Assembly: GCA_950097015.1 (NCBI GenBank)
Contig: CATNEN010000033.1
Span: 2,976,001 to 3,040,000 of the forward strand
Reading direction: 5' to 3'
From: Macrostomum hystrix
Lineage: Eukaryota > Animalia > Platyhelminthes
Length of the DNA stretch: 64,000 nucleotides
Shown here piece by piece: positions 1 to 64,000 of this stretch. The notes under the pieces were generated by a model that ran no database searches, was not told where the DNA came from, and saw only the letters and a program-made list of their open reading frames with translations. Position numbers and translations under genes: made by a program. Positions within the stretch are counted from its first letter, which is position 1, and the number at the start of each line of letters is the position of its first letter.

Positions 1-419
1 CGATCTTCGCGCTGACAGCAAGTGGCTTGCAGACGCTGAGGGTGGAGATGACCTCCTGGGACAATCTGAGCTACTTCTGCGAGCACCCGAACTTCACTGT
101 GCAGAGCGGTCTCACGAACTACACCATGACAGTGTCTCCGTTCCTCAGTGACCGCTGCAGTGTCAACAATGACGCCCTGCTGTACCACTCCGGCATGCAG
201 TTCTCCACCATCGATGTCGACAATGACGCAGTTGGCGGGCAGGCCTGCGCCAGCGTGCGGGGCGGGGGCGGCTGGTGGTACCGCAGCTGCATGATGCCAA
301 ATCCCACTGGAATCTACTCACATGAGTACATTTACTTCAGGAGCAACATGTTCTGGAAACTGCAGTCTGGTGATGTGCCAATGAGGCAGATAAGGCTGCT
401 GCTGCGCATAGTTCTGTGA
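1..419 (+). CDS. Fibrinogen C-terminal domain (FReD) protein, 3' part; 5' end truncated by the window
   Basis: Frame is open from position 3 (IFALTASGLQTLRVEMTSWDN...). It contains FReD hallmarks HSGMQFSTIDVDND, CA...GGGGWWYRSC and NPTGIY, and stops at 417-419. Confidence 0.9.
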   Translation, partial: IFALTASGLQTLRVEMTSWDNLSYFCEHPNFTVQSGLTNYTMTVSPFLSDRCSVNNDALLYHSGMQFSTIDVDNDAVGGQACASVRGGGGWWYRSCMMPNPTGIYSHEYIYFRSNMFWKLQSGDVPMRQIRLLLRIVL

Positions 420-1367
420 CGTCAGTTCAAATTCCTACTTTGCAACAATAGTACAGGGACAGTAAAACTGCGCATTTTCTCTCTTACACAGCAATGACAG
501 TTTTCAGAGTAGTAAAGCTACTTGGCATAAAACAGCGGCCAAAACCTTTGCTAGGGAATGCATTTTTCTTAAAAAATAATTTGTTGTCTAATTGCTGCTC
601 TGTCCCAGGCCGTCTGTGTGCACAAAATTAATGAGCATTAATGAGACTTTAGGTATTTCTTTTTTCCGCCACCTCCTTCGCGTTCTCTATTTTCCTCTCA
701 CTCTTCTCTGTGTCACTATGGAAACCAACTGTTTTCCCTGTCTTAGAGTGTTTGTCAACTTCACCGACAGCAAGCCTGCTTTTTCGGCTAATGAAGAATA
801 CATTGATACTCAATACTCAATAGACTACTCGCAGTAGCAAGCACAGAAAATTGGCGACAAAGTTCGATGGCATCCTCTGTCAACCAGTCAATGTGAGTAA
901 GTGTTCCGATATATACTGGGCTAACAATCTATCTGCCCTCTAATCCTTTTTACTTCCTGCCTATTTCCCAAACTTTATATTCAATGTGGATAAACTCTAT
1001 CATCGACAAATGACAAATGAAACGACAAATAAACGCGCAGAGGTGGCAAAAAAGTATGCGGCATGGAGAATCTTATCACCTGCACAGGATCAGGCAGTCT
1101 GCTTCTGAGCACTTTTATTCAGCAGCGCACAGGTGGTCTCAGTTGCTAGGGAGCGAGTTGCACTAGCATTCCGAACATTTCAGTGCCTGAGCACGGCACA
1201 GGTTGGAGATGCGAGTCAGTTAAAAGCGGTTAAATAATGACCTGACTAAGTAAATTCGCTGAGAGCCGTACATCGAAAAGGGTAAAGTCATAGAGGACAA
1301 ATGTGCTAAACTTTCATTAATAATACATACAAAAGTTTCTCCAATGCCAGGGCACTAAAACTAAAAC

Positions 1368-1585
1368 ACTCTCTCCCTCTCTCTTGCTATTGGCTGGCGA
1401 GCCACCCTCTCTCCTTTCACTCTCTCCCTCTCTCTTGCTATTGGCTGGCGAGCCACCCTCTCTCCTTTCACTCTCTCCCTCTCTCTTGCTATTGGCTGGC
1501 GAGCCACCCTCTCTCCTTTCACTCTCTCCCTCTCTCTCTTGCTATTGGCTGGCGAGCCACCCTCTCCCCTTTCACTCTCTCCCAA
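1368..1585. repeat. 51-bp minisatellite, about 4 copies
   Basis: Unit ctcttgctattggctggcgagccaccctctctcctttcactctctccctct recurs at 1381, 1432, 1483 and 1536. Confidence 0.9.
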
Positions 1586-1719
1586 TGCACATTCCGACTA
1601 GTTCGCGCTTGCTTATCTTATTCACACGTGAGTCGCTAACAATTACACCAATACAAATGGTAAATTTGAAAAGCTCATTCTTAGCCTATTTACGACACGA
1701 CGAAATCCGCAGACGAAAC

Positions 1720-2060
1720 TACCCACCACCCCATAGATTGCACCCACCACCCATAGATTTCACCCACCACCCCATAGATTGCACCCACCACCCATAGATT
1801 TCACCCACCACCCCATAGATTGCACCCACCACCCCATAGATTGCACCCAACACCCCATGGATTGCATCTACCACCCCATGGATTGCATCTACCACCCCAT
1901 GGATTGCACCACCACCCCATAGATAGCACCCAACACCCCATGGATTGCATCTACCACCCCATGGATTGCATCTACCACCCCATGGATTGCATCTACCACC
2001 CCATGGATTGCATCTACCACCCCATGGATTGCATCTACCACCCCATGGATTGCACCCAAA
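1720..2060. repeat. 21-bp minisatellite, about 16 copies, with a variant gradient
   Basis: acccaccaccccatagattgc grades into atctaccaccccatggattgc along the array. Confidence 0.9.
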
Positions 2061-2806
2061 AAATTGCACCACTCCAATAAAACTGGCCAACTCGGACAGC
2101 CATGCATTTTTATCTCCAATCCATCAAAGCGCCTGATGACAGTTTAAACATGAATGCCATGCAGCACATCCAGCTCATACTTACTCGAGAAACTGTCCAG
2201 AGCACCCTGGCACAAGCCATGTTGAAAAAGCATGGACCTGGCCCTGGCCGCAGAAAAAGAACTTTTAAAAAGTTTGCGGAGGGCCAAAGCTCTCATACAC
2301 TCTTTCCTGCGATCAGAAAGTGCAGATTCAGGCGCTAGTGGTGGCTGAGCTTCCGCCAAAGTGTCCCATTTCTGTGACACCCCAGTTTGAGATGGTCCCA
2401 TTGTGAGTTGCAGTACGGATCAATGATAAAACTGGCTAGAAAACAAGCCACGCACAGTGATTTATTTACGTAAAAGCACTTTCCGTTAGTTGATGATTCA
2501 AGCCAATAAGAATGTACTTTAAAAATGCTGCGAGAAATATATTTAACCTGCGTTCAGCCAAATTGACACGTGTGCTGTCATGTGTCAATCATGGGATCAA
2601 TGATGTTTCTTCTGCTCAGAAGATTAAGCTTCGAGCTTCGGGACAAAAATGCTATATTTTTGTAGTTACATTTTCTTGCAATTTGAATAATTTTGAATCG
2701 ATCCAGCGAGTAGTAGTTTTATTTCACTGATAAAAGTCAGATTCCACATAATTTTACGAAATTGACGTAACAAATATTTAAGTTTTATATTTAGTAGCGA
2801 CACTGG

Positions 2807-3360
2807 GACACATGACAGAGTGACACATGACAGAGTGACACATGACAGAGTGACACATGACAGAGTGACACATGACAGAGTGACACATGACAGAGTGACA
2901 CATGGCAGAGTGACACATGACAGAGTGACCCATGACAGAGTGACACATGGCAGAGTGACACATGACAGGGTGACACATGGCAGAGTGACCCATGACAGAG
3001 TGACACATGGCAGAGTGACACATGACAGAGTGACACATGACAGAGTGACACATGACAGAGTGACACATGACAGAGTGACACATGGCAGAGTGACACATGA
3101 CAGAGTGACACATGGCAGAGTGACACATGACAGGGTGACACATGACAGAGTGACACATGACAGAGTGACACATGACAGAGTGACACATGGCAGAGTGACC
3201 CATGGCAGAGTGACACATGGCAGAGTGACACATGACAGAGTGACACATGGCAGAGTGACACATGACAGAGTGACACATGGCAGAGTGACACATGACAGAG
3301 TGACACATGACAGATTGACACATCGCAGAGTGACACATCGCAGAGTGACACATGACACAT
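2807..3360. repeat. 15-bp minisatellite, about 37 copies
   Basis: Unit gacacatg(a/g)cagagt. It explains the repetitive ORFs at 2666-3416. Confidence 0.95.
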
Positions 3361-3449
3361 TAGCGAGAAATATTCTAGACTTTTCTAGCAATACAGGAGA
3401 AACTAATTATTATTAAGAAAATTCTGATGAGAAATGGGATTGTGACACA

Positions 3450-3524
3450 GGGTGCCATCCTGTGTGATACACGGAGTGACATCCTGTGTGATACACGGAG
3501 TGACATCCTGTGTGGCACACGGAG
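3450..3524. repeat. 24-bp repeat, 3 copies
   Basis: catcctgtgtgatacacggagtga x3, just 3' of the GPCR stop. Confidence 0.8.
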
Positions 3525-3631
3525 TATTGCAGGCAGCGGAGGAAATGAAAAATAATGTTTAGTCTGTTCTAGACACGAGGGACAGGTTAATGAGGCTCGA
3601 ATCCCGTGGAAAGACACCCGTCAGATGCAAG

Positions 3632-4807
3632 TCAGAGCGAGCACCTCTTGGAGTACAGGCCCCTGAGCTCCGAGCGGAACTTCGGGTTGAACAGCGCATA
3701 GACAGCGAAATTCAGAGACGAGTTCAAGTAGTACAGCCGGTGCAGCGGCGAGTCGCTGATGACGCCGAAGTTGATGAGGATGCCGGGCAGGAGGCTGAGG
3801 TAGAACAGCACGGAGGCACCGAACAGCATCAGGGCCAGGCGCATCGGGAACCAGCCGCCACCAACTGGGGTGCCGATGCGGCGCTCCTCAGCGCTGTCGC
3901 CGGCTGCCGGACAGTCCGAGTCCTCGTCCACCGCCTGATGGCACTCGACGCTGAACTGCACCAGCTGGCCGCGCTGATGACCGTTGGAAGCGGCCGCTTC
4001 AATGGATTCAGCCGCCTCCGCCGCTTCTGCCAGCTCCGCCACTGGCGTGGTGGCTCCCGCTGGCGACTGCGATGGAGCCGCTCCGGTGCTGCTGCCGACG
4101 GTGCCACGAGGCCTGCTCCGCCGCTGAGTCGTTAGGCTGTTCAGCGTCTGTCGTGTGTGCTTCCGCCTGTGTGACCTGCGCCGCTCCATGGCGGCCACGA
4201 AGGACAAAATCCGGGCGTACAGGCCAGCCACCAGCACAATGGAGCAGCTGCCCAGAGCTCCGTAGAACACCAGCAGGTAGGCCTCCAGGCGAGTTTTGAT
4301 CTCGCAGTCGTCTTCAATGACGTAGTGAGTGACAACGTTGCCAGTTTCCAGAGCGGCCACCGCGGCACCGCTGAGAAGAAGGGCGGCGACGGTGCGCCTG
4401 AAGGACAGGCCGTCCTGCCGCGCCTTCACTACGCACAGAAACCTGTCGACAGCAATCAGCACAAGCACGCAGCCTTCCAGCTCGAAGGCCGCCTGCCGAG
4501 ATGACAGAATGACGGTGCCCAAGAAGTGCCACCGAAGTCGGCCGCCCGTGGCGTACTCGGCGTAGACCCGGTAGCAGTCAAGCGGCAGGATCAGGCCGGA
4601 GATGGCCAGGTCCAAGCAGCTGAGAAACAGCACCAGAAAGCGAAGGCTTCTCTCCCGGCTGGAGCGGAACACCAGCATCACGTGCGCGTTGCCAATGACG
4701 CCGATGACGCCAAGGACGGCGTAGGAGGCCAGCGAGGCGTGGGCGGCCCCGGCCGAGCTGAGCACAGAGTGCTCAGTGCAGTTCACATCAGCGAATGTCG
4801 TTGCCAT
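3632..4807 (-). CDS. Intronless orphan rhodopsin-like (class A) GPCR, 391 aa
   Basis: Seven hydrophobic segments with GN (TM1), LSCLDL (TM2), AVDRF (TM3), LYARI (TM5), a long low-complexity ICL3, and NSSLNFAVYALFNPKFR (TM7/helix 8). N-glycosylation site NCT in the N-terminus. Confidence 0.9.
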   Translation of the reverse strand: MATTFADVNCTEHSVLSSAGAAHASLASYAVLGVIGVIGNAHVMLVFRSSRERSLRFLVLFLSCLDLAISGLILPLDCYRVYAEYATGGRLRWHFLGTVILSSRQAAFELEGCVLVLIAVDRFLCVVKARQDGLSFRRTVAALLLSGAAVAALETGNVVTHYVIEDDCEIKTRLEAYLLVFYGALGSCSIVLVAGLYARILSFVAAMERRRSHRRKHTRQTLNSLTTQRRSRPRGTVGSSTGAAPSQSPAGATTPVAELAEAAEAAESIEAAASNGHQRGQLVQFSVECHQAVDEDSDCPAAGDSAEERRIGTPVGGGWFPMRLALMLFGASVLFYLSLLPGILINFGVISDSPLHRLYYLNSSLNFAVYALFNPKFRSELRGLYSKRCSL

Positions 4808-5013
4808 GCGGGCGTCTGGATTGTGTTTCCTGGCGTCTGTCGCATTGGTGGCTCAGCAACTATCGGCTTGGGGATTTGGGGACTGCGGCTGAACCTCTGA
4901 CTGCCCGCACCCGCCCATTCACAGGCTTCGCTTCATAGCGACCATTTTCTGATTGGCTGTTAGATTTGTCAAATTGCCTCCTCCAGCTGCTCAGCCACCA
5001 GCTAAAACGCAAA

Positions 5014-5279
<266 letters not shown>

Positions 5280-5632
5280 AGTTGGCTCTGATAACTGAAC
5301 TACAATTTTTAAGCTTCAATAAACTTTTCTGCAAAAGTTCCAAACGGATAGTCGATGGCCAGCAACTATCGATCTAAGTGATAGCTCAGAGGCAGGCAGG
5401 GCGGAGGGAGGATGGGACCGAGGAAATGCGCTGCCCCCCACCAGCTTCCTGGTGTGAGGAGGCGCGCAGACAGCGGCTGGCCAGGAAACGATTCGAAAAG
5501 CCAAATCGGCAAATTCTATCGATGCAGGCAGCACGGAGTAAGGCAGCCTGCACTGCTAATGTGTCCGTCACGCCAGTCAATACTTTCTGATTCACGTGTG
5601 ATTTTCCTGTGCGCGAAATGGCCTGCTTTAAA

Positions 5633-6399
5633 GACTCATGTGTTCTCTGTCATAAACTCATGTGTTCTCAGTCATAGACTCATGTGTTCTCAGTCATAGA
5701 CTCATGTGTTCTCAGTCATAGACTCATGTGTTCTCAGTCATAGACTCATGCGTTCTCAGTCATAGACTCATGTGTTGTCAGTCATAGACTCATGTGTTCT
5801 CAGTCATAAACTCATGTGTTCTCAGTCATAGACTCATGTGTTCTCAGTCATAAACTCATGTGTTCTCAGTCATAAACTCATGTGTTCTCAGTCATAGACT
5901 CATGTGTTCTCAGTCATAAACTCATGTGTTCTCAGTCATAGACTCATGTGTTCTCAGTGATAGACTCATGTGTTGTCAGTCATAGACTCATGCGTTCTCA
6001 GTCATAGACTCATGTGTTGTCAGTCATAGACTCATGTGTTCTCAGTCATAGACTCATGTGTTCTCAGTCATAGACTCATGCGTTCTCAGTCATAGACTCA
6101 TGTGTTGTCAGTCATAGACTCATGTGTTCTCAGTCATAAACTCATGTGTTCTCAGTCATAGACTCATGTGTTCTCAGTCATAAACTCATGTGTTCTCAGT
6201 CATAGACTCATGTGTTCTCAGTCATAAACTCATGTGTTCTCAGTCATAGACTCATGTGTTCTCAGTCATAGACTCATGTGTTCTCAGTCATAGACTCATG
6301 CGTTCTCAGTCATAGACTCATGTGTTGTCAGTCATAGACTCATGTGTTCTCAGTCATAAACTCATGTGTTCTCAGTCATAAACTCATGTGTTCTCAGTC
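5633..6399. repeat. 22-bp minisatellite, about 35 copies
   Basis: Unit (g/a)actcatgtgttctcagtcata with a 22-bp period. Confidence 0.95.
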
Positions 6400-7658
6400 A
6401 AATGCTGAAATAAAGCCTGAAAGTTAAGCAATTTTATTCGATAAGCTCTACTTTGAGTAGGCCAATGAGAGATGGTCTGTGTGGTTAGATCTTTTTGATA
6501 TTGGCTTGCTTTTATTATCTGATACATTTTGCTCAGAATGATTTCTTAGAAGCCAGTGAGTTTTCGAAGCAGAGCTTGGGCAACTTGTATCCGACTGGCA
6601 TACTGACTCGCTACTCCATGGCGACTACTCAAGATGGCTAAGAAAACACGAACTGCAAGGGGCGTGCCAAACACGAATTGGATTTCAAGCCAGTCACGTT
6701 TTCAAGACCCGATACACATACAGTGCCCGCCTGGCGGCAGAGACCGGTGGAAACAAAAAACACTGTCAAATTATCGAGCTTTAGCTTTATTAGAGACTTC
6801 AAGTTTCAGCAAGTCTCGATAAGATTTTTAGCAACCGATTTGCTCTGATCAGCTCATGAATTTAGACTCGCGAATTCTCAATCACTAATTCTCTGTTGTT
6901 ACTCCTCTCTCCAGGGCCAACAAGTAGAGGCCTGCTGAGCATGGGGGGCCTGGGCAGCGATGCTCCCATGGGATATGCTAACCGTATTAGCATTCACCAG
7001 ACCCACACAACCAGCAAATGGGCTTCTTCTACCAAGCTTCTTCGACGATGCCACTTTTGCTTTCAATTTTTCCGTTTTTGAATTGTGAATAGAAAAATTC
7101 TGCCTTATTGATCCGTGCTCAGCGTCTCATCTACCGGAAGAAGTACTTCACGCACATCGGCTCTGGCGAGTTTCACCAAGGTAGATTTCAGGTCTCTTTG
7201 AGAGAGGCAGAGAAGTCAGCACGGCCTGAGTACATTACCAACCCTCACAGGGCTGACATTGCGAGCGTGGGCTTATCGATCCGCGTCGTGCAGCAGCTCT
7301 GCGGAAGGATGAGGGGGGCCGGGGTTAGGGATGAGTATCCCGGGAGGCTGGGGAGGCGCCCCAGAGTACACAGGGAGGCTGAGTTCTCACTGGGACGGGC
7401 TCACACCAATCTTAGTAACTGAGCGGCGAGAGGCTGAGAGGAGGGGTGAGAAGGGGAAGCAGGCGGGCTCAGCGGCTCAAACGCGCAAACACAAAGTGCC
7501 TCCCTCCTGTAGAGTTCCCCTTCCATTCCAGAATCCCGCTAGGCCGGTTCTGTTTCGCTGCATTTCTCCCGGCGAAAGTGAGAGCCATCCTGTCAGGCGG
7601 GACTCCGGAATTATCTCAGCCAGGGTACAGCAGGACTCCGGGAGCATCCTGGCCAGCG

Positions 7659-10565
7659 ATGACGACAGCAAGCGGAGCGGAGGAGGCGGACGACCTGGAA
7701 TTCGACCAGACTGGCTTCGATCCGTTTTCCAGCGCCTTTGGTGAAGCGGTCGATCTCGCACCCGACGACGAGAATCCGTTCGACGCTGGGGGTGACTTCG
7801 CTGCCGATTTATCTGCAAAGCCAACGTCGAAAACAGCACAGCAAATCCTTGACGAAGCTGAAGCGACGCCGACTCGTCGGGACCGCGGCAGAGGCGTGCT
7901 TCGTCAGGACACACTCTCTGGCAACAATCCGTTCCGGGTCGCCTCCACTGAGGCCGAGGACCCCTTTCTTGCGGCTGCTGCATCATCGCAACTCGTAGCA
8001 GAGGCTGCGGCAGAGGTCGCGGCAGCTGCCGCGGCGGCAGCAGAGTCTGAGGACGAGGCTGCCGAGTTGGAAGCGAATGGCTTCGACCCGCTGTCCACCA
8101 TCTACCCGCAGAGCGACAACAGCGGCGACGAGAGCGTGGCGGCTGCTTCGGTCAGTGTCAAAATCAGGAGAGCTGGCAAGGAGGGGGCGGAGGCGGCGAT
8201 CGCCGTGCCGCACATTCAAGGGCCGCCGTCGCGAGCAGAGGCAAAAGCTGCAGCTGCGGCAGCTGCAGCCGCATTCACTCAATCCGTTAATGAAGACGAC
8301 GATGACGATCGATTCAATCCGTTCAACATCTGCGCCGGCTCAGCCGCTCCATCAACCGCTTCAGCCGCAGAAGATAACATCTGGGGCGAAGCCTCATGCG
8401 GCGGTGGCAGCATCTGCGGTGGTGCAGGCAGCAGCGGCGGAGCAGCCTTCGATGTCGACTGGGCCAGACCGGCATTGGGCGACGCGGACGAGTCTGGCAG
8501 GCGGAGCCGACTTCGCTCCGAGACGCCGCCGATGCCACCCTTTGAGCCCTTCCAACCGGCCTGCATGGGGGACAGCTGGAAGCTGTTCATCCGCATGCCA
8601 GAGACCAAGAAGAAGATAGGAAAGCAGATGAGCAAGTTCACGTCGGACCGCTGGTGGAAGGACATCTTGCTGCGCCTCGTGTGGGAACAGGAGCGACCGA
8701 CTCTGAAGCTGTACAACTTGGAGGATCTGGAGAGTCCGTACCGCTGCATCCGCCTGGAGCCTTTTTTTCAACTGAGCCACGCCAAGCTTCAGCAGTACGA
8801 CAAGTATGGCAAGCTGCACATCTTCAAGGTAAACCTCATCACCTACAAGGAGATGGTTGGCGTGCGCACTGAGAAGTGGTCGCTTAAGACTATCCAGAAC
8901 ATGCTGGCAAAGCCGAAGACCACCGACGTTCTGGACCACATGCCCGTGCGCCAGGAGATCGTGAAGTTCGGCAGCATCAACCAGCACGACATCCGATCGC
9001 TGATGTGGCAGATAGAGGACCTCATGATGCGCACCGCCGTGGCCAGAGACAGGAACAAGGCGCCCGTTGACTACGTCAAAGAGGAGGTCTGTGCCTACGT
9101 TCAGGACGAGTACGAGGCCTCCGTCAACCAGCAGGGCCACATTTTGCGGCAGAAGTCACGCACTCGAGTATTTTTCACAGCCTTCGCCACCGGAATGCCC
9201 TACGTTGAGCTTGGCCTCAACGATAAGTGGCGCTACGGCAACGAGGTGGTGAAGCGCCAGGACATCATTCCCATGCTGCACGATGACTGGATCGACATGT
9301 ACGAGCCGCAGTTCCACTCCGTGGTGGACATGGCGCGCTACGAATGCTCGCACATGATCTGCTTCCATCCACTGGATGCCTGTCGCTTCGAGCTGATGCG
9401 ATTCCGCGTGGCGCTGCGGGAGAACCAGGAGCTGCCAGTGCAGCTCAAGTGCGTTTTCTCCATCGATCAGGACCGTGTGAACATCCGCTGCGACGTCATG
9501 GTGCCGGGATTCTTCAGCAGCACCACCCGGTGCCACGAGGTGCCAGCGGAGGACATCGAGATCCGCATCCCGATCCCAGAAGACTGGGTGTACTTCTTCA
9601 GGCAGGAGGGCAAGTTTAAGTACAACTCGGTGCACTCGGCGCTGCGCAAGCCGGGCCGCATCAAGGGCATCGAGCGGATCACGCAGATGGCGCAGGGATT
9701 TTTCCCGCCCTCCATCATGGAGGCAAACATCGGCGTTGCCAAATATGAACACCTGTACCGAGCCATTGTGTGGCGAATCGCCCGACTGCCGGAGAAACAT
9801 CACGGTGAGACACTTCGGCTCAGTTAAAAACAGGTTTGATACATAGAATAAGAGTAAAAACAAAGAGCTTTCCAAACAACCACCCCAACAGGCGCTTACA
9901 AGTCGCACATGTTTGCCTGTCGACTGCAGCTGGGTCCGCACGACACCGTGCCGAGCTGGGAGGCCCTGGAGCCCAACGCCCATGTCGAGTTCCGCATGCC
10001 GGGCAGCACGGTCTCCGGCTGCACCGTGCGCAGCATTGGCCTGGACCACACCGGCCAGGCTGGCAAGTTCGTGCAGTACACAGCCAGGTACAGCTACAGT
10101 TGGGCCATCTGCTACGAGTTCGGCGAGAGAAAGAAGCCACCAGTGACCAGCGTGCTGGACGAACCGTCCAAGCAGAAACCGAAACAGCAGCAGGAGCAGC
10201 AACAGTCGCAGCCTCCTCCTCCTCCGCCTCCGCCACCAAAGCCGGTGTTCACCGACTTGGAGATTCCGGACGACCCGTTCGCCTGTGCGCCGTCAACGGG
10301 CGGAGACGCCCCCGTCTCGACCAGCAGAATTAGCTCCGCCTTCGACCCGCTGGCCGCAGCGTTTGGATTCGGCTCGGCCTCGGCCGCGTCCCCTCCTCCG
10401 CGACCGCAACCGCCACCCTCGCAGCAGCAGCCGATGAGCATATTCCAGTCGGCACTGCCCGGTGCTCTCAGTGAGCTGCTGGGTCTTCAAGTCGGCGGCA
10501 CAGCCCCTGAAGCAACCAAGGAGGCAGCAAATGCCGATTCAGAGGTCCCGGAGTCGCAGCAATAA
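7659..10565 (+). CDS. stnB: Stonin / Stoned-B-like endocytic adaptor; exons 7659-9804 and 9892-10565 (frame is open from 7446, so the true start may be upstream)
   Basis: Acidic N-terminus with DPF/NPF motifs (FDPF, ENPF, NNPF, EDPF, FNPF), stonin-homology region (WKLFIRMPETKKK...DRWWK) and mu-homology domain (KEEVCAYVQDEY, VELGLND, FHPLDACRFELMRFR, AKYEHLYRAIVWRI). The 87-bp phase-1 intron 9805-9891 (GTGAGA...CAACAG) restores ...EKHHG|AYKSHMFACRL...VEFRMPGSTVSGCTVRS. Confidence 0.9.
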
Positions 10566-12108
10566 TTCAAGTTAGCTGATTCCTCCCAAAGCGCACTTGT
10601 CTTGTTAATTTGGTTGCCAGGTACAAGGCGTTCCAGCGCAATCTAATTTAGTTCAAATATCGACCACTGACTGAGTCAGACAGTTACTGACAGCATACTC
10701 GTCCGTGCCAGTTAGTCATAGCATCAGTCAGACAAAACCCGCCTGTCCGAATGTTAAAAGTGCAACCAGGTGACTCCAGTATTACATCTACTACGATTCC
10801 TGGATCCAATTTAACTGCTTTAGACAGCTGGCAAGCCAAATTAAGGGTAATCTGATAAAAATGTTATATAGTTAATAGTGTGAAGTACAATAGTGAAGTA
10901 CAATTCAAGCTTATGTCATGCAGCCACCCCAGACACCTCTCCACATGACTGTCCATCTGTTTGAAATCAGCCATGCCAGTGCATCAAGCAAACGTTGAGT
11001 GTCTATCATTTAAAAACTGACAATTCATTATGTTTGAGCACGTGATCACAAGGGCTTACTCAAATAGTTTTTTCTTAGAATACTGCTAGCGATTTTCCTA
11101 TGCGAGCTGATTGTTCGATTCGCACTCGCGCTATTGATGTTGTCCCGCTGACTTGCTCGCAGCACAATTTTATTATTTGCAAATTTCCTATTCAATTAGC
11201 TGAGTGAATCGCGTGTGCAGTTGTGCTTTTTCCTAACCCTTATATATCAAACATTTAGTAGCGATGCTAAAATATACTAAAAAACACATTAGTTACCTTC
11301 ACAGCATTCAATACACTGTTTGAATTGACTGAATTTGGTTTTTTAAATTAACAATAATTAATGCATTTGCAACAGAAACTACTTGCAGTAACAATAAATG
11401 TGCACTCACACGCACACCCACATCCATACAAAAACACTTTCGCATACACACACACTTTAACAAACACAATGCGTATATGGTTAACTATATTTAGTATTAG
11501 TGCATAAGTGGAGACTGCATGAAGGTGAAAGCCGTAAAAGCAACGGGATCTATATAGTTGATGCTATAAAGCAAAGCACAATGGAATACTTGAGTAGCTG
11601 TTCATGCGGGTGCTGCAGTTATAGAACTTCTGAAGGTGAGAGTATTGTATGGCCACTGTACAGAACAACAGTGCAGGCCTTCACTCACCTTCTGCGTCAG
11701 GGCAAGCCCACACAAACAAGCGCAGCTAACGTGTATGTGTCAAAGCTCTGCTAGATCACCTACCACAGATAGCGAATGCTGAGTGCGAATTACGGAAGGG
11801 TAATTTACCGATTACATGTACACGTATACTAGCGTCTAGCTGGGACCATAACAATTAGTTGAAATATATAAACTTCAATTGTAAATTTTGTAAACTAAAT
11901 CTATTTGCAATATGCGCATGAAACAAGACTCTATAGTTGACTGCAATATTTGGGGTAAATCTGGGAGGAAACGAAAATTATTGTTGACAATAGTTTCGTT
12001 GACGAAATAAAAAAATAAAATTGTTGGCTCAATATATTTCGTAATTAGCAACTCGATAAAATGTTCTGTCTTAGTCATTCCGACTGCAGATTCCTGTGAT
12101 CTGGAAAC

Positions 12109-12310
12109 TCAGCCCCTGGGACATTTGCAACGCTGATCCTCTGGCACGTCCTTCATCGCCTGCTGAACGTGCTGACCGCAGCCTGAAAATCCCAATTCAA
12201 ACCGAAGGTGTATTAGTTATTGTGTTGCACAAAGCAGTGATAAGTTTGATTGGCCCTTTACCTTTCCAAGTCATCTTGCCGCACTTGTCACATTTGACTT
12301 TCATGCACAT
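12109..12310 (-). CDS. 40-aa Cys/His-rich microprotein, copy 1; exons 12310-12262 and 12182-12109
   Basis: Spliced product MCMKVKCDKCGKMTWKG|CGQHVQQAMKDVPEDQRCKCPRG*. The 79-bp intron 12183-12261 has G|GTAAAG and TTTTCAG| ends. A paralog with the same intron position lies 1.4-2.6 kb away. Confidence 0.88.
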
Positions 12311-13503
12311 GGTTGCAATTCGATTTTTCGAAGCTGAGAAATTCGAATAGAACATTAAGTGTAACGAACAGTTAAAAAACCAATGCATTCGAGGTCGTGA
12401 ATGTCAGTTCAAGTAAAGACTGTTAAAATGTTTTATTAATTATTCCATGTATGTATTTTATACTTTTTAGTCGATATAATAATGCTCTGTTTACACCATT
12501 TATAAATAAATATAATATATTGGCATTAAATTTAGTTTTATTTTGTTTAAATTTAAATAAAATTTCCGGAACCAAATACTAGAGAAATGCTTAGTTTGTA
12601 TCTGTCTTAATGACGACGATACAGTCAGGTTCGCGCAGTGGCCATTGATGTATGTAGAAATTATTTCTTACACTTTTTAAGGCCATTATGTGATCGTATA
12701 TCTTGCAGTTTAGACGTACAAAGCAAACTCATGTGTTTTTGTACATCCTAACCTGCAGATAATTAGCGGAATATTGATAATACATCTTTACCATTTCCTT
12801 CACTCCAAATAGCTTAACAGCTCAAATTAAGTAAAAAACTATTTTCAATATTTCTGAATAAACATGTGTATTTAAAGCCAACTGACTTGTGTATTTTATA
12901 TTTAAACATAAGTTGGGAGACCAAAAGTAAGCTTTTAGAGGTCATAGCATGTTCAAATATATAGTAATAATTGGGGTAGGCAGCAGGCATGATTAAAACA
13001 ATGCAGTGCATTAAAACAAACACCCTAAATACATAAAATGTTTGGTCTTTCAAAGAAATTTTTATGGCAACAAATACCATGTCAAGTATAAAAATAGGCT
13101 AACATAAAACTAGCACTATTAAAATTCAATTACATTCACTTTATTATGTGCTTTTATTGGTGTCAAGAAAATGTTGTTGGTATATAAATAGAAATGTTTT
13201 TTATTAAAGACTCACTTGGAAATTATATTATTACACTGGGGCTTTTAGATTTGCTTTTTAGAAAGCTACTAGTCTCTAGGTCAATGTTTTTACAACTAAA
13301 TAAAATCATTTTGTATTAAAAAAGTTAGTCAGACACATCTATTCTTAGCTACTGCAAAATGTTTTTGGCTCAAAATATAGGTTTTTAGATATTTACAGAA
13401 AATGATTTGGTAACAGCAAAAGTTCTAAGTAGACATTCAATTATGATCGTTTTTGGTCTCAATTTTACTGTTTGGAATCTTGTAAAAAACAACCTTGATG
13501 TGT

Positions 13504-14919
13504 TTATTTATCACACTTGCAACGCTGGTCTTCTGGTACATTCTTCATCACTTGTTCCACATGCTTGCCACAGCCTGAAATACAAAAAGTAAGCATATTA
13601 AAGGAATGTTCTCTATATTTTACTTATTCTAAGGCAGAGCTTATTCCCACGGTCCTGTGCTGATAATTTAAATTTTATCCACATGGATCCATGCCAATAA
13701 TTTTCTGCTTATCCACACGGCAGCTTGTATGAATAGGTCTAAAACTCTTTATATAAATATGCCGTGCCATTAATTTCAATTTTATCCACATGGTTCTGTT
13801 TTTTGAAACAAGGCCCTTTTGGGTTTGAACGTTTTGTTAAACCCTCAAGCCAATAGATTGACAAAGTTGCCAGTGTGTTACAAATGTGTTCTACATTTCG
13901 ACCTACACATTCATTAACCGACGTTAATGTCATCCTTTTTAATTATTGTAATAACAATTTACTAAATATTTTGTCATCATTACGTGTTTTTATTCAAATT
14001 GTATTGACTTAAAAAGTAAGAAGTCTATCAAAGAAAATTATACGAGTCAACCAGCAGAATTCTAGTCAGCACCAAACTTGTCACACATATTATCACGCAT
14101 CATTGTTATTATTTTACACTATGCATTGATAGTGTACACTATACACTATACTCTGAAGCAAAAGCCTTATGCTCAGAGAAGAATAGGTAGGGACTTGAAA
14201 GTAGACATATTCATACAAGCTGCCATGTGGATAAGCAGAAAATTATCGGCACGGATCCGTGTGGATAAAATTGAAATTATCAGCATGGGACTGTGGGATT
14301 GGGAATAAGCACTTCCTTAATCTAATAGGATAGTTATTTATTTTAAATCATGTAAACATGGCTAGTTCCTATTTTTATACATAATCAAATTTTCATTTAC
14401 ATATACTTACATCATCTCACCTGCAATATTTTTTCTCAAATTCTTAGACAGGTACATTTTTATAGTCCAGGCACTGCCCAGAATCAAATCATCATCAAAT
14501 TTTGTCATAAAATGTGTCATTTCTTTTAAAACAAGAGTAGGCTATTTAGCTATCCAGATTTTTAGATAATTACCATTATTCTGATGTCATCTAGCAACAT
14601 AGATGAACGTTACTGATTCAGGATATATATAGGTTATCTAAATGATTTGACCGAATAGCATTAGAAAGGATTGTTATTGCAGTCTAGGTAAAATGAAGAT
14701 TTGTTTCTAAAATAAATCAAAATACTAAATCCAAAGACTACATAGACCCCCTGTTATTGCAGTTGTGTACGCAAAAACACTTTTACATTTAATAAAAACT
14801 TTGCTGAATTTAAAGAAAACGTGTAGAGGACCATGAGCACAATAGGCTCAAATTGCTCAAATTATCATACCTTTCCAAGTAGTCTTTCCACATTTGTCAC
14901 ACTTCACCGGCATACACAT
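13504..14919 (-). CDS. 39-aa Cys/His-rich microprotein, copy 2; exons 14919-14871 and 13574-13504
   Basis: Spliced product MCMPVKCDKCGKTTWKG|CGKHVEQVMKNVPEDQRCKCDK*. Phase-1 intron 13575-14870 (G|GTATGA...ATTTCAG|). 31 of 37 aligned residues are identical to copy 1. Confidence 0.88.
13632..14317. mobile_element. Non-autonomous TIR DNA transposon (MITE family A), about 686 bp, in the intron of microprotein copy 2
   Basis: Imperfect TIRs of about 110 bp (aggcagagcttattccc... / ...gggaataagcacttcct). Flanks tattcta(a)/taatcta(a) give a 7-8-bp TSD with one mismatch. A second copy is at 38518-39189. No ORF. Confidence 0.85.
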
Positions 14920-16253
14920 GATTGCTTTATTGTTTATCCTTTAGAAGATCAGCTCAGAGTGTTGCTCAGGTAGCCTAGTCTAGTGATGTAGCTTAGACCA
15001 ATATTCGAACACACGTACTGACAACCGTGGCCGTTCAAAACGTGCTTTGAAAAGTTTGAATGTACAATTAAATCAATCTTAAATTTACGCCTTTGATAAT
15101 AAAATTACAAAGTTAAACAAAACAACAGTAGCCTATTATTAACAGGATAGTAGGAATGGTCATAATTGATTTTTCAAAGTGAATGAGTATTTTTCAAAGT
15201 CATAGTCGCGTATTAAATATTATCGTGTTTTACATTGAGATTTTTCTCAGCATTTCTCTTCAATCTAACTGATAAAAAGTTAAATCCAACAGTTAACTCT
15301 TCATTATAGCAATTATAGTATCATAATGTGTGCGCGTCGGACATATTGGTCCGAAAGACAAAATATCACTACTCTAAACATAAAATTAAGCTTTCGGTTC
15401 TCATGGTGCGTCGAAATGACTAAAGAAAAAAGGGAAGGCAAAAGGGTTAAATTAGCCATAATTAGGTCAAATTTAATTCCTGATGAACAATTATGAATAC
15501 AAATGCAAAAAATGTCTGTATAATTTATACATATAATTCACACGGCTGCATATACACTTATATTGTTTCCGTAGTTCTTCCTGGTGAATGGAACTTTACA
15601 TTTAATTTTCTTAGCCTGTTATGCCTTGTAGCAATTAATTAAAATTTATCGTGAGGAATATATATTTAATCGAAAAGCAAGTTGTTACAAAGTCATAACA
15701 TGGACTAAAACAGTGATGACAATTATAGCACGCAGGCTTTATAGACGAAATTGATTCAAATCGTTGTTCGCCTAATATATACATTTGAAGCAAGTTACAA
15801 GCAATAAAATGCTGATTGTGCAAAGTCAATGCGGGATTCTGTATCCGCAGGAAGAGAAGCCACGCGAATTTCAGTGCGACGTGCAGCTACATCTATTTTA
15901 TTGGTATCTGTAAATGCTGGATGTGATCCGGAAGACTGGAGAGAGAATCGACCAGCAGGTCTCACCGCCTCCCAGCAACAAAGCAGCAGCAACAAAACCC
16001 GCAATTGTTTCACCCCCAAAGCCTGCCGCATTGCGCCACCAATAATGTTTTTGCATTCATTTTTACAAATTCCCTCTGCCGGAAAACAGGCCGTTGTCAT
16101 AGCCAAATACTCCCTGCATACTGCATGCGGCTGCAGCGACTTGCGTTACAGCTCAAAAGATTCGACCCTCAGCTGTATGCCTTCAATGCATTGAGCGTGG
16201 TAAATGGGAGTTAAAATTTGCAGTATACAAAAGAGTTGGACCATAAACATGTT

Positions 16254-19200
16254 GATCCCAGATACCAATTAAATCCTAGATCCTAGATCCCAGATGCCAA
16301 ATCCCAGATCCTAGATCCCAGACGCTGAATCCAAGATCCTAGATCCCAGATGCCAAATCCCAGATCCTAGATCCCAGATGCCAAATCCCAGATCCTAGAC
16401 CCCAGACGCTAAATCCCAGATCCTAGACCCCAGTCTCCAAATTTAAGATCCTAGATCCCAGATGCCAAATCCCAGATCCTAGATCCCAGACGCTAAATCC
16501 CAGATCCTAGATCCCAGATGCCAAATCCCAGATCCTAGATCCCAGATGCCAAATCCCAGATCCTAGATCCCAGACGCTAAATCCCAGATCCTAGATTCCA
16601 GTCTCCAAATTTAAGATCCTAGATCCCAGATGCCAAATCCCAGATCCTAGATCCCAGACGCTAAATCCCAGATCCTAGATCCCAGATGCCAAATCCCAGA
16701 TGCCAAATCCCAGATGCCAAATCCCAGATCCTAGATTCCAGTCTCCAAATTTAAGATCCTAGATCCCAGATGCCAAATCCCAGATCCTAGATCCCAGATG
16801 CCAAATCCCAGATGCCAAATCCCAGATGCCAAATCCCAGATCCTAGATCGCAGATGCGAAATCCCAGATCCTAGATCATAGACACCAAATCCCAGATCAT
16901 AGATCCCAGATGCCAAATCTCAGATCCTAGATCCCAGACGCCAAATCCCAGATCCTAGATCCCAGACGCCAATCCCAGATCCTAGATTCCAGTCTCCAAA
17001 TCTCAGATCCTAGATCCCAGATCCTAGATCCCCGACGCCAATCCCAGATCCTAGATTCCAGTCTCCAAATTTAAGATCCTAGATCCCAGACGCCAAAACC
17101 AAGATCCTAGATCCCAGATACCAAATCCCAGATCATAGATCCCAGACTCCAAATCCCAGATCCTAGATTCCAGATGCCAAATCTCAGATCCTAGATCCCA
17201 GACTCCAAATCCCAGATACTAGATCCCAGACGCTAAATCCCAGATCCTAGATTCCAGTCTCCAAATTTAAGATACTAGATCCCAGACGCACAAATCCCAG
17301 ATGCCAAATCCCAGATCATAGATCCCAGATGACAAATCCCAGATCCTAGATCCCATATTCCAAATCCCAGATCCTAGATCCCAGATGCCAAATCTCAGAT
17401 CCTAGATCCCAGATGCCAAATCCCAGATCCTAGATCCCAGATGCCAAATCCCAGATCCTTGATCCCAGACGCTAAATCCCAGATCCTAGATCCCAGATGC
17501 CAAATCCCAGATCCTAGATCCCAGATGCCAAATCCCAGATCCTTGATCCCAGACGCTAAATCCCAGATCCTAGATCCCAGATGCCAAATCCCAGATCCTA
17601 GATCCCAGATGCCAAATCCCAGATCCTAGATCCCAGACGCTAAATCCCAGATCCTAGATTCCAGTCTCCAAATTTAAGATCCTAGATCCCAGATGCCAAA
17701 TCCCAGATCCTAGATCCCAGACGCTAAATCCCAGATCCTAGATCCCAGATGCCAAATCCCAGATGCCAAATCCCAGATGCCAAATCCCAGATCCTAGATT
17801 CCAGTCTCCAAATTTAAGATCCTAGATCCCAGATGCCAAATCCCAGATCCTAGATCCCAGATGCCAAATCCCAGATGCCAAATCCCAGATGCCAAATCCC
17901 AGATCCTAGATCGCAGATGCGAAATCCCAGATCCTAGATCATAGACACCAAATCCCAGATCATAGATCCCAGATGCCAAATCTCAGATCCTAGATCCCAG
18001 ACGCCAAATCCCAGATCCTAGATCCCAGACGCCAATCCCAGATCCTAGATTCCAGTCTCCAAATCTCAGATCCTAGATCCCAGATCCTAGATCCCCGACG
18101 CCAATCCCAGATCCTAGATTCCAGTCTCCAAATTTAAGATCCTAGATCCCAGACGCCAAAACCAAGATCCTAGATCCCAGATACCAAATCCCAGATCATA
18201 GATCCCAGACTCCAAATCCCAGATCCTAGATTCCAGATGCCAAATCTCAGATCCTAGATCCCAGACTCCAAATCCCAGATACTAGATCCCAGACGCTAAA
18301 TCCCAGATCCTAGATTCCAGTCTCCAAATTTAAGATACTAGATCCCAGACGCACAAATCCCAGATGCCAAATCCCAGATCATAGATCCCAGATGACAAAT
18401 CCCAGATCCTAGATCCCATATTCCAAATCCCAGATCCTAGATCCCAGATGCCAAATCTCAGATCCTAGATCCCAGATGCCAAATCCCAGATCCTAGATCC
18501 CAGATGCCAAATCCCAGATCCTTGATCCCAGACGCTAAATCCCAGATCCTAGATCCCAGATGCCAAATCCCAGATCCTAGATCCCAGATGCCAAATCCCA
18601 GATCCTTGATCCCAGACGCTAAATCCCAGATCCAAGATTACAGTTTCCAAATTTAAGATCCTTGATCCCAGATGCCAAATCCCAGATCATAGATCCCAGA
18701 TGCTAAATCTTAGATCCTAGATCCCAGATGCCAAATCCCAGATCATAGATCCCAGACGACAAATCCCAGATCCTTGATCCCAGATGCTAAATCCCAGATC
18801 CCAGATCCCAGATGCCAAAATCAGATCCTAGATCCCAGTCTCCAAATTTAAGATCCTAGATCCCAGATGCCAAATCCCAGATCCTTGATCCCAGACGCTA
18901 AATCCCAGATCCAAGATTCCAGTTTCCAAATTTAAGATCCTAGATCCCAGATGCCAAATCCCAGATCATAGATCCCAGACGACACATCCCAGATCCTTGA
19001 TCCCAGATGCTAAATCCCAGATCCCAGATCCCAGATGCCAAAATCAGATCCTAGATCCCAGTCTCCAAATTTAAGATCCTAGATCCCAGATGCCAAATCC
19101 CAGATCCTTGATCCCAGACGCTAAATCCCAGATCCAAGATTCCAGTTTCCAAATTTAAGATCCTAGATCCCAGATGCCAAATCCCAGATCATAGATCCCA

Positions 19201-19380
19201 GACGACACATCCCAGATCCTTGATCCCAGATGCTAAATCCCAGATCCCAGATCCCAGATGCCAAAATCAGATCCTAGATCCCAGTCTCCAAATTTAAGAT
19301 CCTAGATCCCAGATACCAATTAAATTGAAGATTCTAGGTCCCAGATACCGATTAAATCCCAGATGCTAGATCCTAAGATC
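16254..19380. repeat. 3.1-kb satellite built from 14-bp subunits (cccagatcctagat / cccagatgccaaat) with higher-order periodicity
   Basis: Alternating 14-mers. Diagnostic variants recur at a 1063-bp offset and, at the right end, at a 223-bp offset. Confidence 0.95.
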
Positions 19381-19692
19381 AGCTTAAGATGATAAGATTA
19401 GATCCTAAAAGCATGACTGGAGCACTTAATTTAGCATTTTAGCCAACCACGATGGGCGGCCAAAAATAGAAGCAGTAGTAGCCAATAACCCAACAGTTCT
19501 TTATTTTAGGCAGATTTCATGTCTTGGCCTCGATTTTCTAAAAAACAAACTTTAAATAGAGATCTCAGATCTTCAAAACACTAATGTGGTCCTGAAATAG
19601 TAGATTCTTGAATCTCATACCCTTACTCAATCCTAAAAACTCACATCCCTGATCCTCACATTCCGATTCCCAAGACTCCGCGGTCCCTCAGA

Positions 19693-21167
19693 ATGGCGCC
19701 AGTTTCCTGCTCGCCAACTAATTTGCTGTTGCTGGCGTTGCTTCCCGCGCCGAGCTGGCTGTTGTTTTCATCGACTCAGTTCAGCTGCACCCGTCTGCTT
19801 CCATCCGTCAGCAGCTGCTGCTCAGACTCGTCTTTGACCGGCCGTCCAGTGACTCAGGTGACTGACTCGATCACCTGCGCGCTTCTGTGCTCGGCTGAGC
19901 TCACCTGCGCTGTGGCTGAGTTCGATAGCGCAGCCGGTCTGTGCTGGCTGGGGTCATCATGCGACCTGCACAACCACTGCGCCGCCCCGTGTGGCAGCCG
20001 CCGCACCAGCTGGCTGGTGTCTGGCCGGACTGACTGTCTGGAAGCCACTCGGACCCCGACGAGCGTACAGGCACCTGAGTTCTACGCCAACTTCTGTAGG
20101 TATATGAATCTAGACGTTCCAATATCAGTAACACCAAATATTAATGACTGATAGGATACATGATGCACTGAGACTCATGAGGTGCCATGATGCACTGAGA
20201 CTCATGAGGTGCCATGATGCACTGAGACTCATGAGGTGCCATGATGCACTGAGACTCATGAGGTGCCATGATGCACTGAGACTCATGAGGTGCCATGATG
20301 CATGGATGGCAGTACTAGGCAAAGACATGAATTAGTTTGAAAGCCTGCTGATTGGACTTCCTACTCTGAAATCCAGCCGCAAGGGACGGCTGCCTGCAGA
20401 GCTACTGGCCGCCAGTTTCTGGGGCCTGCTATCGAATAAGCGCCTGGGGCGGTCGCGGCGGCTCCAACACCGAATCAGCTGGCGGCGACGGCGCTTACAT
20501 GGCGGCGACTTTCGTGCTCAGCGGAGTCCAGCTGACGGTGGTGGTTGGCGAATCTGGCGCGGACGCTGCGGACAGCACCAGCGGAGCCGGCGGCGGCGGT
20601 GGTAGTTTTGTGTACGAGAAGGCGACCTTCTCGCTGTTGCTGGCGGCCGGTGGAGGTGGCGGTGCAGCAGCATCATCTCCCGGGCAGCCTGGTGTCGTCA
20701 TGCAGAACGGCACAGGCTCTGCAATTTCCGACGCCTTCCAGGGCAGCGGTGGCACGGCTGGTCAGGGCGCTCCGCCAGCTGCCACCACCTGCTGCGGCGG
20801 CAATGGTGGCGGTGGCGCTGGCTGGCTGTCTGTCGGCGGCCAGAAGGACGGCGGCCTCAACGGCGGCGGCGGCGTCTCCCGCGCCGGCGGTTGGGGCAGA
20901 GGCTCGGCTAGCGGACTCGCCGGCGTCGGTGGCTTCGGTGGAGGCGGCGGTGGAGGAAAGAAAAAGTCCAGCAACATTGGCGGAGGCGGCGGCGGCGGCG
21001 GCTACTCGGGCGGCGGAGCCAGCGGAGGCGGCGCCGCTGGCGGAGGCGGAGGCGGCAGTTTTGTAGCTCCCGATGCCACCGGACTCCGAGCAGCTTCTGG
21101 TGGCAACGCACAGGCTGCGGGGCGCGTCATCATCCAGCTGCTCGGAGACGCAGCTTTCTGTGGCTGA
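19693..21167 (+). CDS. Predicted secreted protein (about 397 aa): signal peptide + PAN/apple-like domain + ALK/LTK-type glycine-rich domain; exons 19693-20095 and 20377-21167
   Basis: Hydrophobic N-terminus, then PAN-like CALLCSAELTCAVAEFDSAAGLCWL. Intron 20096-20376 (T|GTAGGT...ATCCAG|) joins in frame to QSYWPPVSGACYRISAWGGRGG...LTVVVGESG...GGGGGSFV...LLLAAGGGGG...GGFGGGGG...GGGGYSGG...GRVII. No transmembrane segment or kinase before the stop. Confidence 0.8.
20159..20301. repeat. 27-bp minisatellite, about 5 copies, intronic
   Basis: Unit tgatgcactgagactcatgaggtgcca. Confidence 0.9.
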
Positions 21168-21404
21168 GTCCGTTTGCTCAACCTTCGGCAATGAGAAGAC
21201 TCAAACCTGCCCAAATTGATGAGTTCATTGTCGTCCTAGTTTTTAGGTGTGCAACTAAAGCAAAGAATTAACCATTTTATTACTCGTACTATTTCAAAAT
21301 TAAAATTTTCTGGTGAATCGTTGAATTCACTGTCTTCTGTTTCATAATTTCAGCTCCGCTTGTTAGAAGCGTCTAACAACTCACTATACTTACATCTAAC
21401 TTCT

Positions 21405-21890
21405 CAGCTCTCACTCACTCATTCATTCACTCACTCACTCACTTACCCTTTAACTCACTCACTCACTCACTTACCACTAACTCACTCACTCCCTCTCTCA
21501 CTCACTCAATCACTAACTCACTTACCCCGTCACTCACTCACTCATTAAGTCCCTATTCACTAACCCCCTCACTCACTCCCTCACTCCCTCACTCGCTCAT
21601 TCATTCACTCACTCACTCACTCACTTGCTCATTCATTCACTCACTCATTCAGTCCCTATTCACTAACCCCCTCACTCACTCCCTCACTCGCTCATTCATT
21701 CACTCCCTCACTCGCTCATTCATTCACTCCCTCACTCGCTCGCTCATTCATTCACTCACTTACCCCCTCACTCACTCACTCCATCATTCATTCACGCAGT
21801 AACTCACCCACTCGCTGTCACCCACATTTATTCTGTGACCCGCTCCGTCAATCACTCCCTCTGTCCATCACTCGCTCGCTCATTCCCTCA
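21405..21890. repeat. Degenerate (TCAC/TCAT)n simple repeat
   Basis: Runs of tcac, tcat and tcgc with internal local duplications. Confidence 0.8.
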
Positions 21891-22618
21891 CTAGTTGTGG
21901 CGGAAAAGTGCAAAATAATTATTTTCATGTCGTATTTTTTAACCCTAACTTTCCCTGTTCATTTGGCTGTTTGGGCATGTGCACGCCTCCAACTCATAGA
22001 TGTACTTTGAATATGTACATCGCGCGTACATCGCTTAAGCGCGCGTTCTCTCTTTAACGAGAACCCTGTGGCTTAAGTCCACCTCCAATTATCATCTTCG
22101 CGGCGAGCCAAAGCTGTCATTCTAACCATTGATTCTATAAAATATACCGTCAGCCAGCCCTTTGTGGCCGTTCCTAGGTTTTTCTACAAGCTAAATTCAA
22201 CTACACTAGTCACTCAGCCACTCGCTCACTCGCATAGCTCAGTAAGTACCTGCGGTTGCTGCCAAAATTCCAACTTGAACTGCAATGATACGATTATACT
22301 CGCAGCAAAAAGTAAAAGGGTCGGATTGGTCATACATTATAAAAAACTGCACAAAATCATAGGAAGGTGAGCAGGGAAGACTCTGAAGGTTAGATTTTGC
22401 GTCGCATTCGCAAGCCGTTGCGGCATAACCATCATATTTATTGCGTCAATAGTAAAACAGTAGCGGACACTAATTAAACACGGGTTTGGGAGCAGCGGCC
22501 AGCTAAAATTGCAGCGGATTTGCAGAGAACAAAAAACCGATTGGAACCGCTAGAAGCAGAACAGGCGGAGACGGGTACTACTCGCAGTAGTAGGGCAAGC
22601 AATTTTATACACAACGCG

Positions 22619-22884
22619 CAAACAAAGATTGAGTTTATTCATTCATGACTCAAACAAAGATTGAGTTTATTAATTCATGACTCAAACAAAGATTGAGTTT
22701 ATTCATTCATGACTCAAACAAAGATTGAGTTTTTTCATTCATAACTCAAACAAAGATTGAGTTTATTCATTCATGACTTAAACAAAGATTGAGTTTATTC
22801 ATTCATGACTCAAACAAAGATTGAGTTTATTCATTCATGACTCAAACAAAGATTGAGTTTATTCATTCATGACTCAAACAAAGA
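22619..22884. repeat. 32-bp minisatellite, about 8 copies; 6 units carry TGACTCA
   Basis: Unit tcatgactcaaacaaagattgagtttattcat with a 32-bp period. Confidence 0.92.
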
Positions 22885-23333
22885 ACTGAATGTAAAATTT
22901 AAAAACTTTTACAAGGGTCAGCTACAAGATAGCAACGGGAACTCGTTAACCGGTAGGCGGAGTTGGTGGTTTAGAGGGCCACAGAATACTTGGACAAAGA
23001 GAGGCAGGCAGAAGCAGTTTATAAAACAGCGGGTGCAGAACACAACAGTAAACAGTAAACACAGAATTCACATCAGAATTCAAAGGACTAAAGTGGAAAT
23101 TGTAGTTTAACGAATAAAAACGGTTAAGCAATAGAAACGCACAACATACTACTAGCAATTTTGGCCAGCTGAGCCGAAATCCGCACACATTTCAATTTTT
23201 GCGCGCTTTGATTTGTTTAACTAAGCATCCAACCGTTCAGCTTACAAAAATGCCAATTTACATGATAATAACATACTCTGTACACAACACTACAGCTGAT
23301 AAGCCTTCTGCAGAGTGAAGTTAACATTGATTT

Positions 23334-26300
23334 TCAATCAAAATCGTCCCCGTCGTCATCGTCGGAGATTGTGAACTTCTTCCTAGTGGCCGTCTTTTTC
23401 ATTCGTCGCTTAGTGACCGTGCCGCCACCGAGGCCACCGACGCCAACGCTGCCGACACCACTGCCGCCGCTGCCGCCACCGCCGCTGGTGGCGCCGCTGG
23501 TGGTGCCGCCACCGCCACCGCCACCACCGCTGGTGGCGCCGCCTTTGCTGCTGGAGGCATCATCTGCAGGGCGATGTACAGAGCACTTGGATTACTATCA
23601 AAAAGAATGTCACTAGGCAAACATGCTTCATCCATTTTAAATCCTGAGCCACTCACCGTCATCTTCGGCACCAATAGACAGGCCGGATGCAGAGGCTGAC
23701 ATGGCCAAGGAGGTGGAAGAGGCGGCCGCCGCCGACATCGCTGCGGTTGCTGCAGCTACAGCAGCCGCTGTCGCGGACGCAGACGAGGAAGCAGCTGGCC
23801 CGGGCGAGGACGACCGCAAAGCTTCCACCTCCTCATGCTTGAGCTGCTCCCTGGCACTTGAGCACACCTGGGCCAGCACCAGGCTGTCCTCGAAGATCAG
23901 ACTGCCGTCAGTATTGTAGGTCTGGGCGTTGCGGCACAGCAGGTGCACGTCGGACACCAGCTCGTCGACGGAGCGGTACCTGTGCTCGCGAATCTTGGCA
24001 CGAATCTTGGCGAAGTCCATCGGCTTGCGAATCACATCGTAGTAGTCCGGCAGCTCGCGGCGGCTGGGCAGCTTGACAAACGGCTCGCTGAGCACCCGGC
24101 CGTCGCTGTCCCGATAGCTTAGGATGATGTCCAGCAGACGGTTCATCAGGCGCGTCAGCCTAGGCGGATTCGGCGCTATGGACGACTGCGGCGGCCGGCC
24201 GCGCCGCTTCTTCGACTGCGGCTCCTCCGGGTCGGTGGATTCGCGCTTCTTCCGCTTGGCACCGCCGCCGCTGCCGCCTCCGCGCTTTCGACCGGAGTTG
24301 CCGCTGCCGCGGCCAGATGGTCCGGCCTCGTCATCGTCGTAGGTGTCATCGTCGTCCTCCATGCCCTCTTGGATAGCGTGCAGGAACTGCTGCTCGCTGA
24401 GCGAGTCGGTGTAGTCCACCTCCTTGCGCTGCCGCTTGCCTCCGAAGCCCAGCTCGGTTTCGTCAACATCGAACAGGCTGGAGTCCACCTGGGCGGGTGA
24501 GAGTGGGCCAACGGCATTTCACTTTTAAGCTGCCACAGAAAATATTCTTATGTATATCAGTAATTTATTTACTCTAAATTACTCTAAGACACACGACAAA
24601 CAACTAACGTGTTATTGAGACCTTCTAACAGTTACAAAATTCCAAGGATCTCAATTCCAAAATGCGAAGATGCTAGATCCTAAACTGTAAGTGCCCAGTT
24701 CCCAAAATCCAAGAATACCAGTTTCCAGAATGCACGGATCCCAGTTCCCAGAAACCATGGATCACAGTTCCCAGAATCCAAGAATACCAGTTTCCAGAAT
24801 CCAGGTATCCTAGTTCCCAGAATCCATGGATCCCAGTTTCCCAGATACCATGGATCACAGTTCCCAGAATCCATGGATCCCAGTTTCCCAGATACCATGG
24901 ATCCCAGTTCCCAAAATCCATGGATCCCAGTTCCCAGAATCCATGGATCCCAGTACCTAGAATCCAGGTATTCCAGTTCCCAGAATCCACGGATCCCGAA
25001 TCCGCATTCCCAAGGCTCACCTGAACATCGTCTCGCACGATCCACTGAGGCAGCTCTTCGGCAGTGATGAGGCGCGGCTTCCTCTCCTTGTTCATCGCAT
25101 CGTTGTGATGGCGCTCCTTGTCCATTGCCTGGTAGATCTCGTACTCCTGCTCTGTGCGGGCCAGCATCTGGTTCACCGTCTCGTCGTCGTGTATCTCAAG
25201 GCCTTCAAGTTCGTCGTCATTCTCGCCCTCGAGCAGTGCCATGAGGAACTGCTTGCGCTCAACGCCAGTGGACTTCTGATCGAACATGCCTGGTGGGATT
25301 CGGGGTGCGGGCAGTTAGTAGCGTAACTTATGGGTCATAACGGTAGAGGACTTTGGGCGCCTGTTGGTTGTCTCCGGTTTTACTTTTTAGCAACGGAAGT
25401 GACTGAATTTCAGAAAATGTCCCCCTGACCATCCCTGTAAGAAATTCGGCTGCTTCTTCGGCGGGTTTTTTGTGCAAAATAGGAGTGGAATCTACCGAAA
25501 TCCCCCTATCTCGCAAGAGTTAAAGAAACCACCCAGGAAGCAGCCGATGTAACCGTAAATTGTGCGGAAACCGCCGAAGAATCACCCGAACCAGTGGCCC
25601 ATGGGACAACCAGAGAATTATTTACGGGCGATTCCTCGGCGGTTTCTGAGCATGGAATCTTCCGAAGTGGAGGATTCTTTGGATGATTCCATTTCGCCAC
25701 CAAGAAGCTCCGAGAAAATGCATAGTTGGGTAGATTCTAAGCATGGAACCATCCGATTGGTATGTTTCCAGCGGTCGGCTGTTTCATTTTCTGGAAACAC
25801 CGCAGATTCAAATTGGAATCACCCAAAGAAACATCCCTATTTTTTAGCGGGATCTTTTGGTGCACCTGAACGGAGCAACGCAAGTACACAAAACTCAAAC
25901 TCACGAAACTCACGGGTCAACTTCTAAAAGAATCGATTCACAAAACTTTGCGGTGAGAGAGCGGTCGGCCGGAGCCAGACAGGGGGCTTAACACTACCCC
26001 CCGTTAACAGGGTGGGGGCGGTGAACATGCATGTACGCGCACTGGGCACTAACGTCGCCACTGCGCGCTGCACAAACCGGCTCAATCAAGTCACCAGCTC
26101 TTCAGACCGTCGAGATATTCAATGGTTCGGGCCGAAGGTCTGATTTTACCAATAAAGCGCTAGTGTATTTCATACACCCCTATTCATGAATTTGCACTTG
26201 CCAGGCCTTCAAAATGTATCAGCATGTCACCAGAAAATGTGCCTGCATCATCTCCGACTTTGGTGGTCACCTACATTAATCTAGACCAGGGGTCGGCAAC

Positions 26301-29300
26301 CTTATATACCCCGCGGGCTAAAGAGAGAATCTTAAAGACGACGGCGGGCCGCATGAAGAAAGGGGAGAGATCAGACAGGTGAGAGATGAGACAAGTGAGA
26401 GATAAGAAAGGTGAGAGATAAGACGGGGGAGATAAGACGCAAGAGAGATGAGACGGGGGGAGATAAGACGCAAGAGAGATGAGACAGGCGAGAGACGAAA
26501 AATGGTAGAGATGAGACAGGGGAGAGATGAAAAAGGGGAGAGATGAGACAGGGGAGAGATAAGACAGGGGAGAGATGAGACTGGGGAGAGATAAGACAGG
26601 GGAGAGGTGAGACTGGGGAGAGATAAGACAGGGGAGAGATAAGACAGGGGAGAGATAAGACAGGGGAGAGATGAGACAGGGAAGAGGTGAGACAGGGAGA
26701 GATGAGACAGGGGAGAGATGAGACAGGGGAGAGGTGAGACAGGGAGAGATGAGACAGGGAAGAGGTGAGACAGGGAGAGATGAGATAGGGAGAGATGAGA
26801 CAGGGGAGAGATGAGACAGGGGAGAGGTGAGACAGGGAGAGATGAGACAGGGAGAGATGAGACAGGGGAGAGATGAGACAGGGAGAGATGAGACAGGGAG
26901 AGATGAGACAGGGGAGAGATGAGAGACAGGGGAGAGATGAGACAGGGGAGAGGTGAGACAGGGAGAGATGAGACAGGGAAGAGGTGAGACAGGGAGAGAT
27001 GAGATAGGGAGAGATGAGACAGGGGAGAGATGAGACAGGGGAGAGGTGAGACAGGGAGAGATGAGATAGGGAGAGATGAGACAGGGGAGAGATGAGACAG
27101 GGGAGAGATGAGACAGGGGAGAGGTGAGACAGGGGAGAGGTGAGACAGGGAGAGATGAGACAGGGAAGAGGTGAGACAGGGAGAGATGAGATAGGGAGAG
27201 GTGAGACAGGGGAGAGATGAGACAGGGGAGAGGTGAGACAGGGAGAGATGAGATAGGGAGAGATAAGACAGGGGAGAGATGAGACAGGGGAGAGGTGAGA
27301 CAGGGGAGAGGTCAGACAGGGAGAGATGAGACAGGGAAGAGGTGAGACAGGGAGAGATGAGATAGGGAGAGATGAGACAGGGGAGAGATGAGACAGGGGA
27401 GAGGTGAGACAGGGAGAGATGAGATAGGGAGAGATAAGACAGGGGAGAGATGAGACAGGGGAGAGGTGAGACAGGGAGAGATGAGATAGGGTGTACTGTA
27501 GAGTAGGTGTTAGGAGGAGCTAAGGGCCAGATTTGGGAGCTTTGAGGGCCGCATCTGGCCCGAGGGCCGGAGGTTGCCGACCCCTGATCTAGACGGATTA
27601 AAAGGACCTTCAAGGGCTACAACAGGTGGAACTAGGTCCTTATTGACACCCTGACGCGAATTGCAGTCCTCTGATCAAGCCTAAAAGTTAGGCGCAGCTC
27701 AACCACAGTACACCATCGCCTAGTCTGTCAACCAATCAGTCACCACCCAACGCTGTTAGCATTCAGGCGCTGCCAAAAACACCCTCTTGGTATAAAAACG
27801 GGCGGCAAATGTAGTCCTACAGCTAAAAGATCATTGCCCTACAAATCGGGTCCTCAGAATCAGATTCAGATTCTAAATGCTTTCATTTCCAGTTATCATG
27901 TGTACGCAAAAGCCATCACGTCCGGTTCTCAGATACCAATTTGAATTGTGCTCAAAAGCCCATTACTCACCGGCCTGGATAACTTTCTCGTCCACGTTGA
28001 GCTTGTACCTGGCTGCGGCCAGAATTCGTTCCTCAACCGAGTTGACGCAGATGAGGCGCAGCACGCGCACCTCGTTCTTCTGTCCGATGCGGTGAGCCCG
28101 ATCTTGGGCCTGCAGATCCTGATGGGGATTCCAGTCGGAGTCGAAGATGATCACGGTGTCGGCAGTCTGCAGGTTGAGTCCTAGACCGCCGGCTCGAGTG
28201 CTCAGCAAGAAAATAAAGTAGTCTGACTCGGCATCGTTGAATACCTGATATTTGGCGAGTGGATTCGTAATTAATGAATTTTCAAGCACATTTACTACAA
28301 ACCAAGAAAGCCTTTAAACACAATCGGTCACTACTTCATAGCTGTGGCCATTAAAGCCATCAAAAATAGAACCTCTGACCTCAGCTGCCATTAAAAGTTG
28401 TTATACATTAAATTCATAATGGAAATTGTATATATTTCTGTTCGGCAAGCCGCTAGAGCATCAGCGAAGCCGGGACACTGGGTCCCAGAGCCAGCCAAGC
28501 ACTCTACTGCGGATTTGCCAATGCGGGAACAAAGCGCAATAATAAAAGTGCACCCGGATTCCCTGGCTTAATGTGCCTTCTCGGTGAATCGAGTCGCCTC
28601 TCAGTGAGTCACACACGGGTGTCAGGCGAGTCGCAGGACGAGAAGGACAATAAAATTGTTCAACAGCTACATAGTGCAAATACAAACAGTTTTAACATCT
28701 AACAAACTAACAAGCCCACACATATGGCACGCTTACCTGCAACAGCGAGCCGCGATCCTCGGCTTTGGTAGTACCATCCAGGCGCAGGTACTTAAATCCC
28801 TTGTGATCAAAGTAGTCCTGCATGATAGTCATGAGGGCTGTCATCTGGCAGAAGATCAGCACCCGATGCTTTGTAGCCTTCAGCTTGGGCAGGATGCGGT
28901 CAAGGAGCTCGAATTTGCCAGACGAGCGAAACAGGTCAATTCCGTTGATTGGGACGTTGCCCTTCTGCTCGGTGATAGCGTCTTCGATGTGCGGAAACAG
29001 GAACGGATGGTTGCAGATCTTGCGCAGCTGCATGATGGTGTTCATCAGGGTGCGCACTCCGCCTTTGCCCTGCGAGAGTCAAGGCGGATGAGGATGCCGT
29101 TTGATGATAATTCAACATTTGGGCATGAAATTATTCTATGAACTGGGCATTCTAGCTTTATTAAATATTAGGCTGTTTTTAGCACAGTGCTTAGGGCGAG
29201 AGGTCGAATTTCAGCCCACAGAAATTGAGCTGCACAGCGGTAAAAAAACCTATAGAAAGGCCCAATAACGTGGCTCAAATGAGTTAGGTGATTTTCTTTG

Positions 29301-32300
29301 CATAAATGTTCGGCAAGCCGCTAGAGCATCAGCGAAGCCGGGACACTGGGTCCCAGAGCCAGCCAGCACTCAGCTGCGGATTTGCCAATGCGGGAACAAA
29401 GCGCAATAATAAAAGTGCACCCGGATTCCCTGGCTTAATGTGCCTTCTCGGTGAATCGAGTCGCCTCTCATTGAGTCACACACGGGTGTCAGGCGAGTCG
29501 CAGGACGAGAAGGACTCAATAATAATATTATTCCCTATTCTCTATGATATTCTACAAAGCTGGGATGAAGTGTGCAGCAATTCGCACACTAAACTCTTCC
29601 GCTAGAGTAAGCAGCGAGTCGCGCAGTGCAATGAGCTGCCTGTCTGCTGTGCCTTCTCGGCGAATCGAGTCGCCTATCTTTATGATTGATTCGGGCGAGT
29701 CGCAGGACGAGAAGAACTGAATGCTCTTACACCTAAACTATGAATAAAAGTGCAACACAGCTTACCTTCTTGTCCTTCTCTGAGCCGTCAGTCAGGATGA
29801 CACCCTTCTGGCTCATGTGATTGTACAGAGTGCGCTGTAGGGCGCTCATGTCGCACTTGATCACATACTCCACCTTGTCCGGCAGCTGGGACTCCACTTC
29901 CTTCTTTAGGCGGCGCAGCAGGAACGGCCTGAGGACTTTGTGCAGTCGGCGAATAATCAGCAGTGTCTCCTCCTGGTTCAGCTCCACCTTCTCGCCTGCA
30001 AGTCAGTCGTCGGTGAGGGTTGCGGTGTGTCTAGGGAGGTGGCAGCAGTGAATCCACGACCTGTTTTCCAACTTTTATTCAGATTCCTACCCATTCCTCT
30101 TATCCTGCCTATTGTCTCGCATCCTTGAAATCTACCCATCCTCAGCCAGCGTACCGGTGGTAGCAAAGGGCGCGTTGAACCACTGCTCAAAGGTGGTGAC
30201 GGAGGAGAACACGGAGGGCAGCAGGAAGTTCATGAGAGCCCATAGCTCAGGCAGCTTGTTCTGCAGCGGAGTTCCGGTGAGCAGCAGGCGGTAGGGCGCG
30301 CTGTAGTAGGTGTTGAGAATGCAGGTCAGCTTGCAGTGGTGGTTTTTCATCCGGTGGCCCTCGTCGATGATCATGTACTTCCACTTGACCTTGGACAGTG
30401 CCGCCTTGTCCTTCATAATGTACTCATAGGTGGTGAGCAGCACGTTGAACTTCGAGCCCTTGAGTTGGTACTGCAGCGTGCGCCTGTGCTGCGGCGAGCC
30501 CTTGTACAAGATCTTCTTCACGGACGGGGCCCACTTGTCGAACTCCAGATCCCAGTTAGACATTGTGGACAGCGGCACAATGATCAGGTAGGGGCCGTTC
30601 TCCTTTTTCTTCTCCATCAGGTAGGTGATGAGAGCGATTGTCTGGATGGTCTTGCCTGCGGACCGTGTGAGTTAGCAAACAAGTCAGCAGGTGTGATAGG
30701 CCAGGCCACTACCAGGAAACCCAATATTCCTAATTTAGTCAGAGGTAAAAATGACTTACCCAATCCCATCTCATCGGCCAGAATGCCGTTCAGATTATTG
30801 TTAAAGAGAGACACCAGCCACTGCAGGCCCTTGAGCTGGTACTCCTTCAGTCGGCCGTTGACCAGGATGCTGGCCTGCTCGAGAATGCGTTCACGGATGC
30901 TGTGGGCGCTGCCATAGTAGCTCTGCTGCTGGTGATAGTCATCGTCCTCTGTGCCCTGGATCGCGTGAATATCTGCCTCGTTGTCGTCGTGATCGTCGTC
31001 CTCTTCTACAACAAGGTCCTCGACAAGGTCCGGGCGCGGAGTGCCATCGGCATCGATGGGCAGAATCAGCCAGCCCTCATGCTCAGCCAGCCAGCGCTCC
31101 AGCTCCTGCGAGGTGGGCGCATTCTCGCCTGTCAGCCGCTCGCCAGTGGACGGATTCAACACGGCCACGCGGACAGTCTCGCCGGCGTTGAGCACAGCGG
31201 CCAGCAGGGCGGTCTGGTGCTCGCGAAGCTTCTCGCGCTTCTCAGTTTTTTTGACAGCCTGCCGCTCGCGCTTGTGATCCTTGACCAGCTTGGACAGGTT
31301 GGCGGTGAACTCGTCAGTCTGCTCCAGCAGGTAGTGCAGGCGCTGGTCCTTCTGCTTGTCGATAAGCTCCCTGTAGCCCTTCTCGTCCTCGGCCATGAGA
31401 CGCCGCATGCGCTCACGCTCGATTCTTTCGCGCTCCTTGCGCGCCTCCCGCTCGGTGTTGGCGTGCCAGGCCAGCACGGCTTTGTTGAGCTTGAACATCT
31501 TGGAGTTTACACTGCGGTAGTGCTCACGGAACTCCTTGGCGTGTGCCAGGATAGCGTTAAGACACTCCTGATGTCGCTGACGCCGGCGCTTCTCGGCCTC
31601 CAGGCGGCGCTGCTTCTCGAGCCGCTCGGTGCCGCGGGCCTCGCGCAGCGACTGCTTCTTTGGCCGTCTGTAGGCCTTGGCGTTCAGCGCAGTCTCCAGG
31701 GTGGTGTCACGCCGGATGGTCGAGACGAAGTCGCCGCGAAGCTGGCGCTGCAGGCCGAGGAGGCGCAGAGCGCGCAGTTCAATTTGCAGCTTAAGCTTCT
31801 GCTCCTCGCTGACGCAGGCGGACAGCTCTTCGAGCTCGACAATGCGGCCAGCAACCCGGCACTGCAGGCGCTGTTCACGATCGCGCAGAAGGTCGATAGG
31901 ATCCACCGCGGGTGGCCGGATAGTTGTGCCAGGCCGCTGCTGGTACATCAGCATGGACGAAGGCGGCGGATGCCCGAACGGATGCGGGTGATGATGAGGC
32001 GGATGATGATGCTGCATAGATGGCGGAGTCATTGCTCGAGCTGCGTTTGGGTGCTGCGGCATCGGTGGCGGAGGCAGTGGCTGAAGCGACTGCGGATGCA
32101 GAGAGGCTGCGGCAGCCGACCCTGGGCCAAGGCCGGCCATTTCAACAGGCGCGCTCACTGCCGCAGAGCTTGGTCCCAAAGATGTCGGCGGTGGCAGCGA
32201 CGTTTCCAGCGTCTGGTGCGACATCGTCTCCGCATGCGTTGGCTGCGCCGCGGGTGAGATCGGAGTTGTGACAAGAGAAGACAGCGTCTGATGCGATGAT

Positions 32301-34360
32301 GCGGAAGAGGTAGGCAGCTTAGTGGGTGTGTCCTGTGGCTGCTGACGAGGCTGCATTGGCGAGTCCTGGCGAGCGCCCGATGGAACATCGACCGGAACAT
32401 CGGGAGCGCCAGTGAGGAGGCTGGCAATGTTAGCGGGAACCGGCCTGGACAGGGACGAGCCAAGCGCCTGGACGCGCAGCTGATCGGGCAGAGGCAGATT
32501 GCGGCTCAGATTTTTGTAGGCGTTGATCTGAGCGCGGAGCTGCATCAGCTGCACACTGCTGAATGGGCCAGCTGGTGGCTCAGCCGGCGGCATCTGGTAC
32601 GGCTGCTGACCCTGGGTTCCAGGCGGCCCACCGTAGTAGCCTTGACCGGTGGACTGCGGCGGCATGTGGTAGCCCTGATGCTGGGGTGGGCCGTACATTT
32701 GCTGACCAGGCTGCTGCTGCTGCGGGTAGCCACTGGTCAGTTCTGCGGCGGTCGGACCGAAAGGAGGGCCGCCACCACCGGCTACACCTGGATGCGAGAA
32801 CGGCGGTCCCTGGTGCCGAGGCGGCGTAGCCTGTGTGTAGCCATAGTGAGGCGGCTGCTGCTGCTGCGGTGTTGGAGGCTGCTGGCTGTCGGCCATAGAT
32901 ACAGGCAGTGGCTGCTGCTGAGGCGACGGCGGCACAGGCTGGGCGACTGGGAGGGGTGGCGGGGCAGCTGGCGGAGGCATCTGCTGGGACGCAGGTGAAG
33001 GCGGCGGTTGCTGCTGCTGGGAGCTGGATTGCTGAGCCTGCGGCGATGGAGGTGGCTGTTGCTGCTGCTGCTGTGACTGAGGTGTCTGTGGCCGCGGCTG
33101 AGGTGATGGCTGCGACTGAGCTGATGGCGGCTGCGGTGGTGGCTGCTGCTGCTGTTGCTGCGCATTTGCTATTTGACTATTCGGGAGGACCTGCTGGAAG
33201 TACTGCTGCTGCTGGCTCGCGGGCGGCTGTGAGCCGAACTGCTGATAGGCCGGCTGCATCTGGCTGGTTGGCTGTCCAGCGTACATCTGCTGCTGGTGAT
33301 ATTGCTGCTTGTGCATCTGATGCGGGGACTGCATGTACTGATTCTGGTGCTGCTGCATCATGTGAGCATGACTCACCGGCGGCTCATTCGGCCCCGGATA
33401 CTGCTGCTGACCCTGCGGCCCACCGTAATATCCGTGCCCGGACTGCGGCATGTGATAGCCCTGATGCTGAGGGTACATCTGGGGACCCTGCTGCTGCTGG
33501 TAGCCCCCGGACATGTCCGGTCCGGCCTGTCCAAATGGGCCACCACCAGCCTGAGAATACTGCGGTCCTGGTGCGCAACCTGACATCCCCTGCGACCTTG
33601 GCGGCGTCGGCTGAGGGTAGCTGTAGTGAGACTGTTGCTGCTGCTGGCCTTCAGAGGATGCGACTGAGGATTGCTGGGACGCCTGCAACTGGGCCTGAGA
33701 AGTGACGGGCTGAGCCGTTGAGCTGTGCGGTAGCGGTGGAGGCGCAGCGGGCGGCGGCATCTGCTGCGACGCTGGAGACGGCTGAGACTGAGCCTGCTGC
33801 TGAGAGCTTGGCGGCGGTTGCTGCTGCTGTTGCTGTGAAGATGGCGGAGGCTGAGGAGATGGCTGCGACTGCTGCTGCTCTTGGCCCTGTTGTGGCGGCT
33901 GCTGAGGAGCCTGCTGACCATACTGCGGCTGACTAGTGGGTGGCGGGCCGAACTGCTGATAGGGCGGCTGCATCTGCTGACTTGGATATGGCTGATGATA
34001 TTGCTGCTTCTGCATCTGGTGAGGCGCCTGCTGCCCATAGGCCATTTGGTGCGGCATCATCTGGGGATTGCCGTACTGGGGTCCTGAGGCATCACCTGGC
34101 ATGTGATAAGGCGGCTGGCCCTGAGGCCCGGGCGGTCCGCCATAGTAGCCAGCAGACTGCTGCGGCATGTGGTAGCCCTGATGCTGGGGAGGGCCATACA
34201 TCTGTTGGCCTGGCGGCTGCTGCTGCTGCTGTGGCTGCGGGTAGCTGCTATTCATGTCTTGCGCGTGACCAAATGGAGGCCCCTGTGATCTAGGCGGCAC
34301 TGCTTGTGGGTAGCTATAGTGAGGCTGCTGCGGTGCAGAGGACTGTTGCCCCTCTGACAT
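23334..34360 (-). CDS. brm: Brahma / SMARCA2/4 SWI/SNF ATPase, about 2089 aa; exons 34360-30760, 30655-30155, 29995-29766, 29069-28737, 28244-27971, 25289-25021, 24488-23657, 23563-23334
   Basis: QLQ ([15 protein letters not shown]), HSA, BRK, SNF2 ATPase (ILADEMGLG|KTIQT, IIDEGH), helicase-C ([23 protein letters not shown]), SnAC, AT-hook (KKRRGRPP) and bromodomain ([14 protein letters not shown]...NAQTYN). All seven introns are GT-AG with matching phases; the exon sum of 6270 nt is divisible by 3. Confidence 0.96.
24690..25005. repeat. Degenerate ~21-bp tandem repeat in a brm intron
   Basis: Recurrent ccagttcccagaatccatggat-like units. Confidence 0.75.
26287..27586 (+). mobile_element. hAT-type (Charlie-like) MITE family B with an expanded internal minisatellite, in a brm intron
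   Basis: Perfect 16-bp TIR caggggtcggcaacct / aggttgccgacccctg and perfect 8-bp TSD ATCTAGAC (26279-26286 and 27587-27594), matching the NTCTAGAN target typical of Charlie-group hATs. The interior about 26365-27490 is a 15/16-bp gagacagggg(a)gagat array. Confidence 0.92.
28439..28648. repeat. ~210-bp dispersed repeat, copy 1 (brm intron)
   Basis: Near-identical to 29307-29515 in the adjacent intron; a partial third copy lies near 29645-29715. Confidence 0.85.
29307..29515. repeat. ~210-bp dispersed repeat, copy 2 (brm intron)
   Basis: tgttcggcaagccgctagagc...gcaggacgagaaggac, in the same orientation as copy 1. Confidence 0.85.
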
Positions 34361-36283
34361 CGAGATGCTGACAATGGCTGCAAAGGAGGAGGATGGGTAA
34401 TGTTAAACAAGCATTGCCTAGGCCCTAGAATAAGTAGAATATTCAAATATATATAAAATAAAAGGTACTTATCAAGTTTCCTTTTACATTTTTGTTTTCA
34501 GCTTTTAAAATTCAGAAAGCTAGGTTCCTAGCGTTCCCAAATTCAGATTTGGAAATATTGTTAATATTTGAATTATTTTATAAAAACATAGAAAATTTTA
34601 CATTATGTTAATCACCAATTAAGTTATGCATCTGCTTCTTTTTTAGCTTGATTTGATTTTGATAATTATTACTGTCATTCATACCAGATTACAAGAAAGA
34701 TGGTGCTTTAGTAATACATTTTTTACTTTTTTACTATTGTTTTTTTATCACAGACACAAAGACAATTTCAAACTGACTGAGAAATACAAGCTGCCAGTCC
34801 TATAAAAAGCGTAACTTTTAAAATACTTCAACTAACAGAAATGGATAATGGTTATAATGGATTGTCATAATAGAGCTGAGTCAAGACTGACTGATGAAAA
34901 TGGCTTCAAGAAACAACAAAGAAAAGGAAACAATGAGACTATTGAAAGTCAATAGACAGAACATTTAGTAACTAATAATGCTATTATGTGTTAGAAATGC
35001 TCTGATATGCTAATTTTGTTTATTTACTTCCCAATTCTAACCAAAAAGTCATTAGAAGTTTTTAGATGCGAGTATTAGCATTTTCATAAATGATATTTGA
35101 TTAGAACTATAGTCTATACAACATATTTTGCATGCAATAATTATTCTTGCAATGAAGGTGATATAATGGCAATGATGAATAATATCCAACAATTACCCAA
35201 ATAGGTCAAATGTTGAATAAAATGCACATCACACACCCTAATGGAGCAAATGAAAAAAAAGCTGCGGACACTCCTGCTAGGCATGCAGGTGCGCAGTTGG
35301 TTTCAAGGAAAAGAGCGCAAATGCGCAATTGCTATACAGTCTAAATATCTTCAGTCTGACTCAACGTAGTGATTGATTTTGCAAAAAAATTTGAAAGACC
35401 TTTTTTTGATCTCTGTAGCGTATTTCTAAAAATAGAACAGCTACGTGGTGATTTGGCAAAAATATGGACACATACCAAATGACTTTTTTTATCTCTGTAG
35501 TGTATCTTACTAATTATAACAGCTAAGGTTATGTCTTTTCACACTTGGGCACTGCAGAGCATGAAGTTGTGTTTGAGAATAAATGTGCACCCCTCCATCA
35601 AAAAATTCTGTAACTGTGCCTGGCTAGAATGGCACCTACATGGACATGTAGGTTTTTTAAATATGTAAATGTATACCTAAGTGCACAATAGCATGGATGT
35701 ATGGCACGGGTGCACACTGCTATACCATGTGCACCTACATGTACATTTAAATGTATCTTATAATGTGTTGTAATGTACATATATTTAAACACACAAGGTG
35801 TGCGTACAGAGGCACTGGCATTCACTACTAGAATTGCATCTACACGTACTTGTACATGAAAATGTATTACAAAATATACATTTATAAAGAACACAAGACA
35901 TTAGTGTAGGGGCACAAGGGTGCACTGTTTGTTATACATCTACATACTTACGACAACTTTACACACACAAGGTGTGGCCACGCGGACAGAAATTTCTTTC
36001 TGCGCAGCCACACAAGCAATTGTTCACAAGCACGCCGGACGCTGTCCATGAAAACCCCTATTGGCTCCAATAGGGATCACACAACAACAACAGTTCGGCC
36101 TAACATGATAACAGATTTAGCAATAATATATTTTACATTTTCTGTTTATTGTTGTCATTGTATAAAAAGCAGTTCTTTATTTGTATGTCCATCATATGAA
36201 TAACCATTTTAATACTTTTTATAGTCAGAGTATAAAAAACAACTGCTGTAATCTACCAGACCCAACATAGCTTCTGTCTATAT

Positions 36284-36673
36284 CAGGGGTCGGCAAACCC
36301 CGTGGGCCAGATGTGGCCCTCTAAGTTCCCAAATCTGGCCCATTGCCCCTTCTGACATCTAGTGTCCTGTTTCATCTCTCTCGTGTCTAATCTCTCCCGT
36401 GTCTCATTGCTCTCATGCCAAATCTCTCCTGTGTCTCATCTCTCCTGTGTCTCATCGCTCTCGTGTCTAATCTCTCCTGTTTCTCACCACTCTTGTGTCT
36501 CATCTCTCCCGTGTCTTATCTCTCCCATGTCTAATCTCTCCTGTGTCTCATCTCTCCCGTGTCTCATCTCTCCTGTGTCTCATCTCTCCCCTATCTCATA
36601 CAGTCAATGCGGCCCGCTGTCGTTTTTTAGGTTCTCTCTTTGGCCTGCCAGCAAATAAGTTTGCCTACCCCTG
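36284..36673 (-). mobile_element. hAT-type MITE family B, short 390-bp copy
   Basis: TIR caggggtcggcaaac / gtttgcctacccctg and perfect 8-bp TSD GTCTATAT. Subterminal sequence and internal 16-bp repeat match the 26287 element in reverse orientation. Confidence 0.9.
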
Positions 36674-37010
36674 GTCTATATAATAAAAATGTGCTTTACT
36701 GTCACAGCTTAAACCCTAGTACCCTGTGCACTTAGTAAAGTGCAGAGTGAACAATAGCTATAAAAGCTTTTTTTTAAGAAAGGCCTCTTATTGTTGCACA
36801 GCACACAAAGTGGTCAGAGAATCAATATAGAGTGGGCATGTGCCATAGGTTCTATGGTAAAAATGTATATCAGTTTTTAAGGAAATCTTGTTTAAGAAAT
36901 CTAGTCTATAATTTTTTTAGTCTATAAATGTGATAACAAAAATCCTTCTTGCTACACATTTTGCTTGGACCAATTCTATGTAAAAAACAACTCTACAGTT
37001 GTGATTTTAG

Positions 37011-37840
37011 CCATAGTCCGGATCCTGGCCTGTATGACAAATTAATTTGGCGTACAGTCACCCCTTGCTAACCCGATTGGCATACATTGGCGTACAACCA
37101 AAAAATTGGGCCCTACCTATTGGCGTGAGTGGCATACACACTGTTGCTGTTGCAACTTGCAATGTAATGTAGATAAACATCAGTATTTTTTAGGAATTTG
37201 CACAATAATTTAAAAAATGGAATTTATGCAATAATACATTCACTTTAACAAAATAAATTCCCATCTATTGTTCTATTGAATAATTTTAATATTCTAATAT
37301 AACCTGCTGCTAGAGGCATAATATATATTTTACTTGCTTGCAGTATAACAGGGATATATATAACATAGGTGTAACTGTATTTAAATTGCAATATGTTACA
37401 TTTTTCCTTAACTATTAACTGATTTCTGATTAATGCTAACTGATTAACTGATTATTTGCTAACTGAAACTGACTGGCATTAAGACGAAAGTTAAGACTAA
37501 AGTTAAATGTTAAAGTTTCTGTCAAACTCTGTAAAGCTGAAAGCACAATGTCAAGTAGGTCTACTAGTAAAAAAAGACCATGAGTTGAAACATCAAGCTC
37601 TGTTGAAACTGAAACTGAAAGCAATAGCAAAAGCTATTATAGCATATAGTGTACTATTGGTATCTTGGAGTTGGAAACTATTCAACTTTTCATTGAATAG
37701 TTTTGAAGTAGGAAATTTGTACCTATAAAAGTGGTGTACAGTTAGGGAAGGCAGAAAAAATTTGGCCTACATTGGCATACAAACTGTGGACTCATCAAGT
37801 CTTAGTTTGGCATACACCCTGTCATGATCTGGACTATGGG
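37011..37840. mobile_element. Non-autonomous TIR element family C, 830 bp
   Basis: TIR ccatagtccggatc / gatctggactatgg (13/14 match) and perfect 8-bp TSD GATTTTAG (37003-37010 and 37841-37848). Subterminal ttggc(g/a)taca motifs at both ends. No transposase ORF. Confidence 0.85.
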
Positions 37841-38517
37841 ATTTTAGCAATTTTTAACTGATATATTGCTTTAGAGCCTATAGATTGCTACAAGGCATTT
37901 TGCATAGTTCAACCCCAAGGGCAAACTTGTATGCTCTGCACACTTCTCTAGTGACTGTCAAGTCAAATCCAAATTGATGATTCTCCTATATATTCATATG
38001 GCAGTGAACATATTTATAAAAAGAGCCAATATCAACTCCTTGCTGATGGTAAAGTAAGCCAGAAATGAAGAAGATTCTACTATGTTTTCCCCTACTTCAT
38101 TGCAGATGAAAAGTGTTCACTCCAAGGCTGCTGAGTTGGTGAGACAATGTAGACCTATATTTGTGGTTGTGACAAGAACTGTGGGCAATTGTATGCTAAA
38201 TGTTGCATTATATTTGAGGATATATCTACAACATCTAAGACTAATCTTATCAGACTGCAACCAGTGGCAACCTGCGCCTGCCTTCTACTAGCATAGTCAT
38301 GACTTTGTGGCTGACAGAAAAGATGTGCAGCAATTAAAATTTAATGCTCTATACTTTAAAGAGTAACAAGAGATACAATTGAGTCAAAAGTCTTGTATCA
38401 AAAACAGGCTTCACTTTTCCAACATATTTTGTGAGTATGTAATAGCATTTGGCTAAGGACAGTGGCAGAATGCCATACCTGGCACTTGACTAACCTGGTG
38501 ATCAGATCATATCTGAA

Positions 38518-39189
38518 AGGCAGAGCTTATTCCCATGGTCCTGTGCCAATAATTTCAATTTTATCCACACGGATCCGTGCCAATAATTTTCTGCTTATCC
38601 ACACAGCAGCTTGCATGAATAGGTCTAAACCTCTTTATATAAATATGCCGTTAATTTCAATTTTATCCACATGGCTCTGCACTTTGAAACAAGGCCCTTT
38701 CAGGCTTGAACGTTTTCTTGAACCCTTGAGCCAATAGATCAACAAAGTTGCCAGTATGTTACGACAGTGTTAGACTACATTTTGACCTACACATTCATTA
38801 ACCAACATTAATGTCATTCTTTTTAATTATTGTAATAACAACTTACTAAATCTTTTGTCATTGTTACATGTTTTCATTCGAATTGTATTGACTTAAAAAG
38901 TAAGATCTATCTATCAAAGAAAATCATACGAGTCAACCAGCAGAATTCTAGTCAGCAACAAACTCATCACACATTATACATCATTGTTATTATTTTACAC
39001 TATGCATCAATAGTGTACACTATATACTATACTCTGAAGCAAAAGCCTTATGCTCAGAGAATAGGTAGGGACTTGAAAGTAGACCTATTCATACAAGCTG
39101 CCGTGTGGATAAGCAGAAAATTATCTGCACAGATCCGTGTGGATAAAATTGAAATTATTGGCATGGGACCATGGGAATAAGCACCTCCT
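38518..39189. mobile_element. MITE family A, copy 2, 672 bp
   Basis: Colinear with 13632-14317. Long TIRs and a perfect ATCTGAA(A) TSD on both sides. Confidence 0.88.
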
Positions 39190-41527
39190 ATCTGAAATTG
39201 TGCCTGTAGAAGCTAGCAAGAGACTCAAACATTCATGAGGCAGGCAAATGCCAGAAACAACACCCTCAATTAATTACTTTTTGCACCTTTAGTTCCTAGG
39301 CTCTCTGCTATATTGTATAGAACTAACATTACTCTATTGTTATATTTAGTTCCTCTCAACCTTTATGTTTTATGCTGTACCTGGGCCCATGTACCCTTCT
39401 GGTCAAATTCAGTGCCATGTCATTGTCAGTGCTACTGTCCATGAGTATATTTTTTGTATACAATGCCACATCAATGCAATGAATTGAACTTCTGTTCAAG
39501 TATATTTCTCCTGCTATACATTCACTTTTTGCACAGATTCGAGTTAAAAAATTGAACCTTAGCCATTGGCCTACATATGTCAAAATAAATTATCTCAGTA
39601 TTATCAGGCCCAGCTTAAATTATCAAGCCTAACGAAAGGTCATGATTATAAGGACATTAAATGAAGCTTCATATTTTGAATTTGTACAGAATTAAACTGA
39701 AATCAATAACTAAAATATCAATAAACTCATTGATCCATCAATGTGAAGTACTAATGGGTTTAAATTTTTATTTTTATTTTAATATCAATTTCGCTTTATC
39801 GTGACAAAAAACCAAAAAAGCTAAAATACAATTAATATATTAAGCATATGAATATATTCAAACACTACACTTCATGAGGAAGATTATCCCTTGTCTCGAG
39901 TTAATGCTTTACAAATTTATATAATGTCGCATATAAAATATAAATATAAACCGAAATATAAAAAGAACTAAAAATATTGTTTAAAAATGAATTTCAAAAC
40001 AAAAATATAACAAAAAACTAAGTGCAAAAACGAATACATCTTTCCTAGTTATTCTATTATGTTAAACCGGTCTTAGGATTTGCCCAATAGTATAATTTGT
40101 ATTGCAAAACTAAAATTAGCTTCAATCGTTAAAACGTGATCTAAACAATATGACATTCGTACCATGCTCTACATATTGTTTGTGTTGTTGGTGGCATTTT
40201 ATGTAGTCAGGACTCAGATCGTGTTAATAAATAAATAAGAATTTCGTGCTCTAAATATAAAAACATATAAATTATTCATTTTTTCGCCAATAACACATGA
40301 CTTTTCATTTAGCAGCTTTTCAGCCAGCAAATTAAGGCAACCTAGCTGATTTAACTTCACTTTCCGACCGAAATAAAGAGCCTTGTCCAAGATTTTGTTA
40401 TTGGCATGTCAATTTTTAAAGCATTAAAACTTATTTTAGCTCTTTCGTTTTTTCTAACCAAACAACGAACCAAGCAAATCAAACCAAGCTACTAGTAGTA
40501 GACTTACTCAGGAGGGACCGTAAAAGTCACTTTTTTACTGGCGGTGTTTCGCCATAGCAGGTATTCATTCGTCATAACTGCTCCGAACTGCTTTCGGTGT
40601 TGTTGAGTACAGCACCTCTGCAGTCGACGTGTTTACATGCACATCGCTCTCCCTGCAACCAAACAGGGCCGGCCGGCTGGGTTTTCGATTAAAAAATCGT
40701 ATTTATTTAACGATAAATCACTGTGTGCTGTTGCCTGTCTATTTAAATAAATGCATTAAGTAAAGAATGTGATTTTAATCGCGTGCATATTTATAACGAA
40801 TTTAAAGTCGGGGTTCGATTCCCGACTTCATTGGAATAATTAGTCTCCCTTTAGTAAAACAGTTAACTAAGTATTTCTTTAGCTCACCAAGCTCACCAAG
40901 TATTGGCACCAGCATTAACTGAGGTAATTTAGGGTGGGTGTGGTGTCTCCGGCCTCCAGTCCATGGACTGAATTGCCATTCGCAGCCTTCAGATGCATCT
41001 CGCAATGCTGCGGCTTGTGCTGTAAGCCGCAGATCTGGCCCATAATTTTTGTGCTGAGATTAGGAGGAAGGTTATCAGGTATGTGAACTGTGACTCTGTG
41101 GAGTGCAAGGCTCCTTGCTTTGCTTTTTTCTTAGCATTTAAGCAGCCAGTGTGCATGTGCTAAACAATTTTCAAATGCAGAACATTGCTCTAACTGATAA
41201 CCTGTGCATAATTCAGAAAATATAAAGAAAATTATTCCAAAAAAGTTATTCTGGTTTAGTCTACCACTTGAATTGAAAGCACGAGCTGTCATAAAGCTTC
41301 GTAGATTAATTTTCGCATATTTTTCATTTGCCTTGTGTGCTAAACATCGCACAGAAGCTAGGTTATCTTCAATGAACAAGTAGCATTTGATATCCAAGAA
41401 AATGAAGCAACGATTAGAATTGAAGTCACTTTATTACGTTCAAAATTCAACGAATAGTTATCCCGTATTTCCATTCAGAGTTCTTTTCAGATTACAGATC
41501 TAACCATTCCTGACAGACTCCTGATAT

Positions 41528-42360
41528 GACCCAACGTTAAATCTGAACCTGACCCAACGTTTTTTCTGAACCTGACCCAACGTTAAATCTGAACCTGACC
41601 CAACGTTTTTCTGAACCTGACCCAACGTTAAATCTGAACCTGACCCAACGTTTTTCTGAACCTGACCCAACGTTAAATCTGAACCTGACCCAACGTTAAA
41701 TCTGAACCTGACCCAACGTTAAATCTGAACCTGACCCAACGTTAAATCTGAACCTGACCCAACGTTAAATCTGAACCTGACCCAACGTTAAATCTGAACC
41801 TGACCCAACGTTAAATCTGAACCTGACCCAACGTTAAATCTGAACCTGACCCAACGTTAAATCTGAACCTGACCCAACGTTAAATCTGAACCTGACCCAA
41901 CGTTTTTCTGAACCTGACCCAACGTTAAATCTGAACCTGACCCAACGTTTTTCTGAACCTGACCCAACGTTAAATCTGAACCTGACCCAACGTTTTTCTG
42001 AACCTGACACAACGTTAAATCTGAACCTGACCCAACGTTAAATCTGAACCTGACCCAACGTTAAATCTGAACCTGACCCAACGTTAAATCTGAACCTGAC
42101 CCAACGTTTTTCTGAACATGACCCAAAATTCTCCTGACATGACCCGAAATTATCCTGAAATGACCAAAAATTCTCCTGACAGATCCAAAATTCTCCTGAA
42201 ATTACCGAAAATTCTCCTGACATGACCCGAAATTATTCTGAAAGCATGACCCAAAATTCTACTGACATGAGCCAAAAATCTTATAAACTGACTAAAAATT
42301 CTCCTGAAATGTCCCAAAGTTCTCCTGAAATGACCAAAATTCTCTAGACATGATCCAAAT
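41528..42360. repeat. 22/23-bp minisatellite (about 26 copies) grading into a degenerate ~21-bp repeat
   Basis: ctgaacctgacccaacgtt(aaat/ttt) to about 42115, then tgacccaaaattctcctgac-like units. Confidence 0.92.
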
Positions 42361-43279
42361 ATCAAGGTACTGCCCGAATTCTCCAGCTATGTACCGGAAT
42401 TCTCACGATACGGCCTTTTAGCCCGGAAGTTTTAGGATATGAGCTAATTCTGAAGATTGTGAGTCAACATAGTTATTTTCCAAATAGAAATGGCCCTATT
42501 TGCTTGCTAGTTCATCTTTTATTCACAAAGAAAATGATAAGGAAATACAAGAAGGCAATCCGAAGTTGCCGAAATCAGAAATTTTCAAACAGCTAGAAGC
42601 ACAATCAATATACAGTTTATTAGGATGCAGTTTAGCCATAAATCATGAACATTTATATTACACAGGCCATTATGAACATGAGAGCTAATCAGGCAGAACC
42701 TGGGTGAATCTTTGGCTTGCATCCGTGATTCATTGCTGTGTGCTCATTTGGTGCGGGACACTTCAAAACCGAATCAATAGTGAAATTGGAGGCGCGAGGC
42801 AATGCAAGATGAATCAATCAGATAAATAAGAATCGAATTTTAAGTTAATTTTTAAGTTTGAGTTCAGTTTGGAAGCGGCCAGGCGGTGGAGTGGTTGCTC
42901 AAGCGGAGCACATTAAGAGTGGCAGAGTATGACAAAATAGGCTGTCCATGGTTTGCTAAACTGCTCAAAAGAGATTGACTAAGATTTCAGGCGAAGCTGT
43001 ACAGGTTTTGAATTACATCATCCGGATCAGTCTCCTGGCGCATGCGTGTTGAGATCAGTTCCGAATTTGTCAGAAATTTGATTACTGAAATAAACACCTT
43101 AGAATTCTACAATGTAAGCAGCCAATGGGTGAAAATCAACAACTTTGAGCACAGACACACACACACACATACACACAGAGAGAGAGATAAAAAATGCAGG
43201 TCCTCTTGAATACGAATTCGCTATTCTTCAGTACTTTGTTCGCTAGTGGCATGTCTAAAAGCGCCAGTGGCTGAGGCAG

Positions 43280-44503
43280 CTACGCCAGAACTGGCAGCTT
43301 GGAGCTCAGAGAATCTTTCAGGCTGCAGCCTCGCTTCGTGTGCTCGACAATCACGTGCTGCAGAGTCTTGACCTGTTCGCGAAGGTCAACCGCTGTGCGC
43401 TGCAGCCGGCTATTCTGCGACTTTAGCTCGTTGACGCGTTCCTCCAGGAACCGGATTCGCTCGAGCTTCCGCTCGCGGCACTTCCTAGCTGCATCACGAT
43501 TCCGTTGCCGCTTCCGCTCCAACTTTAACTGCTCCTGATCTCCGCCGCTGAGGCCGCAACGCCTGGAGCTGCCTCCGGAGGCTGCCCGGCCAATGCCGCT
43601 GCTGGCGTCGTCCAAGTCCATGACGTCCATTGGCTCATCGTCACCGCTGTCCTCGGTCGTGTAGCTGCCACCGGCTGTGGAGGCCGGCTGAGTTGGCAGC
43701 GGTGGCGGAGCGCTCGACACGGACACAGTGACAATGGAAGATACGGGCGGTGCTGAATGGGCTGTGGCGGAGAACAGGGCACTGACTGGCTGCTGCTGCT
43801 GCTGCTGGCTGATGGTCACTGCAGCCTGGCCGGACTGAATTGAACCGACACCGCCGGCGGCAAAGCCTGGCCCGGAGATGTCCATCATGACCGGCGTGTT
43901 TAGCTGGTTCTCGTCCACGCCCTCGCGCTCCTTCTTGATCATGCTCTTGATTTTCTCGTCGAAGTTCCTGGTGGACAGAGGCACAGCAATTAGATTAAAG
44001 CTAAACTCTCTAGATAGACTTTAGACTTTGAAGACTTTCTTCAAAACCACAGACACAGTGTAGAATAGCTCAATTTGCAAAAGCAGAATTTGCAAAGCCA
44101 CTCACATGACAAAGCGCTCCTGCTCCTCAGTCACGAACTTTGGATTCAAAAACGTGGTCGGCGTCTGTGGCGCATTGCCTCCGGCCGAAGTCGGCGTGAT
44201 GCCGACGGTCAGACTCTGGCTCACCAGCTTCTCAAAGTCTGGCGAGGTCAGCAATGGCGTGACGCCAGTGGAGCTTGTGAGCCCTAGATTTTTTAGATCT
44301 GGAGAGTTCAGCTGCGCCAGCGGGGTCAGGCCTCGAATGTGGGCGACACCGATGGCACTGTTGCCAACATTCATCGATGACTGCAGCGGCAGAGTCATTG
44401 AGCCTTTCAGATTGCGCAGGCTGGCTGCTGAGCCGCCGGCCTGGGAGACAGTGACAGTAGCGGAACTCTGCGCCACAATTGGCTTGGTATGCAGCGAAGA
44501 CAT
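43280..44503 (-). CDS. jun: Jun-family AP-1 bZIP transcription factor, 361 aa; exons 44503-44106 and 43967-43280
   Basis: Delta/JNK-docking-like [11 protein letters not shown] sites LNSPDL and [12 protein letters not shown] motif [19 protein letters not shown], and b[39 protein letters not shown]...HTKRGC. The 138-bp intron (AT|GTGAG...CCACCAG|G) gives FVMNFDEKI in frame. Confidence 0.95.
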
Positions 44504-44642
44504 TTTGTTAGATTATGAAGCACAGTTTTACAGCTAGCACTGAGTCAGAGCAAGCGTGTGCTTTTCACTACCTATTCGAATGTGAAAAGGTAAAAAGAAT
44601 ACAAGAGCCTAGGCTAGCCCAAGACACTCCGAAGCAAAAGCT

Positions 44643-45360
44643 ATGAGTCATCCACGCTGGCCACGAGGGGCGAACTATATACGGTTAGTCAGAGTGGGCT
44701 GTGCTATTTTTAGCTTCTTCCAGGGGATGAGGCAACGCTCTAGAATTAGAATCAGCCTTTGTACGCATATGACCTGTGCTACAACCCGCGCTGTCATGGC
44801 AATATCGATTGGCCCAGGTTTTTGGCCCCGGACTGGGGAGACAGGAGAGAGAATGGGCGGGGGTGAAGCTTGGTGTGTGCTTGGGGCAGCACGGAGGGGG
44901 GTGCGCAAATTGGGGTGGGGGCCCGTGGGGCACGCTGTTCAACCATGCTGCCATTTTCAACCGTACAGCTCATTTCTAAATTTGGACAGGGCCGCCTTCC
45001 ACCAGTACGCTGGTCTGGTCTCTACTTCCCAGCTTTATGAAAAAACGATGAGTCATGCTAACTAAACGCCCGGCCTTGCTTTCCGAGCTAGACTTTGTCT
45101 TATTATAAAATAAATAATAATAATAACTAAACTATAAAGCCATGCCGAGTGCCGGCCCCGTCATAGCCTTCAAGTGGCAAAAAATGTCCGACGCTTTTTA
45201 TTGGCCATGGCCAATAGTGGTAGGGCAGGCCGCATACTGATATGCTGCGAGTCAGGCCATCATAAAACTACTCGTAAATTAGTCTTGCCTTTGCCTTGGG
45301 TCGATCGCCTTTGCTGTCACGACGTTCGTTTTGACTGTCACTAGACCGGGATTCCCGGAA
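44643..45360 (-). promoter_or_regulatory. Candidate jun promoter: AP-1, TATA, MEF2, GC-box, CCAAT and GAS/kB-like motifs
   Basis: ATGAGTCAT at 44643-44651 and 45048-45056; TATATA 44676-44681; CTATTTTTAG 44704-44713; GGGCGG 44855-44860; palindrome TATTGGCCATGGCCAATA 45199-45216; GGGATTCCC overlapping TTCCCGGAA at 45348-45360. Motif matches only. Confidence 0.6.
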
Positions 45361-45904
45361 AACATGCGATGATGAGAGACAGGAGAAAAGAGATGTGGCC
45401 AAGCCTTGGCCGCGCACGCTAGTAATAAATAATATTATAAATTATTTATATTGCAAATGCAAAGTTGTTTATAACCAAATTTGATTCACAATTTCACATT
45501 CCAGTCAATTGGCGTTGGGGCATAAGCAGATACAACAAGGTAGAAGGAGTGATTATAAAACAAAAAATTATGTCTTAGCTTAAAATATGCCGGATTATTA
45601 AATGGCAAATGTAATGCTGAATAGTGATGGACTGAAAACAGGCCATGAATTAATAAGAGTCTAGCTTTAAAAAGCAATTTCCTTATCTTCAATAACAGAC
45701 AGAGCAAGAGAATAATAACATAAACAATAATGTTACCTAAAAAGTAGTTTCTTATAGGCCAGAAAACCCGAAGAAAGAATGGCTCTTCGAGTGGAATGTC
45801 AAATGCCCGTCTGACACTACTAGCAGTAGGCGAGAGCAAATGTTACGCAAGTTACATGCAACAAAAATTGCCCCATCAAAATCGTACTCTAACAGAAACA
45901 GGTG

Positions 45905-46855
45905 CTATTAACTAGTCTAACAGGTGCAATCAACTCAGCCTAACAGGTGCAATCAACTCAGTCTAACAGGTGCAATCAACTCAGTCTAACAGGTGCAATC
46001 AACTCAGTCTAACAGGTGCAATCAACTCAGTCTAACAGGTGCAATGAACACAGTCTAACAGGTGCAATGAACTCAGTCTAACAGGTGCAATCAACTCAGT
46101 CTAACAGGTGCAATCAACTCAGTCTAACAGGTGCAATCAACTCAGTCTAATAGGTGCAATGAACTCAGTCTAACAGGTGCAATCAACTCAGTCTAACAGG
46201 TGCAATCAACTCAGTCTAACAGGTGCAATCAACTCAGTCTAACAGGTGCAATCAACTCAGTCTAACAGGTGCAATCAACTCAGTCTAACAGGTGCAATCA
46301 ACTCAGTCTAACAGGTGCAATCAACTCAGTCTAACAGGTGCAATGAACTCAGTCTAACAGGTGCAATGAACTCAGTCTAACAGGTGCAATGAACTCAGTC
46401 TAACAGGTGCAATGAACTCAGTCTAACAGGTGCAATCAACTCAGTCTAATAGGTGCAATCAACTCAGTCTAACAGGTGCAATCAACTCAGTCTAACAGGT
46501 GCAATCAACTCAGTCTAACAGGTGCAATCAACTCAGTCTAACAGGTGCAATCAACTCAGTCTAACAGGTGCAATCAACTCAGTCTAACAGGTGCAATGAA
46601 CTCAGTCTAACAGGTGCAATCAACTCAGTCTAACAGGTGCAATGAACTCAGTCTAACAGGTGCAATGAACTCAGTCTAACAGGTGCAATCAACTCAGTCT
46701 AACAGGTGCAATCAACTCAGTCTAACAGGTGCAATCAACTCAGTCTAATAGGTGCAATCAACTCAGTCTAACAGGTGCAATCAACTCAGTCTAACAGGTG
46801 CAATGAACTCAGTCTAACAGGTGCAATGAACTCAGTCTAACAGGTGCAATCAACG
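45905..46855. repeat. 23-bp minisatellite, about 41 copies
   Basis: Unit actcagtctaacaggtgcaat(c/g)a; each unit contains CAGGTG. Confidence 0.96.
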
Positions 46856-46864
46856 CACTGATGA

Positions 46865-48260
46865 CCCCAGCTGAATCTGACAGGTGCTGCAATGACTACC
46901 CTATAGCTGAATCTGTCAGGTGTTGCAATGACTACCCCATAGCTGAGTCTGTCAGGTGCTGCAATGACTACCCCATAGCTGAGTCTGTCAGGTGCTGCAA
47001 TGACTACCCCATAGCTGAGTCTGTCAGGTGTTGCAATGACTACCCCATAGCTGAATCTGTCAGGTGCTGCAATGACTACCCCATAGCTGAGTCTGTCAGG
47101 TGTTGCAATGACTACCCCATAGCTGAGTCTGTCAGGTGCTGCAATGACTACCCCATAGCTGAATCTGTCAGGTGCTGCAATGACTACCCCATAGCTGAGT
47201 CTGTCAGGTGTTGCAATGACTACCCCATAGCTGAGTCTGTCAGGTGTTGCAATGACTACCCCATAGCTGAATCTGTCAGGTGCTGCAATGACTACCCCAT
47301 AGCTGAGTCTGTCAGGTGTTGCGATGACTACCCCATAGCTGAATCTGTCAGGTGCTGCAATGACTACCCCATAGCTGAGTCTGTCAGGTGTTGCAATGAC
47401 TACCCCATAGCTGAATCTGTCAGGTGCTGCAATGACTACCCCATAGCTGAATCTGTCAGGTGCTGCAATGACTACCCCATAGCTGAGTCTGTCAGGTGCT
47501 GCAATGACTACCCTATAGCTGAATCTGTCAGGTGTTGCAATGACTACCCCATAGCTGAGTCTGTCAGGTGCTGCAATGACTACCCCATAGCTGAATCTGT
47601 CAGGTGCTGCAATGACTACCCCATAGCTGAGTCTGTCAGGTGTTGCAATGACTACCCCATAGCTGAGTCTGTCAGGTGTTGCAATGACTACCCCATAGCT
47701 GAATCTGTCAGGTGTTGCAATGACTACCCCACAGCTGAGTCTGTCAGGTGTTGCGATGACTACCCCATAGCTGAGTCTGTCAGGTGTTGCAATGACTACC
47801 CCATAGCTGAATCTGTCAGGTGTTGCAATGACTACCCCATAGCTGAATCTGTCAGGTGCTGCAATGACTACCCCATAGCTGAATCTGTCAGGTGCTGCAA
47901 TGACTACCCCATAGCTGAATCTGTCAGGTGCTGCAATGACTACCCCATAGCTGAATCTGTCAGGTGCTGCAATGACTACCCCATAGCTGAGTCTGTCAGG
48001 TGTTGCAATGACTACCCCATAGCTGAGTCTGTCAGGTGTTGCAATGACTACCCCATAGCTGAGTCTGTCAGGTGCTGCAATGACTACCCCATAGCTGAAT
48101 CTGTCAGGTGCTGCAATGACTACCCCATAGCTGAGTCTGTCAGGTGTTGCAATGACTACCCCATAGCTGAATCTGTCAGGTGCTGCAATGACTACCCCAT
48201 AGCTGAATCTGTCAGGTGCTGCAATGACTACCCCATAGCTGAGTCTGTCACGTGCTGCAA
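46865..48260. repeat. 36-bp minisatellite, 39 copies, open in one plus-strand frame as (AESVRCCNDYPI)n
   Basis: Unit gctga(a/g)tctgtcaggtg(c/t)tgcaatgactaccccata; ORF 46861-48276. Confidence 0.96.
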
Positions 48261-49597
48261 TAATTTGAGTTCTTAAAATGGATTGCTGTCCAAGAAATTA
48301 GTTATAAGACGAGAAAACAGGACAAGGTTATTATTTCGATAAGCGAAAAACAAGGGGTATTCTAACTGGCAAAAACAAGAACAGATCGATGCGACGCCGA
48401 GTTGCGTGTATTTTTTGTTAGAATTTAATAAACAATTTAGTCTAGTCGAAAAAATTGCATTATTTGACGCACAACAAAATCACAGTGAGTTCAAAAGATA
48501 CGGAGGTTCAGAGCTAGGCAAACTGTACACAACACGGGTAGTTGCGTTGCTGGAACGAAAAGAAATGGAAAGAATTCAAAGATAGGCATTAGGTAAACAA
48601 AGTGTAAGTGCTGCGGACAACAATTCACTAAAAAGGCTATTGCTCACAGGTGAAAGAAAAGTCTGATTGCCAAAATCAAAATCAAAATCGGACAGAGGCG
48701 CAAAACAACAGGCTGGGCCGAGCTTCGGACTAGTCAGTGAAAAACAGACAAATAAGTGCCAGAGACCACCCTGTCTGTCAGTTCCGTCAGAAGCGGCTGC
48801 TCTCGCGGTCCGGTCTCTCTATTCCCGTCTCGATCTCGCAGTCGGTAAGCGGGGTTCGCTGCAAGGGAGTTAGAAGGCTGTTAGATTGGCTCGGCCAGGG
48901 TGCAGCAGTAGGTCAAGGCGGGTGCACTTTTGCCCAGCCCGCTGTGGGCTAGGAATGTGCGTCATCAAACACTTTTCTCCTATTAGATCACGAGACTGGG
49001 CTGTCACCTGACCCGCACTGGCTAGACGCCACTACAAAAAATGGGCCACACTGGCTGTTAATACAAGGCAAGGACGCGCGACCCAATGGGGTAAAGAGAT
49101 CGCGCAGAGAGACAGTGGAGGCAATGGCGGAGGGAATGCTGGAGGGAGTGCTGGAGACTGGGCGCTCAAGGCCGCTCACGTGACTAAAATCAGCCCACCC
49201 AGTACTGTCGGATGAAGCTGTTCTCTCCTCTCTCTCTTACTGCTCTATCTTCTCAGTTGTGGGCTGCTCAGAGCTGGCCGGGTGCGCGGGAACTGTGGTG
49301 CGCGCCGCCCACCCACGCGCAGTCGCCCGCACTCCACTGTCTGATCGGACCACGCCTTCAGTAAACTGCGCGTGCCCAAGTATTTTTATGCCTTATGGCG
49401 CTATACACTGACTGCATAGACCCATTCAAGGGGGCAGAAACACACCCGGTTAATAGTTGTTGCCAAGTGCACAAGTGCACACAATATCACAATTAGAATG
49501 CACAATTAGAATGGAGGTTTCATTCTAAATTTTATGCCACAATGCGCAATACATGCAATGTCAATGAATCTCAATGAAAGCTGCTATGTAGACTCAC

Positions 49598-52060
49598 CGA
49601 GTTGACCTTCGGCATGACGCCATAGTGCTTGCGGCCGCACTTGGCATCGCCGGAATCTACAGACAAACTGATGGACTGGCTGTCCTGCACGCGCAGGCAG
49701 TACATGGCCACAGCGACGCCCAGAATCAAGCAGACGCAGAGAGCGCCGATCACAATCCCGGCGATGGAGCCGACGCGAGCCTCCAGCGGTCGCTGCTGCT
49801 GATCGCTCGCCTGAGACGCCCCCTCGCCGGGGCTGTCGAACGCCTCTAGCGACGGCGTTTTAGGCTCCGACAGCCGGCCGAAGCCGGGCCTGGCAACGCA
49901 GGCGCCGGTGTTGGCGTCGTTGCGGTAGTTGGCGTCGCACAAGCAGGTGGGCTGGCCGGCGGGCGGCGCCAGGCAGATGTGCTGGCAGTTGCACTGAGGC
50001 AGCGGGCTGCGAGGCGGCTGCTGCACCAGCGAGTGGTAGACGGTGACGGACAGCATGGACTGAGAGGTGACATTCTTGGACATAATTGGCGACTCTGGCT
50101 GGAACTTATTGGTGAAGTGCAGCCGGCCTTGCTGCAACCGCGTCATATACAAGGTGTCCTGAAAGATGGCCAAATCGTGGTAAGTCTGACGGCGGACATG
50201 GACGCGCAGGTCGCGACCCTCCACGGTGGCGCTGTAGATGCCCTGGCTACGCATGTCGGTCCAGTAGAGGCGCGCCGGCATCTGCGCCATGTCGATGGCC
50301 AGGTAGCCGGGAAGGCCGTTGGGGTCCAGCAGCAGGCGGAAGTCGCTGCCGTCCATACGCATGCTGTAGATGCCCGGACGCACGCCGCACCACATGCTGA
50401 CGTAGACTGTGAACAACTCCGGGTCAACGACTAAGCCCCTGGGGCAGTCCAGAACGCGAACGACTGCCCGATAGCCGGAGGTCACGTTGATGATGCCTAT
50501 GTAGCCGCTGGCCCCGTTGCTGGCCTCTTCTCGCGGGTGCGTGTAGAACAGCAGGCCACGGGTCCAGTCGTAGGCGATGGCGTCGATGACGGTGTGGTTG
50601 AGGATGACGCGGTCGTTGGTGCCGTCGATCAGCACAGAGCCTACGTTGCCGGCGCGATTGTGATAGAAGATGCGGCGATTGGCGTAGTCATAGGCCAGGT
50701 ACTTCACGAAATACTCGCTGTGAACTACAACGCGTTTGTTCGACTCCAGGTCGAGATACTCGATGGCGGAGTCGGTGCTGTACAGCAGCTTGGAGGAGCC
50801 GGGGGCCACGCACGACGAACCATGCTTGACGTAGCCGTGCTGGCAGGAGCACTTAAAGCTGCCGATGGTATTGGTGCAGAGCTGGTCACAGGAGCCCAAC
50901 CGGTCGCACTCGTTAATATCCACGCACTGCTTGTGGTTGCTAGGCGAGACCTGGTAGCCAGGGTGGCAGGCGCAGTGGGCCATCACCTGGTTGTTGTTGT
51001 CCAGGAAGGGCTTGCACAGCTGCTCGCAGCCGCCGTTGTCGTTACGCTTGCACGGGTCCCGGGCGCTTCGATAATTGCGGCAGATCGAGTCCAGATCAGC
51101 GTCTGGCTGCGGACAGCGGGCGGTGCCGGCGCAGGCGGCCATCGAGTCAACGCAGGTCCGGGTGCCGTTGCACAGGTGGTAGCCGGCAGCGCACACCATG
51201 GGGCCGGGCGGCGGCGCGGTGGTGGGGCAGTCCATCTCGTCGCTGCCATCCGGGCATTGGACCAAGGAGTCGCATCGGTTGGCATCGAGGATGCAGTGCT
51301 GGCCGGAGCGGCAGGTCCAGTACATGGCCAAATTGCAGATTTCGTTGCTAGTGGTAGTGGGGCAGACCTCGTCATCACCAGTGCCGCAGTCATTATTTCC
51401 GTCGCACAAGAAGGACTTGGACACGCACTTGTCGCTGTTGCGGCACTTGAACTCGGAGCCGAAGGTGCACTGCTTGAAATCGCAATACAGCTCGTCGGCT
51501 TTGTCGGCACAGTCCACAATGCGGTTGCACTTCAGCTTCAAGTTAGCGCAGCGACCGTCGCACATGAACTCGCTCTTGGTGCAGACCTTTGTGCAGTTAA
51601 CCTCGTCCGATTTGTCGCTGCAGTCGGGGAATCCATCGCAGACATACTCCTTGCTGACGCAGTGCTGCTCGGTGGCGCAGGAGAACTCGTTGGAGCCGCA
51701 GGCGGTCATGGTCAGCTGCTTGTTGGCTGGGCAGTTATTTTCGTCAGACAGGTCCTGTAGACCGTCGCGCTGGCAGTCGTAGTGGCCGTCGCACTGGCGA
51801 CTGGCTGGGATGCAGTGACCGGGTGACTGGCAGGCGACCTGCGTGGCCGGGTTGCAGGCGCGCCGGCTGCACAGGGCCAGATTTTCATCGTCGCCAAGAG
51901 GACAGTGGACACGGCCATCGCACAGCAGCTCGTCCCGGATGCAGGTCAGTGGGCTGGATGTGCTGTTCCTCCTGGCGCAGGCGAACTGGCCAGGCTTGCA
52001 TGTAGTGGCTGCAACGGTGGCCAGAAGGGCTAGCAGTGTTAGCAAGGCCAACGTTTTCAT
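49598..52060 (-). CDS. LDL-receptor-family protein (LDLR/VLDLR/LpR architecture); main exon, probably spliced at 49598 to a short 3' exon I could not resolve
   Basis: Signal peptide MKTLALLTLLALLATVAA, six clear LDLa repeats plus one degenerate one, EGF-A, calcium-binding EGF-B (DINEC), a YWTD propeller (AYDY, AYDW, LYWTD), EGF-C, a transmembrane helix (IAGIVIGALCVCLILGVAVAMYCL) and a short tail. Strong donor TCG|GTGAGT at 49597. Confidence 0.92.
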
Positions 52061-52885
52061 TCTCAGCAGTTGTGAGACAAGGTGCTTTGCAATGCAAGGT
52101 GGTCTGAAGTCTAGCACTTTATAAATCTAATTTAAAACAGCACGCGACTTTGCAAAATCACAAGCCGCGCACCACCCTAATTCCGAAACAATTATGATCA
52201 TGGGACACAGGTGCCAATTGCCCTCCACCTCAGTGCAGGTGCCTTGTTTAAGCTTCGCACCCACCCACCCATTGTCAGGCGAGACAAACCAGCGAAGTCA
52301 GTGCATCCAGCCTGAGATTGGCGGCGTGGGTGGGTGGTGCGGGGTGACACTGGGGGTTTTAGGGGTGGCAGTTGGGTATTTTTGACTGGGGTGAGCATTT
52401 TGACCCTTATCTATAATATTTATCTTATTTGGACTTGATTATTGCGCGTGAGCTCGCGCTTTCAGACAAGCCGGCCAGCCGATATTTAAGTTTAAGTAAA
52501 AAAGTATATCCTGATTGCTGGGTGTGCCAAAACAAGCATTTGTTTGTCTGCAATAATGATAAGTCAGGCTCTGAGTATTCTGACAAAAAGCATACAAAAA
52601 TAGATTACACTTATGCATTCTACTGAACTTATGCACTTATGACTCTACTGACAATTGCGTCTAACTAAGGCCGGCAGAATTTGATACGATTTTTATGGCA
52701 CTTTTTTGCCCTATCAATGATAAATACTTAAATATTTTCTACATACTTAAATAGATCAAGTTTTTTATAAAGTGCCTGTGGGTCAATTAAACTATGAATA
52801 AGTTATGAAGGGAAATACGAGTCCGCATAGGCATATGCTGCCGCCAACTTATTAAAGCCTGGTACTAAATCGTCTTTTTACTTAC

Positions 52886-53344
52886 CCGAGTGTTCACATT
52901 TCAGCTCGGCATTGTTGGTGCACTTTACACGGCACTTCATTGAGTTGGAGATGCAGTAGACTTTGCCGTTAGGTGAGTGGCACGGAAAATGATTGGTGCT
53001 CTCTTCACAGTAGACAGGCAGTTCTGTAAAATCAATAAGAAACATTTTCTGCATCTTGTTTCGAAGAAAATAGCTTATAGATAGAATACTGCCCTTCAAA
53101 CGATAATCTCTACAATAAAATAATCCCAATATAGTTTAAAGCAAAGTGAAAAAAAATTGAAGGGCACTCTCAATAGCAATAGATTATGAATGCACTCACT
53201 TTCATAATCGAACTCGTTCATCGTAACGGGAATTCTGGGCTTTGCCAAGTCGATGGCATCCAGCCTCGCTGTAAAGTACATAAACGAAAGCAATAGCAAA
53301 ATCTTTACCGATTTGCAAAACGGACTATATTTCTTGTAGCCCAT
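52886..53344 (-). CDS. Candidate distal 5' exons of the LDLR-family gene: signal-peptide exon 53344-53200 and LDLa-like exon 53023-52886
   Basis: Strong Kozak gacATGg, hydrophobic ILLLLSFMYFTA, donor A|GTGAGT, acceptor TTTTACAG|. The phase 1-1 exon encodes YCEESTNHFPCHSPNGKVYCISNSMKCRVKCTNNAELKC (6 Cys) and ends at donor G|GTAAGT. Confidence 0.65.
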
Positions 53345-54545
53345 GTCGCTAGGTTAAAATGATTAATGGGATGCGGCTCGTGTGTCTCACAAACTAACTA
53401 CAAGTCAGAGAGCGTTAGCAGTTAAGTTTAATTCATCAATACTAAGCATGCGAACCTCAGTATATAGGATTGCCAAGCAAGTTCGCAGTGACCTTGAAGA
53501 ATGGCTTGATTCCCCCGCTTTCCATTGGATGGCTTTCGTACTGGGGTGGGGAAGGGAATTCCCGGGGGTGGGGTTTAAGGAAATGGAGCCAGGACACGAA
53601 ATGAGACTAACATGACGCGTCAAAATGACTAAGCAAAAATCTGAATGTCAGTTTGTGTAGATACTAGTAAATGAATAATTGTTTAGAAAATGAAGCAAAT
53701 ATTATGTCATTTCATAGGATTGCAGCTTAAATAGCACGAGTCCTAAGTAGAAAATTTTGGGATCTACTTTGCAATGAGCAGTAGTAAAGTGTGACTATGA
53801 ATACGCTCGTATTCTTTTCAGATGGTTAAGTTTTGCTAGCACTAAAAATACTCCGCACTAACTCAGACGCTAACGAAATTAAGTACGCTTAATTCTTCAG
53901 GGGTAAAAAATCGAAAAATCTCGAGAAGCCTTTACCCTTAACTCCAAGCTTCGCAATTAACCTTGACAGTTGATCGGTGTTTGTTGTTTGCTGAGTGTGA
54001 CTTGTGGGTGAAATGAATTAGACAATCATTGCGACTGGAAGTCCGATATATATATTATTCTATATGAGTAGTAGAGATCCGAGTTTGTTATAGTATGTAT
54101 CCAATCGATGCCTAACTATTTATTTTTAATTTTTCAAAGAGAGCCGAAATATAAGAACATTACATATGTATTACTTTTAGTAGCATCGAATATCGTGGGC
54201 TCGAAAACTTTAGAAACTCTATTAGAAAGGCACAAAAGTACATATCGATAAATTAGAGTTATTGAAAATCTAAACATGTGATTGAATTGCCAGAGCTACC
54301 AAATTATTAAAACACGATCGAATTGGAATTGTCGAGTACATACTGCAGTGCTTTCTCAATGGCTTCTCTTCACTTGGAACTGCGTAAGCAGAAAATTAGT
54401 TTGACAGAATCTAAGCGTACTAGTGGCATCCTGATTACCTGATTCACAAATATAAATCCGCAGAAACAAATATATTTCTCCTGAAGATAAATAAAAAATG
54501 ATCAATTGCTGGTCATTGAGCAGTTTTGATGAGGATGACGCAAGT

Positions 54546-57500
54546 CTAAATGGCAGTCAGCGGCCGCTGCTTCTTCATCACCGTTCTGACTGCGGCAGAC
54601 GATGGCTGCTGATTATCGGCGTGGCCCGGCTGTGCCGCAGCTGTTGCCGTTGGTGGCAACGGCGGCTTCTTCAGTACGGACTGTACTCCCGGCGGAGCCG
54701 CCGATGAGCTTGACGCTTCCGCTTGCGCGGTCGCAGCTGACTGCTGGTTCGGCTGCTCCGCTGTGGCCGCGGCCGTCGCCCCAACCGGTCCGGCCGCCCG
54801 CTGCACCGTCGGGAAGCTCTGGGCGAACCACTTCTCGAATTCTTCTTCGCCAATGTCCAGCACTCGGGTGCGAACGAATTCCACGGCCGCACAGACGTGC
54901 GGCGAGCAGAGCTCCCAGTCCCGCAGCGTCTCAAGCACCCGGAAAAACTGGAGCAGCGTGTGCCGGCTGCTGGCGGTCTGCGGTTGCGATGGGGTGCGAC
55001 AGACCTCACTTTGGTTCTGATCACTGATCACCGATCACTGATATCTGATCTCAGTCTGATCACCGATCACTGACATCTGATCTCAGTCTGATCACCGATC
55101 ACTGACATCTGATCTCAGTCTGATCACCGATCACTGACATCTGATCTCAGTCTGATCACCGATCACTGACATCTGATCTCAGTCTGATCACCGATCACTG
55201 ACATCTGATCTCAGTCTGATCACCGATCACTGACATCTGATCTCAGTCTGATCACCGATCACTGACATCTGATCTCAGTCTGATCACCGATCACTGACAT
55301 CTGATCTCAGTCTGATCACCGATCACTGACATCTGATCTCAGTCTGATCACCGATCACTGACATCTGATCTCAGTCTGATCACCGATCACTGACATCTGA
55401 TCTCAGTCTGATCACAGATCACTGACATCTGATCTCAGTCTGATCACCGATCACTGACATCTGATCTCAGTCTGATCACCGATCACTGACATCTGATCTC
55501 AGTCTGATCACCGATCACTGACATCTGATCTCAGTCTGATCACCGATCACTGACATCTGATCTCAGTCTGATCACCGATCACTGACATCTGATCTCAGTC
55601 TGATCACAGATCACTGACATCTGATCTCAGTCTGATCACCGATCACTGACATCTGATCTCAGTCTGATCACCGATCACTGACATCTGATCTCAGTCTGAT
55701 CACAGATCACTGACATCTGATCTCAGTCTGATTAACTAATTTTGGCGGGTCAGTTGACCAATGTGGTCAGTGAGGGTCAAATCATTGTGCCAGAAACACA
55801 CAGGTTCATGTGCTTAATATCCAGGTGGCTGTGGATAGGAGTTTATTTACAGAGCGTGACGATTTCATCAATTCAATTATTCTAATGAAAAGGTGGACTT
55901 CACCGACTTACCTCCTGCTGAACCTGAAATTGTAAGATTTGCCAATGGTATGGCGTTAGGCGTTAGGCCAAATAAAAAATCCAAGGGGGTGATGTTAGAA
56001 AGTCCTAGCCATAGACTGTAAATTAAACGGCGATTATCGTATATGAAATGCTATTTGCTTATTTATTTCCTCGCCTTGCGTGGAGGAAGTGAGCTGAGAG
56101 ATCTAGAATTCGAGCAGAAGATTACAATCGGCGTGGCAGACGGAGACGAGTGTCTGGAATTCAAGGACAACCGCATTTCAAAGACGAACCAAGGTGGCCT
56201 AAAGAGTCTGCGCGCGGAGCCAAAGGTCGTTCGCGACTTTCATTCAACTGACCATCAGATATGTGTTTTCTGCATGTACAAGGAGTACAAAAGTTATCGT
56301 CCGAGTGGCTGCGCAAGTGCTCTGTTTCTATCAGTGAATTGGAACTAGAAGCCGGATTCCGGATCTGATTGGTACACGAAAGGACCGATCAGACGTCATT
56401 CTCTAGCGAATACAGACAAGGAACTCCTGGGGCACGTAGCACCAGATGACACTGCGCTACACTAACCAGAGCTTGCGCAAGACATGTGCGACCCGCCTGC
56501 ATGAGGCGGGGGTGGAGCGCGCTGATATATGTCGAGTTACTGGCCAAAGCAGCGCAGCCGTTGAGGGTTACATCGAAGTTTCTGTGAAGCAAGAAAGGTT
56601 TACTACAGACGTCATCACTTCGGCCAGACCAGCTGTGCCTGCCAAGTCTGTCCCGAGGCACGTACATGTAGCTTCTCCGACTGACCCTCCGTGTGTTGAG
56701 CAGCAGTATATCACAGGCTGCAGATGGGGTTCAGCAGCATATCACAAGCTGTAGATTGGGGTTCAGTAGCATATCACAGGCTGCAGATGGGGTGCAGCAG
56801 TATATCACAGGCTGCAGCAGCAAAACTCACAAGCCTTAAAAAATTCAAGACCCAGAAGTAGCAATCCAAGCAGGAGGTGCTCACTGTGGCCATAACGTAG
56901 AGCTTATCCGCAATGGTCTTCATTTTCCGCGATTCCACGGCCTCGTCCGGCACCGACTTCATCAGCGAGTCGTACCAGGCGGCCACCACACTCAGCCGAC
57001 GAATCCGGCCTCGCTTCTGATCCACAGTCGGAGCCTCCGAGTAGCCAGCGGCGGCGCGGACGGCGGCGACCGCTCGGTGAGGCGTGGCACCAACTGGGAT
57101 TGCCGCGTACTTCAGCCGGCTGACCCGCTCGCTGTGCCGCTGAATGTGCAGAAGGCGGTCGCGCAGCTCCATGTCCCGCTCCTGCCGGCGCAGCGCCAGC
57201 TGAACTCTCATATCGGCGACAAGGTTGGCCTTCTTATCGCTGAGGAACCCGGATGGCCGATCAGGCGCCACCGGGGCGCTGGTAGGGGGACAGATTTTGA
57301 CAGGAATTTCTTTATTTCTGACCCTTCGGACCACTCACATGACATCAATCAACTCCAAACCTGACAGGTCAAAGACCCTCAACTGACAGGTCCCCGACCC
57401 TCACCTGACAGGTCTGTGTTTGGCGTCCTCCCTGACCACGGCTCGAAAACCCTTCCAGTCGGCGTACACGCTCTGCTCATTGTCCAGCTGGTCGCCAATC

Positions 57501-60500
57501 TCTCTAGCTGCCTCGGCCAACTCTTTGCGAGAAAGGCGGCGCTGCTGCTGCTGCTGATTCGGCGAAGATGGCTTAGTTGCCTCGGTGACTGACTCAGCTT
57601 CATTGTCTGCTCCGGCGTCTCCTGAAGCGGCCTTCGTTGTTCGATCGGAGGCTGAGAATTCAGGGCGGAAGTGGTTGATATTGAGAAAATTCGTTTAGCA
57701 GAGGGATAGGAGCAGAATGACTTGTAAAACCCCGATAATATGGCTAGTAGATGCACTCATTTGGTCTTTTAGGTTAGAAAACCGCAAAAATAACGTTAGT
57801 AAAAATGCAGGACACCGTTATTCGACTTAATTAGTGAGAATTACATCAAACACACTTCAAGCGCAATGATCGGTTGGCGTATTAACTTTTTTCTGAAGCT
57901 AAAATTTTCTAAAATGAAGTACGAGAACAACTGAAAGCTCTAACGAAACGTGTTAACTCTTAGGTGGAATCCGACTACCAAAGCTCACGAAGGAACGCTC
58001 AACTTTGGATCGTCGAAAATAGCCTTTCATTTTTCTTGGTTTAGGTCGGCTCAGATATTGAGTGCTTCCCGAAGGTTTTTTAACCCTTTTCAGTGAATCA
58101 TCGTCGTCCTATTGTCCCGCTGACTCTCTCTGTCATCACCATCACTAGGAAGTAAATTTCTTAATGATGTCTTCAGGAGAAGACCTTGATGCGGTGCATC
58201 AAGGTGACAGTCCGACTCGGTTATCCCGTTATTAGTTCTTGCCTGAAAATGTCTAACCAAAATGCCTACACTGCTACTCATTTAGTAGGTTGTCGCGCGC
58301 ATTGGCGGATGCAGCCAAAGGGAAGGAAACATCAGAGTTCGGCGCAGGGTTCGGGGCCAGCATGGCTCCAGCGCTGCGCCTGACAATAGGCAGTCTGGGA
58401 ACCTACGGTCGCCGGAGACGGAGGAGTCCGCGTCTGCCCTGGACAGTTGACCGGCGGGAGCCATCTTCATGAGGGTGGACATCACGATCAGTTTGTTCCA
58501 GATGCCGCCTCGGGACTCCTGTGGCTCATCCACAGAGGATCCTGCATGCGTGAGTCGCGCAAAACTGTTTGGTCTCAAAGCACAGGATTGCACTCAAAGC
58601 TATGCTCAAACCAGATAGATAAGATTGATATAGACCACACTGGTGTACAGCCAATCTGAGGGCACAGCCGCCTCAATTGCATCTAAAGGCTGTGGACAGC
58701 TGTTCAGTCCATGGACTGGTCTCCTGGCACCCTTCAACAGCTAGGTGAACTGAAGCAAATCGTTATTAACAGTCTTGCTAAATGACAAATTGTTCCCTTG
58801 GGCTTCGAACTCAAGACATCCCGGTTTGGGAGTCGTTACAACCTCCTCCAGTCAAAGTGACCAATAATTTGAGCCCATTAACCAAGGCCGTATTAAAGCA
58901 CTGTAAGTCACGTGTGAAGCACAAATACTTATATGGAGCATATCATTGGATTATGGATTCCCAGTCACCGATAAGTAGTTGAGTCTTACGCTTGGAGTCC
59001 ATGACAGTCACTGATAAACATGGTGCTGGTTGTTTCAAAGATAAACGAATTTCACCTGGTTTGACACTGCAGTGCATGCTAATTATAATAAATCATGGTC
59101 TTAGCTGTGACTACAAACAGAACTACGGGCTAAGGCTTAGAATGTGCGAACACACGACTCACTGGTGCACTGACACAAGGTTATTTGGAGCGATAATTAG
59201 CGGCAATGCAGCCTTAGAGACCACAATAAGCTACAGGTGCGCCACTCGACACCACAGCAACAATGCGGTCCAGGGATGGAGCCAGCGAGCGCGGGGTTGG
59301 GGTGGAAACATGCTACTCTTCCAGGAAAAACTGTCTTCAAAAATATTTCAGCGTGCTTGTTCGAGCCTGTTTCTCCATTATCAAGTAGCGAATAGTTGCG
59401 ATTGCATTTTGGTAATAATATTTATTTTTTTGCACGAGGGCACATCATTTGGTGACACTAGACCCCCAGCCTGCGAAGAGACAATTCTGCCCATTTCGCT
59501 GACTCCTGAGCACACACGCACACGGATACCGTACTTATCTGCCCTGACTTTCTCATTGTCAGGCAGTATACACTTTCACTGTGCCTTGGAGGTTGGCCGT
59601 CAAGGGCGTAAATTGCACGACAAGCCCCCCAAGCCTTCTCTCCGCGACTGCGCCCTAAACTTTACGTGGCCTCCAGGCTGAAATCGAGCTCAGGGGCCTT
59701 GGTGCGAGAGGCAGACGCGTCAACCGCTCAGCCAGTCAACCTCAGCCTTTTTGGTAATATTTTGACAAAAAAAAGATTTTTGAAGACTGATGCTTGGAGC
59801 CGACAGGAAGCCACTAATTTTTTTCATTCCACTCAAGGCCAAGCAAGTTCTCCCATTCGCGAGCAGTCGCCAGGCAGCTTTAGAGCACCACTTCGATAAC
59901 TTCAAAGCTGAATGAAGAAAATGTTTTTTTCAAAGAATGAAGCTGATTTGGCTTAATTTACAACTCGACTTTTCAGCATGACAGCTTATTGAGGTTACCA
60001 TGGCAGCAAATAAGCTGGGATTTCAGTAAATAGGATTATTTGAGAATCGTCCAAACAAAAGAAATTTTGCGCTTTTTAGCTGGATCTCGGCTGACCTAGC
60101 TGCCGTTTGCAAACAGGAGAGTCCGCCTAAAGTGGGATGAAAGCGACAGACAATGGCTTCCCGTCCAGATGCTAGTGACAGGTGCATGAGTGGTTTCTCT
60201 AAAAGGTGTTTGAAGGAACTTGCGCTACGGGATTGGTGAGGAAATTTCGGATCAGGAGTCCGGTCAGGGCTTGGGGAGTTTCGCATGTACCAGCATCCGC
60301 AGGCGGTCCGGTGCTGTCCAGTTCCCAGCTGGACACAGCTGGGCTCGAGGCTAGAACAGAGGGGGCGAAGGCGGAACAGATCCCTATAAATTCGCATAAC
60401 ACGCAACCCAGAAATATGTTACCTACTATGAGAAGACATGAAAACTCTAAGAAACTACAAGTCAACATTGGCGATTGGCATTTCATTGTGACCACAACAT

Positions 60501-63500
60501 GACAATTGTGCTACTTAGGCAACTGAAAACGAATTTAGTTTAGAAAAGCGGCAGCATTTGGAGTCAATCTCGAAGCAGCTAAAATATAATAGTAAGAATT
60601 TCCAGGTGGAAAATGGAAAATGGCGCAACAGCAGGCACTCACGCCTGGTCTCCACTTGACTGTCCTCGGCAGACACCGATGACGCCCGCGACGCCACCCT
60701 GGACTCGCCGACGCCGCCTCCACTGTCCGCCACTGAGCCCGCCGTGGACGTCGCGGTGGAGGTTCGAGATCTGGCCGTGGACCGGTTGCTGAGGTCCGTG
60801 CGCATCGAGGACCAGATCCGCGTACTGCGCCTGGCAGCCAGGCCTCCGATCTGCCATGGGAGAGAAGAGAATTTAAGTAGGCTATCATCCGGGGGCGAGT
60901 GGCTCAGCGGTTGACGCGTCTGCCTCTCGCAACAAGGCCCCTGAGCTCGATTTCAGCTTGGAGGCCACATAAAGTTTAGGGCGCAGTCGCGGAGAGAAGG
61001 CTTGGGGGCTTGTCGTGCAATTTACACCCTCGAGGGCTAACCTCCAAGGCACAGTGAAAGTGTAACTGAAACTGAAACAGTGAAACTGACTGACTGACGG
61101 TGAGAAAGTCAGCGCAGATGTAGACAGCTGTGTGAGTGCGTGCTTTTGTACGGTGTGTGTGTGTGTGTATGCTCAGGAGTCAGCGAAATGGGCAGAATTG
61201 CCTCCTCGCTCGCTGCGGGTCTAGTGTCACCAAATGATGTTCCATTTCCTACAGCCCTGAAACAATAATTATTATTATTTGGTTGTCATCCAACCAGCAA
61301 CTGACCTTGCTGACACCTGAGATCAGTCCTAATTCTCAGCTGACTCACCCGGTGTCTGCCGCGGCCGCTGACCAGGCTCTCCCACTCCTTGTTGACGGCG
61401 CCACCGCGCTCCTTGGCCTTGGCCGTCACCCACGTGCCGCCAATGTTCCTGCGCAACCGGTTGGAGTGCAAATAAGGGAGGCTGGGCTGCCATTATGGGC
61501 CACCAACACATCGCAGTTGTACCACTGTTACACCGAAACGCTCGTACTGTACCATGGTACTGTTACACCGAAACGCTCGTACTGTACAATGGTACTGTTA
61601 CACCAAAACGCTCGTACTGCACCATGGTACTGTTACACCAAAACGCTCGTACTGTACAATGGTACTGTTACACCAAAACGCTCGTACTGTACCATGGTAC
61701 TGTTACACCAAAACGCTCGTACTGTACCATGGTACTGTTACACCAAAACGCTCGTACTGTACCATGGTACTGTTACACCAAAACGCTCGTACTGTACAAT
61801 GGTACTGTTACACCAAAACGCTCGTACTGCACCATGGTACTGTTACACCAAAACGCTCGTACTGTACAATGGTACTGTTACACCAAAACGCTCGTACTGT
61901 ACCATGGTACTGTTACACCAAAACGCTCGTACTGTACCATGGTACTGTTACACCAAAACGCTCGTACTGTACCATGGTACTGTTACACCGAAACGCTCGT
62001 ACTGTACCATGGTACTGTTACACCAAAACGCTCGTACTGTACCATGGTACTGTTACACCGAAACGCTCGTACTGTACCATGGTACTGTTACACCAAAACG
62101 CTCGTACTGTACCATGGTACTGTTACACCAAAACGCTCGTACTGTACAATGGTACTTTTCCCAAAATTGCTCTCAACCAGACTGACTTGAGGCTCCAGCT
62201 GCTGCTGATGGGATTCATGAGATGCGGATCCTCCAGCAGCATGGCCTCCAGCAGCCAGTGCAGCGCGCACAGTTGCTTGAAGAGGCTCTCCATGAACTCC
62301 GGCTGCTCGGTCGCGTCCTCGTGCGTGCTGCACCAGGGCGCCTCCTCGGGATGGTCGCCGATATTCACGTGCAGCGGGGTGAAGGGCCGCGGCGGGTGGC
62401 TGCGTTTCTTGCGCCGACAATCCTGACGGCTCGACCGCGACGCCTGGTGCTGCTCTGGGCCTACCGAGCGGAAAGACCTGGCAGGAGGGCAGAAGGATTG
62501 GCTGCAACTGGGCGGTTTTCTTCTCCCCTTTCTGCCTCAACCTGTGCCTCAACCTCTGCCTCACCCTCTCTGCCTCACCCTCTATGCCTCACCACCTGCC
62601 TCACCCTCTCTGCCTCCCTACCTGCCTCACCCTCTATGCCTCACCCTCTCTGCCTCACCCTCTCTGCCTCACCCTCTATGCCTCACCCTCTATGCCTCAC
62701 CACCTGCCTCACCCTCTATGCCTCACCCTCTCTGCCTCACCCTCTATGCCTCACCACCTGCCTCACCCTCTATGCCTCACCCTCTGCCTCACCCACTCAC
62801 CAACCCATCAAGATATCAAGCTGGGCTGCCAGCCGCAGGGACTCACTCGATGTGCACCGAGTTGGCCGCCACGAAGTCCTCCTTGCCCTCGTCGTCAGAG
62901 GAGTCCTCGGCATCCGGCGGTGGCGGAGGCCGCGCCTCGGTGCGCGCCCTGAGCCGCTCCAGCTGGTCTTGTCGGATTTTTTCAGCCACCTGCGTTGGAA
63001 TGAACGCGAGGCCATGCAGGTTGAGAACACTACTCAGTTGAGTGCCGATGTCTCATCTCTCAAATATACTGTTAGACAGAAATCGATAATCAAACAGCTA
63101 TTCTCACCCGCTTTTCCTTCTCTTGATGCAAGTATTCGAAGTAACTCTTGCCGATGTTCATGTGCTTGCGGATGCTTCTACGGACGAGTAAGAAATCAAA
63201 TATTGTGGTATTTTCCATCCTTCGAAAGAGGGATTTTCCATGCAAATTTCCAACTCTCCACTAAAATCCGATTGCAGGGGAATTTTCCACCACCCCCTTT
63301 AGGGGCTGTAGGAAAAGACTTTCAATGAGCTTTCCACACTCCGGGAGTAAACATTTTCCCATGGCGGTCTACTCACGCCTCCAATTAAAACTCAACTCAC
63401 TCGGACTTTTGCAGCTCCGCCTTCAGATCTACCTTGACGTCCTTTCTAGATGCGATGAACAGCGAGGGATTCTGAAAAGCAAGTGAGTGATGAAATAGCG

Positions 63501-63776
63501 AAGATAAGAGGGGAAAGGTATTTTTTTTACAAAACAACTGCCGTAACATTCACAGCCGCCTACCACGTGCTTGGCCACCTTGTCCTCAGGCTTGAGATCC
63601 TGAGACTCCTGAGCTGGCGCTCGCTCCGGCTCCTTCTGACCCAGCGTGCTGAGAATCAGCTGCCGGTCGTCCAGGCACACCTCATCGCCGATGCATTCGT
63701 ACGGCTTCCAGGCCGGCGTGCGGAAGCCCTGGCAGCTCAGCTGGCGGTAACGACGGCTGTAGTTCTCGTGCCGAAC
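54546..63776 (-). CDS. CCDC60: CCDC60-like protein, 5' end truncated; exons 63776-63564, 62989-62847, 62477-62187, 61448-61349, 60850-60643, 58541-58407, 57651-57405, 57278-56885, 54977-54546
   Basis: Phase-consistent GT-AG exon chain. Motifs PRPFTP...LFKQLCALHWLLEAM, VREDAK, WYDSLMKSVP and VLETLRDWELCSPHVCAAVEFVR match my recollection of human CCDC60 (RPFTP...LFRQLCALHWLLEAL; VLQDLRIWELCSPDIAVAIEFVR). Not checked by a search. Confidence 0.8.
55024..55731. repeat. 32-bp GATC-rich minisatellite, about 22 copies, intronic
   Basis: Unit ctgatcaccgatcactgacatctgatctcagt. Confidence 0.96.
56043..56625 (+). mobile_element. Decayed Crypton-type (DUF3504-like) tyrosine recombinase fragment, antisense in a CCDC60 intron
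   Basis: FLALRGGSELRDL...SKTNQGGL...PKVV...CVFCMYKEYKSYRP...WY...YTNQSLRKTCATRLHEAGV...TGQSSAAVEGY. In-frame TAG at 56346 and a frameshift near 56455. Confidence 0.8.
56700..56820. repeat. ~31-bp repeat, about 4 copies, downstream of the recombinase fragment
   Basis: Unit cagcagtatatcacaggctgcagatggggtt with variants. Confidence 0.75.
59442..59734 (-). mobile_element. tRNA-like SINE, copy A (reverse orientation)
   Basis: Reverse complement aligns with 60891-61240 over about 290 bp. Confidence 0.78.
60891..61240 (+). mobile_element. tRNA-like SINE, copy B
   Basis: Head has A-box TGGCTCAGCGG (60900-60910) and degenerate B-box GAGCTCGATTTC (60943-60954), followed by a non-tRNA body with a TG-rich segment. 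Confidence 0.78.
61516..62156. repeat. 35-bp minisatellite, about 18 copies, filling a CCDC60 intron
   Basis: Unit tactgttacaccaaaacgctcgtactgtaccatgg. Confidence 0.95.
62531..62795. repeat. ~14-bp minisatellite, intronic
   Basis: Unit tgcctcaccctct(c/a). Confidence 0.9.
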
Positions 63777-63799
63777 CTGTCGGCGGGAGAGACAGGTGG

Positions 63800-64000
63800 C
63801 GGCTGTAGGAGATCGGAGTGGGGCTGTAGGAGATCGGAGCGGGGCTGTAGGAGATTGTAGTGTGGCTGTAGGAGATCGGAGCGGGGCTGTAAGAGATTGT
63901 AGTGTGGCTGTAGGAGATCGGAGCGGGGCCGTAGGAGATCGGAGTGGGGCTGTAGGAGATCGGAGCGGGGCTGTAAGAGATTGTAGTGTGGTTGTAGGAG
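63800..64000. repeat. ~21-bp minisatellite, runs off the window end
   Basis: Unit ggctgtaggagatcggag(c/t)gg with a ggctgtaggagattgtagtgt variant. Confidence 0.9.

What the first reader, a model, noticed from the sequence alone, without database searches (positions are those of the whole stretch)
12109..14919. Hidden tandem pair of spliced ~40-aa Cys/His microprotein genes under purifying selection
Seen in sequence: two minus-strand two-exon genes absent from the ORF track, MCMKVKCDKCGKMTWKG|CGQHVQQAMKDVPEDQRCKCPRG and MCMPVKCDKCGKTTWKG|CGKHVEQVMKNVPEDQRCKCDK. Both have a 49-nt first coding exon and a phase-1 intron inside the same Gly codon. Over 37 aligned codons I count 15 synonymous-only differences and 6 amino-acid changes, while the introns and flanks do not align, which is the signature of an old duplication kept under selection. 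All six Cys plus His are invariant (C2, C7xxC10, W15-x-G-C18-G-x-H21, C35-x-C37), suggesting a compact Zn- or other metal-binding fold, with no signal peptide. From memory, uncharacterised proteins with a similar MC...CxxCGKxTWxGCGxH...C-x-C pattern occur in fungi, plants and actinobacteria. If so, this is a deeply conserved or horizontally acquired microprotein family that annotation pipelines miss in animals. Function (metal buffering, redox, stress response) is inference.
Basis: partly seen in the sequence, partly recalled or inferred. Interest (0 to 1): 0.88.

Follow-up and report, generated by a model that had tools for sequence, protein, structure and literature searches.

The report
Two hidden Cys-rich microprotein genes
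Two unannotated, spliced and expressed genes in a Macrostomum flatworm encode 39-40-residue metal-binding-type peptides of a large, unnamed family shared with fungi, a few other animals and actinobacteria, where its gene neighbours and fusions point to thiol/persulfide (reactive sulfur) chemistry.

Summary
Two minus-strand, two-exon genes lie exactly where stated. Gene A is 12310-12262 + 12182-12109 (40 aa). Gene B is 14919-14871 + 13574-13504 (39 aa). Both have a 49-nt first coding exon and a phase-1 GT..AG intron in Gly17.

- **Expression:** assembled contigs of four public runs (two labelled 'RNA?', two of unrecorded kind) carry both splice junctions exactly.
- **Selection:** synonymous sites are saturated, while pN is 0.08. 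Only the coding exons align between the two copies.
- **Host:** a Macrostomum flatworm.
- **Family:** large (822 clusters at 50% identity) and wholly uncharacterised, with no Pfam or NCBIfam model, no solved structure and no paper found. Members occur in fungi, Actinomycetota, leech and bdelloid rotifers. The leech and rotifer genes share the same intron position, which argues for old, vertical descent in animals.
- **Metal ligands:** seven ligand positions are conserved. The last one alternates between Cys37 and His38, which marks a metal ligand rather than a disulfide partner.
- **New functional lead:** 58 of 80 actinobacterial loci sit beside CsoR/CstR-type sulfane-sulfur detoxification genes. 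These are rhodanese, persulfide-dioxygenase-type MBL-rhodanese, a CoA-disulfide-reductase-type enzyme and TauE. Natural fusions to thioredoxin, rhodanese and an AhpD-like domain also exist.

The function in the flatworm is inferred, not shown. I did not test it.

The parts
12262..12310 (-). Gene A, coding exon 1 (49 nt: Met1 to the first base of Gly17)
   Evidence: Translation and splice check. Spliced contigs in X1, X5 and X6.
12183..12261 (-). Gene A intron, 79 nt, GT..AG, phase 1
   Evidence: The joint skipping 79 nt is seen in three runs, and no contig covers the intron.
12109..12182 (-). Gene A, coding exon 2 including the TGA stop (Gly17 to Gly40)
11800..12378 (-). Gene A transcript as far as the laid contigs show. 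The 3' UTR runs past 11800, and the 5' end reaches at least 12378.
   Evidence: X5 record 7 (579 nt), X1 record 1 and X6 record 14.
12353..12355 (-). In-frame upstream ATG of gene A in a weak context. It would add 15 residues if used.
   Evidence: It lies within RNA contigs that reach 12357-12378.
14871..14919 (-). Gene B, coding exon 1 (49 nt). An in-frame stop lies upstream, so Met-Cys is the first possible start.
13575..14870 (-). Gene B intron, 1296 nt, GT..AG, phase 1
   Evidence: The joint skipping 1296 nt is seen in all four runs.
13630..14319 (.). MITE-like repeat inside the gene B intron, bounded by terminal inverted repeats of about 97-110 nt. It accounts for much of the size difference between the two introns.
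   Evidence: Inverted repeats I1 and I7. Many contigs lie on it at 90-95% identity, which indicates a multi-copy element.
13504..13574 (-). Gene B, coding exon 2 including the TAA stop (Gly17 to Lys39)
13078..15014 (-). Gene B transcript as far as the laid contigs show. AATAAA/ATTAAA signals lie at 13205, 13158 and 13145.
   Evidence: X5 record 8, X6 record 15 and X2 record 5. Signal positions.

Best explanation
These are two real, independently transcribed and correctly spliced protein-coding genes of a Macrostomum flatworm. They are an old tandem duplicate pair kept by purifying selection. Each encodes a 39-40-residue member of a widespread, unnamed microprotein family with the signature M-C-x4-C-x2-C-G-K-x-T-W-x-G-C-G-x-H-x13-C-x-C (or C-x2-H).

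Shown:
- the gene structure, expression and selection;
- family membership;
- a shared animal intron;
- the absence of any curated family or solved structure.

Inferred, with good support: the peptide folds around metal ion(s), most likely zinc, held by seven conserved ligands. These are Cys2, Cys7, Cys10, Cys18, His21, Cys35 and Cys37/His38. A C7-x2-C10 knuckle sits on a beta-hairpin, and C18-x2-H21 sits at the start of a short helix.

Inferred, with moderate support: the module works in thiol/persulfide redox chemistry. It could be a thioredoxin- and rhodanese-linked partner, for example a sulfane-sulfur acceptor or carrier, or a reactive zinc-thiolate centre that reactive sulfur species attack and thioredoxin resets. 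In Actinomycetota the gene is embedded in CsoR/CstR-type sulfane-sulfur detoxification clusters. In several organisms the domain is fused to thioredoxin, rhodanese or an AhpD-like domain.

Speculative: in the flatworm the two copies would act as small cytosolic redox or sulfide-stress proteins, since they have no signal peptide.

My confidence that the genes and the family assignment are right is about 0.95. For metal binding it is about 0.75, and for the sulfur/thiol-redox role about 0.45. The figure below is for the whole statement.
For: - **Gene structure and selection:**
- **Expression:** spliced contigs in four runs from two studies.
- **Family size:** 822 clusters at E<=1e-3, with 78% identity to the best hit. 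The profile search gave 611 hits.
- **Conserved positions:** C2, C7, C10, G17, C18, G19, H21 and C35 are invariant. Among 328 members with the strict spacing, 304 have CxC and 19 have CxxH. Among the 80 actinobacterial loci, 52 have CxxH and 28 have CxC. His can replace Cys at a metal site but not in a disulfide.
- **Structure:** the AlphaFold model has pLDDT 88.7, with a hairpin at 3-6/13-16 and a helix at 22-25. The same fold appears in AlphaFold DB family members at TM 0.8-0.95.
- **Animal intron:** Helobdella and Adineta vaga genes have the same 49-nt exon 1 and phase-1 intron in Gly17.
- **Tree:** trees with animals, or with all eukaryotes, held as one clade are not rejected and score better than the free quick search. 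p-AU is 0.90 and 0.92.
- **Bacterial context, single cases:** in freshwater Actinomycetes the order is CsoR-like, rhodanese, CoADR-rhodanese, the small gene, thioredoxin. In Corynebacterium it is the small gene, CoADR-rhodanese, CsoR-like. In Rhodococcus it is the small gene, MMPL, YgaP-TM, DUF302, TauE, CsoR-like, MBL-rhodanese.
- **Bacterial context, census:** within 5 kb across 80 species loci, 52 have a CoADR-like gene, 43 a rhodanese, 37 a CsoR-like gene, 32 an MBL-rhodanese, 28 TauE and 14 a thioredoxin. In all, 58 of 80 have at least one, mostly within 400 bp.
- **Unbiased check:** a Pfam scan of the nearest neighbour on each side puts Rhodanese first (22/79 and 12/80). HMA or P-type ATPase domains appear in only 2.
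- **Experimental anchor:** the CsoR-PDO/rhodanese-TauE-rhodanese set is an experimentally shown sulfane-sulfur circuit in Streptomyces coelicolor (PMC7533328).
- **Fusions:** many fusions to thioredoxin, including a complete one in P0100 and a complete one after a short intron in L011. There is also a fusion to a rhodanese domain with a C-x2-G-x-R-S loop (P0124) and one to a CMD/AhpD-like domain (P0091).
Against: - No experiment on any member was found.
- Metal binding, metal identity and stoichiometry are inferred from conservation only. I could not read the model's coordinates to check the ligand geometry.
- Seven ligands do not make two ordinary tetrahedral sites. That would need a bridging Cys or the N-terminal amine.
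- The gene-context evidence comes from Actinomycetota and transfers to an animal only by homology over 38 residues.
- The 80 loci are the best-scoring of at least 597 and share ancestry, so they are not 80 independent observations.
- 22 of the 80 loci show none of the six sulfur-cluster gene types.
- My gene calling for the neighbour scan was crude.
- CsoR-family repressors also sense copper, so part of the association could reflect metal stress.
- Nothing near the flatworm genes relates to sulfur metabolism. The neighbours are stonin and brahma.
- Translation of the flatworm peptides is not shown, and the start codon of gene A is ambiguous.
Confidence: 0.55

Rival explanations
1. The peptide is a metallothionein-like metal buffer or chaperone. 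It simply sequesters or hands on Zn, Cu(I) or Cd, and the link to CsoR-family repressors reflects metal stress rather than sulfur stress.
For: - The peptide is small and cytosolic, with seven Cys/His ligands.
- The Helobdella homologue carries a His/Gly/Cys-rich C-terminal tail and gives a weak Metallothi_Euk2 hit.
- The CsoR family includes copper sensors. This is from my own knowledge, for example the mycobacterial metallothionein MymT under RicR.
- The Rhodococcus copy sits on a mobile element with CadD.
- 2 of 79 upstream neighbours are HMA/P-type ATPases.
Against: - Neighbours are overwhelmingly rhodanese, MBL-rhodanese, CoADR-type and TauE genes, not CopA/CopZ-type genes.
- The fusions are to thioredoxin, rhodanese and AhpD-like domains, not to metal transporters.
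- Cys content is only 15%. There is an invariant Trp, rigid spacing and a confidently predicted fold, unlike typical metallothioneins.
- No metallothionein Pfam model reaches significance.
Confidence: 0.2
2. The peptide is a purely structural zinc-finger-like adaptor that binds a protein or nucleic-acid partner. The sulfur-cluster context is a peculiarity of Actinomycetota, and the animal copies do something unrelated.
For: - The knuckle-plus-helix arrangement (C7xxC10 ... C18xxH21) resembles the treble-clef logic of many zinc fingers. This is inference from the secondary structure.
- 22 of 80 bacterial loci lack the sulfur genes.
- The Gordonia humi copy sits among purine genes.
- The flatworm neighbours are unrelated.
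Against: - The domain is only 38 residues and nearly all of its conserved positions are ligands or glycines, which leaves little surface for a specific partner.
- Independent fusions in eukaryotes and bacteria all involve thiol-redox or sulfurtransferase domains.
- No structural analogue exists among solved zinc fingers.
Confidence: 0.15
3. The flatworm genes were acquired recently by horizontal transfer from a fungus or an actinobacterium, rather than inherited within animals.
For: - The highest identities are to fungal proteins: Tilletiaria 78% and Thamnocephalis 79-82%.
- The known animal distribution is patchy: flatworm, leech and bdelloid rotifers. The rotifers are known for foreign genes, from my own knowledge.
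- Other first-stage notes list candidate transfers in this genome. These are untested.
Against: - The intron position and phase are identical in flatworm, leech and rotifer. The two fungi examined have their introns elsewhere: Stereum in phase 0 one base earlier, Linnemannia after T13 and M20.
- The two flatworm copies are saturated at synonymous sites, so the duplication itself is old.
- A single animal clade is not rejected and scores better than the free search.
- The region's composition and splice signals are like the host's AT-rich non-coding DNA.
- With 38 columns, the identity differences amount to two or three residues.
- Microproteins are routinely left unannotated, so apparent absence from other animals carries little weight.
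Confidence: 0.08
4. The ORFs are not translated. The transcripts are non-coding, or the ORFs are chance features.
For: There is no proteomic or ribosome-profiling evidence. The ORFs are very short.
Against: - pN is 0.08 against saturated synonymous sites.
- Only the coding parts are conserved between the copies.
- There are hundreds of homologues across kingdoms with invariant ligand positions.
- Both have a good Kozak context and gene B has an in-frame upstream stop.
Confidence: 0.02

Closest known systems
Uncharacterised homologues in public databases, for example Helobdella robusta XP_009031894.1, Adineta vaga UJR10629.1, Ustilago maydis UMAG_12125, Tilletiaria anomala XP_013245026.1, and Rhodococcus, Gordonia and Corynebacterium hypothetical proteins
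   Same: They share the signature and spacing, 55-80% identity over 38 residues and the same predicted fold. The animal members share the intron position.
   Different: None has a name, a curated family, a structure or a paper. Many carry C-terminal tails or fused domains that the flatworm peptides lack.
CstR/CsoR-like sulfane-sulfur circuits: Staphylococcus aureus cst operon, and Streptomyces coelicolor ScCsoR-PDO-TauE-Rhod (PMC7533328)
   Same: The bacterial homologues sit inside clusters with the same parts list: a CsoR-family repressor, an MBL(PDO)-rhodanese fusion, rhodanese, TauE and a CoADR-rhodanese.
   Different: The small Cys-rich gene is not among the parts of the S. coelicolor circuit that the paper's passages name (SCO0618-0621). 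Its role there is unknown. The flatworm genes are not in any such cluster.
Metallothioneins, including mycobacterial MymT (recalled from my own knowledge)
   Same: They are small, cytosolic and Cys-rich. In bacteria they can be under a CsoR-family repressor.
   Different: There is no sequence or profile match. The Cys density is lower, the ligand spacing is fixed, the Trp and Gly residues are invariant and the fold is confidently predicted. The gene context is sulfur-related rather than copper-related.
Treble-clef, zinc-ribbon and C2H2 zinc fingers
   Same: A CxxC knuckle sits on a beta-hairpin, followed by ligands at the start of a helix. The short 'KCxxCGK' stretch matches C2H2 fingers locally.
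   Different: The only whole-sequence PDB hits at E<0.01 (2i13_A, 1mey_C) are multi-finger C2H2 proteins whose repeated knuckles add up. No single stretch is significant. There is no Pfam zinc-finger hit. Foldseek's best PDB match has E 2.1 and TM 0.34, and VIA-align finds no chain with Z>=2. The domain has seven ligands rather than four.
Thioredoxin-linked zinc-thiolate redox switches such as Hsp33 or RsrA (recalled; an analogy only)
   Same: The proposed logic is the same: a Cys-coordinated zinc centre that reacts with oxidants and is reset by thioredoxin. Thioredoxin adjacency and fusions support a thioredoxin link.
   Different: There is no homology, and no effector domain is attached in the 40-residue forms. 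The reaction itself is untested.

Membership tests
Unnamed Cys6His (C5H2) microprotein family: M-C-x4-C-x2-C-x7-C-x2-H-x13-C-x-C/x2-H | Significant sequence similarity over the whole domain | tested here: met
   phmmer with gene B gave 14 hits at E<=1e-10 and 822 at E<=1e-3. The best is 78% identical over residues 2-38.
Unnamed Cys6His (C5H2) microprotein family: M-C-x4-C-x2-C-x7-C-x2-H-x13-C-x-C/x2-H | All conserved ligand and glycine positions present with exact spacing | tested here: met
   Both peptides have C2, C7, C10, T14, W15, G17, C18, G19, H21, C35 and C37.
Unnamed Cys6His (C5H2) microprotein family: M-C-x4-C-x2-C-x7-C-x2-H-x13-C-x-C/x2-H | Domain begins at the protein's N-terminus (Met-Cys) | tested here: met
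   Of 328 members, 291 have Met before Cys2 and 233 have the motif at residue 1. Gene B cannot start earlier. Gene A could start at 12355.
Unnamed Cys6His (C5H2) microprotein family: M-C-x4-C-x2-C-x7-C-x2-H-x13-C-x-C/x2-H | Same predicted fold as other members | tested here: met
   Thirty AlphaFold DB cluster representatives match at TM 0.75-0.95 by query and rmsd 0.6-1.4 A. All are unnamed or 'uncharacterized' except two automatic labels (60S ribosomal protein L44, transposase) on longer entries that hold the domain.
Animal lineage of that family | Phase-1 intron after 49 coding nucleotides, inside Gly17 | tested here: met
   It is present in both flatworm genes, in Helobdella robusta and in Adineta vaga. 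It is absent at that exact place in Stereum and Linnemannia.
C2H2 zinc finger | C-x2-4-C-x12-H-x3-5-H with a Pfam zf-C2H2 match | tested here: not met
   There is no Pfam hit at E<=10. The PDB hits cover only the CxxC knuckle, with domain i-E-values of 95 to over 20000. There is no second His at the required spacing.
Metallothionein | Match to a metallothionein family model. Very high Cys content in CC, CxC or CxxC clusters without conserved aromatic residues. | tested here: not met
   There is no significant Pfam match. One family member hits Metallothi_Euk2 at E 0.18. The peptides have 6 Cys in 40 residues and an invariant Trp15.
Metal-binding protein (general) | Binds a metal ion through the conserved Cys/His | not testable with these tools
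   The support is indirect: the Cys37/His38 exchange and the confident compact model.
Component of a CsoR/CstR-type sulfane-sulfur response (functional system, Actinomycetota) | Gene adjacent to, or co-oriented with, a CsoR-family repressor and persulfide-handling enzymes | tested here: met
   This is met for the bacterial homologues: 58/80 loci, mostly within 400 bp. It does not apply to the flatworm genes, whose neighbours are stonin and brahma.
Component of a CsoR/CstR-type sulfane-sulfur response (functional system, Actinomycetota) | Induced by sulfide or polysulfide and repressed by the CsoR/CstR-type regulator | not testable with these tools
   This needs expression and DNA-binding experiments. 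It has been shown only for the neighbouring genes in S. coelicolor (PMC7533328).
Cys N-degron substrates (Met-Cys proteins oxidised by ADO/PCO) | Cys at position 2, exposed after Met removal and then oxidised and arginylated | tested here: inconclusive
   Met-Cys is present. It is equally invariant in bacteria, which lack that pathway, so Cys2 is more simply read as a ligand. Oxidation cannot be tested here.

The most novel reading that the evidence does not exclude
The family is a previously unrecognised metal-thiolate microprotein with its own fold. It is shared by Actinomycetota and eukaryotes and acts as a dedicated partner of rhodanese, persulfide reductase and thioredoxin in handling sulfane sulfur. 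A few sediment- and film-dwelling animals (flatworm, leech, bdelloid rotifers) have kept it since at least the spiralian ancestor as part of their sulfide or oxidant tolerance. Annotation overlooks it because the product is about 40 residues and the gene is split by an intron.
Probability: 0.3. Interest if true: 0.8.

Novelty: new variant of a known kind. Interest (0 to 1): 0.62.

Why it matters
A 38-residue domain found in at least 597 actinobacterial species genomes, many fungi, other eukaryotes and some animals has no curated family, structure or publication.

Here it gets several things it lacked:
- proof of expression in an animal;
- evidence of long-term selection;
- a shared-intron argument for old animal ancestry;
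- a ligand-swap argument for metal binding;
- a concrete, testable functional context in reactive-sulfur and thioredoxin chemistry.

If that context holds, it adds a missing small component to bacterial sulfide/persulfide detoxification clusters. It would also give a first handle on a conserved eukaryotic microprotein.

The case also shows a practical blind spot. Intron-split genes for peptides under 50 residues escape both eukaryotic annotation pipelines and prokaryote-style gene callers.

Tried and rejected
- **Curated families:** Pfam on both peptides and on 25 family members gave nothing significant. NCBIfam gave nothing.
- **Solved structures:** PDB sequence search gave only local C2H2-knuckle matches. 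Two multi-finger proteins reach E<0.01 only by adding such stretches up. Foldseek against PDB found nothing at E<=0.001. VIA-align against 48,161 chains found no Z>=2.
- **Word-index protein search with gene A:** no candidate. This shows that the collection holds no annotated Macrostomum copy.
- **ESM Atlas:** The homologue P0059 returned only unnamed clusters.
- **Literature:** searches by sequence motif, by locus tag and by topic found no paper on the family.
- **The search for related loci with the mixed alignment A1:** it failed for lack of a conserved stretch. The bacterial alignment A2 worked.
- **Third copy in the window:** none found.
- **Alignment of introns and flanks between the copies:** none found.
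- **Sulfur-related genes near the flatworm pair:** none found.
- **Phylogeny:** 38 columns cannot resolve relationships within eukaryotes or give a direction of transfer between eukaryotes and Actinomycetota.
- **C2H2 zinc finger and metallothionein membership:** considered and rejected, as set out in the membership tests.
- **N-degron reading of the Met-Cys start:** considered and set aside, because bacteria conserve it too.


Full report
**1. What is in the sequence**

On the minus strand, gene A reads ATG at 12310. Its 49 coding bases run to 12262, the intron is 12183-12261 (79 nt, GT..AG), and the second exon is 12182-12109 ending in TGA.

Gene B reads ATG at 14919. Its 49 coding bases run to 14871, the intron is 13575-14870 (1296 nt, GT..AG), and the second exon is 13574-13504 ending in TAA. 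Both introns interrupt the Gly17 codon after its first base.

By Nei-Gojobori counting, synonymous sites are saturated (18.5 differences on 18.2 sites). Non-synonymous divergence is 0.08, with Fisher p about 7e-15.

A sensitive blastn between the two loci aligns only the two coding exons, at 78-79% identity. UTRs, introns and flanks do not align. A tblastn of the window finds no third copy.

Most of the extra length of intron B is a MITE-like element with terminal inverted repeats of about 97-110 nt, at 13630-14319. Many transcriptome contigs lie on it at 90-95% identity, so it is a multi-copy element.

**2. Expression**

I laid the contigs of four public runs on 11800-15200. The two runs of one study are labelled 'RNA?' and the kind of the two of the other study is not on record. 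They gave spliced contigs with the predicted joints.
- The 79-nt skip is seen in X1, X5 and X6.
- The 1296-nt skip is seen in all four runs.
- Both skips have CT..AC ends on the plus strand, which is GT..AG on the minus strand.
- Intron A has no coverage.

The contigs define small mRNAs of about 0.6 kb. Gene A runs from at or below 11800 to at least 12378, and gene B from 13078 to 15014.

Gene B's Met-Cys start is the first possible start, because an in-frame stop lies upstream. Gene A has in-frame ATGs at 12355 (inside the contigs) and 12388 with no stop between. The 12310 ATG has the better context (ACCATG) and matches the family's N-terminus. Translation itself is not shown.

**3. Host and surroundings**

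The window carries large GC-rich exons of four genes:
- a rhodopsin-type receptor (3632-4807, minus strand);
- stonin (7446 to about 10565, plus strand);
- brahma/BRG1 (about 23.4-34.4 kb, minus strand);
- an LDL-receptor-like gene (49571-52117, minus strand).

The brahma exon is 95% identical to Macrostomum lignano BOX15_Mlig016277g2. The next hits, apart from other M. lignano entries (63% and 76%), are about 50-60% identical. The genome is therefore M. lignano or a close congener.

The two microprotein genes sit in the 32-34% GC gap between stonin and brahma. Nothing nearby relates to sulfur or metal metabolism.

**4. The family**

Gene B against 1.84 billion cluster representatives gave 822 hits at E<=1e-3 and 14 at E<=1e-10. 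The best is 78% identical.

Every named member is 'hypothetical' or 'uncharacterized'.
- Fungi: Ustilaginomycetes, Agaricomycetes, Mucoromycota and Zoopagomycota.
- Actinomycetes: Rhodococcus, Gordonia, Corynebacterium, Microbacterium and freshwater MAGs.
- Animals: Helobdella robusta (XP_009031894.1), Adineta vaga (UJR10629.1) and Adineta ricciae.

The best 80 are all Actinomycetota.

No Pfam or NCBIfam model matches, and no solved structure matches by sequence. The word-index search with gene A found no close protein, so the collection holds no annotated Macrostomum copy. Literature searches by motif, locus tag and topic found nothing on the family.

**5. Conserved positions and fold**

In a 25-sequence alignment, C2, C7, C10, G17, C18, G19, H21 and C35 are invariant. 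T14, W15 and C37 are conserved in at least 90%.

Among the 328 members with the strict spacing, the last ligand is C37 in 304 and His38 in 19. Among the 80 actinobacterial genome loci, it is His38 in 52 and C37 in 28. A Cys/His exchange is what a metal ligand allows and a disulfide partner does not. This is the best in-silico argument for metal binding.

AlphaFold with the alignment gives a confident model (pLDDT 88.7). It has a hairpin at 3-6/13-16 carrying the C7xxC10 knuckle, and a short helix that starts right after C18xxH21.

Foldseek against the PDB finds nothing (best E 2.1, TM 0.34). VIA-align against 48,161 chains finds no Z>=2. AlphaFold DB clusters return only family members at TM 0.75-0.95. 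Nearly all are unnamed or 'uncharacterized'; two longer entries carry automatic labels (ribosomal protein L44, transposase). I could not read coordinates, so the pairing of ligands into sites is inference.

Seven ligands suggest one of two arrangements. One is a Cys3His site plus a Cys3 site. The other is two sites sharing a ligand or using the N-terminal amine. Met precedes Cys2 in 291 of 328 members.

**6. Ancestry**

The Helobdella and Adineta vaga genes have the same 49-nt first coding exon and the same phase-1 intron in Gly17 as both flatworm genes. The two fungi examined differ. Stereum has a phase-0 intron one base earlier, and Linnemannia has introns after T13 and M20.

A 75-row tree on 38 columns is poorly resolved. 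It still puts the flatworm copies in a group made mostly of fungi, animals and thioredoxin-fusion sequences, apart from the main actinobacterial group. Constrained trees with animals, or with all eukaryotes, as one clade are not rejected and score better than the quick free search. p-AU is 0.90 and 0.92.

Together with the saturated synonymous sites, this favours old vertical descent in animals, at least back to the common ancestor of flatworms, annelids and rotifers. A recent transfer is less likely. The direction of any exchange between eukaryotes and Actinomycetota is open. Absence from other animals cannot be concluded, because such genes are routinely unannotated.

**7. Functional clues**

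Three unrelated actinobacterial look-ups gave the same picture.
- Freshwater Actinomycetes: CsoR-like repressor, rhodanese, pyridine-nucleotide disulfide reductase with a rhodanese domain, the small gene, thioredoxin.
- Corynebacterium: the small gene, the same reductase type, CsoR-like repressor.
- Rhodococcus: the small gene, MMPL, YgaP-like TM, DUF302, TauE, CsoR-like repressor, MBL-rhodanese. This cluster sits on a Tn7-like element that also carries CadD.

I then searched the 80 species loci with these neighbours as queries. Counts within 5 kb were as follows:

| Neighbour type | Loci (of 80) |
|---|---|
| Reductase type (CoADR-like) | 52 |
| Rhodanese | 43 |
| CsoR-like | 37 |
| MBL-rhodanese | 32 |
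| TauE | 28 |
| Thioredoxin | 14 |
| At least one of the six sulfur-cluster types (these without thioredoxin, plus DUF302) | 58 |

Most of these genes lie within 400 bp of the small gene.

As an unbiased check, I scanned the nearest called gene on each side against Pfam. Rhodanese was the commonest domain on both sides (22/79 and 12/80), followed by Pyr_redox_2, Lactamase_B, MMPL and TauE. HMA or P-type ATPase domains occurred twice.

This parts list is the sulfane-sulfur circuit shown experimentally in Streptomyces coelicolor: ScCsoR, a PDO-rhodanese fusion, TauE and a rhodanese (PMC7533328).

Independently, many metagenomic proteins fuse the domain to thioredoxin.
- P0100 is a complete single-ORF fusion with a WCGPC site.
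- Contig L011, from a 23% GC eukaryote, shows the thioredoxin domain completed after a roughly 25-nt intron.
- P0124 fuses the domain to a rhodanese domain with a C-x2-G-x-R-S loop.
- P0091 fuses it to an AhpD-like CMD domain.

Caveats:
- The 80 loci are related and are the best-scoring ones.
- 22 loci lack these genes.
- The gene calling was crude.
- CsoR-family proteins also sense copper.

**8. Reading**

The most economical account is a small metal-thiolate module that works with rhodanese-type sulfurtransferases, persulfide or disulfide reductases and thioredoxin. It could be a sulfane-sulfur acceptor or carrier, or a reactive zinc-thiolate centre reset by thioredoxin.

A metallothionein-like metal buffer is the main rival. 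The leech homologue's His/Gly/Cys tail speaks for it. The neighbour census and the fusions speak against it.

For the flatworm, the function is carried over by homology only. From my own knowledge, Macrostomum lives in intertidal sand, where sulfide exposure is plausible. That is speculation.

**9. Novelty and verdict**

The genes are real and unannotated. The family exists in databases only as hypothetical proteins, with no curated model, structure or literature. The predicted fold has no solved analogue.

The claim that animals lack annotated members is only partly true.

The functional context found here is new as far as the searched literature shows, and it can be tested directly.

An earlier first-stage note (s1-327252) reports three similar two-exon Cys-rich microprotein genes on another piece of the same genome. 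I could not examine them.

Noticed in passing
window 13630-14319: A MITE-like element with 97-nt (up to about 110-nt) terminal inverted repeats lies inside the gene B intron. Many transcriptome contigs match it at 90-95% identity, so it is a multi-copy and transcribed repeat family.
   Followed up: partly
window 14921-14928: Run X2 (organism A) has an 8-nt deletion immediately upstream of gene B's start codon, plus a T>A change at 14940. This is a 5'-UTR polymorphism that alters the start-codon context.
   Followed up: no
window 12353-12355 and 12386-12388: There are in-frame upstream ATGs before gene A with no intervening stop. The nearer one lies inside the RNA contigs, so a 55-residue N-terminally extended isoform is possible.
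   Followed up: partly
window 1-64000: Composition is sharply two-toned. Very large GC-rich exons (brahma, a 1247-codon open frame at 30617-34360; LDL-receptor-like at 49571-52117; stonin at 7446-9827) reach up to 64% GC. They are separated by stretches of 32-38% GC (12-16 kb and 34-42 kb).
   Followed up: partly
window 46861-48276: A 471-codon ORF on the plus strand gives weak hits to LED_rpt and to retroviral Gag_p12, with no individually significant stretch. It is probably low-complexity or repeat protein sequence.
   Followed up: no
L003, L004, L007 (Rhodococcus-type contigs), 1-10177: The bacterial small gene and its MMPL-DUF302-TauE-CsoR-MBL/rhodanese cluster sit next to TniQ/TniB/Mu-type transposase genes and CadD. 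The same cluster is found in other contexts (L005, L006, L008) and on a Streptomyces plasmid (L093). The cluster appears to be mobile.
   Followed up: partly
L001 3001-3697 (Helobdella robusta): The leech homologue carries a 38-residue His/Gly/Cys-rich C-terminal tail that the flatworm peptides lack. This suggests extra metal-binding capacity.
   Followed up: no
L011 1574-2377: The thioredoxin-fusion gene lies on a 2.4-kb contig of 23% GC with a roughly 25-nt intron, and the contig ends in a short G-rich tandem repeat. It may be a gene-sized chromosome of a ciliate-like eukaryote. The organism was not identified.
   Followed up: partly
L019-L098 (Actinomycetota): Two C-terminal ligand variants exist: C-x-C in 28 loci and C-x-G-H in 52. 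They tend to fall in different parts of the tree, so they may mark subfamilies with different metal sites.
   Followed up: partly
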